Positions 1-55,868 of a stretch of DNA of 55,868 nt are shown here, one piece after another. This DNA is from Polyangia bacterium (GTDB taxonomy: Bacteria > Myxococcota_A > Polyangia > Fen-1088). The position numbers were made by a program, and so were the translations under genes. Within the stretch, counting starts at the first letter, position 1. Every line of letters starts with the position of its first letter. Below the pieces are notes generated by a model. The model had not been told where the DNA came from. It worked only from the letters and a program-made list of their open reading frames with translations, and searched no databases. Where the stretch lies: the NCBI GenBank assembly GCA_035546175.1, contig DASZWW010000039.1:1-55868 (forward strand), given 5' to 3'.

Positions 1-181
1 CGGTCGAGCCCGCGGCCGCGCCCGCGGCGCCTGTCGCGCCGGCCGCGGCGCCAGCGGAGCCAGGGGTGCCCTGCTTCGACCCGCCGCTCGAGCAGGCGAA
101 GTCTCCGAGGGATGCCGCGCTCAGAACCAGGAGGGCGGCCGCCGCGCGGCGCCCAAACGACTCGGTGAAGCTCGCCCGCAT
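1..181 (-). CDS. Exported Gly/Ala-tethered protein, N-terminal fragment (gene continues past the left window edge)
   Basis: Absent from the ORF track because only about 60 codons lie in the window. Minus-strand ATG at 181 reads MRASFTESFGRRAAAALLVLSAASLGDFACSSGGSKQGTPGSAGAAAGATGAAGAAAGST. It has a basic n-region, hydrophobic core and Cys, then a Gly/Ala linker like the other lipoproteins here. Codons are GC3-rich. Confidence 0.45.
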   Translation of the reverse strand, partial: MRASFTESFGRRAAAALLVLSAASLGDFACSSGGSKQGTPGSAGAAAGATGAAGAAAGST

Positions 182-247
182 GCCTTTTTCGATAACACGA
201 TCCCGACACGAGGGGGTAGCGGGCGCGGAGCGGCCGATGCGCGCGCG

Positions 248-682
248 TCAGGGCAGCGTGTGCGCGGCGCGCGCGAGCTCGGCGAGCTCGGACTCGCTGA
301 GCGCCTTCTCGTCGGTGAACGCGACGCCGACGACGGCGCGCACCTTGCCGCTCGCGTCGTGCACGGGCAGCGCGACGCCCGCGCGCGCGTCGACCATGCG
401 CGCGCCCGGGCGCACCTGGCCGGTCGCGTCCGTCTTGATGTTGCACGTCGAGATCGGCTCGTCCCGCTCGAGCGCGAGGCCGGCCATGCCCTTGCCGCGC
501 GGGACGGTCCTCACGATCTGCTGCACCTGCTCCGGGATGCGCACGGCGGCGGCGAGGGAGAGCAGGTCGGGGGCCGTCAGCACGTGGACGGTGCCGGCGA
601 TGCCGCCGCTCTCGCGCACGAAGCCCTCGAGCCAGGACTGGGGATCGGCGCCTGGGGTGCTCACGGCGTGGGAGCATAACAC
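248..682 (-). CDS. Small single-domain GAF protein
   Basis: The C-terminal ~130 aa of ORF 248..955 read as a GAF fold (GTVHVLT, VPRGKGMAGLALERDEPISTCNIKTD, GVALPVHDASGKVRAVVGVAF). Start set at GTG 682 (AGGGG ~13 nt upstream); GTG 664 is the alternative. The longer ORF N-terminus is Ala/Arg-rich and looks non-coding. Confidence 0.75.
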   Translation of the reverse strand: MLCSHAVSTPGADPQSWLEGFVRESGGIAGTVHVLTAPDLLSLAAAVRIPEQVQQIVRTVPRGKGMAGLALERDEPISTCNIKTDATGQVRPGARMVDARAGVALPVHDASGKVRAVVGVAFTDEKALSESELAELARAAHTLP

Positions 683-782
683 CGCGAGGCGCGCCCCTGC
701 CGCGGGACTGTTTGGCGCGGCCGCCGAATGCGCTAACGTTGGTGACCGCCGCGCCCCACCTGCGTGGGCGCCGAAGTCGTCC

Positions 783-2018
783 GTGGCAAACAAAGCGCAA
801 AAACCAGCCGCGTCGCCGGCGGCGAGCCGGTCCGCGCGGGCGTCCCTGCCGACGGCCCGCATCCGGCAGAGCTTCTCCGTGCCGTTCGAGTACGACGTCA
901 CGTTCACGCGCGACGCCTTCGCGCCCGACAACGGGGCGCTCCTCGAGGCCTTCACGCGCCGCGAGCCTGCGCGGCGGCACCGCGTGCTCCCGATCGTCGA
1001 CAGCGGCCTGGCGGCCGCCTATCCCGAGCTGCCGGGCTGGCTCACGGCGTACTTCACACGCCACGCCGAGCGCCTCGAGCTGGTCGCGCCGCCCGCGCTC
1101 GTCGTCGGCGGCGAGGCGGCGAAGAACGATCCGCAGGTCGTCGCGCGGCTGCACGCGCTCTTCCACGAGCACCACCTGGATCGCCACTCGTTCGCGCTCG
1201 TGGTGGGCGGCGGCGCCGTGCAGGACGCCGCGGGCTTCGCGGCGGCCACCTGCCACCGCGGCCTGCGCACCGTGCGCGTGCCCACGACCGTGCTCTCGCA
1301 GAACGACTCGGGCGTCGGCGTGAAGAACGGCGTCAACCTCCTGGGGTCGAAGAACTTCGTGGGCTCCTTCGCGCCGCCCTTCGCCGTCGTCAACGACGCG
1401 CGCTTCCTCGAGCGCCTGCCGCGCCGCGATCGGCTCGCGGGCCTGGCCGAGGTCATCAAGGTCGCGCTCATCCGGGACGGGGCCTTCTTCGCCTCGGTCG
1501 AGGCCGACGCGGGCGCGCTCGCCGCGCTCGATCTGGACGCCACCGAGGAGGTCGTGCGGCGCTGCGCGGCGCTCCACCTGCGGCACATCGCGACGGGCGG
1601 CGATCCCTTCGAGCTCGGCAGCGCGCGCCCGCTCGACTTCGGCCACTGGACCGCCCACAAGCTCGAGTCGATGACGGCACACGAGCTGCGCCACGGGGAG
1701 GCCGTCGCGATCGGCATCGTGCTCGACAGCCGCTACGCCGCCCTGGCCGGGCTGCTCGCTGAGGCGGACTTCACGCGCATTCACGCGGTCGTCAGACGCC
1801 TCGGCTTGCCGAGCTGGCACGACGCGCTCGCCATCCGCGCGGCCGGCGGCCGCCTGGCCGTGCTCGACGGGCTCCGCGAGTTCCGCGAGCACCTCGGGGG
1901 CGAGCTCACGGTGACGCTCGTGCGCGGCATCGGCCACGCGCTCGAGGTCCACGAGATGGACGCCGCCCTCGTCGAGGAGGCGATCGTCTGGATGCGCGCC
2001 GCCGCGACGTCGTCATGA
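783..2018 (+). CDS. eboD: 3-dehydroquinate-synthase-fold sugar phosphate cyclase, EboD-type
   Basis: The last 412 aa of ORF 66..2018 carry DHQS-fold motifs (GGGAVQDAAGFAAATCHRGLRTVRVPTTVLSQNDSGVGVKNGVN, HWTAHKLE, HGEAVAIG). Start placed at in-frame GTG 783, beyond the divergent GAF gene. The stop overlaps the eboE start (ATGA at 2015-2018). Sits in ebo gene context. Confidence 0.8.
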   Translation: MANKAQKPAASPAASRSARASLPTARIRQSFSVPFEYDVTFTRDAFAPDNGALLEAFTRREPARRHRVLPIVDSGLAAAYPELPGWLTAYFTRHAERLELVAPPALVVGGEAAKNDPQVVARLHALFHEHHLDRHSFALVVGGGAVQDAAGFAAATCHRGLRTVRVPTTVLSQNDSGVGVKNGVNLLGSKNFVGSFAPPFAVVNDARFLERLPRRDRLAGLAEVIKVALIRDGAFFASVEADAGALAALDLDATEEVVRRCAALHLRHIATGGDPFELGSARPLDFGHWTAHKLESMTAHELRHGEAVAIGIVLDSRYAALAGLLAEADFTRIHAVVRRLGLPSWHDALAIRAAGGRLAVLDGLREFREHLGGELTVTLVRGIGHALEVHEMDAALVEEAIVWMRAAATSS

Positions 2019-3253
2019 TCGTCGCGCGGACGTCGGGGCTCGCCGAGAGGACCGACCTCGCGGACCTGCACCTCGGCTACTGCACGAACATCCACGCCGG
2101 CGAGACGTGGGACGAGGTGTTCGCGAACCTCCAGGCGCACGCGCGCGCCGTCAAGGCGCGCGTCGCGCCCGACCGGCCCTTCGGCCTGGGCCTGCGGCTG
2201 TCGGCGGCCGCGGCGCGCCGGCTCGCCGAGCCGGGCGTGCTCGAGCCGTTTCGCGACTGGCTGGGCGCGAACGGGCTCTACGTCTTCACGATCAACGGCT
2301 TCCCCTACGGCGCGTTCTCGGGCCGCGCCGTCAAGGAGCGCGTCTACCGCCCCGACTGGCTCGAGGACGAGCGGCTCGCTTACTCCGACGGGCTCGCCGA
2401 GATCCTGGCGGCCCTCGCGCCCGACGGCGTCGAGGGGACGGTGAGCACGGTGCCCGGCTGCTTCGCCGAGCGCGGCTCGCTGCGCGAGGCCGGGCCGCGC
2501 GTCGCCGAGCGGCTGCGCGCCCACGCCGAGCACCTCTGGCGCCTCGCCGAGCGGACGGGGCGCGCCGTCGCGCTGGCGCTCGAGCCCGAGCCGCACTGCA
2601 TGCTCGAGACCTCGGCCGACGCGGTGACGTTCTTCCAGGGCCACGTCTTCTCGCGCGCCTCGGTCGACGCGTTCGCCGAGGCCACGGGGCTCGCGGCGGC
2701 GCGCGCCGAGGAGACGCTGCGGCGCCACCTCGGCCTGTGCCTCGACGCCTGCCACGCCGCCGTCCAGTTCGAGACGCCCGACGACGCCGTGGGCCGCCTC
2801 GTCGCCGCGGGCGTGCGCATCCTCAAGGTGCAGGTGAGCGCGGGCCTGCGCGTCGCGAGGCCCGATCGTGAGGCGCGCGTGGAGCTGGCGCGCTTCGCCG
2901 AGGGCGTCTACCTCCACCAGGTCGTCGTGCGGAGCGGCGCGCACCTGCGCCGGTACCTCGACCTGCCGCAGGCGCTCGCCGACGCCGCGCGGCCGCGCGC
3001 CGAGACGGGCGACGAGTGGCGCGTCCACTTCCACGTGCCGGTGTTCCGCGAGCACCTCGGGCCCTTCGAGAACACCCAGGGCTTCCTCGCGCCCTTGCTC
3101 GCGCGCGTCGGCCGCGAGGACGTGAGCCGCCACCTCGAGGTCGAGACCTACACGTGGGACGTGCTGCCGCCCGAGCACCGCGCCGAGCCCGTCGACGACG
3201 CGATCGCGCGCGAGCTCACGTGGGCGCGCGACAAGCTGCGCGTCACGCCGTGA
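2015..3253 (+). CDS. eboE: Xylose-isomerase-like TIM-barrel protein, EboE-type
   Basis: Full 412-aa ORF with LGYCTNIHAGETW, FTINGFPYG, LALEPEP, LCLDACH and HFHVP motifs, typical of the sugar phosphate isomerase/epimerase TIM barrel found as EboE. Start is coupled to the eboD stop. Confidence 0.8.
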   Translation: MIVARTSGLAERTDLADLHLGYCTNIHAGETWDEVFANLQAHARAVKARVAPDRPFGLGLRLSAAAARRLAEPGVLEPFRDWLGANGLYVFTINGFPYGAFSGRAVKERVYRPDWLEDERLAYSDGLAEILAALAPDGVEGTVSTVPGCFAERGSLREAGPRVAERLRAHAEHLWRLAERTGRAVALALEPEPHCMLETSADAVTFFQGHVFSRASVDAFAEATGLAAARAEETLRRHLGLCLDACHAAVQFETPDDAVGRLVAAGVRILKVQVSAGLRVARPDREARVELARFAEGVYLHQVVVRSGAHLRRYLDLPQALADAARPRAETGDEWRVHFHVPVFREHLGPFENTQGFLAPLLARVGREDVSRHLEVETYTWDVLPPEHRAEPVDDAIARELTWARDKLRVTP

Positions 3254-3357
3254 TCACGCGACGATCTCCGGGATGACCTCGATGCCGTCGCCGTAGGCGC
3301 TGGGCGGCGCGGTGGCCGTCGCCCGAGCCACCCTGCCGGTCGAACGGCCTCGCTCGA

Positions 3358-4089
3358 ATGGCGAAGGCCGGTCTAAACTGGGCGCGAATGATGTCCGTGC
3401 AGACGGCGCTCAAGCTCGGGCGCGTCTCGAACCTGCCGACCGTGTGGACGAACGTGATCGCGGGCGTGGCGCTGTCCACGCTCGAGATCCGGTGGCTCGT
3501 CGTGGTCCCCGTGGCGCTCGCGGCGTCGTTGCTCTACGTGGCCGGCATGTACCTCAACGACGCGTTCGACCGGCGCTGGGACGCCGAGCACCGCCCCGAG
3601 CGGCCCATCCCGTCGGGCGAGGTCCCGGCGCGCCTCGTGTTCCAGGCCGGCTTCGGCATGATGGCCGCCGCGCTCGTCGTGCTCGCCGTCGCGGCGGGGG
3701 AGCGCGCGCTCTTCCTGGGGGCCGTCCTCGCGGGCCTCATCGTCCTCTACGACGTCTTCCACAAGCGGACCCCGTTCGCGCCCGCGATCATGGGCCTCTG
3801 CCGCGTCGCCGTCTACCTCCTCGCGGCGACCGCTGCCGGCCGGACGTTCGCCCCGCCCGTCGTGGCGGGCGCCGTCTTCCTCTTCTGCTACCTCGTGCTG
3901 CTCTCGACGATCGCGCGGCGTGAGACCACCGACCCGAAGCTGCCGCGCCTCGTGGGGCGGCTCATCGCCGGCATCTCGCTCGTCGACGGTGCGCAGCTCC
4001 TCGTCGTCGGGCCGCGGTGGGGGGCGCTCGTGTGCGTGGCGGCGTTCGCGCTCACGCTGCGGTGGCAGAGGCGCGTCGCGGGGACGTAG
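3358..4089 (+). CDS. eboC: UbiA-family prenyltransferase, EboC-type
   Basis: Polytopic membrane protein with a UbiA Asp-rich motif (YVAGMYLNDAFDRRWDAEHRPERPIPSG) and the N-terminal RVSNLPTVWTNV segment. ATG 3358; the ATG pair at 3388 is an alternative start. Confidence 0.8.
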   Translation: MAKAGLNWARMMSVQTALKLGRVSNLPTVWTNVIAGVALSTLEIRWLVVVPVALAASLLYVAGMYLNDAFDRRWDAEHRPERPIPSGEVPARLVFQAGFGMMAAALVVLAVAAGERALFLGAVLAGLIVLYDVFHKRTPFAPAIMGLCRVAVYLLAATAAGRTFAPPVVAGAVFLFCYLVLLSTIARRETTDPKLPRLVGRLIAGISLVDGAQLLVVGPRWGALVCVAAFALTLRWQRRVAGT

Positions 4090-4119
4090 CGCCCCGCGCG
4101 GGCGGGCCGGGCGAGGGGA

Positions 4120-5496
4120 TCAGGGGAAAAGGTGCGCGAGGACGGTCTCCTTGACCTCCGTCGCGGCGATCGTGTCGCCGGGGGGGAGGCGGCTCGGGTC
4201 GCTGGTGATGAAGACGGGGCCCTCGTCGGGCGTGTCGGTGAGGCGGCCGTGCGAGCCCTTGACCAGCGACGTGTCGAACGGGATGACGTCGAGGAGCGCG
4301 CGGAAGCCGAGCTTCCGGCGGAGGAGCGTGCTCGCGATCTTGAGCTTGGGCATCGCCAGCGCCGGGTCGAGGAACAGCTCGACGGGGTCGTACCCGGGCT
4401 TGCGGTGGATGTCGACGGTGCGCGCGTAGTCCGGCGCGAGCGCGTCGTCGAGCCAGAACGGGTACGAGAACCAGCGGTCGCGCGCGCTCACGGCGACGAG
4501 CTCGCCCGAGCGCGGGTGGTCGAGCCCGTGCGCGCGCTTCTCGTCCTCCCCCCAGACGGCGTCCACCCCGGCGAGCCCTTGCAGCAGCCGCTGCACCTCG
4601 CCGATGCGGTGGCGGCGCTTGACGTAGACGTGGGCGAGCTGGTGATCGACGACGGCGAACGCCTCGGACGCGCCGGCGTCGAGCTGCTCGCCTGCCTCCT
4701 CGCGCCGCACGGCGAGCAGGCCGGCGCGCCTCAGCACTTGATTGAGCGGGATCGCGCCGTTGACCTCGGTGATGCCGTACTCCGACAGGACGATCACCGC
4801 GGCGTCGTCCTTGCGCGCCTGCTCGATGAGGTCGCCGCAGAGCGCGTCGATGGCGCGCAGGTCCTGGGAGATGTCCGGGTGCCTGGGCCCGAGACGCTGC
4901 AGGTTGTAGTCGAGGTGCGGGAGGTAGACGAGGCTCAGCGTGGGCTTCTGCCGCTCCCACACGCGCGCCGCGCAGCGGGCGATCCACGAGCTGCACGTGA
5001 CGTCGGCGGCGGGACCCCAAAATTTGAAGAGGGGGAACGTCCCCAGCTCGGCCTGGAGCTCGTCGCGTAGCTCGGCGGGGTGCGTGTGGACGTCCGGCAC
5101 CTTGCGCCCGTCCGCGGGGTACTGCGGCCGCGGGGTCACGGCGTAGTCCGCCGTCGAGTACATGTTGAACCACCAGAAGAGCTTCGCGCACGTGAAGGCC
5201 GGGTCGCGCTTCTTCGCGGCGTCCCAGATCTTCTCGCCCGTGACGAGGGCGTTCGACTGCCGCCAGAGCGCGACCTCGGCGGTGTCGCGGTAGTACCAGC
5301 CGTTCGCCACGCAGCCGTGATCCCGCGGCGGCAGGCCCGTCGTGAACGTCGACTGCACCGAGCACGTCACGGCCGGCTCGATCGTCCGCAGCGGCCGCTG
5401 CGCGCCGTCGCGCGCGAGCGCCGCGAGGTTCGGCGTGTGCTCGCCCACGAGGTTGGGCGTCAGCCCGACGACGTTGAGGACGAGCGTGCGCCGCAT
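4120..5496 (-). CDS. eboF: Alkaline-phosphatase / nucleotide pyrophosphatase-phosphodiesterase family protein, EboF-type
   Basis: Uses internal ATG 5496 of ORF 4120..6222 (MRRTLVLNVVGLTP...). Motifs: TCSVQSTFTTGLPPRDHG, LPHLDY, SEYG, KGSHG. Starts 8 bp after the eboB stop. The upstream 242 codons of the tracked ORF overlap eboB in another frame and look spurious. Confidence 0.8.
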   Translation of the reverse strand: MRRTLVLNVVGLTPNLVGEHTPNLAALARDGAQRPLRTIEPAVTCSVQSTFTTGLPPRDHGCVANGWYYRDTAEVALWRQSNALVTGEKIWDAAKKRDPAFTCAKLFWWFNMYSTADYAVTPRPQYPADGRKVPDVHTHPAELRDELQAELGTFPLFKFWGPAADVTCSSWIARCAARVWERQKPTLSLVYLPHLDYNLQRLGPRHPDISQDLRAIDALCGDLIEQARKDDAAVIVLSEYGITEVNGAIPLNQVLRRAGLLAVRREEAGEQLDAGASEAFAVVDHQLAHVYVKRRHRIGEVQRLLQGLAGVDAVWGEDEKRAHGLDHPRSGELVAVSARDRWFSYPFWLDDALAPDYARTVDIHRKPGYDPVELFLDPALAMPKLKIASTLLRRKLGFRALLDVIPFDTSLVKGSHGRLTDTPDEGPVFITSDPSRLPPGDTIAATEVKETVLAHLFP

Positions 5497-5504
5497 CTCG
5501 ACGA

Positions 5505-6386
5505 CTAGGTGCGATCCACGCGCGGGGACTGGCCGCGGAGCACGGAGTTGCCCTCGAAGAGCTCGCGCTGGTCGACGACGGGCGCCACCTCGGCCAGATC
5601 GAGCCGCCCGCTCTGCCCGAAGAAGCGCACCGGGTTCTTCCAGCAGATCGTCTCGACGTCGGCCTGGGAGACGCCCGCCTCGGCGAGCGCCTTGGCCGTC
5701 TTCGGCACCTTGAGCGCGTCGGAGACGCCCCAGTCGGCGGCGCTGTTGATCAGGATCTTCTCGGCGCCGAACTGCTGGACGAGCGACACCATGCGCGGCT
5801 CGTCCATCTTCGTCCCCGGGTAGATCGAGTGTCCCGCCCAGCAGCCCGCGTCGAGCACGAGCGGCAGCGTCAGCTCGTTGTTGTGATCGACGAGCGCCAG
5901 CTCGGGCGGGAACCCGTGCGCGCGCAGCAGGTCGATGGTCCGCTCGGTGCCGCGCTTCTTGTCGCGGTGGGGCGTGTGGATGAGCACGGGCAGCTTGTGC
6001 GCCCGCGCGAGCTCGAGCTGCGCGGCGAAGGCCTCGTCCTCGGCGGGCGTCTGGTCGTCGTAGCCGATCTCGCCCACGGCGACGACGCCGTCCTTCTCGA
6101 GGTAGCGCGGCAGCAGCGCGAGCACGCCGGCGGCCACCTTGGGGTTGTTGGCCTCCTTCGGGTTGAGGGCGAGCGTGCAGTAGTGCCGGATGCCGAACTG
6201 CTGCGCGCGGAAGCGCTCCCACCCGACGAGCGACAGGAAGTAGTCCTCGAACGTGCCGACGTGCGTGCGCGGCTGCCCGAGCCAGAAGGCCGGCTCGACG
6301 ACGGCGGCGATGCCGGCGGCCGCCATGGCCTGGTAGTCGTCGGTCGTGCGCGACGTCATGTGGATGTGAGGATCGAACAGCCGCAT
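5505..6386 (-). CDS. eboB: TatD-like metal-dependent hydrolase, EboB-type
   Basis: MRLFDPHIHM at the N-terminus, plus GEIGYD, VLIHTPH and VDHNN: amidohydrolase/TatD-fold metal ligands. Lies between eboA and eboF. Confidence 0.8.
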   Translation of the reverse strand: MRLFDPHIHMTSRTTDDYQAMAAAGIAAVVEPAFWLGQPRTHVGTFEDYFLSLVGWERFRAQQFGIRHYCTLALNPKEANNPKVAAGVLALLPRYLEKDGVVAVGEIGYDDQTPAEDEAFAAQLELARAHKLPVLIHTPHRDKKRGTERTIDLLRAHGFPPELALVDHNNELTLPLVLDAGCWAGHSIYPGTKMDEPRMVSLVQQFGAEKILINSAADWGVSDALKVPKTAKALAEAGVSQADVETICWKNPVRFFGQSGRLDLAEVAPVVDQRELFEGNSVLRGQSPRVDRT

Positions 6387-6408
6387 GGGGCTCCTTCCCT
6401 TGTGCCGG

Positions 6409-7065
6409 TCAGCCGCTCCGGCCGAGCACGAGCGCGATGTCGGAGGGCACGGGGCGGCCCGCGGCGCGCCGCTCGCTCGCGTACGCCTCGACCATGCGTC
6501 GCAGCTCGGGCGTCACGCGGCGCCGGAGATCGACCACGCGCGCGAGCGAGACCTCGCAGAACAGGCACTTGAGGACCAGCTGGTTGAACGCCTCCTCGGA
6601 GAAGTGCCGCGCGGGGAAGGCGTTCTCGCAGGCGATTGCCTCGAGCACGGGGATGGCGTTGTTCCGGACGGCCTCGACGCCGATGGCGGCGAAGCGCTCG
6701 GGCGCCGGCAGGTGCGGCAGCGCGCGCAGCACGGCCTGGCGCTCGCGCAGGTCGCCCGTCGCGTAGAGCTCGTTGACGAGCGCGGCGTGCGCCTCGGGCA
6801 GCCGCGCCCCGAGCGCGGCTTGCAGCAGCAGCGTGCGCCCGAACTCGTCCGCGCCCCACCCCGCCGGGAAGAACGGCAGCCTCCGCTCGTCGTCCGTGGG
6901 CGCGCCGATGGGCGCCTGCCCCAGCCGGCGGCCCGCGCCGCTCCACATGATGAGGAACGCGTCGGTCGCCTCGCCCTTGGCGCGCACCTTGTGCAGCGCC
7001 TGACGGAACCAGCTCGCCGCCTCCTCGGGGAGACGCGAAGTGAGCACTGTCTCGAGCGACGCCAT
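6409..7065 (-). CDS. eboA: EboA-like protein
   Basis: 218-aa soluble, mostly helical protein (WSGAGRRLG, ELYATGDLRERQAVLRALPHLP) sitting 22 bp upstream of eboB, the position EboA occupies. The family call rests on context and my memory of EboA sequences. Confidence 0.6.
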   Translation of the reverse strand: MASLETVLTSRLPEEAASWFRQALHKVRAKGEATDAFLIMWSGAGRRLGQAPIGAPTDDERRLPFFPAGWGADEFGRTLLLQAALGARLPEAHAALVNELYATGDLRERQAVLRALPHLPAPERFAAIGVEAVRNNAIPVLEAIACENAFPARHFSEEAFNQLVLKCLFCEVSLARVVDLRRRVTPELRRMVEAYASERRAAGRPVPSDIALVLGRSG

Positions 7066-7113
7066 GGCCGGTGCGCCGCCCGTCCGGGCCTCGGGCGGCC
7101 TCTGCGCCGAGCT

Positions 7114-8034
7114 TTACCCCGCGAAGGGCGTTTCCGCTAGGCCTTTCACACCGGGGCGCAGGGCGAGCAGGCTGCCGGCGAGCGGCTCCTCGGCGAGCTG
7201 GGCCTCGGACAGCGTCGCGCGCATCGTCGTGACGTAGAGGACGTCCAGGTTCGGGCCGCCGAACATCACGCTCGTGCCGCGCGAGACGGGCAGCTCGATG
7301 ACGCGCTCGAGCTTGCCGTCGGGGGCGTAGCGCGCGAGGCGGCCGAACATCGGCTGCGCGCTCCACACGTAGCCCTCGGCGTCGACCGTGAGCCCGTCGG
7401 GGAACGCGCTCTCGTGCGGCTCGAGGGAGACGAAGACGCGCCGGTTCGAGACGTTCCCCGTCGCCGCATCGAAGTCGTAGGCGAAGATGCGGTGCCGGAA
7501 GCTCTCCGTGAAGTACATCGTCTTGCTGTCCGGGCTCCAGCCGAGGCCGTTCGAGCAGCAGATGCCCTCCTCGACGCGCACGGGCTTCAGATCCGCGCCG
7601 AAGCGGTAGAGGTTGCCGATGGGGTGATCCCACTCGACGTCGCCCATCGTGCCGCCCCACATGCGGCCCTGGCGATCGGTCTTGCCGTCGTTGAAGCGGT
7701 TGCCGGCCTTGTCGGGCTCGGGCTCGGCGAGCTTCTCGAGCTTCTGCGTCTTCGGATCGAAGAACGCGAAGCTCGAGCGCAGCGTGAGGATGAGCCCCTT
7801 GCCGTTCTGGCGCGGCGCGATCGAGGTGACCAGCTCCGGCAGGTCGAAGACCTGGTTCGAGCCGTCGGCCGGGTCGAAGACGTTGAGCTGCTTGCCGACG
7901 ATGTCCGCCCAGTAGAGGCGCTGCTCGGCGACGGACCACACGGGCCCCTCGCCGATCTGCGCCTTCGCCGAGAGGACGCACGTCACCTCGGCGCGCGTCG
8001 GCTTGACCCCGTGGTCCAGGCTGGTGCGGTTCAT
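7114..8034 (-). CDS. SMP-30/gluconolactonase/LRE-family lactonase (copy 1)
   Basis: GEGPVWSVAEQRLYWADIVGKQL, NRFNDGKTDRQGRMWGGTM, SNGLGWSPD, PDGLTVDAEGYVWSA and FGGPNLDVLYVTT: the six-blade propeller lactonase signature. Confidence 0.85.
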   Translation of the reverse strand: MNRTSLDHGVKPTRAEVTCVLSAKAQIGEGPVWSVAEQRLYWADIVGKQLNVFDPADGSNQVFDLPELVTSIAPRQNGKGLILTLRSSFAFFDPKTQKLEKLAEPEPDKAGNRFNDGKTDRQGRMWGGTMGDVEWDHPIGNLYRFGADLKPVRVEEGICCSNGLGWSPDSKTMYFTESFRHRIFAYDFDAATGNVSNRRVFVSLEPHESAFPDGLTVDAEGYVWSAQPMFGRLARYAPDGKLERVIELPVSRGTSVMFGGPNLDVLYVTTMRATLSEAQLAEEPLAGSLLALRPGVKGLAETPFAG

Positions 8035-8050
8035 CGCCGGCTCGCGCTCC

Positions 8051-9388
8051 TCAGATCTTCTGGGGCTTGAAGCCGCCCTTGCGCCGGTCGTTGAGGAAGA
8101 TGAGGCCGAAGACCACCAGCAGGATGGCCGGCAGGATCGCGACGGCGCGGAACGACTCCGCGGCGGCGGCGCTGTCGATCGTCGTGCGCGCCGTCTCCGA
8201 GAGGGCCTTGTACGCGGCCTCGCCGCCCGCGGCCTTGATCTTGGCGTTGTCGAAGATCTTGCCCATCTCCGGCAGCACGAAGTAGATGGCCAGCGACCCG
8301 GCCGAGCCGATGAGGCCCATGAGGAACGCGCCGCCCTTGGGGTAGCGCTCGTTGACCGAGGCCAGCATCGTCGGCCACATGTAGCAGACGCCCGTGCCCC
8401 AGATGGTGGCCGTGAGCAGCCCCGTCACGGGCGAGTTCGCGTGCGAGAGCGCGAACAGGCCGATCGAGGCGAGCGCGCAGGAGACCCAGAGCAGGCCCAC
8501 CGACGAGAGCTTGTGCACCATGGTGCCCGCGAAGTGCCGCATGACGAACATGAGGCCGCCGACGTAGGCGCCGAGGAGGATGCCGCGCATGCCGACGGTG
8601 TGCGAGAGGGCGATGTCGACCCACTGGCCCGGCGCGAGCTCGGAGGACGAGGTGAGGAACATGGCCAGGAACCACACGATGAAGCCGGGGCGCAGCGCCT
8701 CCTTGTACATCTCCTTCGTCGTGACGCCCGCCGTGACCCGCTCGGTCTTGGGGAACTTGGTGCCCACGCAGAGCGCGAGGATCGCGACCGCCGGGATGAG
8801 GAGGAGCCCGAACTCGACGCGCCAGCCGAGGGCGTGGCCGGCGAAGCCGCCGATGAGGCTGCCCACGATCATGCCGAAGGGCCACCAGGCGTGCAGCACG
8901 TTGAGGCGGTGCACCTTGTCGCCCGGGTAGATCGACGTCGTGAGCGGGTTGATGACGGTCTCGGAGCAGCCCCACCCGAAGCCGTTGACGAACATCCCGA
9001 TGCCGACGACGGTGGCCATGCCCGGCCCCGAGGCCAGCTTGTCGGCGCCGATGACGAGCAGCGGGCCCACGATGAACGACAGGCCGCACATGCCCAGCAT
9101 GTTGCGCATGCCGATCGAGTCGACGACGGCGCTGCCGAGGAACACCCAGAACGCGAACCCGAGGAAGGCCCAGCTGAGCGCGCCCCCCACCATCGTCGCC
9201 GAGCGCAGCGAATCGATCGGGTCGAACAGCTGCGTCTTGAGATCGCTCGCGATGCTGGCGCGCAGCGCGAAGCTCATGCTCGTCGTCGCGAGGCAGAGGC
9301 AGCAGAGCACGAACAGCTTGCGGACTTTGATGGCCGTGTCGGCGCTGGCTGCGACGGGCGATGCGATGGCGCTGGTGGTCGACTCCAT
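8051..9388 (-). CDS. MFS transporter (sugar/fucose-permease-like)
   Basis: 445 aa with about 12 hydrophobic segments and a central loop (KFPKTERVTAGVTTKEMYKEALRPG). ATG preceded by AAGAGGGGA. Starts 16 bp upstream of lactonase copy 1. Confidence 0.8.
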   Translation of the reverse strand: MESTTSAIASPVAASADTAIKVRKLFVLCCLCLATTSMSFALRASIASDLKTQLFDPIDSLRSATMVGGALSWAFLGFAFWVFLGSAVVDSIGMRNMLGMCGLSFIVGPLLVIGADKLASGPGMATVVGIGMFVNGFGWGCSETVINPLTTSIYPGDKVHRLNVLHAWWPFGMIVGSLIGGFAGHALGWRVEFGLLLIPAVAILALCVGTKFPKTERVTAGVTTKEMYKEALRPGFIVWFLAMFLTSSSELAPGQWVDIALSHTVGMRGILLGAYVGGLMFVMRHFAGTMVHKLSSVGLLWVSCALASIGLFALSHANSPVTGLLTATIWGTGVCYMWPTMLASVNERYPKGGAFLMGLIGSAGSLAIYFVLPEMGKIFDNAKIKAAGGEAAYKALSETARTTIDSAAAAESFRAVAILPAILLVVFGLIFLNDRRKGGFKPQKI

Positions 9389-9593
9389 GGGGTCCCCTCT
9401 TGGCTGGTGATGCGAGTGTTCAGGTGACGGACCGGACGCGCGAGGGCGGCTCGTGCAGGCACCTGGGTGCGGCAGAAGGCGGAGCGGATGGCGACATTAC
9501 CGGATCCCGCTTTGGAGGCAACCGTCCCGTGCGAGCCCCGCGCCCGGCGCGGCCTTCGGGACGCCGCGCGGCGTTTACGCCCGGCGGATCCGG

Positions 9594-10817
9594 CTATTTC
9601 AGGTCCGTCTCCGACTCGTTCATGATCTTCACGCTCGAGATGTTGACGCCGCAGGGCGGGAACTCGTTGGGCGTGAAGAAGTTGTCCGAGAGCTTCGAGT
9701 AGTAGTTCTCGCCGTCGTCGAGCGTCGCGTCGTCGGCCGCCGGGATGGGCACCGAGATCTTCTGCGGCAGCGCCTGGCCTTGCAGGCCCGCGAGCGCGGC
9801 CTTGATGGCGATGGCCGCCAGGCCCGGCGAGTCGCCCAGCGACAGGCCCTTGCCGCCCTGCGTGGCCCACTTCGCGATCTGCTTGCGCGCGCCGTTCTCG
9901 GCCTCCGTCGCCACGGGGATGGGCTTGTGGCCGGCCTCGACGAGCGCGCGCAGCGCCCCCGTCGAGCCGCCCTGCACCATCATCCCGTCGAACTTCTTGT
10001 GCGTCGCCAGGGCCGCGGCGACGGCCCGCTGCGCCTTGCTGTCGTCCCAGCTCCCGACGACCTCGACGATCTCGTACCGCTTGCCCTTGGCCCCCATGAC
10101 CGAGCGGAAGCCCTCGTGCCGGTCGCGCTCCGTCGAGTTGCCCTCGAGGCCGCGCACCTCGAGCACCTTGCCCTTGCCGCCGAGGAGCTTGTCGAGGAAC
10201 TCGCCCCACTTCCGCCCCATGGCCGTCTGGTCCTCGTTGACCTCCACGACCTTGTCGGTGTCGAGCACGCCGTCGAAGGGCACGAGCAGCACGTCGTGCT
10301 TGTCGGCGAGCTCGATGACGCGGTCGAAGCCCTTCGGGCTCACGGCGAGCGTCACGATGCCGTCGAAGCCCTGGTTGATGAAGTCCTCGATGGCCGCCAG
10401 CTGGGCGTTCAGGTTCGTGCCCGTCGAGACGACCTTGAACTCCTTGATGAGCGGGGCGACGGCCGGGTCCTTCACGAAGGCCTTCGCCGTCTTCACCATC
10501 TGGATGCGCCAGGCGTTGCCGACGAAGCCGTTGACGAGGGCGATGCGATACGGCGGCTCGCGCGCGGGCCACTGCAGGAACCTCGAGGTGCCGGGCCAGG
10601 GCTTGAAGCACTCGGGCATCGCGCCGGGGCCGGGGACGACCTTCGGCCCCGTGCCGTCGGTGACGCGCGGCTTGTTGGTCCCGCTCGGCCCCGGGGCGGA
10701 CCCGCCGCCGCTGACGGAGCCCATCAGATCCTGGACTTGCTTGCAGCCGCTCGGCAGGGTGAGCAGGGCGGGAACGGCCAGCGTCAGCGCGAGCGCGCGC
10801 ACGATGCGGTTCGGCAT
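9594..10817 (-). CDS. Periplasmic type-I sugar-binding lipoprotein (ABC-type substrate-binding fold)
   Basis: Uses internal ATG 10817 (MPNRIVRALALTLAVPALLTLPSGC, lipobox LPSGC), followed by a Gly/Pro linker. The body has a ribose/galactose-type binding-protein pattern (RIALVNGFVGNAWR, FDGIVTLAVSP, VLLVPFDG, RDRHEGF). Confidence 0.75.
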   Translation of the reverse strand: MPNRIVRALALTLAVPALLTLPSGCKQVQDLMGSVSGGGSAPGPSGTNKPRVTDGTGPKVVPGPGAMPECFKPWPGTSRFLQWPAREPPYRIALVNGFVGNAWRIQMVKTAKAFVKDPAVAPLIKEFKVVSTGTNLNAQLAAIEDFINQGFDGIVTLAVSPKGFDRVIELADKHDVLLVPFDGVLDTDKVVEVNEDQTAMGRKWGEFLDKLLGGKGKVLEVRGLEGNSTERDRHEGFRSVMGAKGKRYEIVEVVGSWDDSKAQRAVAAALATHKKFDGMMVQGGSTGALRALVEAGHKPIPVATEAENGARKQIAKWATQGGKGLSLGDSPGLAAIAIKAALAGLQGQALPQKISVPIPAADDATLDDGENYYSKLSDNFFTPNEFPPCGVNISSVKIMNESETDLK

Positions 10818-10833
10818 GTGTCCCCCTTCGGCT

Positions 10834-11712
10834 TCAGAGCGCGAACAGGTTCGCAGGAACCCCTTGTACATCGTCGAGCGTGATCGCGTAAAGGGAGCCC
10901 GCGTCGACGTCGGCGCGATCCTCCTCGGGCGACATGAGGTAGCGCGCCGACGTCACGAAGAGCGTGCGCAGGTCCGGCCCGCCGAAGGCGGGGCAGCTTG
11001 GTCGGGTCACCGGCATCGCGACGACGCGGTCGACCTCGCCCGTGGGCGCGTAGCGCACGACGCGCGCCGCGCCCCACTCGGCGTTCCAGAGGTAGCCGGC
11101 GGCGTCGGTGCAGCTGCCGTCCGGGTGCTTCTCCGTCCGCGCGAAGGGCCGCCAGGCCGTCGGCAGGCCCGCGTCGTCGAGGGTCGTCTCCTCGATGAGC
11201 TGCGCCATCGAGTCGCCGAAGTACATCCGGCGGCGCGACGGATCGAAGGCGATCGAGTTCGAGACGCCGATGTCGTCGCGCACGGCGCGCGCCTTCCCGT
11301 CGGCGGTCACGCACCACAGGCGCCCGCGGCGCGCCTTCTCGTCGTGCTGCATCGAGCCCACCCAGAAGCGCCCCGCGGCGTCGGCGCGCCCGTCGTTGAG
11401 CCGGTTCGCCGGCCGGTCGGCCTCGAGCACGACGAGCTCCTCGAGCGAGGAGAGCCCGCGCGCCGGATCGAAGCGGACGATCCGATCCTGCTGCGTGAGG
11501 ATGAGGCCCCCCGAGCGGCACTCGGCGAGCGAGCCCGTGAAGCGATCGAGCTGCCACGACTCGAGCGACGAGGCGCGCCCCCCCGCGGCCGGGCGGTACG
11601 CGTGGAGGCGCTTGCCGACGATGTCCACGAAGTAGAGGCGCTGCTCCCGCTCCGACCAGAGCGGCCCCTCCCCGAGCGCGCAGGGAGGGACGTCGACCTT
11701 CTCGATGCGCAC
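10834..11712 (-). CDS. SMP-30/gluconolactonase/LRE-family lactonase (copy 2)
   Basis: GEGPLWSEREQRLYFVDIVGKRL, NRLNDGRADAAGRFWVGSM, SNSIAFDPS, PDGSCTDAAGYLWNA and FGGPDLRTLFVTS. A paralogue of the 7114..8034 gene. Confidence 0.85.
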   Translation of the reverse strand: MRIEKVDVPPCALGEGPLWSEREQRLYFVDIVGKRLHAYRPAAGGRASSLESWQLDRFTGSLAECRSGGLILTQQDRIVRFDPARGLSSLEELVVLEADRPANRLNDGRADAAGRFWVGSMQHDEKARRGRLWCVTADGKARAVRDDIGVSNSIAFDPSRRRMYFGDSMAQLIEETTLDDAGLPTAWRPFARTEKHPDGSCTDAAGYLWNAEWGAARVVRYAPTGEVDRVVAMPVTRPSCPAFGGPDLRTLFVTSARYLMSPEEDRADVDAGSLYAITLDDVQGVPANLFAL

Positions 11713-11734
11713 GGGCTCGCTTGCGGCGGCGTCT

Positions 11735-13048
11735 CTACCAGACGTAGTTCGCGCCGGCGCCCGTGTAGACGAGGGTGTTGTGCTCGCCGTAGTGCCACTC
11801 GTTGTGCCAGTACATGAACTCGGCCTCGAGGACGACCGCGTCGAACTGCTTGGCGAGCGTGACGTGGCCTTCCGCCGAGGACTTCAAGATCGACAGCGAC
11901 GTGCTGGGCTGGCCCGGCATCATCGTCATCGGGTCGATGTAGAGCTCCGGAGCGTCGATCTGGTTCGCCTCCATGTACGAGATGCCCGCCCCGGCGGCCA
12001 CGGTGAGCTCCGCCGGCAGACGGACGGCCGCGTTGCCGAAGAAGCCGCGGCCCGTGCGCAGGTGCTTCGAGGCGTCGGCGGACAGAGGGTTGGAGGAGTC
12101 GCCGACCTCCATGAAGGTGCGCGTCCCGCAGCCCTTGCACTGCCAGCCGCCGCCGCCGATCGAGAGGGGACCGGCGTCGAGGAGCGCGGAGCCGAAGACC
12201 CCGAGCGCTTGCTGCACGAGGAGCGGCATCGTGAAGTCGGACGGGCGGTAGTTGAGCGTCAACGTCGCCATCTGCACCCACGCGCGCAGGCGCGCCGCCG
12301 CGCCGAAGGACTGATCGAAGTTGAGCTCGGCGTCGATGCGCGGATATGGCGTCATCTGCAGATCGGGCGTCACGTCCGGATCGACGACGGCGGCCTGGAG
12401 CTGCAGCGCCGCGAACCGCGGCGACTCATAGCGGAGCTGGGCGTCGAAGTTGGCGAACTGGGGCCCGGCGCCGACGGGACCGCACGCGATCGTCGGCTGG
12501 TTGACGAAGCACGGGTTGCCGACGCCGTACCGGTGAGAGAGGAGGATGATGGGCGCGCCGCCCGACGCGTAGATGTTGAACATGCGGCCGAAGCGAAACG
12601 TCCCGGCCGGCCCGATGACCGACGCCCACGCCTCGCGGACGTCGACGCTCTTGTTGGCCTCCTGCTGCCGGTTGCTCGAGATGTCGGCGAGGTTGATGGC
12701 GACCAGCGAGTCGACGTGCACGGTCTGCGAGATCATGCGCCGCACGCCGAAGCCCATCTGCGTGCCGATGAAGCCGCTGCGCACGCGCGACAGCAGGATG
12801 CTGTCGTCCTTCGGATCCTTCGCGCCGCCTTCGTTCGTCGTGCCGCCGACGACCACGCCGTGCATCGACGAGGGATCGCCCTTGCCGACCGCGAGCTGGT
12901 AGTGCGAGGCGATGAGGCCGCGTGCGTAGAGGCTCCACCCGTCGTTGTCGTAGATCGTGATGTCCGCGCGCGCGGAGGACGCGCAGAGCGAGATCGCGGA
13001 GGCGAGGACGGCGGCGGAGAGCAGGCTCGACACACGGGTTCCTCTCAT
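11735..13048 (-). CDS. Outer-membrane porin-like beta-barrel
   Basis: Uses internal ATG 13048 (MRGTRVSSLLSAAVLASAISLCASSARA signal peptide). Shows alternating beta-strand periodicity and a C-terminal aromatic end (GANYVW). Confidence 0.7.
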   Translation of the reverse strand: MRGTRVSSLLSAAVLASAISLCASSARADITIYDNDGWSLYARGLIASHYQLAVGKGDPSSMHGVVVGGTTNEGGAKDPKDDSILLSRVRSGFIGTQMGFGVRRMISQTVHVDSLVAINLADISSNRQQEANKSVDVREAWASVIGPAGTFRFGRMFNIYASGGAPIILLSHRYGVGNPCFVNQPTIACGPVGAGPQFANFDAQLRYESPRFAALQLQAAVVDPDVTPDLQMTPYPRIDAELNFDQSFGAAARLRAWVQMATLTLNYRPSDFTMPLLVQQALGVFGSALLDAGPLSIGGGGWQCKGCGTRTFMEVGDSSNPLSADASKHLRTGRGFFGNAAVRLPAELTVAAGAGISYMEANQIDAPELYIDPMTMMPGQPSTSLSILKSSAEGHVTLAKQFDAVVLEAEFMYWHNEWHYGEHNTLVYTGAGANYVW

Positions 13049-13229
13049 GGTGTTTCTCAACCTTTCTGGCCTCCCTGCCGGGGAGGCGAACGTTGGTTCG
13101 GGCGCGACCAGACAGCCGATCCGGCGCAGCCGCGGAAACACCAACTGTCGCCGAGCCCGGGAACACACATCCCCGTACCCAGGCGCGGCGACTTATAACA
13201 TCGGTGATTTCGGTTGTGTTGCAAATCTC

Positions 13230-13258
13230 GCGCGGCGCGCCGGCGGACCGCGCCGCGC
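13230..13258. other. Perfect 10-bp GC hairpin in the porin / FG-GAP divergent intergenic region
   Basis: GCGCGGCGCG (13230-13239), loop CCGGCGGAC, then CGCGCCGCGC (13249-13258). Lies inside a visibly less GC-rich 455-bp spacer and has no T-run. Confidence 0.5.
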
Positions 13259-13503
13259 TACGGCCCGTAAACGAATTCGTCCGGCTGGACGCGTCGTCAT
13301 TGAGCCGTTTCCCCGTCGGTCGAGCACTTGACGATCCAGGTAGCCCCCCCTCGGGGCGTCACCTGGTTGCCCGCGTGTGCACTCCGATGGTAAGAAACGC
13401 AACATCCTTGGTGCTCGAACTACTACGATTGCTCGCTCTGTAGGTGAATCGGGTTCGAGGTAATCCAACAGAGCCCTTCGCCACTGCCCCTGGAGGAACT
13501 TCT

Positions 13504-15297
<1,794 letters not shown>

Positions 15298-15342
15298 GCC
15301 GAGCAGACGCGGCTCGCTAGGTCCAGAATCGTTCCACCCGCG

Positions 15343-15386
15343 CGCCGCCTGGTCCCTGGACCAGGCGGCGTTTTCAAGTTAGGACA
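15343..15386 (+). terminator. Terminator-type hairpin plus conserved GTTAGGACA tail (repeat copy A)
   Basis: CGCCGCCTGGTCC (15343-15355) pairs with GGACCAGGCGGCG (15358-15370), followed by TTTTC, 2 nt and GTTAGGACA. Lies 46 bp after the FG-GAP stop. Confidence 0.6.
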
Positions 15387-15407
15387 TTCGGTGGGAGTAC
15401 CAACACT

Positions 15408-16925
15408 ATGATGTTCAAGCATGGCGCGCGCTTAGGATCCCTCGCCGTACCGATCTCTCTCCTCCTCTTCGTGGCGTGCCAGCCCGCCGAGGGGACCAAC
15501 CCCGGGACGGGCGGCTCGGGCGGCGCGAGCGGAAGCAGCGGCGGCTCGGGCTCGGGCTCGCCGGGCGGCGGTGGAGGGAGCGGGAGCGGCGCGGGCACCG
15601 GCGGCGCCAGCGGGATGGCCGGTGGTGGGAGCGGCGGCGGCGGCGTGGGCGGCGGCGGGAGCGGCGGCGGCGGAATGAGCGGCGGCGGGAGCGGCGGCGG
15701 CGGGATGGGCGGCGGGACCTTCAGCTGTCCCACCATGCCCATCCCGGGCAACTGCACCGTGCCGCTCGACCTGCGGTGTCCCTACCAGAAGCTGAGCCAG
15801 ACGGGCTGCATCGATGCCAACCCGTTCAGCGATCCGAAGGTCCCCATCAAGCTGGCGAGCTCCGTCGTTCCCTACGAGGTCAACAGCCCTCTTTGGTCGG
15901 ACGGCGCCTGGAAGACCCGCGGCATGAAGCTGCCGGCGGGGGGGAAGATCCACGTCAAGGACTGCGCGAAGAATCCAGACGAGTGCAAGGTGAACGACTT
16001 CAACACCGGCCAGTGCTGCGCGCCCGTGGCCGATGACGGCAAGTGGGTCTACCCCGCCGGCACCGTGATGGTGAAGAACTTCATGTTCCCGGATACGAGC
16101 CGGCCCTCGGGATACAAGCTCGTCGAGACGAGACTCCTCGTCCACTTCGACAAGGTCGTTCAGCTGGAGGGGGTGAACACCGAGTGGGTCGGCTACGGCT
16201 ACCAGTGGGACGACGCGCAGACGGACGCGACCATCGTCGGCACCCTCGTCGAGGGGAGCGACACGAACGTCAGCGCCATGTTCAACGTCAAGCCGACGAT
16301 GGGCGGCGCCACCCAGTCGGTCACGTGGAATTACCCGAGCCGCAACGATTGCATCACGTGCCACATGCCGATCACGCCGACGACGACGCCCAGCGGCGGG
16401 TTCACGATCGGGCCCGAGACGGCTCAAATGAACCGGACCGTCGCGGGCGACACGATGAACCAGATCGACAAGTTCGCCGCGATGGGCATGTTCGACGCGA
16501 CGCTGACCAAGCCCTACAAGGCTGCCCTGGTGGCCCCGTACCCTGGACAAGCGGGCTCGCCTCCGGCGGGGGCGACGCTCGATCAGCGGGCGCGCTCGTA
16601 CCTGCACGCGAACTGCTCCTTCTGCCATCGTCCGGACGGCAAGTTCCAGGCGTTCGACGTCCGCTACGACATCCCGTTCTTCAAGACGGGCCTCTGCGGT
16701 ACGCCCCCGGGCAAGGGCGATCTGGGCGTGATGGATGCGCTCCTCGTCACGCCAAAGGATCCGTCCAAGTCTCTCGTCTGGTTGCGCATGCACGCTCCCA
16801 AGGGCGACATGACGACCGGCGAGACCGGGCGCATGCCGCAGATCGGGAGCTACGTGGTCGACATGCAGGGCACCCAGCTCATCAGCGATTGGATCACGTC
16901 GATCACCGCTTGCCCGACGATGTAA
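15408..16925 (+). CDS. Tethered lipoprotein with two CxxCH haem-c motifs (SO_2930-like di-haem cytochrome)
   Basis: Lipobox LLFVAC, then ~80 aa Gly/Ser linker. CITCH is at 16350-16364 and CSFCH at 16614-16628. The PYEVNSPLWSDGAWKTR and LVETRLL blocks resemble the SO_2930/HNE_0200-type family as I remember it. Confidence 0.6.
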   Translation: MMFKHGARLGSLAVPISLLLFVACQPAEGTNPGTGGSGGASGSSGGSGSGSPGGGGGSGSGAGTGGASGMAGGGSGGGGVGGGGSGGGGMSGGGSGGGGMGGGTFSCPTMPIPGNCTVPLDLRCPYQKLSQTGCIDANPFSDPKVPIKLASSVVPYEVNSPLWSDGAWKTRGMKLPAGGKIHVKDCAKNPDECKVNDFNTGQCCAPVADDGKWVYPAGTVMVKNFMFPDTSRPSGYKLVETRLLVHFDKVVQLEGVNTEWVGYGYQWDDAQTDATIVGTLVEGSDTNVSAMFNVKPTMGGATQSVTWNYPSRNDCITCHMPITPTTTPSGGFTIGPETAQMNRTVAGDTMNQIDKFAAMGMFDATLTKPYKAALVAPYPGQAGSPPAGATLDQRARSYLHANCSFCHRPDGKFQAFDVRYDIPFFKTGLCGTPPGKGDLGVMDALLVTPKDPSKSLVWLRMHAPKGDMTTGETGRMPQIGSYVVDMQGTQLISDWITSITACPTM

Positions 16926-17009
16926 GACTTCACCGATTCGCTTGCGCAAAAGGCAGGGCGCAGGCATTTTGCACGGACGCGCTCTCCTTTCTTCAGCTAC
17001 GAGGCGAAA

Positions 17010-18890
17010 ATGACCAAGTTGACCAAAGTGTCTGTGGGGCTCGCGGTTGCTCTCTTCGGATGCACGTCGGGCAACGGCCCCGGCGGCACTCCTGGTACGG
17101 CTGGCACGAACCAGGGCACGGCGGGTCAGTCCACCGGCGGCTCCACGGGCACGGCGGGCACGAACCAGGGCACGGCGGGTCAGACCGGGGGCTCGCCGGG
17201 CACTGCGGGCCAGGCCAACGGCGGCGCGATCGGGACGGCCGGCTCGATGGCGGGCGCGATGGGCACGGCGGGTGGCGCTGCGGGCGCGACCGGCGGCTCG
17301 ATGGGCACGGCCGGTGGCGGGGCGGGCGCGGGCGGCACGCCCGTGCTGACGGACGACGTGCTCGAGAGGGGGAAGCGCCCCTCGCGTGACGGCAACTATG
17401 TCCAGCCCACGCTGACGCCGGCAGCAGCGATGAAGATGGGGATGGACACGGCGTTCAATACGGCCGCCAGCTTCACGGGAATGATGTTCTCCTCGCCCCT
17501 CTACCTGGCGAAGGGCCCCGTCACGGGCAAGGGGATCTTCATCGCCGCGACCACGAACAACGACGTCGTGGCCTTCGACGATACGGGCGCGATGGCGTGG
17601 AAGCGCAACATCACGCCGAACCCGGCGAAGTCGGGGGGGTCGCTGTCACCGCGGGGCATCATGGGCACGCCGGTCATCGACTCCACCCTCGGCGCTGATG
17701 GATTCCCGACCATCTACGTGTGCGGCCCCGGCGCCGCGACGCCGGGCGGCGTGCAGGACCGCTACGAGCTGCACGCGATCTCCGCCAAGGATGGAACCGA
17801 GCGCGCCGGTGGTTGGCCGGCGAAGCTCGACGCCACCGTCAAGGCCACGAACGATGGATTGAACCGCGCCTTCAACCCGACCATCGAGGCGCAGCGTCCG
17901 GCGCTGTCGCTGGTCAACGGGATCGTCTACATCGGCTTCGGCGGCCCCTTCGGCGACTTCGGGGCGACGTACTACGGCTGGGTCATCGCGGTCGACAAGA
18001 CGGACCCGACCAAGATCGGCGCGTGGTCGACTCGCGGCGGCGGCGGCGCCATCTGGTCGCCGGGTGGCTTCTCCTCCGACGGTGACGGCGTGCTCGTCAC
18101 GACGGGCAACGCTTACGGCGGCGTTCCGGCGACGTACTCCGACTCCGAGGGCGTCATTCGCCTCAGCGGGATCCCGATCGTCAAGAAGGACGCGTACTGG
18201 CCCGTGCGCTTCAAGCAGATGGACACCGACGACCAGGACATGAGCTCGTCCAGCGTCCTGCTCCTGAACGTGCCCGGCGCGACCCCCGCCAATTACGCGA
18301 TCACCGAGTCGAAGGACGCGCACCTTTACTTCCTCGACGCCTCGAAGCTCGGAGCGGCGACCGGCGGCGGCGAGCTCGTCGACATGACGCTCACGAACTC
18401 GAACCACTCGGCGCGCATCTCCCCCGTGTCCTACACGACGGCCACCGGGATCCACATCGCCGTCACCGTCGACCGCGGTCCGTACCTCGGGTGCCCGGCC
18501 AACTCGACCGCGGACGGAACGCTGGCCGCCCTCATCGGCCTGACGGTGACCCCGGGCAGTCCCGCGACGGTGGCCATCAACTGGTGCACCCCCATCGGGG
18601 GTCCCACGTCGGCCGACGGTGGCACGATCAGGAACCGAAGCGCGTCGCCCCTCGTGACGACCACCGACGGCCACGCCAACCCGATCCTGTGGATCGCCGG
18701 GAGCGCGTCGCAAACCGCGACCAACACGCCGGCGACGGTGCTCAAAGCCATCGACGGGGAGACCGGCGCGGTCCTCTACAGTGGCGGCAACTGCGCGGGG
18801 ATCCGCCAGTGGACGACGCCGATCGCCGTCAAGGGCCACATCGTCCTGGGCGGCGACGCCAAGCTCTGCTCCTGGTCGCCGCAGCCGTAG
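17010..18890 (+). CDS. Tethered lipoprotein with PQQ-like (BamB-like) beta-propeller
   Basis: Lipobox ALFGC, then ~95 aa Gly/Thr/Ala linker with an internal duplication (GTAGTNQGTAGQ twice). Propeller-type blocks: NNDVVAFDDTGAMAWK, GIVYIGFGG, YYGWVIAVD, GGGAIWSPGG, VTTGNA. Confidence 0.65.
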   Translation: MTKLTKVSVGLAVALFGCTSGNGPGGTPGTAGTNQGTAGQSTGGSTGTAGTNQGTAGQTGGSPGTAGQANGGAIGTAGSMAGAMGTAGGAAGATGGSMGTAGGGAGAGGTPVLTDDVLERGKRPSRDGNYVQPTLTPAAAMKMGMDTAFNTAASFTGMMFSSPLYLAKGPVTGKGIFIAATTNNDVVAFDDTGAMAWKRNITPNPAKSGGSLSPRGIMGTPVIDSTLGADGFPTIYVCGPGAATPGGVQDRYELHAISAKDGTERAGGWPAKLDATVKATNDGLNRAFNPTIEAQRPALSLVNGIVYIGFGGPFGDFGATYYGWVIAVDKTDPTKIGAWSTRGGGGAIWSPGGFSSDGDGVLVTTGNAYGGVPATYSDSEGVIRLSGIPIVKKDAYWPVRFKQMDTDDQDMSSSSVLLLNVPGATPANYAITESKDAHLYFLDASKLGAATGGGELVDMTLTNSNHSARISPVSYTTATGIHIAVTVDRGPYLGCPANSTADGTLAALIGLTVTPGSPATVAINWCTPIGGPTSADGGTIRNRSASPLVTTTDGHANPILWIAGSASQTATNTPATVLKAIDGETGAVLYSGGNCAGIRQWTTPIAVKGHIVLGGDAKLCSWSPQP

Positions 18891-18930
18891 ACGCCACGGC
18901 GGCCTGAACCGGGCCCCGTCGCGCTCCTGA

Positions 18931-18976
18931 CGCCGCCTGGTCTCCCTGGACCAGGCGGCGTTTTCGCGTTAGGACA
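18931..18976 (+). terminator. Terminator-type hairpin plus conserved GTTAGGACA tail (repeat copy B)
   Basis: CGCCGCCTGGTC(T)C pairs with GGACCAGGCGGCG (18948-18960), followed by TTTTC, 2 nt and GTTAGGACA. Near-identical to copy A apart from a 1-nt bulge. Lies 41 bp after the propeller stop. Confidence 0.6.
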
Positions 18977-18984
18977 CAAGTCCC

Positions 18985-19644
18985 TTGCCCGCGCCATCAG
19001 GATCGATCGGCTCTCCGCTCGCGGCGCTGCTCGCGCACCGGCTCGTGCCCGTCGTGGCCATCCGCGACGCCGAGGCGGCGACCGGGCTCGCCGAGGCGCT
19101 CGTCGCGGGCGGTCTCCCGCTGATCGAGATCACCCTCCGGACCGAGGCGGCGCCGGAGGCGCTCAAGCGCGCCTCCGCGGTCAAGGGCCTGTCGGTCGCG
19201 GCCGGCACCGTGACGACGCCCGATCAAGTCAAGCTCGCGGTCGACTGCGGCGCGCGCACGATCATCAGCCCGGGTCTGAACACGCGCGTCGTCGAATACT
19301 GCCTCCAGCACGACCTGCCCTGCATCCCCGGCGTCTGCACGCCCACCGAGGTCGAGACGGCGCGCAACTACGGCCTCAAGACGCTGAAGTTCTTCCCTGC
19401 CGAGGCCTACGGCGGCGTCAAGACGCTCAAGGCGTTCGGCGACGTCTTCCGGGACTTCGCCTTCGTCCCCACGGGCGGCGTCAACCTGCAGAACCTCGGC
19501 GACTACCTCAAGCTCCCGATCGTCGCGGCGTGCGGCGGCTCGTGGATGTGCCCTGCCGACGCCATCAACGAGCGCCGCTTCGCCGACATCGAGAGGCTCG
19601 TCCGCGACGCCGTCGCGCTCGTCAAGACCGCTCCCCCTGCGTGA
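18985..19644 (+). CDS. eda: 2-dehydro-3-deoxyphosphogluconate / 4-hydroxy-2-oxoglutarate aldolase
   Basis: LVPVVAIRDAEAATGLAEALVAGGLPLIEITLRT, GAGTVTTPDQ, ISPG, PGVCTPTE and LKFFPAE: the classic KDPG aldolase pattern. Only a TTG start (18985) is available upstream of the conserved core. Confidence 0.85.
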   Translation: MPAPSGSIGSPLAALLAHRLVPVVAIRDAEAATGLAEALVAGGLPLIEITLRTEAAPEALKRASAVKGLSVAAGTVTTPDQVKLAVDCGARTIISPGLNTRVVEYCLQHDLPCIPGVCTPTEVETARNYGLKTLKFFPAEAYGGVKTLKAFGDVFRDFAFVPTGGVNLQNLGDYLKLPIVAACGGSWMCPADAINERRFADIERLVRDAVALVKTAPPA

Positions 19645-19673
19645 GAGCGGGTGCGACGGGGCTCAGACGGTCG

Positions 19674-20000
19674 TCACGAGCTCGAGAGGATGTCGTAGCC
19701 GCGCCACTGGGCCTTCTTCGTGAGGCCCGAGAGCTTCGGCCAGGCGACGTCGTGGTCGGCGCTCTTGGCCCACACACGGCGGCTCGCCTCGGAGTCGAAG
19801 ACGAAGTTGATCTGGTAGTTGATCTCGGTCGGCGTCGCCTCGATCTCGGCGGCCTGGGCAGGCGCGTAGAAGCGGATGAGCTTCACGCTCTGAAACCCCT
19901 TCTGCTTCTTGAGGGCGGGCTCGAAGACCTGCGCGTACGTCTTCTCGAACTCGGCCTTCTTGTCGTCCGCGACCTCAAACAGCAGCTGAAAGAGAATCAT
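19674..20000 (-). CDS. Small ABM/Dabb-like (ferredoxin-fold) protein
   Basis: 108-aa ORF with normal amino-acid composition (MILFQLLFEVADDKKAEFEKTYAQVF...). Size and alternating pattern fit antibiotic-biosynthesis-monooxygenase-like domains. The family call is weak. Confidence 0.5.
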   Translation of the reverse strand: MILFQLLFEVADDKKAEFEKTYAQVFEPALKKQKGFQSVKLIRFYAPAQAAEIEATPTEINYQINFVFDSEASRRVWAKSADHDVAWPKLSGLTKKAQWRGYDILSSS

Positions 20001-21051
20001 TGGCGCCTCCTCGGGGCCCTTCTACCATGCGACGGAGCAATGTCGCTGCCTGGTCGGGCGCGGGGGCGGGGCTGCCGAGGAGGTCGGCGACGAGCTGGCT
20101 CGCGGCCGCGTACGTGAAGCCGTCGCGCTGCCAGGTGCCCTCGAGCGGGAACGGATCGAACGGCTCGACGAGGAGCAGGTTGCCGCTCGCGCCCTCGGGC
20201 GCGGGCTCGGCCCCCAGCAGGCCCGCGACGCGCTCGGCGTTGTCCACGTAAGCGACGACGACGGCCGGCAGCGCGGCGTCGAGGAGGGCGGCGGCGCCCG
20301 CGCGCGCGGTGAGCGCGTAGGGAGCGCCGCACGCGCGCAGCGCCGCCAGGGCGCCGGGGACGCCGTGCGGGTGCGCGAAGGCGAGCGCGCGGTGAGCGCT
20401 GGCGAAATCGTAGTCCTCGGCCCAGCGGCGGACGAGCCGGGCCCGGTGGACGGCCGTGACGGGCCCGTGCGGCTCGCGCTCGACGAGCTCCTCGCGATCG
20501 AAGAGATCGAGCAGGCGCGAGACGTAGCCCGGGTCGGTGCCGGCCGCGGCCGCGAGCCGCCGCACGCCGAACGGCGGCGCGCCGTCGACGAGGGCGCGGA
20601 CGATCCGGCTCGCCTTGGCGGCGTGCAGCGAGCGCGTCTCGCGCGGCGCGGCCCAGGGGCTGCGCTCCTCGCCGCGCATCTGGACGAGGACGGTGGGCCG
20701 GTCGAGCACGAGGCGCATGTTGCCGCAGAGGTCGACGTAGCCCAGGCCCTCCTCGGCCAGGCGCTCGCGCGTCCGCGCCCCGAGGAACGGCGCGATGACG
20801 ACGAACGCGTCGGCCGCCGTCGACTTGAGCGCGGCCGCGACCTGCGGCACGAGCCGCGGGTCGAGCTGCCGGCGCGCGCCGATGGCGAGCGCGGCGGTCG
20901 TCCCCGTGGGGGTCTTGATGACCACCCGCGCGGCGGCCAGGTCGTTCGTCTTCACCGAGACGGTCGTCGTCCAGTGCCCCGGCAGGCAGCGCTGGATCTG
21001 CTCGACCGCCTGGCGCAGGACCACGTTGTCACTGGGCGGGGCGTTGCTCAT
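19975..21051 (-). CDS. Hypothetical protein with central winged-helix-like segment
   Basis: Uses internal ATG 21051 of ORF 19975..21345 (MSNAPPSDNVVLRQAVEQ...). The central RIVRALVDGAPPFGVRRLAAAAGTDPGYVSRLLDLFDREELVER looks like a wHTH. I recognise no catalytic motif. The 3' end overlaps the ABM gene start by 26 nt. Confidence 0.55.
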   Translation of the reverse strand: MSNAPPSDNVVLRQAVEQIQRCLPGHWTTTVSVKTNDLAAARVVIKTPTGTTAALAIGARRQLDPRLVPQVAAALKSTAADAFVVIAPFLGARTRERLAEEGLGYVDLCGNMRLVLDRPTVLVQMRGEERSPWAAPRETRSLHAAKASRIVRALVDGAPPFGVRRLAAAAGTDPGYVSRLLDLFDREELVEREPHGPVTAVHRARLVRRWAEDYDFASAHRALAFAHPHGVPGALAALRACGAPYALTARAGAAALLDAALPAVVVAYVDNAERVAGLLGAEPAPEGASGNLLLVEPFDPFPLEGTWQRDGFTYAAASQLVADLLGSPAPAPDQAATLLRRMVEGPRGGANDSLSAAV

Positions 21052-21343
21052 GTCGGACAACAGCGTCACCCCGGACAACGGAGCGGTCAAAAAAACGCCG
21101 CGCCCGTCCTCGCCGAGCGCTTTTCGCCGCGCCGGACGTCCGAACCGGCCCGGCTGACGCGCCGCCGGCGGATTCCCGGAAAAACCGCGGCCTTGTCGAG
21201 CAATTGCGGCGGCGTCCGCGCAGCGCGTCCGACGCGCGCCGCCGAGGTTAACTCGGCGCCCACGACCACCAGGGATCGTTACAAAGTTCTGGCGCTCGAA
21301 CGGCTGTACACGACTGAAATCAAATGATTCAATCCCGATCGCC

Positions 21344-24055
21344 ATGAATTTGACGCCGTCTCTTAAGCTCGCCTATCGGCAATCTGCGACCCGGCTGGCG
21401 CTCCTCGCCGCGCTCTCCGTCGGAGCGGTCGCGCCGACGGCCCGAGCGGGCGTGACGCAGGCCAACGGCCTGAACGCGCCCATCCTCAACCCCGGCGAGG
21501 ACGCGACCGCGCAGGGGATGTGCTGTCCGACGGGCCGCCACGACTCGCTGCCCCTGCTCTTCTCGTCGCGCGGCGAGACGATCGACTACCTGGCGGACTC
21601 GCACAACACGCCGGCGGCCTTCTCCCCTCGGTGCAACTTCACGGGGACCCTCGTGCTGCACGGCGGGAGCTGCACGATGGACTTCGGCTGGTACAACGTC
21701 GATCCGAACTCGACGACGCCCCCGCCCGACAGCCAGATCTACACGCTCGTGCCGCGCGAGGCGAACCCGTCGTGGTTCCCGCTCATCGGCGACACGAACC
21801 TGTCCACGTTCACGGCGAGCGCGATCTTCTCGGACCCGAACTACAAGGGCGGCCTCATCGGCTTCGCGATCAAGCACGCGAACCAGCAGACGGGGATGTG
21901 GAACTGCGCGCAGACGCACTTCTCGGAGCAGCGCCTCAACCTGCTCTGCGACGACGGCACGGGCCACTGCCCCAACGCGACGGCCGGCCAGCCGGCCCTG
22001 CCCGCGAGCCACTGGACCATGGCGGTGATCTACCAGTCGACGGTCACGCCGAACGCCTACTACATCGGGTTCGAGGACCTGCCCGTCTCGTCGACGTCGT
22101 ACACCACGGCGAGCGGGCCCAACGACGGCGACTTCAACGACGACGTCTACTTCATCACGGGCATCTCCTGTCAGGGCGGCGGCACGACCTGCGACACGGG
22201 CCTCAAGGGCGTGTGCGCGAGCGGCCTCGAGCAGTGCACGAAGACGGGCTCGCTCGTCTGCACGGAGACGACGCCGCCCTCGACCGAGACGTGCGACGGC
22301 CTCGACAACGACTGCAACGGCATCGTCGACGACGGCAACAACCTCTGCCCCTCGGGCCAGGTCTGCGACCGCGGCCACTGCGTCCCGCGCTGCGTCGAGC
22401 AGAGCTGCCCGACCGGGTCGGTCTGCTCGGCCGACGGCGTCTGCAGCGACGCCGCCTGCCAGAGCGTGTCCTGCGCCGCCGGCACGCGCTGCACGGGCGG
22501 CACCTGCGTCGATCCGTGCGACGGCATCACCTGTCCGCACGGCCAGACGTGCCGCGCCGGCGCGTGCGTCGACTCGTGCCTCGGCGTCACGTGCGACACG
22601 GGCTACGTGTGCACGGGCGGCGTCTGCCAGCCGGAGTGCGACTGCGTCCCCTGCGCCGCCGGCCAGACCTGCGGCGCCGACCACCGCTGCATCGCGAGCT
22701 CGTGCGTCGGCGTGACCTGTCCGGGCGACAGCTTCTGCAACAACGGCAGCTGCGTCGCCAAGTGCAACGGCGCCGTGTGCCCCGCGGGCCAGGCCTGCAT
22801 GGCCGGGAGCTGCATCGATCCCTGCGCCGGCGTGAGCTGCACGAGCACGGAGAAGTGCGTGTCCGGCACGTGCGTCGACAAGTGCGCGGGCGTGGCGTGC
22901 GGGACGGGCCAGACCTGCCAGAGCGGCAGCTGCGTCGACACCTGCAGCGTCCTCACCTGCAACGCCGGCGACGTCTGCCGCCAGGGCACGTGCATCGACC
23001 CGTGCGCGGGTGTGACGTGCTCCGCGGGTCAGGTCTGCGGCTCGGGCGTTTGCCAGGACGCCTGCGTGGGCGTGACCTGCCAGGGCGGCACGAAGTGCGT
23101 CGCCGGCACGTGCGTCGACGCGTGCCAGGGCGTCACGTGCGCGCAGGGGCAGACGTGCGTCGGCGGCGTCTGCCAGGACGCTTGCAACGGCGTGAGCTGC
23201 GACGTCGGCAAGAAGTGCGTCGCGGGCCTGTGCGTCGACTCCTGCCAGGGCAAGACCTGCCCCGGCGTCTTCGTCTGCAACCTCGGCGACTGCGTCGATC
23301 CGTGCACGCTCAAGACGTGCGCGACGGGGACCATCTGCCTGGGCGGCCAGTGCATCGACCCGTGCACCAACGTCGTCTGCGGTCCCACGCAGATCTGCCA
23401 GGCGGGCCAGTGCATCACCGATCCCGACGGGGGCGCGGGCGGCTCGACGGGCGGCGGCGGCGCGAGCGGATCCACCGGTGGCGGCGGCAGCACGGGCGGC
23501 GGCGGCAACACGGGCGGCGGGGGCAGCACGGGCGGCGGCGGCAGCACGGGCGGCGGCGGCAGCACAGGCGGCGGAGGCAGCACGGGCGGCGGGGGCAGCA
23601 CGGGCGGCGGGGGCAGCACGGGCGGCGGCGGCTCCGGGACCCCGGGGACGGGCGGCTCCGGTGCCACGGGGACGGGCGGCTCGGGAAGCTCGGGGACGGG
23701 CGGGTCCGGAACCCCGGGGACGGGCGGCTCCGGGAACATGGGCGCCGGGGGGCTCGGGAGCACGGGCGGCGCGGGATCGGACAACACCGGGGTTTCGGGC
23801 AACACCGGAACGGCCGGCTTCGGCAGCACCGGGGCCGCCGGCGGGCTCGGCAGCACGGGCGCCGGGGGCATCGAGGGCGGCGCCGGCACGGGCGGGGTCG
23901 CGAAGGACTACATGGGCAAGGTGATTACCCAGGGCGGATGTGGCTGCGAAGTCGGCAACTCGGGTAAAGTGGAGACGTTCGGGATCTCGATCCTGGGCGC
24001 CGCGCTCGTGCTGGGGCGGCGCCGGGGCTCGCGACGCCGCGGAGACCGTCCATAA
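21344..24055 (+). CDS. Giant Cys-rich surface protein: signal peptide, DUF4114-like domain, Cys repeats, Gly tether, MYXO-CTERM
   Basis: Signal peptide ending in TARA. GDFNDDVYFITG (DUF4114-type). One CDGLDNDCNGIVDDG motif, about 18 four-Cys 20-aa repeats, an STGGGG tandem array, and a C-terminal GGCGCEVG + hydrophobic helix + RRRGSRRR. Confidence 0.85.
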   Translation: MNLTPSLKLAYRQSATRLALLAALSVGAVAPTARAGVTQANGLNAPILNPGEDATAQGMCCPTGRHDSLPLLFSSRGETIDYLADSHNTPAAFSPRCNFTGTLVLHGGSCTMDFGWYNVDPNSTTPPPDSQIYTLVPREANPSWFPLIGDTNLSTFTASAIFSDPNYKGGLIGFAIKHANQQTGMWNCAQTHFSEQRLNLLCDDGTGHCPNATAGQPALPASHWTMAVIYQSTVTPNAYYIGFEDLPVSSTSYTTASGPNDGDFNDDVYFITGISCQGGGTTCDTGLKGVCASGLEQCTKTGSLVCTETTPPSTETCDGLDNDCNGIVDDGNNLCPSGQVCDRGHCVPRCVEQSCPTGSVCSADGVCSDAACQSVSCAAGTRCTGGTCVDPCDGITCPHGQTCRAGACVDSCLGVTCDTGYVCTGGVCQPECDCVPCAAGQTCGADHRCIASSCVGVTCPGDSFCNNGSCVAKCNGAVCPAGQACMAGSCIDPCAGVSCTSTEKCVSGTCVDKCAGVACGTGQTCQSGSCVDTCSVLTCNAGDVCRQGTCIDPCAGVTCSAGQVCGSGVCQDACVGVTCQGGTKCVAGTCVDACQGVTCAQGQTCVGGVCQDACNGVSCDVGKKCVAGLCVDSCQGKTCPGVFVCNLGDCVDPCTLKTCATGTICLGGQCIDPCTNVVCGPTQICQAGQCITDPDGGAGGSTGGGGASGSTGGGGSTGGGGNTGGGGSTGGGGSTGGGGSTGGGGSTGGGGSTGGGGSTGGGGSGTPGTGGSGATGTGGSGSSGTGGSGTPGTGGSGNMGAGGLGSTGGAGSDNTGVSGNTGTAGFGSTGAAGGLGSTGAGGIEGGAGTGGVAKDYMGKVITQGGCGCEVGNSGKVETFGISILGAALVLGRRRGSRRRGDRP
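22346..23425 (+). repeat. About 18 tandem 60-bp (20-aa, four-Cys) coding repeats
   Basis: The unit C-x-G-V-x-C-x-x-G-x-x-C-x-x-G-x-C-[VI]-D-x is read repeatedly (e.g. CAGVSCTSTEKCVSGTCVDK, CAGVACGTGQTCQSGSCVDT, CAGVTCSAGQVCGSGVCQDA). Confidence 0.8.
23444..23632 (+). repeat. About 10 tandem 18-bp repeats (AGCACGGGCGGCGGCGGC) encoding STGGGG
   Basis: Direct reading of 23444-23632. Units differ only by single G/C/A changes (one NTGGGG unit). Followed by a looser GTGGSG-type low-complexity stretch to about 23900. Confidence 0.85.
23933..24052 (+). other. MYXO-CTERM-type C-terminal sorting signal (protein 1)
   Basis: [40 protein letters not shown]: a Gly-Cys-x-Cys motif, a hydrophobic helix and an Arg cluster. 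Confidence 0.75.
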
Positions 24056-26811
24056 TGAACAAACGCCTTCGCTTCGCCCTCGCCTTCTCCTCTGGCTTCA
24101 TGGCGGTGGCCGCGACCGCCGGCCCCGCCGCCGCGCAGTCGCTGCGCCCCAACATCCTCATCCTCTTCGACACGTCCGGCTCGATGCAGCTCGACGCGAC
24201 CGAGACGTGGGCGGGCGAGCGCGTCAACGAGTCGGCCGGCAGCTGCCCCGCCGTGCCCGCCGGAAAGGCGAGCCGTCTCTTCTCGCTCAAGGCCGCGATC
24301 CGTGACGCGCTCGCGCAGGTCGGCACCGACGAGGCGAACTTCGGCCTGATGTCCTTCCCGCAGCTCGTCGATCCGACGCTGACCCAGCCGCCGCCGGCGA
24401 GCGATCCGTCGCGCGGCGCGATGGGCTTCGGTTGCTTCGACTGCACCTCCGAGGGCTGCGGCGTGGGCCCGGTCGGCCACTACTACCTCGACTCGACCGT
24501 CGGCCTCGGCTGCCGCATCTCCACCGATCCCGCGAACACGCTGAACTCGACGGTGACCGAGCCCGCCTACGGGCCCTGGTTCGACTCCGCGATCAGCCAG
24601 GCGCTGCGCGTCGACCTCACGAAGGCGGCGCCCGGCACGAAGCCCGTGGCGACGGACTTCGACCCGCCCGACGCGAACATCGCGCGCATCTACAAGTTCA
24701 TCGACGACACCGAGAACCCTGGTCCCGTCGCGAACGTCGCGGCGCTGACCGATCCCGAGCTCCACGCGAACGGCGCGACGCCGCTCGGGCGCTCGCTGTT
24801 CTACGCGCGCCTCTACTTCGACAACTTCATCAACACGACGGCCGATCCGCGGCGCGCTTGCCGCCAGAACATCGTCATCGTCGTGACGGACGGCAACGAC
24901 ACGTGCGACAACGTCTCGGGCACGGCGCTCAACTACCAGACCTGCGCGCAGACGGGCTTCTCGACGTTCCAGCCCGAGGTGCAGGCCTGCAAGCTCCTGC
25001 GCGGCGCCTCGCAGGTGAAGACCTACGTCATCACCGACCAGAACGTCACGGGCAACCTCAACTCGAACATCGCCATCGCGGGCGGCACGGGCGGCGCCAT
25101 CAAGGTCTCGCTCACCGACACGGCGGCCGTGAAGGCGGCCCTCATCGGCATCATCGCCGCGACGGTGCCGCCCGCCGAGGTCTGCAACGGCAAGGACGAC
25201 AACTGCAACGGCCTCATCGACGAGGGCGTGAGCAACAAGTGCCCCGTCTCGAACGATCCCAACGACCCGGACAACAAGCTGGGCGCGGCGGCCGCTCACT
25301 GCGCCACCGAGTCGTGCAACTGCAAGGACGACAACTGCGACGGCCAGATCGACGAGGGCCTGCCCACCAACGCGTGCGGCGGGCCGTGCGGCTGCGCCGT
25401 GCCGCCCGAGATCTGCGACGGCCTCGACAACAACTGCGACGGCAACGTCGACGAAGGATTCCTCGTGGGCACGGCCTGCACGAACGGCCTGCTGGGCGCG
25501 TGCCGCCGCGGCGGCATCCTCGCCTGCAACGCCGGCGGCACGGGCACGGTCTGCGACGCGCCCGCCGTCGCGCCCACGCAGGAGGTCTGCGACAACATCG
25601 ACAACGACTGCAACGGCCAGAAGGACGACGGCGTGCTGCCCGGCGTGGGCGAGGCGTGCGGCGCGGCGCTCGGCGTCTGCATGGCGGGCGTCACGGCGTG
25701 CGTCAACGGCCACCTCGTCTGCGAGCAGATGAGCATGCCCATGCAGGAGGTCTGCAACGGCAAGGACGACGACTGCGACGGCGTCATCGACAACGGCAAC
25801 CTGCCGGGGACGGGCGAAGACTGCCTCTGCCCGGGCGAGACGCAGGCCCAGGTCGGCGTCGGCGTCTGCAAGGCCGGCAAGACCGTCTGCCGCGGCGGCA
25901 AGATCGTCTGCGACGGCTGCGTCGGCCCGAGCGCCGAGATCTGCGACGGCAAGGACAACGACTGCGACGGCCAGGTCGACACGCAGGCCACCTGCCCCAG
26001 CAACTTCGCGTGCCGCGAGGGCTCGTGCACGCCCGTCTGCAAGCCCGGCGAGTTCCCGTGCCCCGCGGGCTACCAGTGCATCGACACGTTCTGCATCCCG
26101 CAACGCTGCATCAACGTGACCTGCCCCTCGGACCAGAAGTGCGACAACGACACCGGCCTCTGCGTCGACAAGTGCGACAAGGTGACCTGCCTCGCGCCCA
26201 CGCACTGCAAGGCCGGCCTCTGCGTCGACTGCAACTCGCCGGGCGAGGGCTGCGATCCGGGCCAGATGTGCATCGGCGGCGTGTGCCAGTCGGATCCGTG
26301 CGTGGGCGTGAGCTGCGGAAACGGGACCTATTGCTCGGCCGGCAAGTGCGTGGACCTCTGCACGCACATCGATTGCAACGTGGGCGAGAGCTGTATTGCC
26401 GGCCAGTGCGTCTCTGATCCGTGTGCCAACAAGGCGTGCTTGCAGAACCAGTTCTGCGACATGGCCACCGGCGAGTGCAAGATGGACACCTGCCAGGCCA
26501 TCCAGTGCCCGGGCGGCCAGCGCTGCATCCAGAGCACGGGCCAGTGCGCGGCCGATCCGTGCGCCTTCGTGCAGTGCCCGCAGCCCTGCTACGCCTGCGA
26601 CGTCACGAGCGGCGGGACGCCGACGTGCAAGTTCCTCGACGACGGCGCGCACCCGCAGTGCGCGCTCGTTCACGTGACGACGGGGCAGAAGGGGGGAGGG
26701 TGCTCGTGCGCCGTGGGCCCGGGCACGGACTCGTCGAGCCTCGCCCTCGCCGTCGCCGCGCTCGGCATCGTCATGACGTTGCGTCCGCGCCGCCGCCGCC
26801 GGACCTCCTGA
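24055..26811 (+). CDS. Giant Cys-rich surface protein: signal peptide, vWA domain, six Cys/Asp metal-binding-type motifs, Cys repeats, MYXO-CTERM
   Basis: ATG 24055 overlaps the upstream stop (TAATG). Signal peptide ending in AAAQ. vWA MIDAS residues LILFDTSGSM and VIVVTDGNDTC. Six CxGxDDxCxGxxD motifs, about 10 four-Cys repeats, and a C-terminal GGGCSCAVG + helix + RPRRRRR. Confidence 0.85.
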   Translation: MNKRLRFALAFSSGFMAVAATAGPAAAQSLRPNILILFDTSGSMQLDATETWAGERVNESAGSCPAVPAGKASRLFSLKAAIRDALAQVGTDEANFGLMSFPQLVDPTLTQPPPASDPSRGAMGFGCFDCTSEGCGVGPVGHYYLDSTVGLGCRISTDPANTLNSTVTEPAYGPWFDSAISQALRVDLTKAAPGTKPVATDFDPPDANIARIYKFIDDTENPGPVANVAALTDPELHANGATPLGRSLFYARLYFDNFINTTADPRRACRQNIVIVVTDGNDTCDNVSGTALNYQTCAQTGFSTFQPEVQACKLLRGASQVKTYVITDQNVTGNLNSNIAIAGGTGGAIKVSLTDTAAVKAALIGIIAATVPPAEVCNGKDDNCNGLIDEGVSNKCPVSNDPNDPDNKLGAAAAHCATESCNCKDDNCDGQIDEGLPTNACGGPCGCAVPPEICDGLDNNCDGNVDEGFLVGTACTNGLLGACRRGGILACNAGGTGTVCDAPAVAPTQEVCDNIDNDCNGQKDDGVLPGVGEACGAALGVCMAGVTACVNGHLVCEQMSMPMQEVCNGKDDDCDGVIDNGNLPGTGEDCLCPGETQAQVGVGVCKAGKTVCRGGKIVCDGCVGPSAEICDGKDNDCDGQVDTQATCPSNFACREGSCTPVCKPGEFPCPAGYQCIDTFCIPQRCINVTCPSDQKCDNDTGLCVDKCDKVTCLAPTHCKAGLCVDCNSPGEGCDPGQMCIGGVCQSDPCVGVSCGNGTYCSAGKCVDLCTHIDCNVGESCIAGQCVSDPCANKACLQNQFCDMATGECKMDTCQAIQCPGGQRCIQSTGQCAADPCAFVQCPQPCYACDVTSGGTPTCKFLDDGAHPQCALVHVTTGQKGGGCSCAVGPGTDSSSLALAVAALGIVMTLRPRRRRRTS
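25183..25992 (+). repeat. Six copies of a C-x-G-x-D-[DN]-[DN]-C-[DN]-G-x-[IVK]-D motif (MopE-like putative metal-binding motif)
   Basis: CNGKDDNCNGLIDEG, CNCKDDNCDGQIDEG, CDGLDNNCDGNVDEG, CDNIDNDCNGQKDDG, CNGKDDDCDGVIDNG and CDGKDNDCDGQVDTQ. Confidence 0.7.
25993..26628 (+). repeat. About 10 degenerate four-Cys repeats related to those of the upstream gene
   Basis: CVGVSCGNGTYCSAGKCVDL, CTHIDCNVGESCIAGQCVSDP, CQAIQCPGGQRCIQSTGQCAADP and others. Confidence 0.7.
26692..26808 (+). other. MYXO-CTERM-type C-terminal sorting signal (protein 2)
   Basis: GGGCSCAVGPGTDSSSLALAVAALGIVMTLRPRRRRRTS. Confidence 0.75.
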
Positions 26812-26854
26812 GGCGCGGCAGGTCCGCCCTTCTGATGGTAAGTTGAAGGGGCCC

Positions 26855-28522
26855 ATGGCGAAGAACGGCCGCTACAAGATCGTCCGGAAGGTCGCGGACG
26901 GCGGCATGGCCGAGATCTTCCTGGCGACGCAGACCGGGCGGGAGGGCTTTCAGAAGCCCGTCATCCTGAAGCGGATCCACAGCACGATCTACGCGGACCC
27001 GCAGTTCCGCAACATGTTCATCGACGAGGCCCACATCTCGATGGGCCTCTCGCACAGCAACATCGTCCAGATCCTCGACCTCGGCGTCGGCAACGGCCGC
27101 TACTTCCTGGTCATGGAGGTCGTCGACGGCTGGGACCTCGGGCGCCTCATCTTCCGCGCCGCCCAGGCGGGCACGCCGCTGCCGCGCGACCTCGGCCTCT
27201 ACGTCGCCGCGGAGGTGTGCCGCGCGCTCGCGTACGCCCACGGCAAGACCGGCCCCGACGGCCAGCTGCTCGGCATCGTCCACCGCGACGTCAGCCCGCA
27301 GAACATCCTCGTCAGCGAGCAGGGCGAGGTGAAGCTCACGGACTTCGGCATCGCCAAGGCCATGGGCAAGCGCGAGCAGACGGGCACGGGCGTCGTCAAG
27401 GGCAAGGTCGCCTTCATGTCGCCCGAGCAGGCGCTCGGCAAGGTCATCGACGCGCGGTCGGACCTGTTCGCCGTGGGCGTCGTGCTCTACCAGCTCATGA
27501 CGGGCGTGCGTCCGTTCGAGGCGCCCACCGACCTCGAGACGCTGCTGCGCGTGCAGAAGGCGGACTTTCGCCCGCCTCACGTCGTCGCGCCCGACCTGCC
27601 GCCCCACGTGAGCGCCATCATCTCGCGGGCGATGCAGCTCGATCCGGACCTGCGCTACCAGAGCGCCGAGGAGATGCTCACCGACATCGAGCAGGTGCTG
27701 CGCACGGTGTTCCGGCCCGTGGGCCAGACCGAGCTCAAGCGCTGGCTCGCGGGCCTGGGCGCCCGCGACGGGCTCCTGCCGATGGCCAAGGCCGGGCACA
27801 CGCCGGCGCACGGGCGCCTGACGGGCACGGGCGAGATGGACGGCAAGGACGTCGTGCTCGAGGAGGTCGACGCCGAGGAGGCCACCTCGCTCGCCGACAT
27901 CGACGAGGACGGCGAGATGCGGCCGCGCATGACGAGGCCGCGCGGCGCCGCCGACGAGCTCGCGTTGCCCGTGCCTCACGACGACGAGGCGGCGCTCTCG
28001 GGCAAGATGAACGCCCTCGAGTTCCCGCTGCCCATCCCCGACCAGGAGGAGCGCCCGGGCCGGCGCCGCTCGAAGCACGGGGGCGGCTTCGCGCTGCTCT
28101 TCGTGGGCGCCTTGATCCTCGCGGGCGCGGCCTTCGGCGGCCAGTACTTCGGGCTCCTGCGCGAGAAGATGAGCGGGCTGACCTCGGCCGTGGCGCCGTC
28201 GGCATCCTCGCCTTCGCCCGCGCCGGACAAGGCGGCCGCGGCTCCCGAGAAGGCCGCCGCGGCCTCCGCGAAGGCGGCCGCGGGGCCGGACGCGGGCGCG
28301 GCGGCGGCGAGCCCGCCTCCGAGCCACCTGGCTGCGCACAAAGCCGAGGACGAGCCCGCGCACGAGCCGGTGCACCGCTCGCGCGCTGTGACGGAGAAGC
28401 ACGAGCACAAGAGCCACATGGACGAGCTCAAGAACATGATGGCGCCCGACCCGTCGCTGGATCCCGCGCCCGCGCCGAGCGTCCCGCCGCCGGCGCCCGC
28501 GCCGTCGCCAGAGAACCCGTAG
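26855..28522 (+). CDS. Membrane-anchored Hanks-type Ser/Thr protein kinase
   Basis: ATG 26855 (TTG 26843 is the tracked alternative). Catalytic residues are intact: VILK, HRDVSPQN, DFG, SPE. One TM helix (FALLFVGALILAGAAFGG) and an Ala/Pro-rich C-terminal tail. Confidence 0.85.
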   Translation: MAKNGRYKIVRKVADGGMAEIFLATQTGREGFQKPVILKRIHSTIYADPQFRNMFIDEAHISMGLSHSNIVQILDLGVGNGRYFLVMEVVDGWDLGRLIFRAAQAGTPLPRDLGLYVAAEVCRALAYAHGKTGPDGQLLGIVHRDVSPQNILVSEQGEVKLTDFGIAKAMGKREQTGTGVVKGKVAFMSPEQALGKVIDARSDLFAVGVVLYQLMTGVRPFEAPTDLETLLRVQKADFRPPHVVAPDLPPHVSAIISRAMQLDPDLRYQSAEEMLTDIEQVLRTVFRPVGQTELKRWLAGLGARDGLLPMAKAGHTPAHGRLTGTGEMDGKDVVLEEVDAEEATSLADIDEDGEMRPRMTRPRGAADELALPVPHDDEAALSGKMNALEFPLPIPDQEERPGRRRSKHGGGFALLFVGALILAGAAFGGQYFGLLREKMSGLTSAVAPSASSPSPAPDKAAAAPEKAAAASAKAAAGPDAGAAAASPPPSHLAAHKAEDEPAHEPVHRSRAVTEKHEHKSHMDELKNMMAPDPSLDPAPAPSVPPPAPAPSPENP

Positions 28523-28644
28523 CCCGCTCGCCGCTGGCGCACCGTTTCAATCGCGCCGCGCGCCGCGGCCGGGCCCGGAGTTTCCGTTCCGGGGGGCAGC
28601 GGTGTCTGTCTGGGCGTTCGCAACAGCGACCAAAGGAGAACGAG

Positions 28645-29646
28645 ATGAAGCGGCTGACCTCGATGTGCGCGCTGGTGGTATGGACGTCGGTCCTCGCGGG
28701 GACGGGCTGCCGGAAGGCCGACGACGACGCGTACCGCGCCGGCATCCCCACGCGGGAGGCCGTGTCGCTGCACGTCGCCGGCGCGCCGGCCGACGGGACG
28801 AACGGCGCCGTGGGCGCGCTCCTCGGCGAGAAGGCCGGGACGTACGAGGTCACGCGGGCCGTGACGGCGGTGGTCAACGGGGGCACGTGGGCCGTGCTCA
28901 CGCTCGTCCGCACGGTGGTCTCGTTCCCCGCGACGACCGTCGGGACCGACTCGGCCGTGTGGGGGCCGTACCACGACGCGCTCTCCCTCGACACCTGGCG
29001 CCTGACCGTGACGCGCGTGCAGCCGCACGTGTTCCAGTGGGTCTTCGAGGGCAAGGACAAGAGCCTGGGCGACGACGCCTACCTCACGATCATCTCGGGC
29101 ACGCACACGGCGGCCCTCGACCAGATGGGTAATCCCATGGAGGGCTTCGGCAACGGCGACTTCACGATCGACTGGAACAAGGCGGCGATGCTCCCGCAGC
29201 ACGACGACAACGTCGGCGTGGCGGCGTTCACCTACTCGCGCCTCACGGCGGACGCGACGGTCACGATCGACGTCGACTTCACGGGCATCCAGGACGCGAC
29301 GACGAAGGAGATCTTCGACGCGAAGTATCGCTACACGTCGACGCCGGGGCAGGGCGGGACGCTCCGCTACGCGGAGGACAAGGACAACGTCCCGGGGCCG
29401 GGCCCCACGGGCACCGCCAAGGAGCACTTCACGATCGAGAGCCGCTGGACCGAGGACGGCGTGGGCCGCTGCGATCTCGAGGACTCGGGCGGCGACCTCG
29501 GCGCGACGGTCGCGCACGGCTCGGAGTGCTGGGACGATCGCTTCGACAGCGTGTACCGCGCCCTCGACTACCCGGACCCCATGGGCAACTGGGGCGCCGA
29601 GTCGGCGTGTACGGCCTTCCCCGCCGCGGAGTACTCGAATCTGTAA
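28645..29646 (+). CDS. Lipoprotein of unknown function (paralogue A)
   Basis: ATG 28645 follows AAGGAG. Lipobox LAGTGC. Only the last 333 aa of ORF 27217..29646 are credible. Shares blocks with the 32710..33681 product (VWGPY, FTY, ECWDxxF, terminal NL). Confidence 0.7.
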   Translation: MKRLTSMCALVVWTSVLAGTGCRKADDDAYRAGIPTREAVSLHVAGAPADGTNGAVGALLGEKAGTYEVTRAVTAVVNGGTWAVLTLVRTVVSFPATTVGTDSAVWGPYHDALSLDTWRLTVTRVQPHVFQWVFEGKDKSLGDDAYLTIISGTHTAALDQMGNPMEGFGNGDFTIDWNKAAMLPQHDDNVGVAAFTYSRLTADATVTIDVDFTGIQDATTKEIFDAKYRYTSTPGQGGTLRYAEDKDNVPGPGPTGTAKEHFTIESRWTEDGVGRCDLEDSGGDLGATVAHGSECWDDRFDSVYRALDYPDPMGNWGAESACTAFPAAEYSNL

Positions 29647-29690
29647 AATGGGAACCTCGAGAGGGCGCCCAGACCCTCTCCGTGACCGGC

Positions 29691-29714
29691 GCCGGCGGGC
29701 CTTGCCCGCCGGCA
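29691..29714 (+). terminator. GC hairpin between lipoprotein A and the ECF sigma gene
   Basis: GCCGGCGGGC, loop CTTG, GCCCGCCGGC (perfect 10-bp stem). Preceded by a second 7-bp hairpin, GAGAGGG/CCCTCTC, at 29659-29680. No T-run, so terminator function is uncertain. Confidence 0.35.
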
Positions 29715-29736
29715 CCTTCGCGTCGAGACGCTCGAA

Positions 29737-30288
29737 ATGACGGAACGCCAGAGCCGCCCGAACCTGAAGCTCGTCGCCGGCGGCAAGGCCGACGACACGC
29801 GGGCGGCGCTGCGCGAGCTCTACGCGACGTACGGCGGCAGCGTGTTCGGGCGCTGCCAGTACCTGCTGCGCGATCGCGTCAAGGCCGAGGACGCCATGCA
29901 GGACGTGTTCGCGAAGGCGCTCCTCCATTGGAGCGAGTTCCGCAACGAGTCGTCGCCGCTCACCTGGCTCATCCGCATCGCCACGCACCACTGCCTCAAC
30001 GTGCAGCGCGCCGAGCGCGCGCCCTGGCACCAGCGCTTCGCGCGGCAGGAGCGGGCGCGCGGCGAGGGCCACGGCGGGCCGCAGCGGCTCGAGGACCGCG
30101 ACACCGTGCGCGCGTTGCTGGGCCGGCTCGACGTCGAGACGCAGCAGGCGGCCATCCACTACTTCGTCGACGAGATGACGCTCGACGAGGTGGCCAGGGC
30201 GCTCGGGCGCTCGGTGCCCACGGTTCGCAAGAGGTTGGAGAGCGTGTCGGCCCTGGCCGACCGGAGCCTGAAGGAGATCAAGGAATGA
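29737..30288 (+). CDS. ECF-type RNA polymerase sigma-70 family factor
   Basis: Region 2 (DAMQDVFAKALLHWSEFRNESSPLTWLIRIATHHCLN) and region 4 HTH (MTLDEVARALGRSVPTVRKRL). 183 aa. Confidence 0.85.
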   Translation: MTERQSRPNLKLVAGGKADDTRAALRELYATYGGSVFGRCQYLLRDRVKAEDAMQDVFAKALLHWSEFRNESSPLTWLIRIATHHCLNVQRAERAPWHQRFARQERARGEGHGGPQRLEDRDTVRALLGRLDVETQQAAIHYFVDEMTLDEVARALGRSVPTVRKRLESVSALADRSLKEIKE

Positions 30289-31070
30289 CGGCTTCCCCGA
30301 TGGAGAGTCACGTGGGTGAGCTCGCGCTGCGCCGGCTCCGCGCCGGCGAGGCGCTGCCCGACGCCGAGACGCACGCGAGCGCGTGCGCGGACTGCCGCGC
30401 GCGCCTCAAGGGCCTCGACGACGAGCAGCGGCGCTTCGAGCAGGAGATCTCGTTCGATCGCTTCGCGGCCGGCGTCGAGCGCGCCTCGCGCGCGGCGGCG
30501 CCCCGCCCCGAGCGCTCCGCGCGCGTCGCCCGCTCGCTGCGCTTCATGGTGCCGACGCTGAGCCTGGCGGCCGGCGTCGCGCTCTTCCTGACCTTCACGT
30601 CGCGGCACGAGCCGCGCGGGCCGAACCGCCTCATGGGCGGCGCGGCGGACATCACCGTGCGCGTCGCGGCGGGCGACGGCCCGCAGCGCACGGCGTCCCC
30701 GAGCGCGCCCGAGGCGCTCGCGCCGGGCGAGCGCGTGCGCATCGGCTACCACGCGGGCCCGCACCGCTACCTGCTCTCGCTCTCGATCGACGAGCGCGGC
30801 CAGGTGACGCCGCTCTACCCGGAGTCGGGGCGCAGCGTCGCCGTCGGCAAGGTCGTGGGCGCGGCGCCGAGCTACCTGCCCGACAGCGTCGAGTTCACGG
30901 ACTCGGGCACCGAACGCCTGTTCGTCATCCTCAGCGACCAGCCCATCGATGTCGAGGCGGCGCGGCGCGCGGCCCGGGCCGCCTTCGAGCGCGCCAAAGG
31001 GGATATCCTGCACATGCCGGCGCTCGAGCTGCCCGGAGAGCAGTTCCAGCGGACGTTCATCAAGCCGTGA
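30285..31070 (+). CDS. Zinc-finger anti-sigma factor with periplasmic DUF4384-like domain
   Basis: ATG 30285 overlaps the sigma stop (ATGA). H-x3-C-x2-C (HASACADCRARL). One TM helix (VPTLSLAAGVALFLTF). The C-terminal YLLSLSIDERGQVTPLYP ... LPDSVEFTDSGTERLFVILSDQPI matches the DUF4384 pattern as I recall it. Confidence 0.75.
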   Translation: MTASPMESHVGELALRRLRAGEALPDAETHASACADCRARLKGLDDEQRRFEQEISFDRFAAGVERASRAAAPRPERSARVARSLRFMVPTLSLAAGVALFLTFTSRHEPRGPNRLMGGAADITVRVAAGDGPQRTASPSAPEALAPGERVRIGYHAGPHRYLLSLSIDERGQVTPLYPESGRSVAVGKVVGAAPSYLPDSVEFTDSGTERLFVILSDQPIDVEAARRAARAAFERAKGDILHMPALELPGEQFQRTFIKP

Positions 31071-31115
31071 CGTTTTCGTCGATGATCTGAGCCCCCGCCG
31101 GCGTCCATCACCGTC

Positions 31116-32720
31116 ATGAAGCGGACCAGCCTCGCCCTCGCCTGTGTCTCGGCGCTCCTGGCGCTCGCCGGGCCCGCGCGCGCCGAGGGCCTGCACCGCT
31201 TCGCCGTCGTGGTCGGCAACGACACGGGCGGCGCCGACACGCGGCCGCTCCTCTACGCCCGCGCCGACGCGCGCAAGGTGCATGACATCCTCACGCGGCT
31301 CGGCGGCGTCGCGGCGGCCGACGCCCAGCTCCTCCTCGACGGCAGCGCGCAGGACCTGCTGTCCGCGCTCGCGCAGACCGAGCGCCGCGCCGCCGAGGCG
31401 CGCGTCCGCGGCGAGCGCACGGCGCTCGTCCTCTACTACTCGGGCCACGCCAAGGACGGCGCGCTCCGGCTCGGCGACACGCGCCTGCCGCTCGACTCGC
31501 TCCGGGCCCGCATCGCCGCCTCGCCCGTCGACGTGCGCATCGCCATCCTCGACTCCTGCCGCTCGGGCGAGCTGACGCGCACGAAGGGGGAGACGAAGGG
31601 CGCGCGCCGTGCCCCCGCGTTCCAGATCCAGGCCGAGGGCCCGCGCGACGCCAAGGGCCTCGTCATCCTGACCTCGAGCTCGTCGGACGAGGACTCGCAG
31701 GAGTCGGACCTCGTGGGCGGCAGCTACTTCTCGCACCACCTCGCGAGCGGCCTCCTGGGCGGCGCCGACAAGTCGGGCGACGGCCGCGTCACGCTCTTCG
31801 AGGCGTACGCCTACGCGTACGAGCGCACCGTCGCCGACACGGCCGAGACGGCCGCCGGCCCCCAGCACCCGACGTTCAGCTACGACCTCGCGGGCAACGG
31901 CGACCTCGTGCTGACCGACGTCGCCGCCCGCCGCGAGGGAATCTACCTTCCACGCGAGGCGCCCGGCGGGGTCTATTACCTCGTGGACCGGCAAGGCTTC
32001 GTGGCCGCCGAGATCGTCAAGAACGAGAGCGACCGGCGCATCGCGCTGCCGCCCGGCCGCTACCGCGTCAAGCGCCGCCTCGCCGATCGCCTGCGCGTCG
32101 GCGAGATCGACGTCGTCTCGGGCCAGATGATCACGCTCGACGAGGGGCACCTCCGCGACGCGCCCTTCTCCGACGATCCGGTCAAGGGCGCGATGCGCGT
32201 CGACGTGTCCCGCTGGTCCGTCGGCGTGGGCGGCGGCTTCCAGTCCGTGTTCGACGCGCCCACGCGCGAGAGCCTCTTCCCGCCGACGGGGCTCCTGGGC
32301 GTCGAGCTGCAGCTGCGCGGCTTCTTCCGCCGCGACTGGGTCTGGGGCGTCGACGCCGCCGCCGGCGGCGCGAACGGCGCCGTGCCGCTCTCCTCGTCGG
32401 GCGGCGCGGCGGCGTTCCGGTTCAACGAGGTCTCGCTGGCGTCGTCGCTCGTCGTCGAGTGGCCGCACCGAGCCGTCACGCCCTTCGTCGGCGGGCGCCT
32501 GGCGCTGCTCCTCATGACGCGCCGATTCGACGAGGACGCCTTCCCCGCGCAGTACTTCTCGACGCTCTCGCCCGGGATCGTCGGAGGCGCGACCTGGCAC
32601 CTCTCGCGCGGCTGGGGCCTCGTCGCGCGCGGGCGCGTGCACTACCTCCTCTACAACGTGGACGAGAACCGCTCCCTCGGCTTCTGGGAGCTGCAAACGG
32701 CGGTGTCATATGACCTCTAG
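31116..32720 (+). CDS. Secreted caspase-fold (peptidase C14) protein fused to a C-terminal beta-barrel-like domain
   Basis: Signal peptide ending in ARA-EG. Catalytic His in YYSGHAKDG (codon 31446-31448) and Cys in ILDSCRSG (codon 31557-31559). The last ~170 aa alternate hydrophobic/polar like a small OM barrel (WSVGVGGGFQ, LLGVELQLRGFF, FRFNEVSLASSLVVEW, GLVARGRVHYLLY, WELQTAVSYDL). Confidence 0.8.
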   Translation: MKRTSLALACVSALLALAGPARAEGLHRFAVVVGNDTGGADTRPLLYARADARKVHDILTRLGGVAAADAQLLLDGSAQDLLSALAQTERRAAEARVRGERTALVLYYSGHAKDGALRLGDTRLPLDSLRARIAASPVDVRIAILDSCRSGELTRTKGETKGARRAPAFQIQAEGPRDAKGLVILTSSSSDEDSQESDLVGGSYFSHHLASGLLGGADKSGDGRVTLFEAYAYAYERTVADTAETAAGPQHPTFSYDLAGNGDLVLTDVAARREGIYLPREAPGGVYYLVDRQGFVAAEIVKNESDRRIALPPGRYRVKRRLADRLRVGEIDVVSGQMITLDEGHLRDAPFSDDPVKGAMRVDVSRWSVGVGGGFQSVFDAPTRESLFPPTGLLGVELQLRGFFRRDWVWGVDAAAGGANGAVPLSSSGGAAAFRFNEVSLASSLVVEWPHRAVTPFVGGRLALLLMTRRFDEDAFPAQYFSTLSPGIVGGATWHLSRGWGLVARGRVHYLLYNVDENRSLGFWELQTAVSYDL

Positions 32721-33681
32721 ACGTCTCGTGCTCGGCGCGGCGCTCGCCGCCTCGTTCGTCGCGGCCTGCGGCAACTACTCGAACGAGGACCTCGAGTACA
32801 TGAACGCCCTGCCCCAGGGCGAGGACCTGCAGGTCAGCATCCCGCCCGTGACGAGCGCGGTCGAGCTGGCCAACGAGGCGGAGCTCGCCAAGTCGACGCA
32901 CGACACGACGCGGAACCTGAACGGGCTGCTCATGGGGCTCGTGGGCATCGTCGACACGGTGCGCACCCTCCCGCCGACCGGGCGCACGGCCACGAGCCGC
33001 ATCTGGGGGCCGTACCCGGCCGATCGCACGAAGCTGAAGAACCTCGACTGGGAGACGCGGATGATCGTGAGCCGCGACGACACGGACCTCGGGCGCTTCG
33101 ACTACGAGATCGACGTCCACCACCAGGGCGCCGCCGACACCGACTGGCCCGTGCTCATCCAGGGCTGGTTCCAGGTCGGCAAGACCGCGCGGCGGGGCAT
33201 GGGGCACGTCGAGCTCCTCACGGCCGTCGCGCGCGGCGAGGGCTACGACACCTCGGACCTCGGCATGCTCGACCACCTGGAGATCGACTACGACACGAGC
33301 GCCGATCCCGTGACCGTCACGATGCACATCACCGACCTGCCGGCCGCCGGCAGCACGGATCCCGCGCCCACGGCCGCGTTTACCTACGCTCAGAACGCGG
33401 CGGGACAGGGGCAGATGACCTTCGACCTCGTGGGGAACCTCATCGCGCTGACGCCCGCGATCGAGGACCTGCGGATCACGAGCCACTGGCTCGCCACGGG
33501 CGAGGGTCGCGCCGACCTCACGGTGGTCTCGGGCGATGGTGCCGGAGCGCAGCAAACCCAGTGCTGGGGCCGGTCCTTCCAGGAGACGTACAACGACAAG
33601 CCCTGGGCCCCGGCCGAGGACTTCCCGAGCAACCCGCCGGGCGACCCTGCGGATTTTTGCCCAGTTATTCCAAATCTTTGA
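32710..33681 (+). CDS. Lipoprotein of unknown function (paralogue B)
   Basis: ATG 32710 overlaps the caspase gene end by 11 nt. Lipobox FVAAC. Blocks shared with 28645..29646: RIWGPYPA, FTYAQN, QCWGRSFQETY, terminal PNL. Confidence 0.7.
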   Translation: MTSRRLVLGAALAASFVAACGNYSNEDLEYMNALPQGEDLQVSIPPVTSAVELANEAELAKSTHDTTRNLNGLLMGLVGIVDTVRTLPPTGRTATSRIWGPYPADRTKLKNLDWETRMIVSRDDTDLGRFDYEIDVHHQGAADTDWPVLIQGWFQVGKTARRGMGHVELLTAVARGEGYDTSDLGMLDHLEIDYDTSADPVTVTMHITDLPAAGSTDPAPTAAFTYAQNAAGQGQMTFDLVGNLIALTPAIEDLRITSHWLATGEGRADLTVVSGDGAGAQQTQCWGRSFQETYNDKPWAPAEDFPSNPPGDPADFCPVIPNL

Positions 33682-33841
33682 CGGCTGTGAGCCGAGAGGG
33701 ACGAGGCTCCGCGAGGTCTGACGCGCAGGCGTCGAAAACTCTACCGGGAACCGGAATCCGGGGATGGATTCGCGAGATGGTTCCAGGGTATGATGATGTC
33801 TCACCACCCGGCGCCGCCGCCCGGGAGAAGGACCTCACGCC

Positions 33842-34168
33842 TTGGCCGAGCACTTTCGACGAATCGACCCCCGTTACGAACGCCAGCTGGACGTGGAGGT
33901 CGTGGCGGACGGCAAGAAGAGCACGTCCCGCACCGTGAACATCTCGCTGGGCGGGCTGTTCCTGGACTCGACGACGCCTCTCGATCTGGGCGCGACCGTC
34001 CAGCTCCGGTTCCAGCTCCCCACCCAGCCCGAGCCGGTCGAGGTCGCGGGCGACGTGCGGTGGGTCGTGAAGAAGGACGGCAACCGGCAGGGCATCGGCA
34101 TCCGGTTCCAGGGCCTCCGCGCCCGCGACGTCTGGGCCCTGAACCAGTTCTTCCAGACCAGCGCGTAG
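33842..34168 (+). CDS. PilZ domain protein
   Basis: RRIDPR (RxxxR) and NISLGGLF (D/NxSxxG) c-di-GMP-binding motifs. 108 aa. Only a TTG start is available at 33842. Confidence 0.7.
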   Translation: MAEHFRRIDPRYERQLDVEVVADGKKSTSRTVNISLGGLFLDSTTPLDLGATVQLRFQLPTQPEPVEVAGDVRWVVKKDGNRQGIGIRFQGLRARDVWALNQFFQTSA

Positions 34169-34211
34169 TCGGGCCCCCGGGGGCGCTGCGGCCTGGGCCC
34201 CGGTCCCGGGC

Positions 34212-36620
34212 TCAGCGGACGCCGTCCGGCAGCAGCGGGGACGGCGTCGCCGTGTACGTCACCCAGAGCTGGTGGGCGGCGCGCGTCATCGCGACGTGCA
34301 AAAGGCGGCGCGCGTCGTCGCTCTTGCCGTAGGACGACTCGTTGACGTCGAGCAGAATGACAATGTCGAACTCGAGGCCCTTCGTCTGGCGCACGTCCGT
34401 GACGTCGATGCCCGCCGTGAAGGAGAAGTCCTGGTCGGCCACCAGGCGCAGCGCGGGCACCTCGGCGCGCGCCAGGGCGTCGTAGTAGAGCATCGCCTGC
34501 TCGGGGTGGCGCGCGAGCAGGGCGACCGAGGCCTCGGGCTCGGCGCGGACGAGCTCCTTGAGCGCGTGCGACAGGAACTCGGCGCACTCGCCCGCCGACC
34601 CGAAGCCGAACGCCTCGACGGGCGCGCCCGCGCGCGGCGCCACGGGCCGCACGTCGCCCTGCAGGGGGCCGAGGACGTGCTCGGCGGCCTCGACGATCTC
34701 GCGCGTCGAGCGGTACGAGACGCGCAGGGGCTCGACGCGCTCGTGAGCGATGCCCAGGTCGTCGAGCAGCTCGGCCCAGTTCGAGAAGCCGTGCTCGGGC
34801 GCGATGGCCTGGGCCGTGTCGCCCGCGAGGGTCACGGAGCGCTGCTTGCTCGTCGTGTCGAGCAGCACGGCGAGCTCGAGGGGCGAGAAGTCCTGCACCT
34901 CGTCGACCATGAGGTGCTCGTACGCGAGCGGACCCGACGACGAGCCCTTCGGCCCCGGCAGCGGCCCGCGCTGCAGCTGGTAGATGCGCAGGAGGAGGGC
35001 GTCGTCCTCGGCGTCGAAGGCGAAGCCCTCGCCGTCGTCCTCGAGCTTGCCGCCCGTGCGCAGGCGGTCGCGCGCCACGCACCACCGGTGGACGTCGTCG
35101 AGCTGCCCGTCCGAGAAGACGCCGGGGGCGTGCTTCGCGAAGCCGGCGCGCAGGGCCTCGCGATCGGTGAGGAGCGACGCCCACTCGCCCGTCACGTCGC
35201 GGGTGCGCGCGCGGAGGGCGCGGCCGACGTTCTCGAGCGCCGTGCGGGCCGAGGGCTCGAGCGCGGCGTCGCGCACCCAGGTCGCGAAGACGGTGACGCG
35301 CTGGTCGACGGGGCCGCCCGGCACGGCGGCGTCCCACGCGGCGAGGGCGGCGCCGGCCGAGCCGCGGGCGGCGGGCTCGTCGGCGAGCCGCTCGAGCTGT
35401 CCGCGGCACCAGGCCGCGAGCGCCACCTGCCGATCGAGGAGGATCTTGAGCATCGCGCCGTGCGCCTTCGCGCGCATCACGACGGGCGGCGTCTCGTCGG
35501 TGATCGGCGCCTCGAGCAGCGGCAGCGCGGCCTTGCGCGTCTCCGTGGCCCAGGCCGCGAAGGTCATGACGGGCACGCCCTCGACGTCGAGCGCGGGCAG
35601 GACGCGCGAGACGTACGCCGCGAGCGCGCGCTGGTACACGACGATGAGCATCCGCTCGGGGCGGAAGCGGCGCGGATCGGCGAAGGCCAGGTAGGCGATG
35701 CGGTGCAGGCCGATCGTCGTCTTGCCGCTGCCGGCCGAGCCCTGCACGGCGATGAGGCCGGAGGCCGGGTGCGTGATGAGCTCGAACTGGCGCGGATCGA
35801 TCAGCGCCGCGATGGCGGGCAGGTGGCGGTCGGGCCGCCGCTGCCCGCTCTCGTCGAGGCCGAGCCTGCCGCGCACGGCGGAGGCCGCGGGCGCGGCGCC
35901 CTTCGCGGGGCGGGTGGGGATGAGCGTCGCGGCGCTGCCGTCGCGGGCGATCTGGAGCTTCGCCTGCTGGGTCGCGACCTGGCGCCAGGCGCCGGTGCGA
36001 AAGTCGCGGCTGAACGTGCCCTGCGGCGCCGCGACCCGGCGCAGCTCGGCGTCGACGATCGCGACCGTCCGGCGCGCGAGCACCTCGCCCTCGACGAGCC
36101 TGTCGCCGAGGCGCTCCTCGTAGGCGTCGCCCTCCTCGTAGCGGTAGAAGAGCCGCGACACGGGGGCGTTGCGCCAGTCGACGATCTGGACGCCGCCGCC
36201 CGGCTCGACGTAGCTGCGCGCGCCGATGAGCACGTCCCGCCGCTTGCCGCCCTCCTCGAGGCGCAAGTGCCCGAAGTAGGGCGACTTGCGATCGACGGGC
36301 GGGCTGTCGCCCTTCCCGCGCTGGCGCGAGAGGGCCTCGATCCGGTGCATCTGCTCGAGGATCGATCCCTGGTCCTCCGGCTTCGCCGTGGCCAGCTGGT
36401 CGCGCAGCTCGATGAGCGAGCTCGCGTCGTCCACGGGCGCGCGGGCCTTGCGCGGCGCCGCGGCGTCCAGCTTGCGCAGCACGACGGTCAGGAGCTGCTG
36501 CTCCTCGGCGACGATGGGGAACTCGGCCCCCGACGCGGCGTCGGGCGGGAGCGCGGCCTCGGGCGAGGGGTCTGCCGTCGACGGAATGTCGTTCTGCGGA
36601 TCCAAGAGATCGGTCAGCAT
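34212..36620 (-). CDS. UvrD-superfamily ATPase of the HelD / helicase IV type
   Basis: Walker A GSAGSGKTTIGLHRIAYL, DEVQDF, VSYRSTREI, TKGLEFD and HVAMTRAAHQLW. The N-terminal VDWRNAPVSRLFYRY block is typical of RNA-polymerase-associated HelD-like proteins. Start at ATG 36620 (36659 is the alternative). Confidence 0.75.
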   Translation of the reverse strand: MLTDLLDPQNDIPSTADPSPEAALPPDAASGAEFPIVAEEQQLLTVVLRKLDAAAPRKARAPVDDASSLIELRDQLATAKPEDQGSILEQMHRIEALSRQRGKGDSPPVDRKSPYFGHLRLEEGGKRRDVLIGARSYVEPGGGVQIVDWRNAPVSRLFYRYEEGDAYEERLGDRLVEGEVLARRTVAIVDAELRRVAAPQGTFSRDFRTGAWRQVATQQAKLQIARDGSAATLIPTRPAKGAAPAASAVRGRLGLDESGQRRPDRHLPAIAALIDPRQFELITHPASGLIAVQGSAGSGKTTIGLHRIAYLAFADPRRFRPERMLIVVYQRALAAYVSRVLPALDVEGVPVMTFAAWATETRKAALPLLEAPITDETPPVVMRAKAHGAMLKILLDRQVALAAWCRGQLERLADEPAARGSAGAALAAWDAAVPGGPVDQRVTVFATWVRDAALEPSARTALENVGRALRARTRDVTGEWASLLTDREALRAGFAKHAPGVFSDGQLDDVHRWCVARDRLRTGGKLEDDGEGFAFDAEDDALLLRIYQLQRGPLPGPKGSSSGPLAYEHLMVDEVQDFSPLELAVLLDTTSKQRSVTLAGDTAQAIAPEHGFSNWAELLDDLGIAHERVEPLRVSYRSTREIVEAAEHVLGPLQGDVRPVAPRAGAPVEAFGFGSAGECAEFLSHALKELVRAEPEASVALLARHPEQAMLYYDALARAEVPALRLVADQDFSFTAGIDVTDVRQTKGLEFDIVILLDVNESSYGKSDDARRLLHVAMTRAAHQLWVTYTATPSPLLPDGVR

Positions 36621-36775
36621 AATGGCGGTCGATCGCGATGTCACCTGGGTTGTCCGCACCCGTTTTTCCGGGTGTCCATCCAGGCGGCGGCGGTGGCCGA
36701 CAGGGACGTGACGACGAGCGCGGGCGCCGGCGAAACTCCGACTGCTTCGAGCCGTTCTGGGTTACGGTTTTCGCG

Positions 36776-37411
36776 GTGAAGGGCCTCCTCCTGTCGCTGG
36801 CGACGGCGGCGCTCGTCGTGGGCGCCGTGTACCTGCTGAAGCTGAGCGAGCCCGAGGCCGTTCCCTCCGGCGCGCCGCCGGGCGAGGCCCGAATCCGCGG
36901 GGAGGAGCCGTCCGCCGGCGCGGGCGCGGCGGGCGCGGCGCGTGAAGGCGCGGAGGGCTCGCTTCGCGATCGACTCCTGCGCACCTCGGCGAAGGAGGCG
37001 GGCGTCGAGCCGGTGCGCGGCGTGTGGGGCGTCGTCATGGAGCGCGGGTACCCCAAGGGCGTGGCGACGGTGATCGCGCTCGCCGACGGGACCGCGAGCC
37101 TGCACCTCAGCAACGGGGGCTCCGTCCTCGGCGGCAGGGAGTACCCGCCGGCGCGCATGGCGGCGCGGACGCTCTGCGAGCGGGCGGCGGACTCGCTCGG
37201 CGGGATGGTCGCGGCCCAGGAGTTCCCGAGGCCGGCGGAGAAGCGCGTGCGGTTCTACGTGCTCACGACCGACGGCGTGCGGGCCGCCGAGGGTGATCTG
37301 CTCGCCCACCTGCGCGACGGAGGGCGCGATCCGCTCGAGGGCCTCATGGGCGCGGGGGACGCGGTCGTCGAGGCGCTCAAGGACGCCACGAACAAGGGGT
37401 TGTTGCGGTAG
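36776..37411 (+). CDS. Membrane-anchored hypothetical protein
   Basis: In-frame GTG 36776 precedes a TM helix (LLLSLATAALVVGAVYLL). The remainder has ordinary composition (GYPKGVATVIALADGTASLHLSNGG). No family recognised. Confidence 0.5.
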   Translation: MKGLLLSLATAALVVGAVYLLKLSEPEAVPSGAPPGEARIRGEEPSAGAGAAGAAREGAEGSLRDRLLRTSAKEAGVEPVRGVWGVVMERGYPKGVATVIALADGTASLHLSNGGSVLGGREYPPARMAARTLCERAADSLGGMVAAQEFPRPAEKRVRFYVLTTDGVRAAEGDLLAHLRDGGRDPLEGLMGAGDAVVEALKDATNKGLLR

Positions 37412-37423
37412 GCCAGGGTGAGC

Positions 37424-41154
<3,731 letters not shown>

Positions 41155-41158
<4 letters not shown>

Positions 41159-42114
41159 GACTTCTTCCTGTCGGAGGTGAGGGTCGCGAACGCCGTCACG
41201 ACCTGAAAATAAGGCGCGCGGCGCTCGCGGGAGGTGATCTCGCAGGCCTCGACCGTGAGCCCGGCCTTGCCGAGGAGGCGCTGCAGCGCCGCCGGCGCGA
41301 AACCGGGATGCAGGTGCCCGTAGGCCGACGTGACGTCCAGGTGGTCGTGCTCGGCGAGCGACACGAGGGCGAGCCGCCCGCCCGGCCGCAGCACGCGCGC
41401 GGCCTCGCCGAGCGCGGCGCCCGGCTGCTTGAGGAACGGCAGCACGTTCAGCAGCAGCACCTGGTCGAACGACGCGCGCGCGAAGGGCAGGTCGTGCGCG
41501 TCGGCCACCTCGCACCGCGCGTTCGGGTGGCCGGCCAGGCGCCCGCGCGCGGCGTCGACCAGCTTCTCGCTGACGTCGACGCAGGTGATGGTGCGCGCGC
41601 GCGGCGCGAGCAGCTGCGCCGTCGCCCCGTCGCCCGCGCCCACGTCGAGCACGTCGCCGAGCGCGAGCAGGCCGATGACGCCGCCCGCGAGCGCCTCCCA
41701 GGTCCGTCCCGGCGAGTAGTGCCGCTCCATCTCGCCGGCGATCGACTCGGGCCAGCCCGCGCCCGACTTCTTCGCGCTGCGCGCGCGGAGCTGCGCCGCG
41801 CAGCGCTGCTTGTCCGCCGCGAGCTGCGCGTCGTCGAGCGCGCCGGAGACGAGCTCCCAGAGCTTGCGGGCTTGGCCCGGCATCTCGCCGTTGGCGAGGC
41901 TGTAGAACGTCGACCCGCCGACGCGCTTGTCGCGCACGAGGCCCGCCTCGCGCAGCTTCCCGAGGTGGGTCGACACGCGCGACTGCCCGAGCTCGGTGAT
42001 GCTCGTCAGCTCGTTGACCGTCAGCTCGTGCTCGGCGAGCAACGCCAGCAGGCGCACGCGCGACGGCTCGGCCAGCAGGCCCAGCAGGTTCGTCGTCGCG
42101 CCGAGGGTTTCCAT
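41155..42114 (-). CDS. ArsR-family HTH fused to class I SAM-dependent methyltransferase domain
   Basis: ArsR wHTH ([48 protein letters not shown]) plus a SAM motif ([12 protein letters not shown]; [10 protein letters not shown]). The stop overlaps the metH start (ATGA). Confidence 0.85.
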
Positions 42115-42216
42115 ATCCGCGTATCCTGATTAATCGATAGCATGGCAGCGGGGCCGCGGCAAGGCCCGGGCGAGGATCCTCGCGATCCGATCGCCCTCGA
42201 GCCTCGTACTGCCGGC

Positions 42217-42603
42217 ATGCCTCACACGAACGAGACGCTGCTCCGGCAGGCCTACGACCTCTTCGCCCGCGGCGACGTGCCGGGGTTCCTCGCGCTGTGC
42301 GCCCCCGACATCCGCTTCAAGGTGCCGGGGCACAACCGGCTCTCGGGCGAGCACACCGTCGGCGCCTTCCTGGACGTCCTGGGGCCGGCGATGCAGGTCA
42401 CCGGCAACACCTTCCGCGAGAGGGTCGTCTACCTCGCGGCGAACGACACCGACGGCTTCGTCCTGGCGGCGCAGAAGCTCGAGCGCGACGGCAAGCTCTA
42501 CGAGTGGAACGCCGCCCATCACTGGCGCATCGCCGGCGGCAAGCTCACGCAGTTCTGGGAGTTCGTCGACGACGAGCGGACCTACGACGCCGCCTGGCGG
42601 TAG
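42217..42603 (+). CDS. SnoaL/NTF2-like small protein
   Basis: ATG 42217 ([34 protein letters not shown]...[14 protein letters not shown]). Pattern is that of ketosteroid-isomerase-like NTF2 folds. Confidence 0.65.
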
Positions 42604-42611
42604 CTCGGCGC

Positions 42612-44015
<1,404 letters not shown>

Positions 44016-44092
44016 GAACCGGCGATCTATAGCGCGAAACGCGCCGGATTTGGCGGTTGCCGCGGGCGCCGCCTGGGACGATCATCCGGCGC

Positions 44093-44905
44093 ATGCGACG
44101 CTCCCAGACGCGGTCGGGCGCCCTCGCGCTCGCGACGCTCGGCGCGGCCCTCGGGGTCGGGCTCCGCGCGCCGCGCGCCGTGGCGGCTCCCGAGTTCATC
44201 TACCGGCAGCTCACGCTCCCGCGCGGCGACGTCTCGCTCGATCTGGGCCTCGGCTTCGGTCACCAGCCGGACCCGGCGGGCGGCTCGTTCGACGGCCTCG
44301 GCATGAACCTCGAGATCGCGGGCGGCGTCACGCACGACCTCGAGCTCGGCTTCCGCACCGGCTTCCGCTTCGACGACGACGGCCAGGTCACGAAGGCCGA
44401 CAGCTACGGCCGGCCCTTCGAGACCGAGACCTACGGCACCGACCACGATCGCATGGCCAACCCCGAGCTGCGCATGCGCTGGACGGTCGCGCGCGGCGCG
44501 AACGTGCTGCTCGGCCTCGGGACGCGCGCTTACCTGCCCATCGAGGCCGGCTCGCGCTTCGGGCTCATGTTCGAGATGCCGGTGGCCTTCCGCCTGGGCA
44601 CCGTCCGCATCGACACGGGGCTCTACGTGCCGGTCATCTTCACGAAGCCGGACACGACGACCGTCATCAGCATCCCCGTACACCTGTGGATCCAGGCCTC
44701 GTCGACCTTCTGGCTCGGCCCGCTCTTCGGCCTGCGCATCGAGAACCCCGGTGGACGCGACGCCTACCCGCTGGGGTTCGGGCTCGGCTCGGCGCTGAGC
44801 CGCGCCATCGACCTGCGCGCCTGGTTCCTCTTCCCCGACATCAGCCAGGACGAGGGGGCCCGGACCTTCGGCCTGGGCGTGGCGCTGCAGATCCGCTTCG
44901 AATAG
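44093..44905 (+). CDS. Exported beta-rich hypothetical protein (possible OM barrel)
   Basis: ATG 44093 with a signal peptide (ALALATLGAALGV...AVAAPE). Alternating-residue strands and a C-terminal LGVALQIRFE. No family recognised. Confidence 0.55.
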   Translation: MRRSQTRSGALALATLGAALGVGLRAPRAVAAPEFIYRQLTLPRGDVSLDLGLGFGHQPDPAGGSFDGLGMNLEIAGGVTHDLELGFRTGFRFDDDGQVTKADSYGRPFETETYGTDHDRMANPELRMRWTVARGANVLLGLGTRAYLPIEAGSRFGLMFEMPVAFRLGTVRIDTGLYVPVIFTKPDTTTVISIPVHLWIQASSTFWLGPLFGLRIENPGGRDAYPLGFGLGSALSRAIDLRAWFLFPDISQDEGARTFGLGVALQIRFE

Positions 44906-44986
44906 CGCCGAGTCGGCGCGGCGTCCATCGGGTGTCGTCCCGGTTTGAGCGGCGCGCGCCCGGACTTGGATGTATTGTCCTGCGCG

Positions 44987-46996
44987 ATGGGGGTCGAGTC
45001 AGAGGGGGCCGGGGGCGGCCTGCACGGCGCGAGCGCCGATGGCCGCGGCGTGGGCGGACCGGACGGCGCGGGCGGGCGCGACGGCGCGGGCGGCGGCCGT
45101 GACGACGCCAGCGCCGCCGAGCGGCTCGATCTGTTCTTCGACCTGTCGCCCGACCTGATGTGCATCGCCGGCCTCGACGGCAGGTTCCGGCGCCTCAACC
45201 GCGCGTGGGAGCGCACGCTCGGGTATCCGCTGGAGGGGCTCTACGCGATGAGCTGGACGGACCTCGTCCACCCCGACGACCAGGCGCGGTCGATCGCCGC
45301 CGCGCGCCGCGGTTACGAGGCGGGGACCATGTTCCTCGAGAACCGGCTCCGTCACCGCGACGGCTCGTACCGCTGGCTCGAGTGGAGCGCCATCCGCGCC
45401 CCCGACGTCCCCATGGTCTGCGCCGTCGCGCGCGACGTCACCGAGCGGCGGCTCGAGCAGGAGCGGCTGCGCGCGAGCGAGGCCTACAAGACGGCCGTGC
45501 ACGAGGCCTCGACCGACGCGATCGTCGCCCTGAGCGAGGACGGGCGGGTGGTCGACTTCAACGCCGCGGCGGAGCGCTCCTACGGCTACCGCGCCGATCA
45601 GGTCGTCGGCACGCCGTTCGCCGAGGTGGCCGTGCCGGTCGAGGGGCGGGCGGCGTTCAAGGCGGACCTGGCGCGGTGGGGCAAGGTCGAGGGGCGCATC
45701 GTCGCCTTTCGCCGCGAGCACGTCGGCCTGCGCGCCGACGGGTCGCGCTTCCCGTTCGAGCTGACCGCCACGCGCCTCGACGCCGGCCTCGCCTCGTACG
45801 CGGCGTTCATCCGCGACCTCACGGAGGTCAAGCGCGCCGACGAGGAGCGGCGCAGCCTCGAGGATCAGCTGCGGCAGGCGCAGAAGATGGAGGCCGTGGG
45901 GCGCCTGGCGGGCAACGTCGCGCACGACTTCCACGACCTGCTCGGCGCGATCGCCGGCTTCTCGGACGTGGCCGAGTCGGTGCAGGCGGCGGGCCCGGCG
46001 CGGGAGCGCCTCGAGCAGGTCAAGCGGGCCACCGAGCGGGCCGTGAGCGTCGTCGACCGGCTCCTGGCGTTCGGGCGGCGCAAGGCGCTGTCGCCGAAGG
46101 TGCTCGACGCCAACGCGCTCATCGCCGAGCTCGAGCACCTCGTCGTCGGCCTCATGCGCGACGACGTCTCGCTGCAGCTCGTCCTCGACGACCGCGCCGC
46201 GCTCGTCAAGGCCGACCCCGCCCAGCTCCAGCAGTCCCTCCTCAACCTGGTCGTCAACGCGCGCGAGGCCATGCCGGTCGGCGGGAGGCTGCGCATCACG
46301 ACGGCGAACCTCGATCTCGAGGCCGCGAGCCTGCCCCCGGGCGTCGACGCCGCGCCCGGGCCTTACGTGCGCGTCACCGTCGAGGACAACGGCATCGGCA
46401 TGACCCGCGAGGTCTCGTCGCGCGCGTTCGAGCCGTTCTTCACCACGAAGCAAGCCACGGGCGCGTCGGGGCTGGGGCTCTCGACGGTGTACGGCATCGT
46501 CACGCAGAGCGGTGGCTTCGTCCGCGTCGAGTCGGCGCCCAACCGCGGGACGCTGGTGCACCTGTTCCTGCCCGCCGTCGACGTGGGGCTCGAGCCCTCC
46601 GCGCGCCCGCCCGCCCCGGCGGCCACGGTCCTGCTCGTCGAGGACGAGGAGGCCGTGCGCCAGCTCGTGCGCCGCATCCTCGAGGGGCGCGGCTACAAGG
46701 TGCTCCTCGCGCGCCACGGCGGCGAGGCGCTCGAGCTCATCCACCAGACCGACCTTCCGATCCACCTCCTGCTGACGGACGCCGTCATGCCGGTGCTGAG
46801 CGGCCCCGAGCTGCTCCGGCGGGCCATCGCGCTGCGCCCGCAGATGAAGCTGGCCATCATGTCGGGCTACACGGACCGCCCCGCCGTGACGGGAGTGCCG
46901 TTCATTGGCAAGCCGTTCACGCCGGCCGAGCTCGAGCGCCGCGTGCGCGAGATCCTGGACGCGCCCACGCCGGAGCAGCATCCTACGCACCGATGA
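44987..46996 (+). CDS. Hybrid PAS-PAS histidine kinase with C-terminal receiver
   Basis: Two PAS-like blocks, H-box VAHDFHDLLGAI, N/G boxes NLVVNAREAM, DNGIGM and GLGLSTVYGIV, and REC (LLVEDEEAVR ... LLLTDAVMP). ATG 44987 (TTG 44945 in the track). Confidence 0.85.
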   Translation: MGVESEGAGGGLHGASADGRGVGGPDGAGGRDGAGGGRDDASAAERLDLFFDLSPDLMCIAGLDGRFRRLNRAWERTLGYPLEGLYAMSWTDLVHPDDQARSIAAARRGYEAGTMFLENRLRHRDGSYRWLEWSAIRAPDVPMVCAVARDVTERRLEQERLRASEAYKTAVHEASTDAIVALSEDGRVVDFNAAAERSYGYRADQVVGTPFAEVAVPVEGRAAFKADLARWGKVEGRIVAFRREHVGLRADGSRFPFELTATRLDAGLASYAAFIRDLTEVKRADEERRSLEDQLRQAQKMEAVGRLAGNVAHDFHDLLGAIAGFSDVAESVQAAGPARERLEQVKRATERAVSVVDRLLAFGRRKALSPKVLDANALIAELEHLVVGLMRDDVSLQLVLDDRAALVKADPAQLQQSLLNLVVNAREAMPVGGRLRITTANLDLEAASLPPGVDAAPGPYVRVTVEDNGIGMTREVSSRAFEPFFTTKQATGASGLGLSTVYGIVTQSGGFVRVESAPNRGTLVHLFLPAVDVGLEPSARPPAPAATVLLVEDEEAVRQLVRRILEGRGYKVLLARHGGEALELIHQTDLPIHLLLTDAVMPVLSGPELLRRAIALRPQMKLAIMSGYTDRPAVTGVPFIGKPFTPAELERRVREILDAPTPEQHPTHR

Positions 46997-47532
46997 CGGC
47001 CGCCCCCGAAGACGCCGAGCCAGCCCGCGCGAGGGAGCTCATCGCGCGCCTCGGCCTGGCGCCGCACCCCGAGCGCGGCTACTTCGTCGAGACGTACCGC
47101 GCGCCGCTCGCGGTCGATGGCGCCGGGGGCGCGCCCCTGCCGCACGGCGCGCCGCGGTCCGCGAGCACGGCCATCTACTTCCTCGTGACGCGCGCGCAGC
47201 CCACGACCTTCCTTCACCGGCTGCGCTCCGACGAGCTCTTCCACCTCTACGAGGGCGGCCCGCTCGACGTGCTCCTGCTGCGCGACGGCGGCCCCGGCGC
47301 GCTCGCCCGCCTCGGCACCGACCTCGCCGCGGGCGAGCGCCCGCAGCTCGTCATCCCGGCCGGCACGTGGTTCGCCGTCGAGCTGCCGGCCCCGGCGACG
47401 CACTGCCTGTTCGGCTGCACGGTCGCGCCGGGCTTCGACTTCGCGGACTTCGAGCTCGCCGCCGGCCCCGAGCTGGCCGCGCGCTTCCCCGCTCACGCCG
47501 CCCGCATCGCCAAGATGACGCGAAGAAAATGA
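46993..47532 (+). CDS. Cupin-fold protein (DUF985-like)
   Basis: ATG 46993 overlaps the kinase stop (ATGA). HPERGYFVETYR, STAIYFL, LHRLRSDELFHLYEGG and GCTVAPGFDFADFEL. Confidence 0.7.
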   Translation: MTAAPEDAEPARARELIARLGLAPHPERGYFVETYRAPLAVDGAGGAPLPHGAPRSASTAIYFLVTRAQPTTFLHRLRSDELFHLYEGGPLDVLLLRDGGPGALARLGTDLAAGERPQLVIPAGTWFAVELPAPATHCLFGCTVAPGFDFADFELAAGPELAARFPAHAARIAKMTRRK

Positions 47533-47565
47533 CGCGACGAAGATGACGCGACGAAGGTGACGCGG
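47515..47565. repeat. About 3.5 tandem copies of a 14-nt unit ATGACGCGACGAAG
   Basis: Copies are ATGACGCGAAGAAA (47515), ATGACGCGACGAAG (47529), ATGACGCGACGAAG (47543) and GTGACGCG (47557). Spans the cupin stop codon (47530-47532) and the convergent spacer. Confidence 0.8.
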
Positions 47566-47572
47566 CCCTGAG

Positions 47573-48334
47573 CTAGTCCCGCCGGCGCTGCTGGCCGAAG
47601 AACCGGAGCAGCAGGATGAACAGGTTGATGAAGTCGAGGTACATCGTGAGCGCGCCCATGAGCGCGAGCTTCCGGGCGCCCTCCCCGCGGAGGTCACTCG
47701 TGGCCGCGAGCTGCTTGAGGCGCGCGCTGTCGTAGGCCGTCAGGCCCGCGAAGACGACGACGCCCGCGAAGGTGGTGAGCCAGTAGAGGGCCGGGCTGTG
47801 CAGGAAGAAGCCCACGACCGAAGCGAGGATCACGCCGATGAGCCCCATGAAAAGGAAGCTCCGCCAGGGTCCGAGGTCCCGCTTGGTGAGCATCCCGTAG
47901 GCCGCCAGACCCCCGAAGGCGCCGGCCGTGACCAGGAACGTGCCGGCGATGGAGGCGCCCGTGTACACGAGGAAGATGGCCGCGAACGTCACGCCCGTCA
48001 GCGCGGCGTAGACGAAGAACATGGCGGCCAGCGCCCCTTCGCTCACCCGGCGCGCGAGGCCCTGGAAGGCGAACACCGTCACGAGCTGGGCGATGACGAC
48101 GGCGCCGATCATGAACGGGTTGCCCAGGAAGAACCGCGTCAGCGACTCGCTCGCCGAGATGATGAGCGCCACGATGCCCGTCACGCCCAGGCCGCACCCC
48201 ATGAGCTGGTAGACGTGGGTCAGGAACCGCTGAGCCACGGCGTCGGGCAACGCGCCGGCGCTCGGATATCCGGCGAAGCCACTCCCCACGTTCACCCGCT
48301 GATTGTCTCGCGCGATCCAGGCCATACGATCCAT
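47573..48334 (-). CDS. Bax-inhibitor-1 / YccA-family membrane protein
   Basis: FLTHVYQLM, seven hydrophobic segments, and a C-terminal basic tail after LDFINLFILLLRFFG. Confidence 0.85.
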   Translation of the reverse strand: MDRMAWIARDNQRVNVGSGFAGYPSAGALPDAVAQRFLTHVYQLMGCGLGVTGIVALIISASESLTRFFLGNPFMIGAVVIAQLVTVFAFQGLARRVSEGALAAMFFVYAALTGVTFAAIFLVYTGASIAGTFLVTAGAFGGLAAYGMLTKRDLGPWRSFLFMGLIGVILASVVGFFLHSPALYWLTTFAGVVVFAGLTAYDSARLKQLAATSDLRGEGARKLALMGALTMYLDFINLFILLLRFFGQQRRRD

Positions 48335-48396
48335 CTAGCACGGCGCGAGCCCCCACGCACGACGACGCCGGCCGCTTGCGCGACGGGAAAAGAGGC

Positions 48397-48879
48397 TCAG
48401 TACGGCGTGCCGTCCTTGTGGAACATGCCCCACACACCGGGCTCGACCATGACGGCCTTGAGGTCGTCGCGCGGGTAGGAGCCCTCGTCGCCGGGCGTTC
48501 GGTCGCCGACCTCCAGGTAGACGACGTCCTCCTTCGTGCGGTTGACGAGCTGATGGGCCGTGCCGCCTGCCGGGAAGCCGGCGCACATGCCGGGGGCGAG
48601 CTCGGTCTCGCCCGAGTCGGTGACCAGCGTGGGGCGGCCTTCGAGGATGTAGACCAGCTCGTCCTGCTTGCTGTGACGATGGAAGAGCGCCGACTCGACG
48701 CCGGGCGGCAGCCGCGTGAGGTTGATCCCGAAGTTCTGGAGGCCGAAGAGGTCGCCGAGCGGGTGCTTGACGCGGCCGGCGACGCGCGCCGCGAACACGG
48801 GCGGGTACGCGCTGGGCTTCGTGCGCGGCGGGGCCTCGGCGGCGACGATGGCGACGGGGACGCGGCTCTTGTCGGTCAT
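48397..48879 (-). CDS. Cupin domain protein
   Basis: Uses internal ATG 48879 (MTDKSRVPV...). HRHSKQDELVYILEG and the GTAHQLVN cupin motifs. The upstream part of ORF 48397..49383 is antisense to the carbonic anhydrase gene. Confidence 0.7.
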   Translation of the reverse strand: MTDKSRVPVAIVAAEAPPRTKPSAYPPVFAARVAGRVKHPLGDLFGLQNFGINLTRLPPGVESALFHRHSKQDELVYILEGRPTLVTDSGETELAPGMCAGFPAGGTAHQLVNRTKEDVVYLEVGDRTPGDEGSYPRDDLKAVMVEPGVWGMFHKDGTPY

Positions 48880-48933
48880 GTCCCGGAGCGTACCGCGCCT
48901 GTGATAACGTCGCCCCTCCATCCGAGCCGAGCC

Positions 48934-49563
48934 ATGATCACCGCCGCCGAAGCCGTGCGCCGCCTGCAAGAGGGCAACATCCGTTTCCAGATGAACGTGC
49001 GCGGGCCGGAGGCCTTCCTCACGCAGAGCCGGCGCGAGGAGCTCAAGAACAACCAGGAGCCGTTCGCCATCATCCTGGGGTGCGCCGACTCGCGCGTGCC
49101 GGCCGAGATCGTCTTCGACCAGGGGCTCGGTGATCTCTTCGTCATCCGCATCGCGGGCAACATCGTCGCGCCGTCGGGCATCGGCAGCGTCGAGTTCGCG
49201 GCCTCGAAGTTCGGCACCAAGCTGGTCGTCGTGCTCGGCCACCAGCGCTGCGGCGCGATCCTCTCGACGCTCGAGGAGCTCAAGCGGCCCACCGAGAACC
49301 AGTCGCGCAACCTCCGCTCGATCGTCGACCGCGTGCGCCCCGCGATCGAGAAGCTGCTCGACGCCGAGCTCACCCTCGGCCACGAGGACCTCGTCCGCGA
49401 GGCCGTGCGCGCGAACATCCGCGCCTCGGTGCGGAACCTGCGCAAGGGCTCCGAGATCATCGAGCAGCTCGTGCAGGACGGCAGCCTCACGATCGTCGGC
49501 GCCGAGTACTCGCTCGAGACCGGCGTCGTCGATTTCTTCGACGGCGTGCCCGCGGGCAGGTGA
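48934..49563 (+). CDS. Beta-class carbonic anhydrase
   Basis: ATG 48934. Zn ligands CADSR and HQRCG. FVIRIAGN. Confidence 0.85.
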   Translation: MITAAEAVRRLQEGNIRFQMNVRGPEAFLTQSRREELKNNQEPFAIILGCADSRVPAEIVFDQGLGDLFVIRIAGNIVAPSGIGSVEFAASKFGTKLVVVLGHQRCGAILSTLEELKRPTENQSRNLRSIVDRVRPAIEKLLDAELTLGHEDLVREAVRANIRASVRNLRKGSEIIEQLVQDGSLTIVGAEYSLETGVVDFFDGVPAGR

Positions 49564-49609
49564 ACCCGGCGCCGCGGACGGACCGCCGCGCCGCCGTCGG
49601 GCGCGACGG

Positions 49610-51028
49610 TCAGGGAAGCGTCCCCAGGTTCCGCGCCGCCTCGCGGAAGGTCTCGACGGCGGGCGTGGGGCGGCGCGTGAGCGCGGGGTCGTTGGCGAAG
49701 TCGATGGCGAAGAGGCCGAAGCGGCCGTTGTAGCCGTGCGACCACTCGAAGTTGTCGATGAGCGACCAGTGCAGGTACCCGAGCACGTGCGCGCCGTCGG
49801 CGCGGGCGCGATCGAGCGCGTAGAGGTGCGCGCGCAGGAAGTCGGGCCGCAGATCTCCGTGCGCGTCGGCGAGGCCGTTCTCGGTCACGAAGAGCGGCCA
49901 GCCCGACCGGGCGTAGCGCATGAGGACCCGGTACAGGCCCTCGGGGTAGATCTCCCAGCCGAGGTCGCTCGTGGGGCGCTCGGGCGCGGTCGTCGCCTCG
50001 TAGTGCTTGCCGCCGAAGAGGTGGCCCACGGTGAGCTCGCGCGTGTAGTAGTTGAGCCCGAGGAAGTCGAAGCTGCCGGCGAGCGCGGGGAAGGGCTCGT
50101 CGATCGCGGGGGCGCGCGGGAGCTTCGCGCGCAGGCGGCCCGTCGCGACCGCGTCGAGGAACTGCTGGTTGTAGAAGTCGTCGGCGGCGCGCGCCGCGTA
50201 GCGGTCCACGGGGTGCCACGACCGCGGATCGAAGATGCGCACGTTGTGGGCGATGCCGACGCGGGTGGCGCGCCCGTCGCCGTCGGCGTCCTTCGTGTCG
50301 GCGTCGCGCAGGGCCGCGGTCATGAGCGCGTGCGCGCGCTCGAAGGCCGCGAGGGCGCGCACGGCGCGCGCCGGATCCTTCGCGCCCGGCGGCCACTGGC
50401 CGGCGAGGTACCCCTTGGCGACGTAGACGTTGGGCTCGTTGAGCGTGATCCACCAGTCGACGAGATCGCCGAACGCGGCGCCCGCGCGCCGCGCGAAGGC
50501 CGCGAGCGCCGCGGGGGCGCCGTCCCAGTCCCAGCCGCCGCGCGCCGCGACCCAGGGCGGCAGCGTGAAGTGATAGAGCGTCACCATCGGCTCGACGCCG
50601 GCGGCGCGCAGGGCGGCGAACATCTGGCGGTAGCGCGCGGCGGCCGCCTCGTCCCACGCGCCCTCGGTCGGCTCGAGGCGCGCCCACTCGACGCCGAGGC
50701 GGTACATGTTGGCGCCGAGCCGCCGGCACGCCGCGACGTCGTCGCGCCATCGGTTCCACGAGTCGGCCGCGCGCGCCGCGGTCGCGCCGCCCACGACGTG
50801 CGGCGTGCCGTCGTCGTAGCGCCCCTTCTCCCAGTCCGTCCAGTCGGTGCGCGCGCCGCCCTCGACCTGGTAGGCCGACGTCGCCACGCCCAGGAAGAAT
50901 CCGCGCGGCGCGCCCTCGAGCATGTGGTGCGCGGCGATCGCGGCCGGCGAGAACTCGACGGGCTTCGCGCACGCCGCCTCGAGGACGGCGGCCGTCGCGA
51001 GCAGGGCCAGGCTCGAACCACCGCGCAT
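49610..51028 (-). CDS. GH1-family beta-glucosidase with N-terminal export signal
   Basis: GVATSAYQVEGG, acid/base TLNEPN and nucleophile VTENG. The N-terminal MRGGSSLALLATAAVLEAAC looks like a signal or lipoprotein peptide. Confidence 0.85.
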   Translation of the reverse strand: MRGGSSLALLATAAVLEAACAKPVEFSPAAIAAHHMLEGAPRGFFLGVATSAYQVEGGARTDWTDWEKGRYDDGTPHVVGGATAARAADSWNRWRDDVAACRRLGANMYRLGVEWARLEPTEGAWDEAAAARYRQMFAALRAAGVEPMVTLYHFTLPPWVAARGGWDWDGAPAALAAFARRAGAAFGDLVDWWITLNEPNVYVAKGYLAGQWPPGAKDPARAVRALAAFERAHALMTAALRDADTKDADGDGRATRVGIAHNVRIFDPRSWHPVDRYAARAADDFYNQQFLDAVATGRLRAKLPRAPAIDEPFPALAGSFDFLGLNYYTRELTVGHLFGGKHYEATTAPERPTSDLGWEIYPEGLYRVLMRYARSGWPLFVTENGLADAHGDLRPDFLRAHLYALDRARADGAHVLGYLHWSLIDNFEWSHGYNGRFGLFAIDFANDPALTRRPTPAVETFREAARNLGTLP

Positions 51029-51158
51029 CGAAGCGACCCATCATACAGGCGATGCTCAGAAATCTGACGGGGCGGTGGGCGCGGACGCGTCGGAATCGAA
51101 CGATCTCGCGGGCCCGCGGGGCGCGCGGCTGGCACAACGCTTGAAGCTCTCGGCGCGC

Positions 51159-51893
51159 ATGCGAAGCTCCGCCTCGTCGACGAAGGCTCTCTTGGTGCTG
51201 GTCCTCGCTTGCTTCGGGTGGGGGTGCGGCTCCTCGTCCGATCTCAAGCCAGACGCCTCGGGCCAGGCCGGAAAGCAGGGGACCGCGGGCGCGACGGGCG
51301 CGGCCGGCTCCGCGGCCGGAGGGGCCGGCGCGACGGGGGGCGGCGGCTCCGGCGTTGGCGGCGCTGGTGGCAGCGGCGTCGGCGGTACGACGGGCGGCGG
51401 CGGCACGCTCGGCTCCTGTGACAAGGACGAGGACTGCGTGTTCCACTCGGTCTGCTGCGGCGGCACCTGCGACGCCAAGACCGATCCGGCGGCGAAGCCG
51501 GAGGTCTGCGCGACCTCGTGCGCGGTCAGCCTCGGGCCGTCGACGTGCGGCTGCGTGAACCACAAGTGCTCCGCCGATTCGGCCTGCATCGTCACGGGCA
51601 GCGGGCTTTGCCCGTACTGCCCGTTCGGCTACCAGACGGGCGCGACGGGGTGCGCGACCTGCATCTGCGCGGCCGGCGACGGCGGCGTGGACGGCCCCCT
51701 GCACGCGCGCGGCGATTCGTGCGACGACGGGATCGGCTGCGCCAGCGGCCTCGTGTGCAAGGCGATCGGCGATCCCTGCCCCACCTACCCGAAGTGCAAG
51801 CAGTGTTACCTGCCCTGCGGCGACGGGGGCAGCTGCCCGACCGCTGAGCGGTGCGTGCCCCCGGTCGGCCTCGGCGGCGACGTCTGCCTCTGA
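51159..51893 (+). CDS. Tethered Cys-rich lipoprotein
   Basis: ATG 51159. Lipobox CFGWGC, a ~60 aa Gly/Ala/Thr linker, then ~160 aa with 26 Cys by my count (CPYCPFGYQTGATGCATCIC etc.). Confidence 0.65.
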   Translation: MRSSASSTKALLVLVLACFGWGCGSSSDLKPDASGQAGKQGTAGATGAAGSAAGGAGATGGGGSGVGGAGGSGVGGTTGGGGTLGSCDKDEDCVFHSVCCGGTCDAKTDPAAKPEVCATSCAVSLGPSTCGCVNHKCSADSACIVTGSGLCPYCPFGYQTGATGCATCICAAGDGGVDGPLHARGDSCDDGIGCASGLVCKAIGDPCPTYPKCKQCYLPCGDGGSCPTAERCVPPVGLGGDVCL

Positions 51894-51948
51894 CCGCAGC
51901 CCGCCGACGGTGGCTCGCGGCCGCCCGGCGCGGTAAGAAGAGGCGGTC

Positions 51949-52560
51949 ATGGCCACCGCCGCTCCCTCGAGCCCGCCGCCGCGCCGCCCGCTGGGCGCGC
52001 GCTTCTGGGCGTTCATCACCTTCCTGCTGGCGCTCGGCGCGGCCGGCCTCGCCGTGTTCACCTACTCGCTCTACATCCACGATCGCATCGAGCGCGACGA
52101 GCTCGGCAAGCGCGTCGCCGCCTGGGACGGCAAGTTCGACGCGTTCAAGAGCGCCGTGCGCGACATCGACCGACACCTCTCCTCGGTCGTGTACCAGGAG
52201 ATCGACCTGCCGGGCTCGGGGTGGCAGCCCATCGCGGGCGGCTTCTACGTGATCGACCTCGCCGTCGTCCCGCAGGCCAAGGGCGTCAAGGTGCTCGGCA
52301 AGGTCATCAACCCCACGACCGTGACGCACGAGCAGGCGCAGCTCTCGATCAAGATCGGCGAGCACAAGGCGACGTTCGTGTTGCCGCACGTGCCGCCGGG
52401 CGTGGCGCAGCCGTTCGAGGTCGCCGTGCCCGACGTCCCCCCCGCCGACGCCAAGCGCGCCTACCTCGCGCTCGACAGCTCGACGATCTCGTTCTCCAGC
52501 TCGACGACGCGCAAGGGCCCCGACAAGGGGCCGGTCGACACCGACAAGCTGCTCAAGTAG
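51949..52560 (+). CDS. N-terminally anchored hypothetical protein
   Basis: One TM helix (FWAFITFLLALGAAGLAVF) followed by a beta-rich domain of normal composition. No family recognised. Confidence 0.55.
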   Translation: MATAAPSSPPPRRPLGARFWAFITFLLALGAAGLAVFTYSLYIHDRIERDELGKRVAAWDGKFDAFKSAVRDIDRHLSSVVYQEIDLPGSGWQPIAGGFYVIDLAVVPQAKGVKVLGKVINPTTVTHEQAQLSIKIGEHKATFVLPHVPPGVAQPFEVAVPDVPPADAKRAYLALDSSTISFSSSTTRKGPDKGPVDTDKLLK

Positions 52561-52577
52561 CCGGCGCCGGGGAGCCG

Positions 52578-54818
<2,241 letters not shown>

Positions 54819-54862
54819 GCGCCGATGGTATCAGGGGGCGGCGCCCGCCGCTCGCGCCGCGG

Positions 54863-55868
54863 TCAGTTGTCGGAGCAGATCAGGATCTTGCCGCAGGTGT
54901 CCTCGCCCGCGGCGATGATGCCGCCCGAGGGCGACCAGGCGATCGACAGCGGCGTGTAGGTCGGGATCTTCGTGGTCATGGTGCGCGTCGCGACGTTGTA
55001 GATCGCCACCTTCCACTCGTCCGTGGGATCGCCGGCCGCGATCGCGATGGACTTGCCGTCGGGCGAGTACTTCACGGCCTTCACGGCCTCGGGCGTGTTG
55101 GTCGAGTCCGGCAGCACGATCGTCGCTCCCGTGCTCGCGCCGTTCGCCGCGGGCGGGATGTTCCAGAAGCCCACGATGCCGTCGGTCCCGCCGGCGACGA
55201 GCGTCTTGCCGTCGGGCGAGAACGACATCCCGTAGACGCCGTTCATGTCGTTCGACACCGTGATGGGCGTCGGCGTGGTCATGCCCGGCGCGACGTTCGC
55301 GAGCTCGCCCGTCCCGTCGGCGAACCCGAGCGCGAGCCACTGCACCGTGGCCGTCATCGAGGGCGAGAGCGCGAGCGTGAAGCCAGTGCCCCCCGTCATG
55401 ACCGAGAAGCCCGGATCGAGGCCGCCGCCGATGTCGTGCCGCGTGAGCACGCCCGAGTAGTCGATCGACCAGTAGCTCTTGCTGTCCGCCGTGAAGGCGA
55501 CGGCCTGGATGTCGTCGTCGTGGCCGTTGAGCGTGGCCTTGAGCTGGAAGGTCTTGGCGTCGTAGAGCTCGTAGTCGCCGAAGACCGAGCCCACGGCGAG
55601 CCACTTGCCGTCGGGCGAGAAGGCGACGTAGCCCTGCCCCGTCGTGGGGAGGGTCTGTCCCGTGGCCATGGGGACGCTGCCGTTCATCCTCCAGATCTTG
55701 ACCCGGTCGTCGTCGCCGGCCGTCGCCAGGGTGGTGCCGTCGGGCGAGAAGGCCACGTCCCACACGAGCGTGTCGGAGTTCGAGCTCGTCGCCGTGCACG
55801 ACAGGGCGTTGATGTGCAGGTACTCGGTGCACTTCGTGAGGCTCGGCGGCCCCACGATCTGGATCGTC
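54863..55868 (-). CDS. WD40-like beta-propeller protein (5' end probably outside the window)
   Basis: Repeats of the form [57 protein letters not shown] and [16 protein letters not shown]. The reading frame stays open to the right window edge. Confidence 0.7.

Follow-up and report, generated by a model that had tools for sequence, protein, structure and literature searches.

The question raised by this locus is whether an exported caspase-fold protease, encoded directly behind an ECF sigma factor and its anti-sigma factor, might be the enzyme that releases the one from the other. Among bacterial signal-transduction systems, ECF sigma factors form a major class; to our knowledge, the activating step has been described for a minority of ECF groups and few of the abundant bacterial caspase-fold proteases have an assigned substrate. 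An earlier note on the window (the whole 55.9-kb stretch of DNA that was analysed) had described three linked same-strand genes at 29737-32720; these are present, but the unit is larger, being a five-gene operon of myxobacteria, lipoA-sigma-antisigma-caspase-lipoB, behind its own ECF-type promoter-like motif (Table 1). We tentatively propose, with a confidence that falls a little short of an even chance, that the caspase may make the site-1 cut in an ECF switch spanning the envelope, as part of an autoregulated five-gene module specific to Myxococcota. The locus thereby offers a defined candidate protease-substrate pair.

Table 1. Positions of the operon, its genes, their predicted domains and the promoter-like motif in the window.
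Feature	Position	Strand	Details
ECF-type promoter-like motif	28580..28609	+	GTTTCCGTTCC-N-GCGGTGTCTGT; 36 nt before lipoA start codon
Five-gene operon	28645..33681	+	lipoA-sigma-antisigma-caspase-lipoB
lipoA, predicted lipoprotein, 333 aa	28645..29646	+	lipobox LAGTG-C; orphan family, lipoB paralog
ECF (group 4) sigma-70 factor, 183 aa	29737..30288	+	Sigma70_r2, Sigma70_r4_2, TIGR02937
Single-pass anti-sigma factor, 261 aa	30285..31070	+	zinc-type domain, TM span, DUF4384-like sandwich
Anti-sigma periplasmic part	30642..31067		residues 120-261; DUF4384-like beta-sandwich plus helix
Exported C14 caspase-fold protease, 534 aa	31116..32720	+	signal peptide, caspase, beta-sandwich, barrel
Caspase domain	31191..31865		residues 26-250; His111, Cys148
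Beta-sandwich of the caspase protein	31875..32162		residues 254-349
C-terminal OmpA/OmpX-like barrel	32211..32717		residues 366-534
lipoB, predicted lipoprotein, 323 aa	32710..33681	+	lipobox FVAA-C, +2 Gly; lipoA paralog

Results

Layout and conservation of the cassette

The genes of the operon are tightly packed. The anti-sigma start lies over the sigma stop (ATGA) and 45 nt separate the anti-sigma stop from the caspase start, both as first noted, while the caspase stop and the lipoB start overlap by 11 nt; in many related loci, lipoA also abuts sigma with a gap of <10 nt. We take the two overlaps and the 45-nt gap as predicted translational coupling and count it in favour of the caspase as part of the switch. 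Among related loci with enough flanking DNA on the relevant side, sigma was found in 119/119, the caspase in 107/107, lipoA in 97/97 and lipoB in 86/86, bearing out the conservation on which the earlier note had staked its reading, and linkage of the cassette is far above chance expectation. Every testable locus carried sigma, anti-sigma and caspase in this order, even where anti-sigma identity fell to 36-38%, and the triad is strictly conserved in Polyangia and Myxococcaceae, while the outer flanks (Ser/Thr kinase, PilZ) were lost in relatives. The pair of anti-sigma factor and caspase is conserved in >100 myxobacterial genomes and metagenome contigs, and there are cultured relatives (Vitiosangium, Archangium); the occurrence of the locus as one copy in constant order throughout the class looks like vertical inheritance. 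The surroundings of the locus are housekeeping genes of uniform composition, and a search of the window with Rfam found no CRISPR nor other RNA family.

A bipartite motif with fixed spacing was found 5' of lipoA in 75/75 loci, with the consensus cTTTCtgTTT-N8-GCcGTGTC, i.e., a TTTC-N16-CGTGTC geometry. The copy in the window scored 26.8 bits with a position weight matrix (PWM), which found no other match of at least 12 bits on either strand of the window; over 1.5 Mb of related loci, the PWM gave 112 matches of at least 18 bits, nearly all of them at the position upstream of lipoA. This predicted, ECF-like promoter is consistent with autoregulation of the operon.

The sigma factor and its putative anti-sigma factor

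The assignment of the sigma factor was confirmed by profile searches, with Sigma70_r2 (48.9 bits) and Sigma70_r4_2 (29.4 bits) both over cut-off and TIGR02937 at 73.9 bits vs. a cut-off of 42.9. With 183 residues and the sigma-2 and sigma-4 regions only, the protein has the make-up of an ECF (group 4) factor (~180 aa), and its closest relatives of solved structure are of the AlgU/SigH type and SigK. Caspase is not mentioned in the main text of PMC7826278.

The zinc motif and the single TM helix read earlier in the anti-sigma factor both hold up: the cytoplasmic zinc-type domain (residues 1-70) carries the motif H30-x3-C34-x2-C37 together with H9, all four ligands being invariant in 44 relatives, and one hydrophobic span covers about residues 85-106. 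These ligands align in register with H6/H31/C35/C38 of ChrR, albeit weakly (E 0.055). A fourth ligand ahead of an H-x3-C-x2-C motif, within a helical domain at the N-terminus of a protein encoded next to an ECF sigma factor, is the pattern of the zinc-binding anti-sigma type (ZAS, zf-HC2, class I anti-sigma domain); the PF13490 profile did not match the window protein at E<=0.1 and matched 10/44 relatives (best 1.6e-5). The AF2 model had a mean pLDDT of 82.7, with helices at 12-70 (pLDDT >90) and the periplasmic domain at about 90-98; the juxtamembrane linker (105-117) is disordered, short and basic-rich.

While the sequence-level statements of the earlier note all hold up, the weakest of them is the assignment of the periplasmic part to DUF4384. 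The window protein scored 17 bits (E 0.006) against DUF4384 (PF14326), which is under the Pfam gathering cut-off of 27, yet the match spans profile positions 2-81 of 81; among the relatives, 36/44 matched at E<=0.01 (best 4.6e-5), and several distant ones (P0415, P0417, P0441 and others) carry a precomputed PF14326 match. The full span and the consistent matches of relatives point to a divergent DUF4384-like domain, not a curated member, so that the earlier reading stands at the level of the family and not at that of the single score. Matches of this domain in the PDB were weak and restricted to Ig-like and RhoGDI-like folds. In cyanobacteria, DUF4384 recurs as an accessory domain fused in cis to orthocaspases, in 23/473 of them (PMC8283722). 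That it is usually attached to caspases overstates the case, as its partners also include kinases and trypsin-like domains, and there are DUF4384-type anti-sigma factors without an adjoining caspase, one encoded with a sigma factor only (P0454) and one an orphan (P0441).

An exported caspase with a barrel at its C-terminus

The protease has a predicted signal peptide of residues 1-24 (cut ARA|EG), followed by a domain that matches Peptidase_C14 (PF00656) at 39.5 bits vs. a gathering cut-off of 21.4. The motifs YYSGH (H111) and DSCRSG (C148) are present; none of 68 orthologs deviates at H111, C148 or D146 (68/68), and the paralogs retain the His-Cys dyad as well. Invariance of the dyad and of the S1-type Asp suggests that the caspase is under selection as an enzyme. 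An Asp at -2 from the catalytic Cys, as in metacaspases and MALT1, suggests Arg/Lys at P1. By sequence and model, the window protein is of this metacaspase/paracaspase type with its catalytic residues intact, and Asp146 suggests that it too prefers a basic P1 residue. Foldseek retrieved MALT1, caspase-7, caspase-3 and metacaspase for the N-terminal domain (E 1e-6 to 1e-3), the AF2 model of the whole protein being of low confidence (pLDDT 66.5) with residues 149-203 unmodelled. A weak similarity to the EACC1-associated caspase type of NCBIfam (59 bits vs. a cut-off of 140) was also recorded.

An exported caspase with an intact dyad was thus rightly recognized from the start, but the protein is not simply secreted, as it ends in an OmpA-like barrel. 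No barrel family was matched in Pfam and NCBIfam, and the assignment comes from the AF2 model and Foldseek, which gave target-normalised TM-scores (TMt) of 0.61 for OmpA, 0.65 for Ail, 0.63 for NspA and 0.58 for OmpX (range 0.58-0.66 vs. 1bxw, 3qrc, 1p4t and 1qj9), a resemblance to 8-stranded outer-membrane barrels; the AF2 model comprises seven long strands (pLDDT 80-92) followed by a conserved last segment without a model. The C-terminus of the window protein (...VSYDL) has hydrophobic or aromatic residues at -1, -3 and -5, and paralogous caspases terminate in ...GGVFAF or GGAFGF, the canonical outer-membrane beta-signal. Given this barrel, the caspase probably hangs from the outer membrane on its periplasmic side; the fold and the terminal Phe of the paralogs would probably place it in the envelope, as is the sensor domain of the anti-sigma factor. 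We know of no earlier report of a catalytic caspase domain on an outer-membrane barrel.

The two lipoproteins are paralogs of each other (hhalign probability 100%, E 4.6e-43), and LipoA has no relative in Pfam or the PDB.

Paralogous triads and rate covariation

A paralogous sigma/anti-sigma/barrel-caspase triad without lipoA and lipoB was found in 4/5 places looked up, with 31-37% identity in the anti-sigma periplasmic domain and 36-40% in the caspase; one such triad shares a MAG with a five-gene copy (L144 vs. L022). In evolutionary rate, the periplasmic domain of the anti-sigma factor covaried with the caspase catalytic domain (partial r +0.44, in partial Mantel tests, for which related sequences inflate significance), more strongly than sigma did with the anti-sigma domain (+0.26), a known contact, while the periplasmic domain gave no rate signal with lipoB (-0.07) or with the barrel (-0.18). 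In addition, LipoA covaried with the catalytic domain (+0.44), and lipoB with the barrel (partial r +0.50). These data indicate some functional coupling, not its direction.

Discussion

A caspase as putative site-1 protease

We surmise that the anti-sigma domain would keep sigma inactive at the inner membrane, while the barrel would fix the protease in the outer membrane with its catalytic domain toward the periplasm. An envelope signal, probably passed on by the paralogous LipoA and LipoB, may then lead the caspase to dock on the DUF4384-like domain and to cut the anti-sigma factor behind a basic residue within or close to its juxtamembrane part, with R115/K117 or the invariant Q134-R135 as candidates; Lys117 is near-invariant in the family but is Met in the window protein, which renders the cleavage site uncertain. 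This cut would constitute site-1, after which sigma could be released by a site-2 protease of the RseP type and by proteases of the cytoplasm, and the released sigma would transcribe the operon from the TTTC-N16-CGTGTC promoter together with further genes of a regulon. In favour of this proposal we count, besides the predicted translational coupling, the order-preserving co-occurrence of the three genes, the paralogous triad, the invariant dyad and S1-type Asp, the rate covariation, the fusions of DUF4384 to orthocaspases and its presence in some Csx30 proteins, the probable placement of the protease in the envelope and the promoter-like motif. As judged from the predicted proteins, this would resemble regulated intramembrane proteolysis in architecture only (single TM span, disordered linker, adjoining protease). 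As the sensor sits on a linker of ~12 residues at the inner membrane and the caspase is predicted to be fixed at the outer one, it is not certain that one can reach the other across the periplasm. A bolder version, which we regard as quite improbable, turns this distance into the signal: the caspase, as the first caspase-fold enzyme to make the site-1 cut in an ECF anti-sigma factor from a polypeptide of its own, would act as a sensor of envelope geometry, with cleavage occurring only on membrane approach, on breach of peptidoglycan or periplasm, or when LipoA/LipoB bridge or release the membranes. It would then monitor periplasm width much as Rcs-type systems do, but by means of a protease.

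Precedents and differences

The earlier note knew of no case with a C14 caspase-fold enzyme as the extracytoplasmic trigger; cleavage by caspase-fold enzymes in ECF control has precedents in Craspase and, as a proposal, in DdvA, and the interpretation of the note as a whole is partly supported. DdvA of M. xanthus is an anti-sigma factor that carries on the same polypeptide a caspase-fold (CHAT) domain in the periplasm, which has been proposed to be its own site-1 protease, and dependence on RseP has been demonstrated for it in the same phylum (PMC11506125). Both systems have an ECF sigma bound (in the window, by prediction) by an N-terminal zinc-type domain on a single-pass protein, and a periplasmic caspase-fold His-Cys module proposed to cut before RseP; in both, action of the protease is a proposal. 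However, DdvA carries CHAT and TPR repeats fused to the anti-sigma factor, with proposed trans action within a dimer, whereas the window encodes a separate C14-type protease with its own barrel, a small DUF4384-like sandwich on the anti-sigma factor and two lipoproteins. We rejected a DdvA-type anti-sigma factor, as the 261-aa protein has a 140-aa beta-sandwich as its sole periplasmic domain and no fused TPR-CHAT.

In type III-E Craspase, the target of Cas7-11/Csx29 (TPR-CHAT) is Csx30, a protein that binds both RpoE and Csx31 and is cleaved by the protease, and the C-terminal domains of some Csx30 proteins are DUF4384 (bioRxiv 10.1101/2022.08.17.504292). The likeness lies in a caspase-like protease that cleaves, in Craspase, an anti-sigma-like holder of an ECF sigma, and in the DUF4384 of some Csx30; Craspase is nevertheless cytoplasmic, RNA-guided, CRISPR-encoded and of the CHAT type, whereas the window protease is C14 and exported. 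Identity with Craspase was rejected, with C14 and not CHAT/TPR found by Pfam and no significant match of the five proteins to PADLOC defence-system models, which would cover Cas7-11, Csx29, Csx30 and Csx31. The proposed logic also resembles RseA/DegS/RseP of sigma-E-type ECF systems in its single-pass anti-sigma factor, periplasmic site-1, intramembrane site-2 and autoregulated operon; the site-1 enzyme would differ in being an outer-membrane-tethered caspase-fold Cys protease instead of an inner-membrane PDZ serine protease, and the sensor domain has no relation to RseA or RseB. Cyanobacterial orthocaspases (PMC8283722) share the C14 p20-type domain, the His-Cys dyad, Asp-x-Cys and the association with DUF4384, but hold both domains on one polypeptide without a link to sigma, as opposed to two proteins, probably in different membranes. 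If our proposal is true, control of ECF sigma factors by caspase-type proteases, which Craspase exhibits and DdvA is proposed to exhibit, would no longer be confined to defence islands but would reach a housekeeping pathway of the envelope, and DUF4384 could be given a definite function as a domain on which caspases dock or which they cut.

Other readings of the locus

Co-occurrence cannot by itself separate regulator from effector, since every gene in an autoregulated operon is also an output, and all five genes lie behind a single ECF-type promoter and are outputs by construction. A rather unlikely account, though the one that competes best, therefore has the caspase and the two lipoproteins as sigma-regulated products, e.g., an outer-membrane protease complex for envelope remodelling or quality control, with an anti-sigma factor that senses its own signal via the DUF4384-like domain or the zinc site and is removed by DegS- or Prc-type site-1 proteases or by a conformational or redox change. 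The ChrR-like zinc site and the DUF4384-type anti-sigma factor found with sigma but without a caspase accord with this account, as does the far better conservation of the caspase (about 60% identity) than of the anti-sigma factor (about 38%), which would be expected of an enzyme with other substrates. Three observations weigh against it: 1) the paralogous triad retains the caspase beside the anti-sigma factor even without the lipoproteins; 2) rates covary specifically between the periplasmic domain of the anti-sigma factor and the caspase catalytic domain; 3) DUF4384 is fused to caspases elsewhere.

Covariation without direction, shared by LipoA, would also suit a caspase that binds the anti-sigma periplasmic domain and shields or positions it, as TonB-dependent transducers do for FecR-type anti-sigma factors, such that loss of this contact, rather than a cut made by the caspase itself, lays the anti-sigma factor open to other proteases, the targets of the caspase being LipoA, LipoB, itself or foreign proteins. 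We think this more unlikely still. Its three tiers (outer-membrane protein, inner-membrane anti-sigma factor and ECF sigma) match cell-surface signalling, in which the outer-membrane partner protects the anti-sigma factor (PMC11637429). FecA/FecR/FecI likewise has an outer-membrane barrel encoded with an inner-membrane anti-sigma factor and an ECF sigma, but the outer-membrane protein of the window is a small protease-bearing barrel; with no FecR, TonB-dependent receptor or signalling domain found by Pfam in the five proteins, we rejected a FecR/TonB-dependent transducer system. In addition, an invariant dyad beside the anti-sigma factor is more simply explained by its cleavage, for which the caspase-fold precedents above also speak.

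That the caspase is instead a toxic effector in phage defence or kin conflict, like Craspase or CBASS-linked proteases, with the ECF pair only setting its expression, is highly improbable. Conflict systems often contain caspase-fold proteases, the weak EACC1-associated similarity points that way, and in M. xanthus a defence island is under the control of DdvS/DdvA (PMC11506125). Against this reading, the protease is exported to the envelope and not cytoplasmic, the five proteins have no significant PADLOC match, the surroundings are housekeeping genes of uniform composition, and the single same-order copy looks inherited vertically. The lone PADLOC listing was that of the sigma helix-turn-helix with mad1 (15 bits, E 0.005).

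Gene organization and conservation of the cassette

In silico translation of ORFs and HMM scans across the window, which has a uniform composition of ~72% G+C, bore out the coordinates, the YYSGH and DSCRSG motifs and the spacing reported in the earlier note, which proposed a caspase-gated sigma/anti-sigma switch from the sequence alone: the anti-sigma ATG and the sigma stop codon share an ATGA overlap, and the caspase gene starts 45 nt after the anti-sigma gene. The three-gene unit described there was too small, as lipoA and lipoB, encoding predicted lipoproteins, flank the sigma/anti-sigma/caspase triad on the + strand to give a cassette of five genes, with an 11-nt overlap between the caspase stop and the lipoB start.

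Features of the cassette and its surroundings (forward-strand positions in the window)
Feature	Coordinates	Strand	Evidence or remark
947-aa protein	23968-26811	+	just 5' of the kinase gene; many MopE-type putative metal-binding repeats (PF11617, 91 bits)
Membrane Ser/Thr kinase	26843-28522		upstream of cassette; Pro/Ala-rich tail
Putative promoter motif	28580-28609		26.8 bits
lipoA, predicted lipoprotein	28645-29646	+	lipobox LAGTG-C
Inverted repeat, lipoA-sigma spacer	29659-29680		GAGAGGG-N8-CCCTCTC, G+C-rich
ECF sigma factor	29737-30288	+	Sigma70_r2 48.9 bits, r4_2 29.4 bits, TIGR02937 73.9 bits (HMM scan)
Anti-sigma factor	30285-31070	+	261 aa; ORF listing/translation, HMM scan
Caspase	31116-32720	+	534 aa; Peptidase_C14 39.5 bits (cut-off 21.4)
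lipoB, predicted lipoprotein	32710-33681	+	lipobox FVAA-C
PilZ-domain protein	33842-34168		downstream of cassette
B12-dependent methionine synthase ORF	37424-42316	-	1630 aa; first MetH domain from residue 405

Scanning an alignment of anti-sigma relatives against one genome per GTDB species yielded 80 loci, all from Myxococcota, with Polyangia MAGs at one end of the range and Myxococcus, Archangium and Vitiosangium at the other (PGAP names for the Vitiosangium orthologs are generic only; the cassette of Vitiosangium sp. GDMCC 1.1324 is WP_108068137-140); a second scan, of metagenomes and with a more distant anti-sigma subgroup, added 59 loci. When the window proteins were compared by tblastn with those loci having enough flanking DNA, sigma was present in 119 of 119, the caspase in 107 of 107, lipoA in 97 of 97 and lipoB in 86 of 86, and conservation of the triad in related genomes, which the earlier proposal presupposed, held at all of these loci. 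The gene order was constant, even at 36-38% anti-sigma identity. The kinase and PilZ genes are syntenic with the operon in the Polyangia-like subset only and are absent in Myxococcaceae; hence the five-gene core is not accounted for by general synteny. The observation of the earlier note is confirmed, and the linkage is robust.

A distant anti-sigma branch, with 31-37% identity over the sensor domain and a C-x-H-x3-C-x2-C zinc motif, was viewed in its genomic context at five places. Four of these, namely loci L144, L145 and L147 and a contig from JGI, have sigma, anti-sigma and a barrel-caspase of 513-520 aa in the same order but no lipoA or lipoB. Since the L144 triad and a five-gene form (L022) reside in one MAG, SMAG_U5423, we conclude that the triad has been retained as a unit since duplication. 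The fifth member is an orphan surrounded by cellulase genes, and a still more distant relative has sigma without a caspase; across the whole sensor-domain family, the association with a caspase is strong, not obligatory.

Anti-sigma factor, caspase and lipoproteins

The anti-sigma factor harbors an H30-x3-C34-x2-C37 motif and a single hydrophobic span at about residues 85-106. H9, H30, C34 and C37 are unchanged across 44 anti-sigma relatives, and the ChrR zinc site (H6/H31/C35/C38) aligns in register with the family profile, weakly (E 0.055). In the AF2 model (mean pLDDT 82.7), helices at the N-terminus precede a transmembrane span and linker of low confidence (residues 105-117, pLDDT <50) and, at residues 120-261, a periplasmic beta-sandwich plus helix (pLDDT about 90-98), with which a PDB search returned weak Ig-like/RhoGDI-like matches (E at least 0.015). 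The earlier assignment of this sensor domain to DUF4384 stands in part: the window protein matches the whole profile, but its score (17 bits, E 0.006) falls under the cut-off of 27. Of the 44 relatives, 36 give a DUF4384 match (best 4.6e-5) and 10 a zf-HC2 match, and the domain is a divergent DUF4384 relative. A profile search with this domain yielded 1198 clusters at 50% identity (E <=1e-3), and the best 150 of these are nearly all 250-290 aa proteins carrying the domain C-terminally; small anti-sigmas with a DUF4384-like sensor thus form a sizeable family. Six homologs (P0018, P0057, P0059, P0113, P0114 and P0423) bear the NCBI name 'ACP synthase', which has no sequence support and therefore looks like a propagated misannotation. 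Juxtamembrane Lys117 is weakened as a universal P1 site by the Met at this position in the window protein.

In the caspase, H111, C148 and D146 are unchanged in 68 of 68 orthologs, and the N-terminus carries a Sec-type signal peptide (…ARA|EG). Its Asp-x-Cys arrangement matches metacaspases and MALT1, not the Gln-Ala-Cys of the Asp-specific caspases, and suggests a basic P1 residue. The AF2 model (mean pLDDT 66.5) shows a well-modelled caspase domain at residues 26-148, disorder at 149-203 despite high conservation, a beta-sandwich at 254-349 and seven long strands at 366-509 (pLDDT 80-92); the tail after these strands is conserved but unmodelled. Foldseek matches were MALT1, caspase-7, caspase-3 and metacaspase for the N-terminal part and, for the C-terminal part, Ail, NspA, OmpX and the transmembrane domain of OmpA (TM-score normalised to target, 0.58-0.66), and the paralogous caspases end in …GGVFAF or …GGAFGF, a canonical outer-membrane beta-signal. 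Given the OmpA/OmpX-like barrel in the model, the view of the caspase as a secreted enzyme was revised to that of a protein with a predicted outer-membrane tether. As the soluble N-terminal parts of BamA, LptD and FapF, which likewise precede a C-terminal barrel, are periplasmic, the caspase domain is most likely on the periplasmic side as well. A literature search for outer-membrane orthocaspases or such a caspase-barrel architecture returned no paper. The middle beta-sandwich was rejected as a DUF4384-like or sensor-domain relative (hhalign probability 1.3%).

Residues 149-203 of the caspase (window 31560-31724) are among its best-conserved stretches, with R155, K161, G162, R164, P167, A168 and F169 followed by LTSS..DEDSQESD. 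Because this segment is rich in basic residues and occupies the position of the inter-subunit/regulatory loops of caspases and metacaspases, it may be an autoprocessing site.

LipoA and LipoB are paralogous over their full length (hhalign probability 100%, E 4.6e-43), with no relatives found in Pfam, NCBIfam or PDB profiles; a W-G-P motif and a Cys-Trp pair at the C-terminus are among the invariant positions of the family. Among the loci examined, this family always flanks the sigma/anti-sigma/caspase core. The +2 residue, variable in LipoA and always Gly in LipoB, gives no inference on lipoprotein sorting.

A candidate switch across the cell envelope

Based on sequence and structural models, our favored reading, to which we tentatively give somewhat less than an even chance, is a trans-envelope ECF switch. 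In it, the caspase on its predicted outer-membrane tether would act as site-1 protease of the anti-sigma factor; the DUF4384-like domain would be its substrate or a docking site for it, and both lipoproteins would modulate the response or sense a presumed signal. An RseP-type protease would next free sigma, which would then drive the operon from its own promoter. Caspase gating, as put forward in the earlier note, is a plausible hypothesis that is somewhat strengthened. What the sequence shows are the genes with their domains and catalytic residues, their conservation, the paralogous triad and the promoter motif; protein localization, the direction of regulation, the cut with its site and the signal are inferred.

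With a lipoA-sigma gap of <10 nt in many loci, the promoter is expected 5' of lipoA. Scans of 28300-34400 revealed no canonical sigma-70 promoter and a single chance-level terminator match, and an ECF promoter of the GGAAC-N-CGT type was essentially absent 5' of lipoA. By k-mer enrichment and anchoring, we found a bipartite motif, cTTTCtgTTT-N8-GCcGTGTC, at constant spacing in 75 of 75 loci; the putative promoter core TTTC-N16-CGTGTC has ECF promoter geometry, unlike the sigma-70 consensus. The window copy is the sole match of at least 12 bits in 55.9 kb on both strands, and nearly all of the 112 matches of at least 18 bits in 1.5 Mb of related loci lie at the same position. This candidate promoter fits an autoregulated five-gene operon. 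In a rival reading, which we consider less likely, the caspase is merely an output of sigma.

The GGGAAC...CCGT string in the lipoA-sigma spacer of the window was rejected as a promoter (spacing 25 nt; intergenic region missing or different in most loci). The spacer repeat of the window has a homologous, tandemly duplicated element in locus L004. A different hairpin (CCCGGGGTCGCGCGAGCGGCCCCGGG) takes its place in many other Polyangia loci, and the spacer is nearly missing in Myxococcaceae; the repeat may act as an attenuator or belong to a small repeat element. One sublineage carries a second copy of TTTC-N16-CGTGTC on the + strand (19-35 bits), within the caspase 3' end and ~100 nt 5' of lipoB (L060:10241, L109:5440, L066:4586, L074:10262, L093:8253, L096:5846, L101:8280, L103:8277, L117:8295 and L122:4840). 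Its -10-like part encodes a conserved peptide, RGRVH, and this copy may serve lipoB as an internal promoter or merely reflect coding coincidence.

Rate covariation was assessed in 65 non-redundant operons from pairwise distances of eight protein parts, using partial Mantel tests controlled for the mean of the remaining parts. Partial r was +0.50 for caspase barrel and LipoB, +0.47 for sandwich and barrel, +0.44 both for the anti-sigma periplasmic domain with the caspase catalytic domain and for LipoA with the latter, +0.32 for LipoA with the periplasmic domain, and +0.26 for sigma and the anti-sigma domain, a known contact; the periplasmic domain gave -0.07 with LipoB and -0.18 with the barrel. 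These values suggest that LipoA, the sensor domain and the caspase catalytic domain form an inner module and that the sandwich, barrel and LipoB form an outer one; they are suggestive only since Mantel significance is inflated among related sequences. The caspase could also be a protective partner of the anti-sigma factor rather than its cutter, which we deem improbable.

For the proposed switch, the earlier claim of no precedent does not hold, as caspase-fold proteases have already been linked to ECF control. The caspase-like Csx29 of type III-E CRISPR cuts Csx30, a protein that binds the ECF sigma RpoE and in some cases has a DUF4384 C-terminal domain (bioRxiv 10.1101/2022.08.17.504292). In its periplasmic part, the M. 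xanthus anti-sigma DdvA has a TPR-CHAT domain of caspase fold, with a His-Cys dyad, that is proposed to be its own site-1 protease before RseP (PMC11506125), and CHAT proteins have also been mentioned in connection with group ECF54 (PMC8999054). DUF4384 is accessory to 23 of 473 cyanobacterial orthocaspases (PMC8283722); it is also found with trypsin-like/pseudo-orthocaspase proteins and with kinases. In contrast to these couplings, the enzyme here is a separate C14 protein, predicted to be outer-membrane-anchored and encoded in a five-gene operon. The ECF re-classification paper does not refer to caspases in its main text, and a joint literature search for Peptidase_C14 and ECF returned no papers. 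A defense effector, the reading we disfavor as very improbable, is at odds with the housekeeping neighbors (MetH, MiaB-like, UvrD-like, hybrid kinase), the lack of a significant PADLOC match for any of the five proteins and the vertical inheritance of the cassette. Among these neighbors, the long N-terminal stretch of the methionine synthase ORF may be a stop-to-stop ORF artefact or a real extension.
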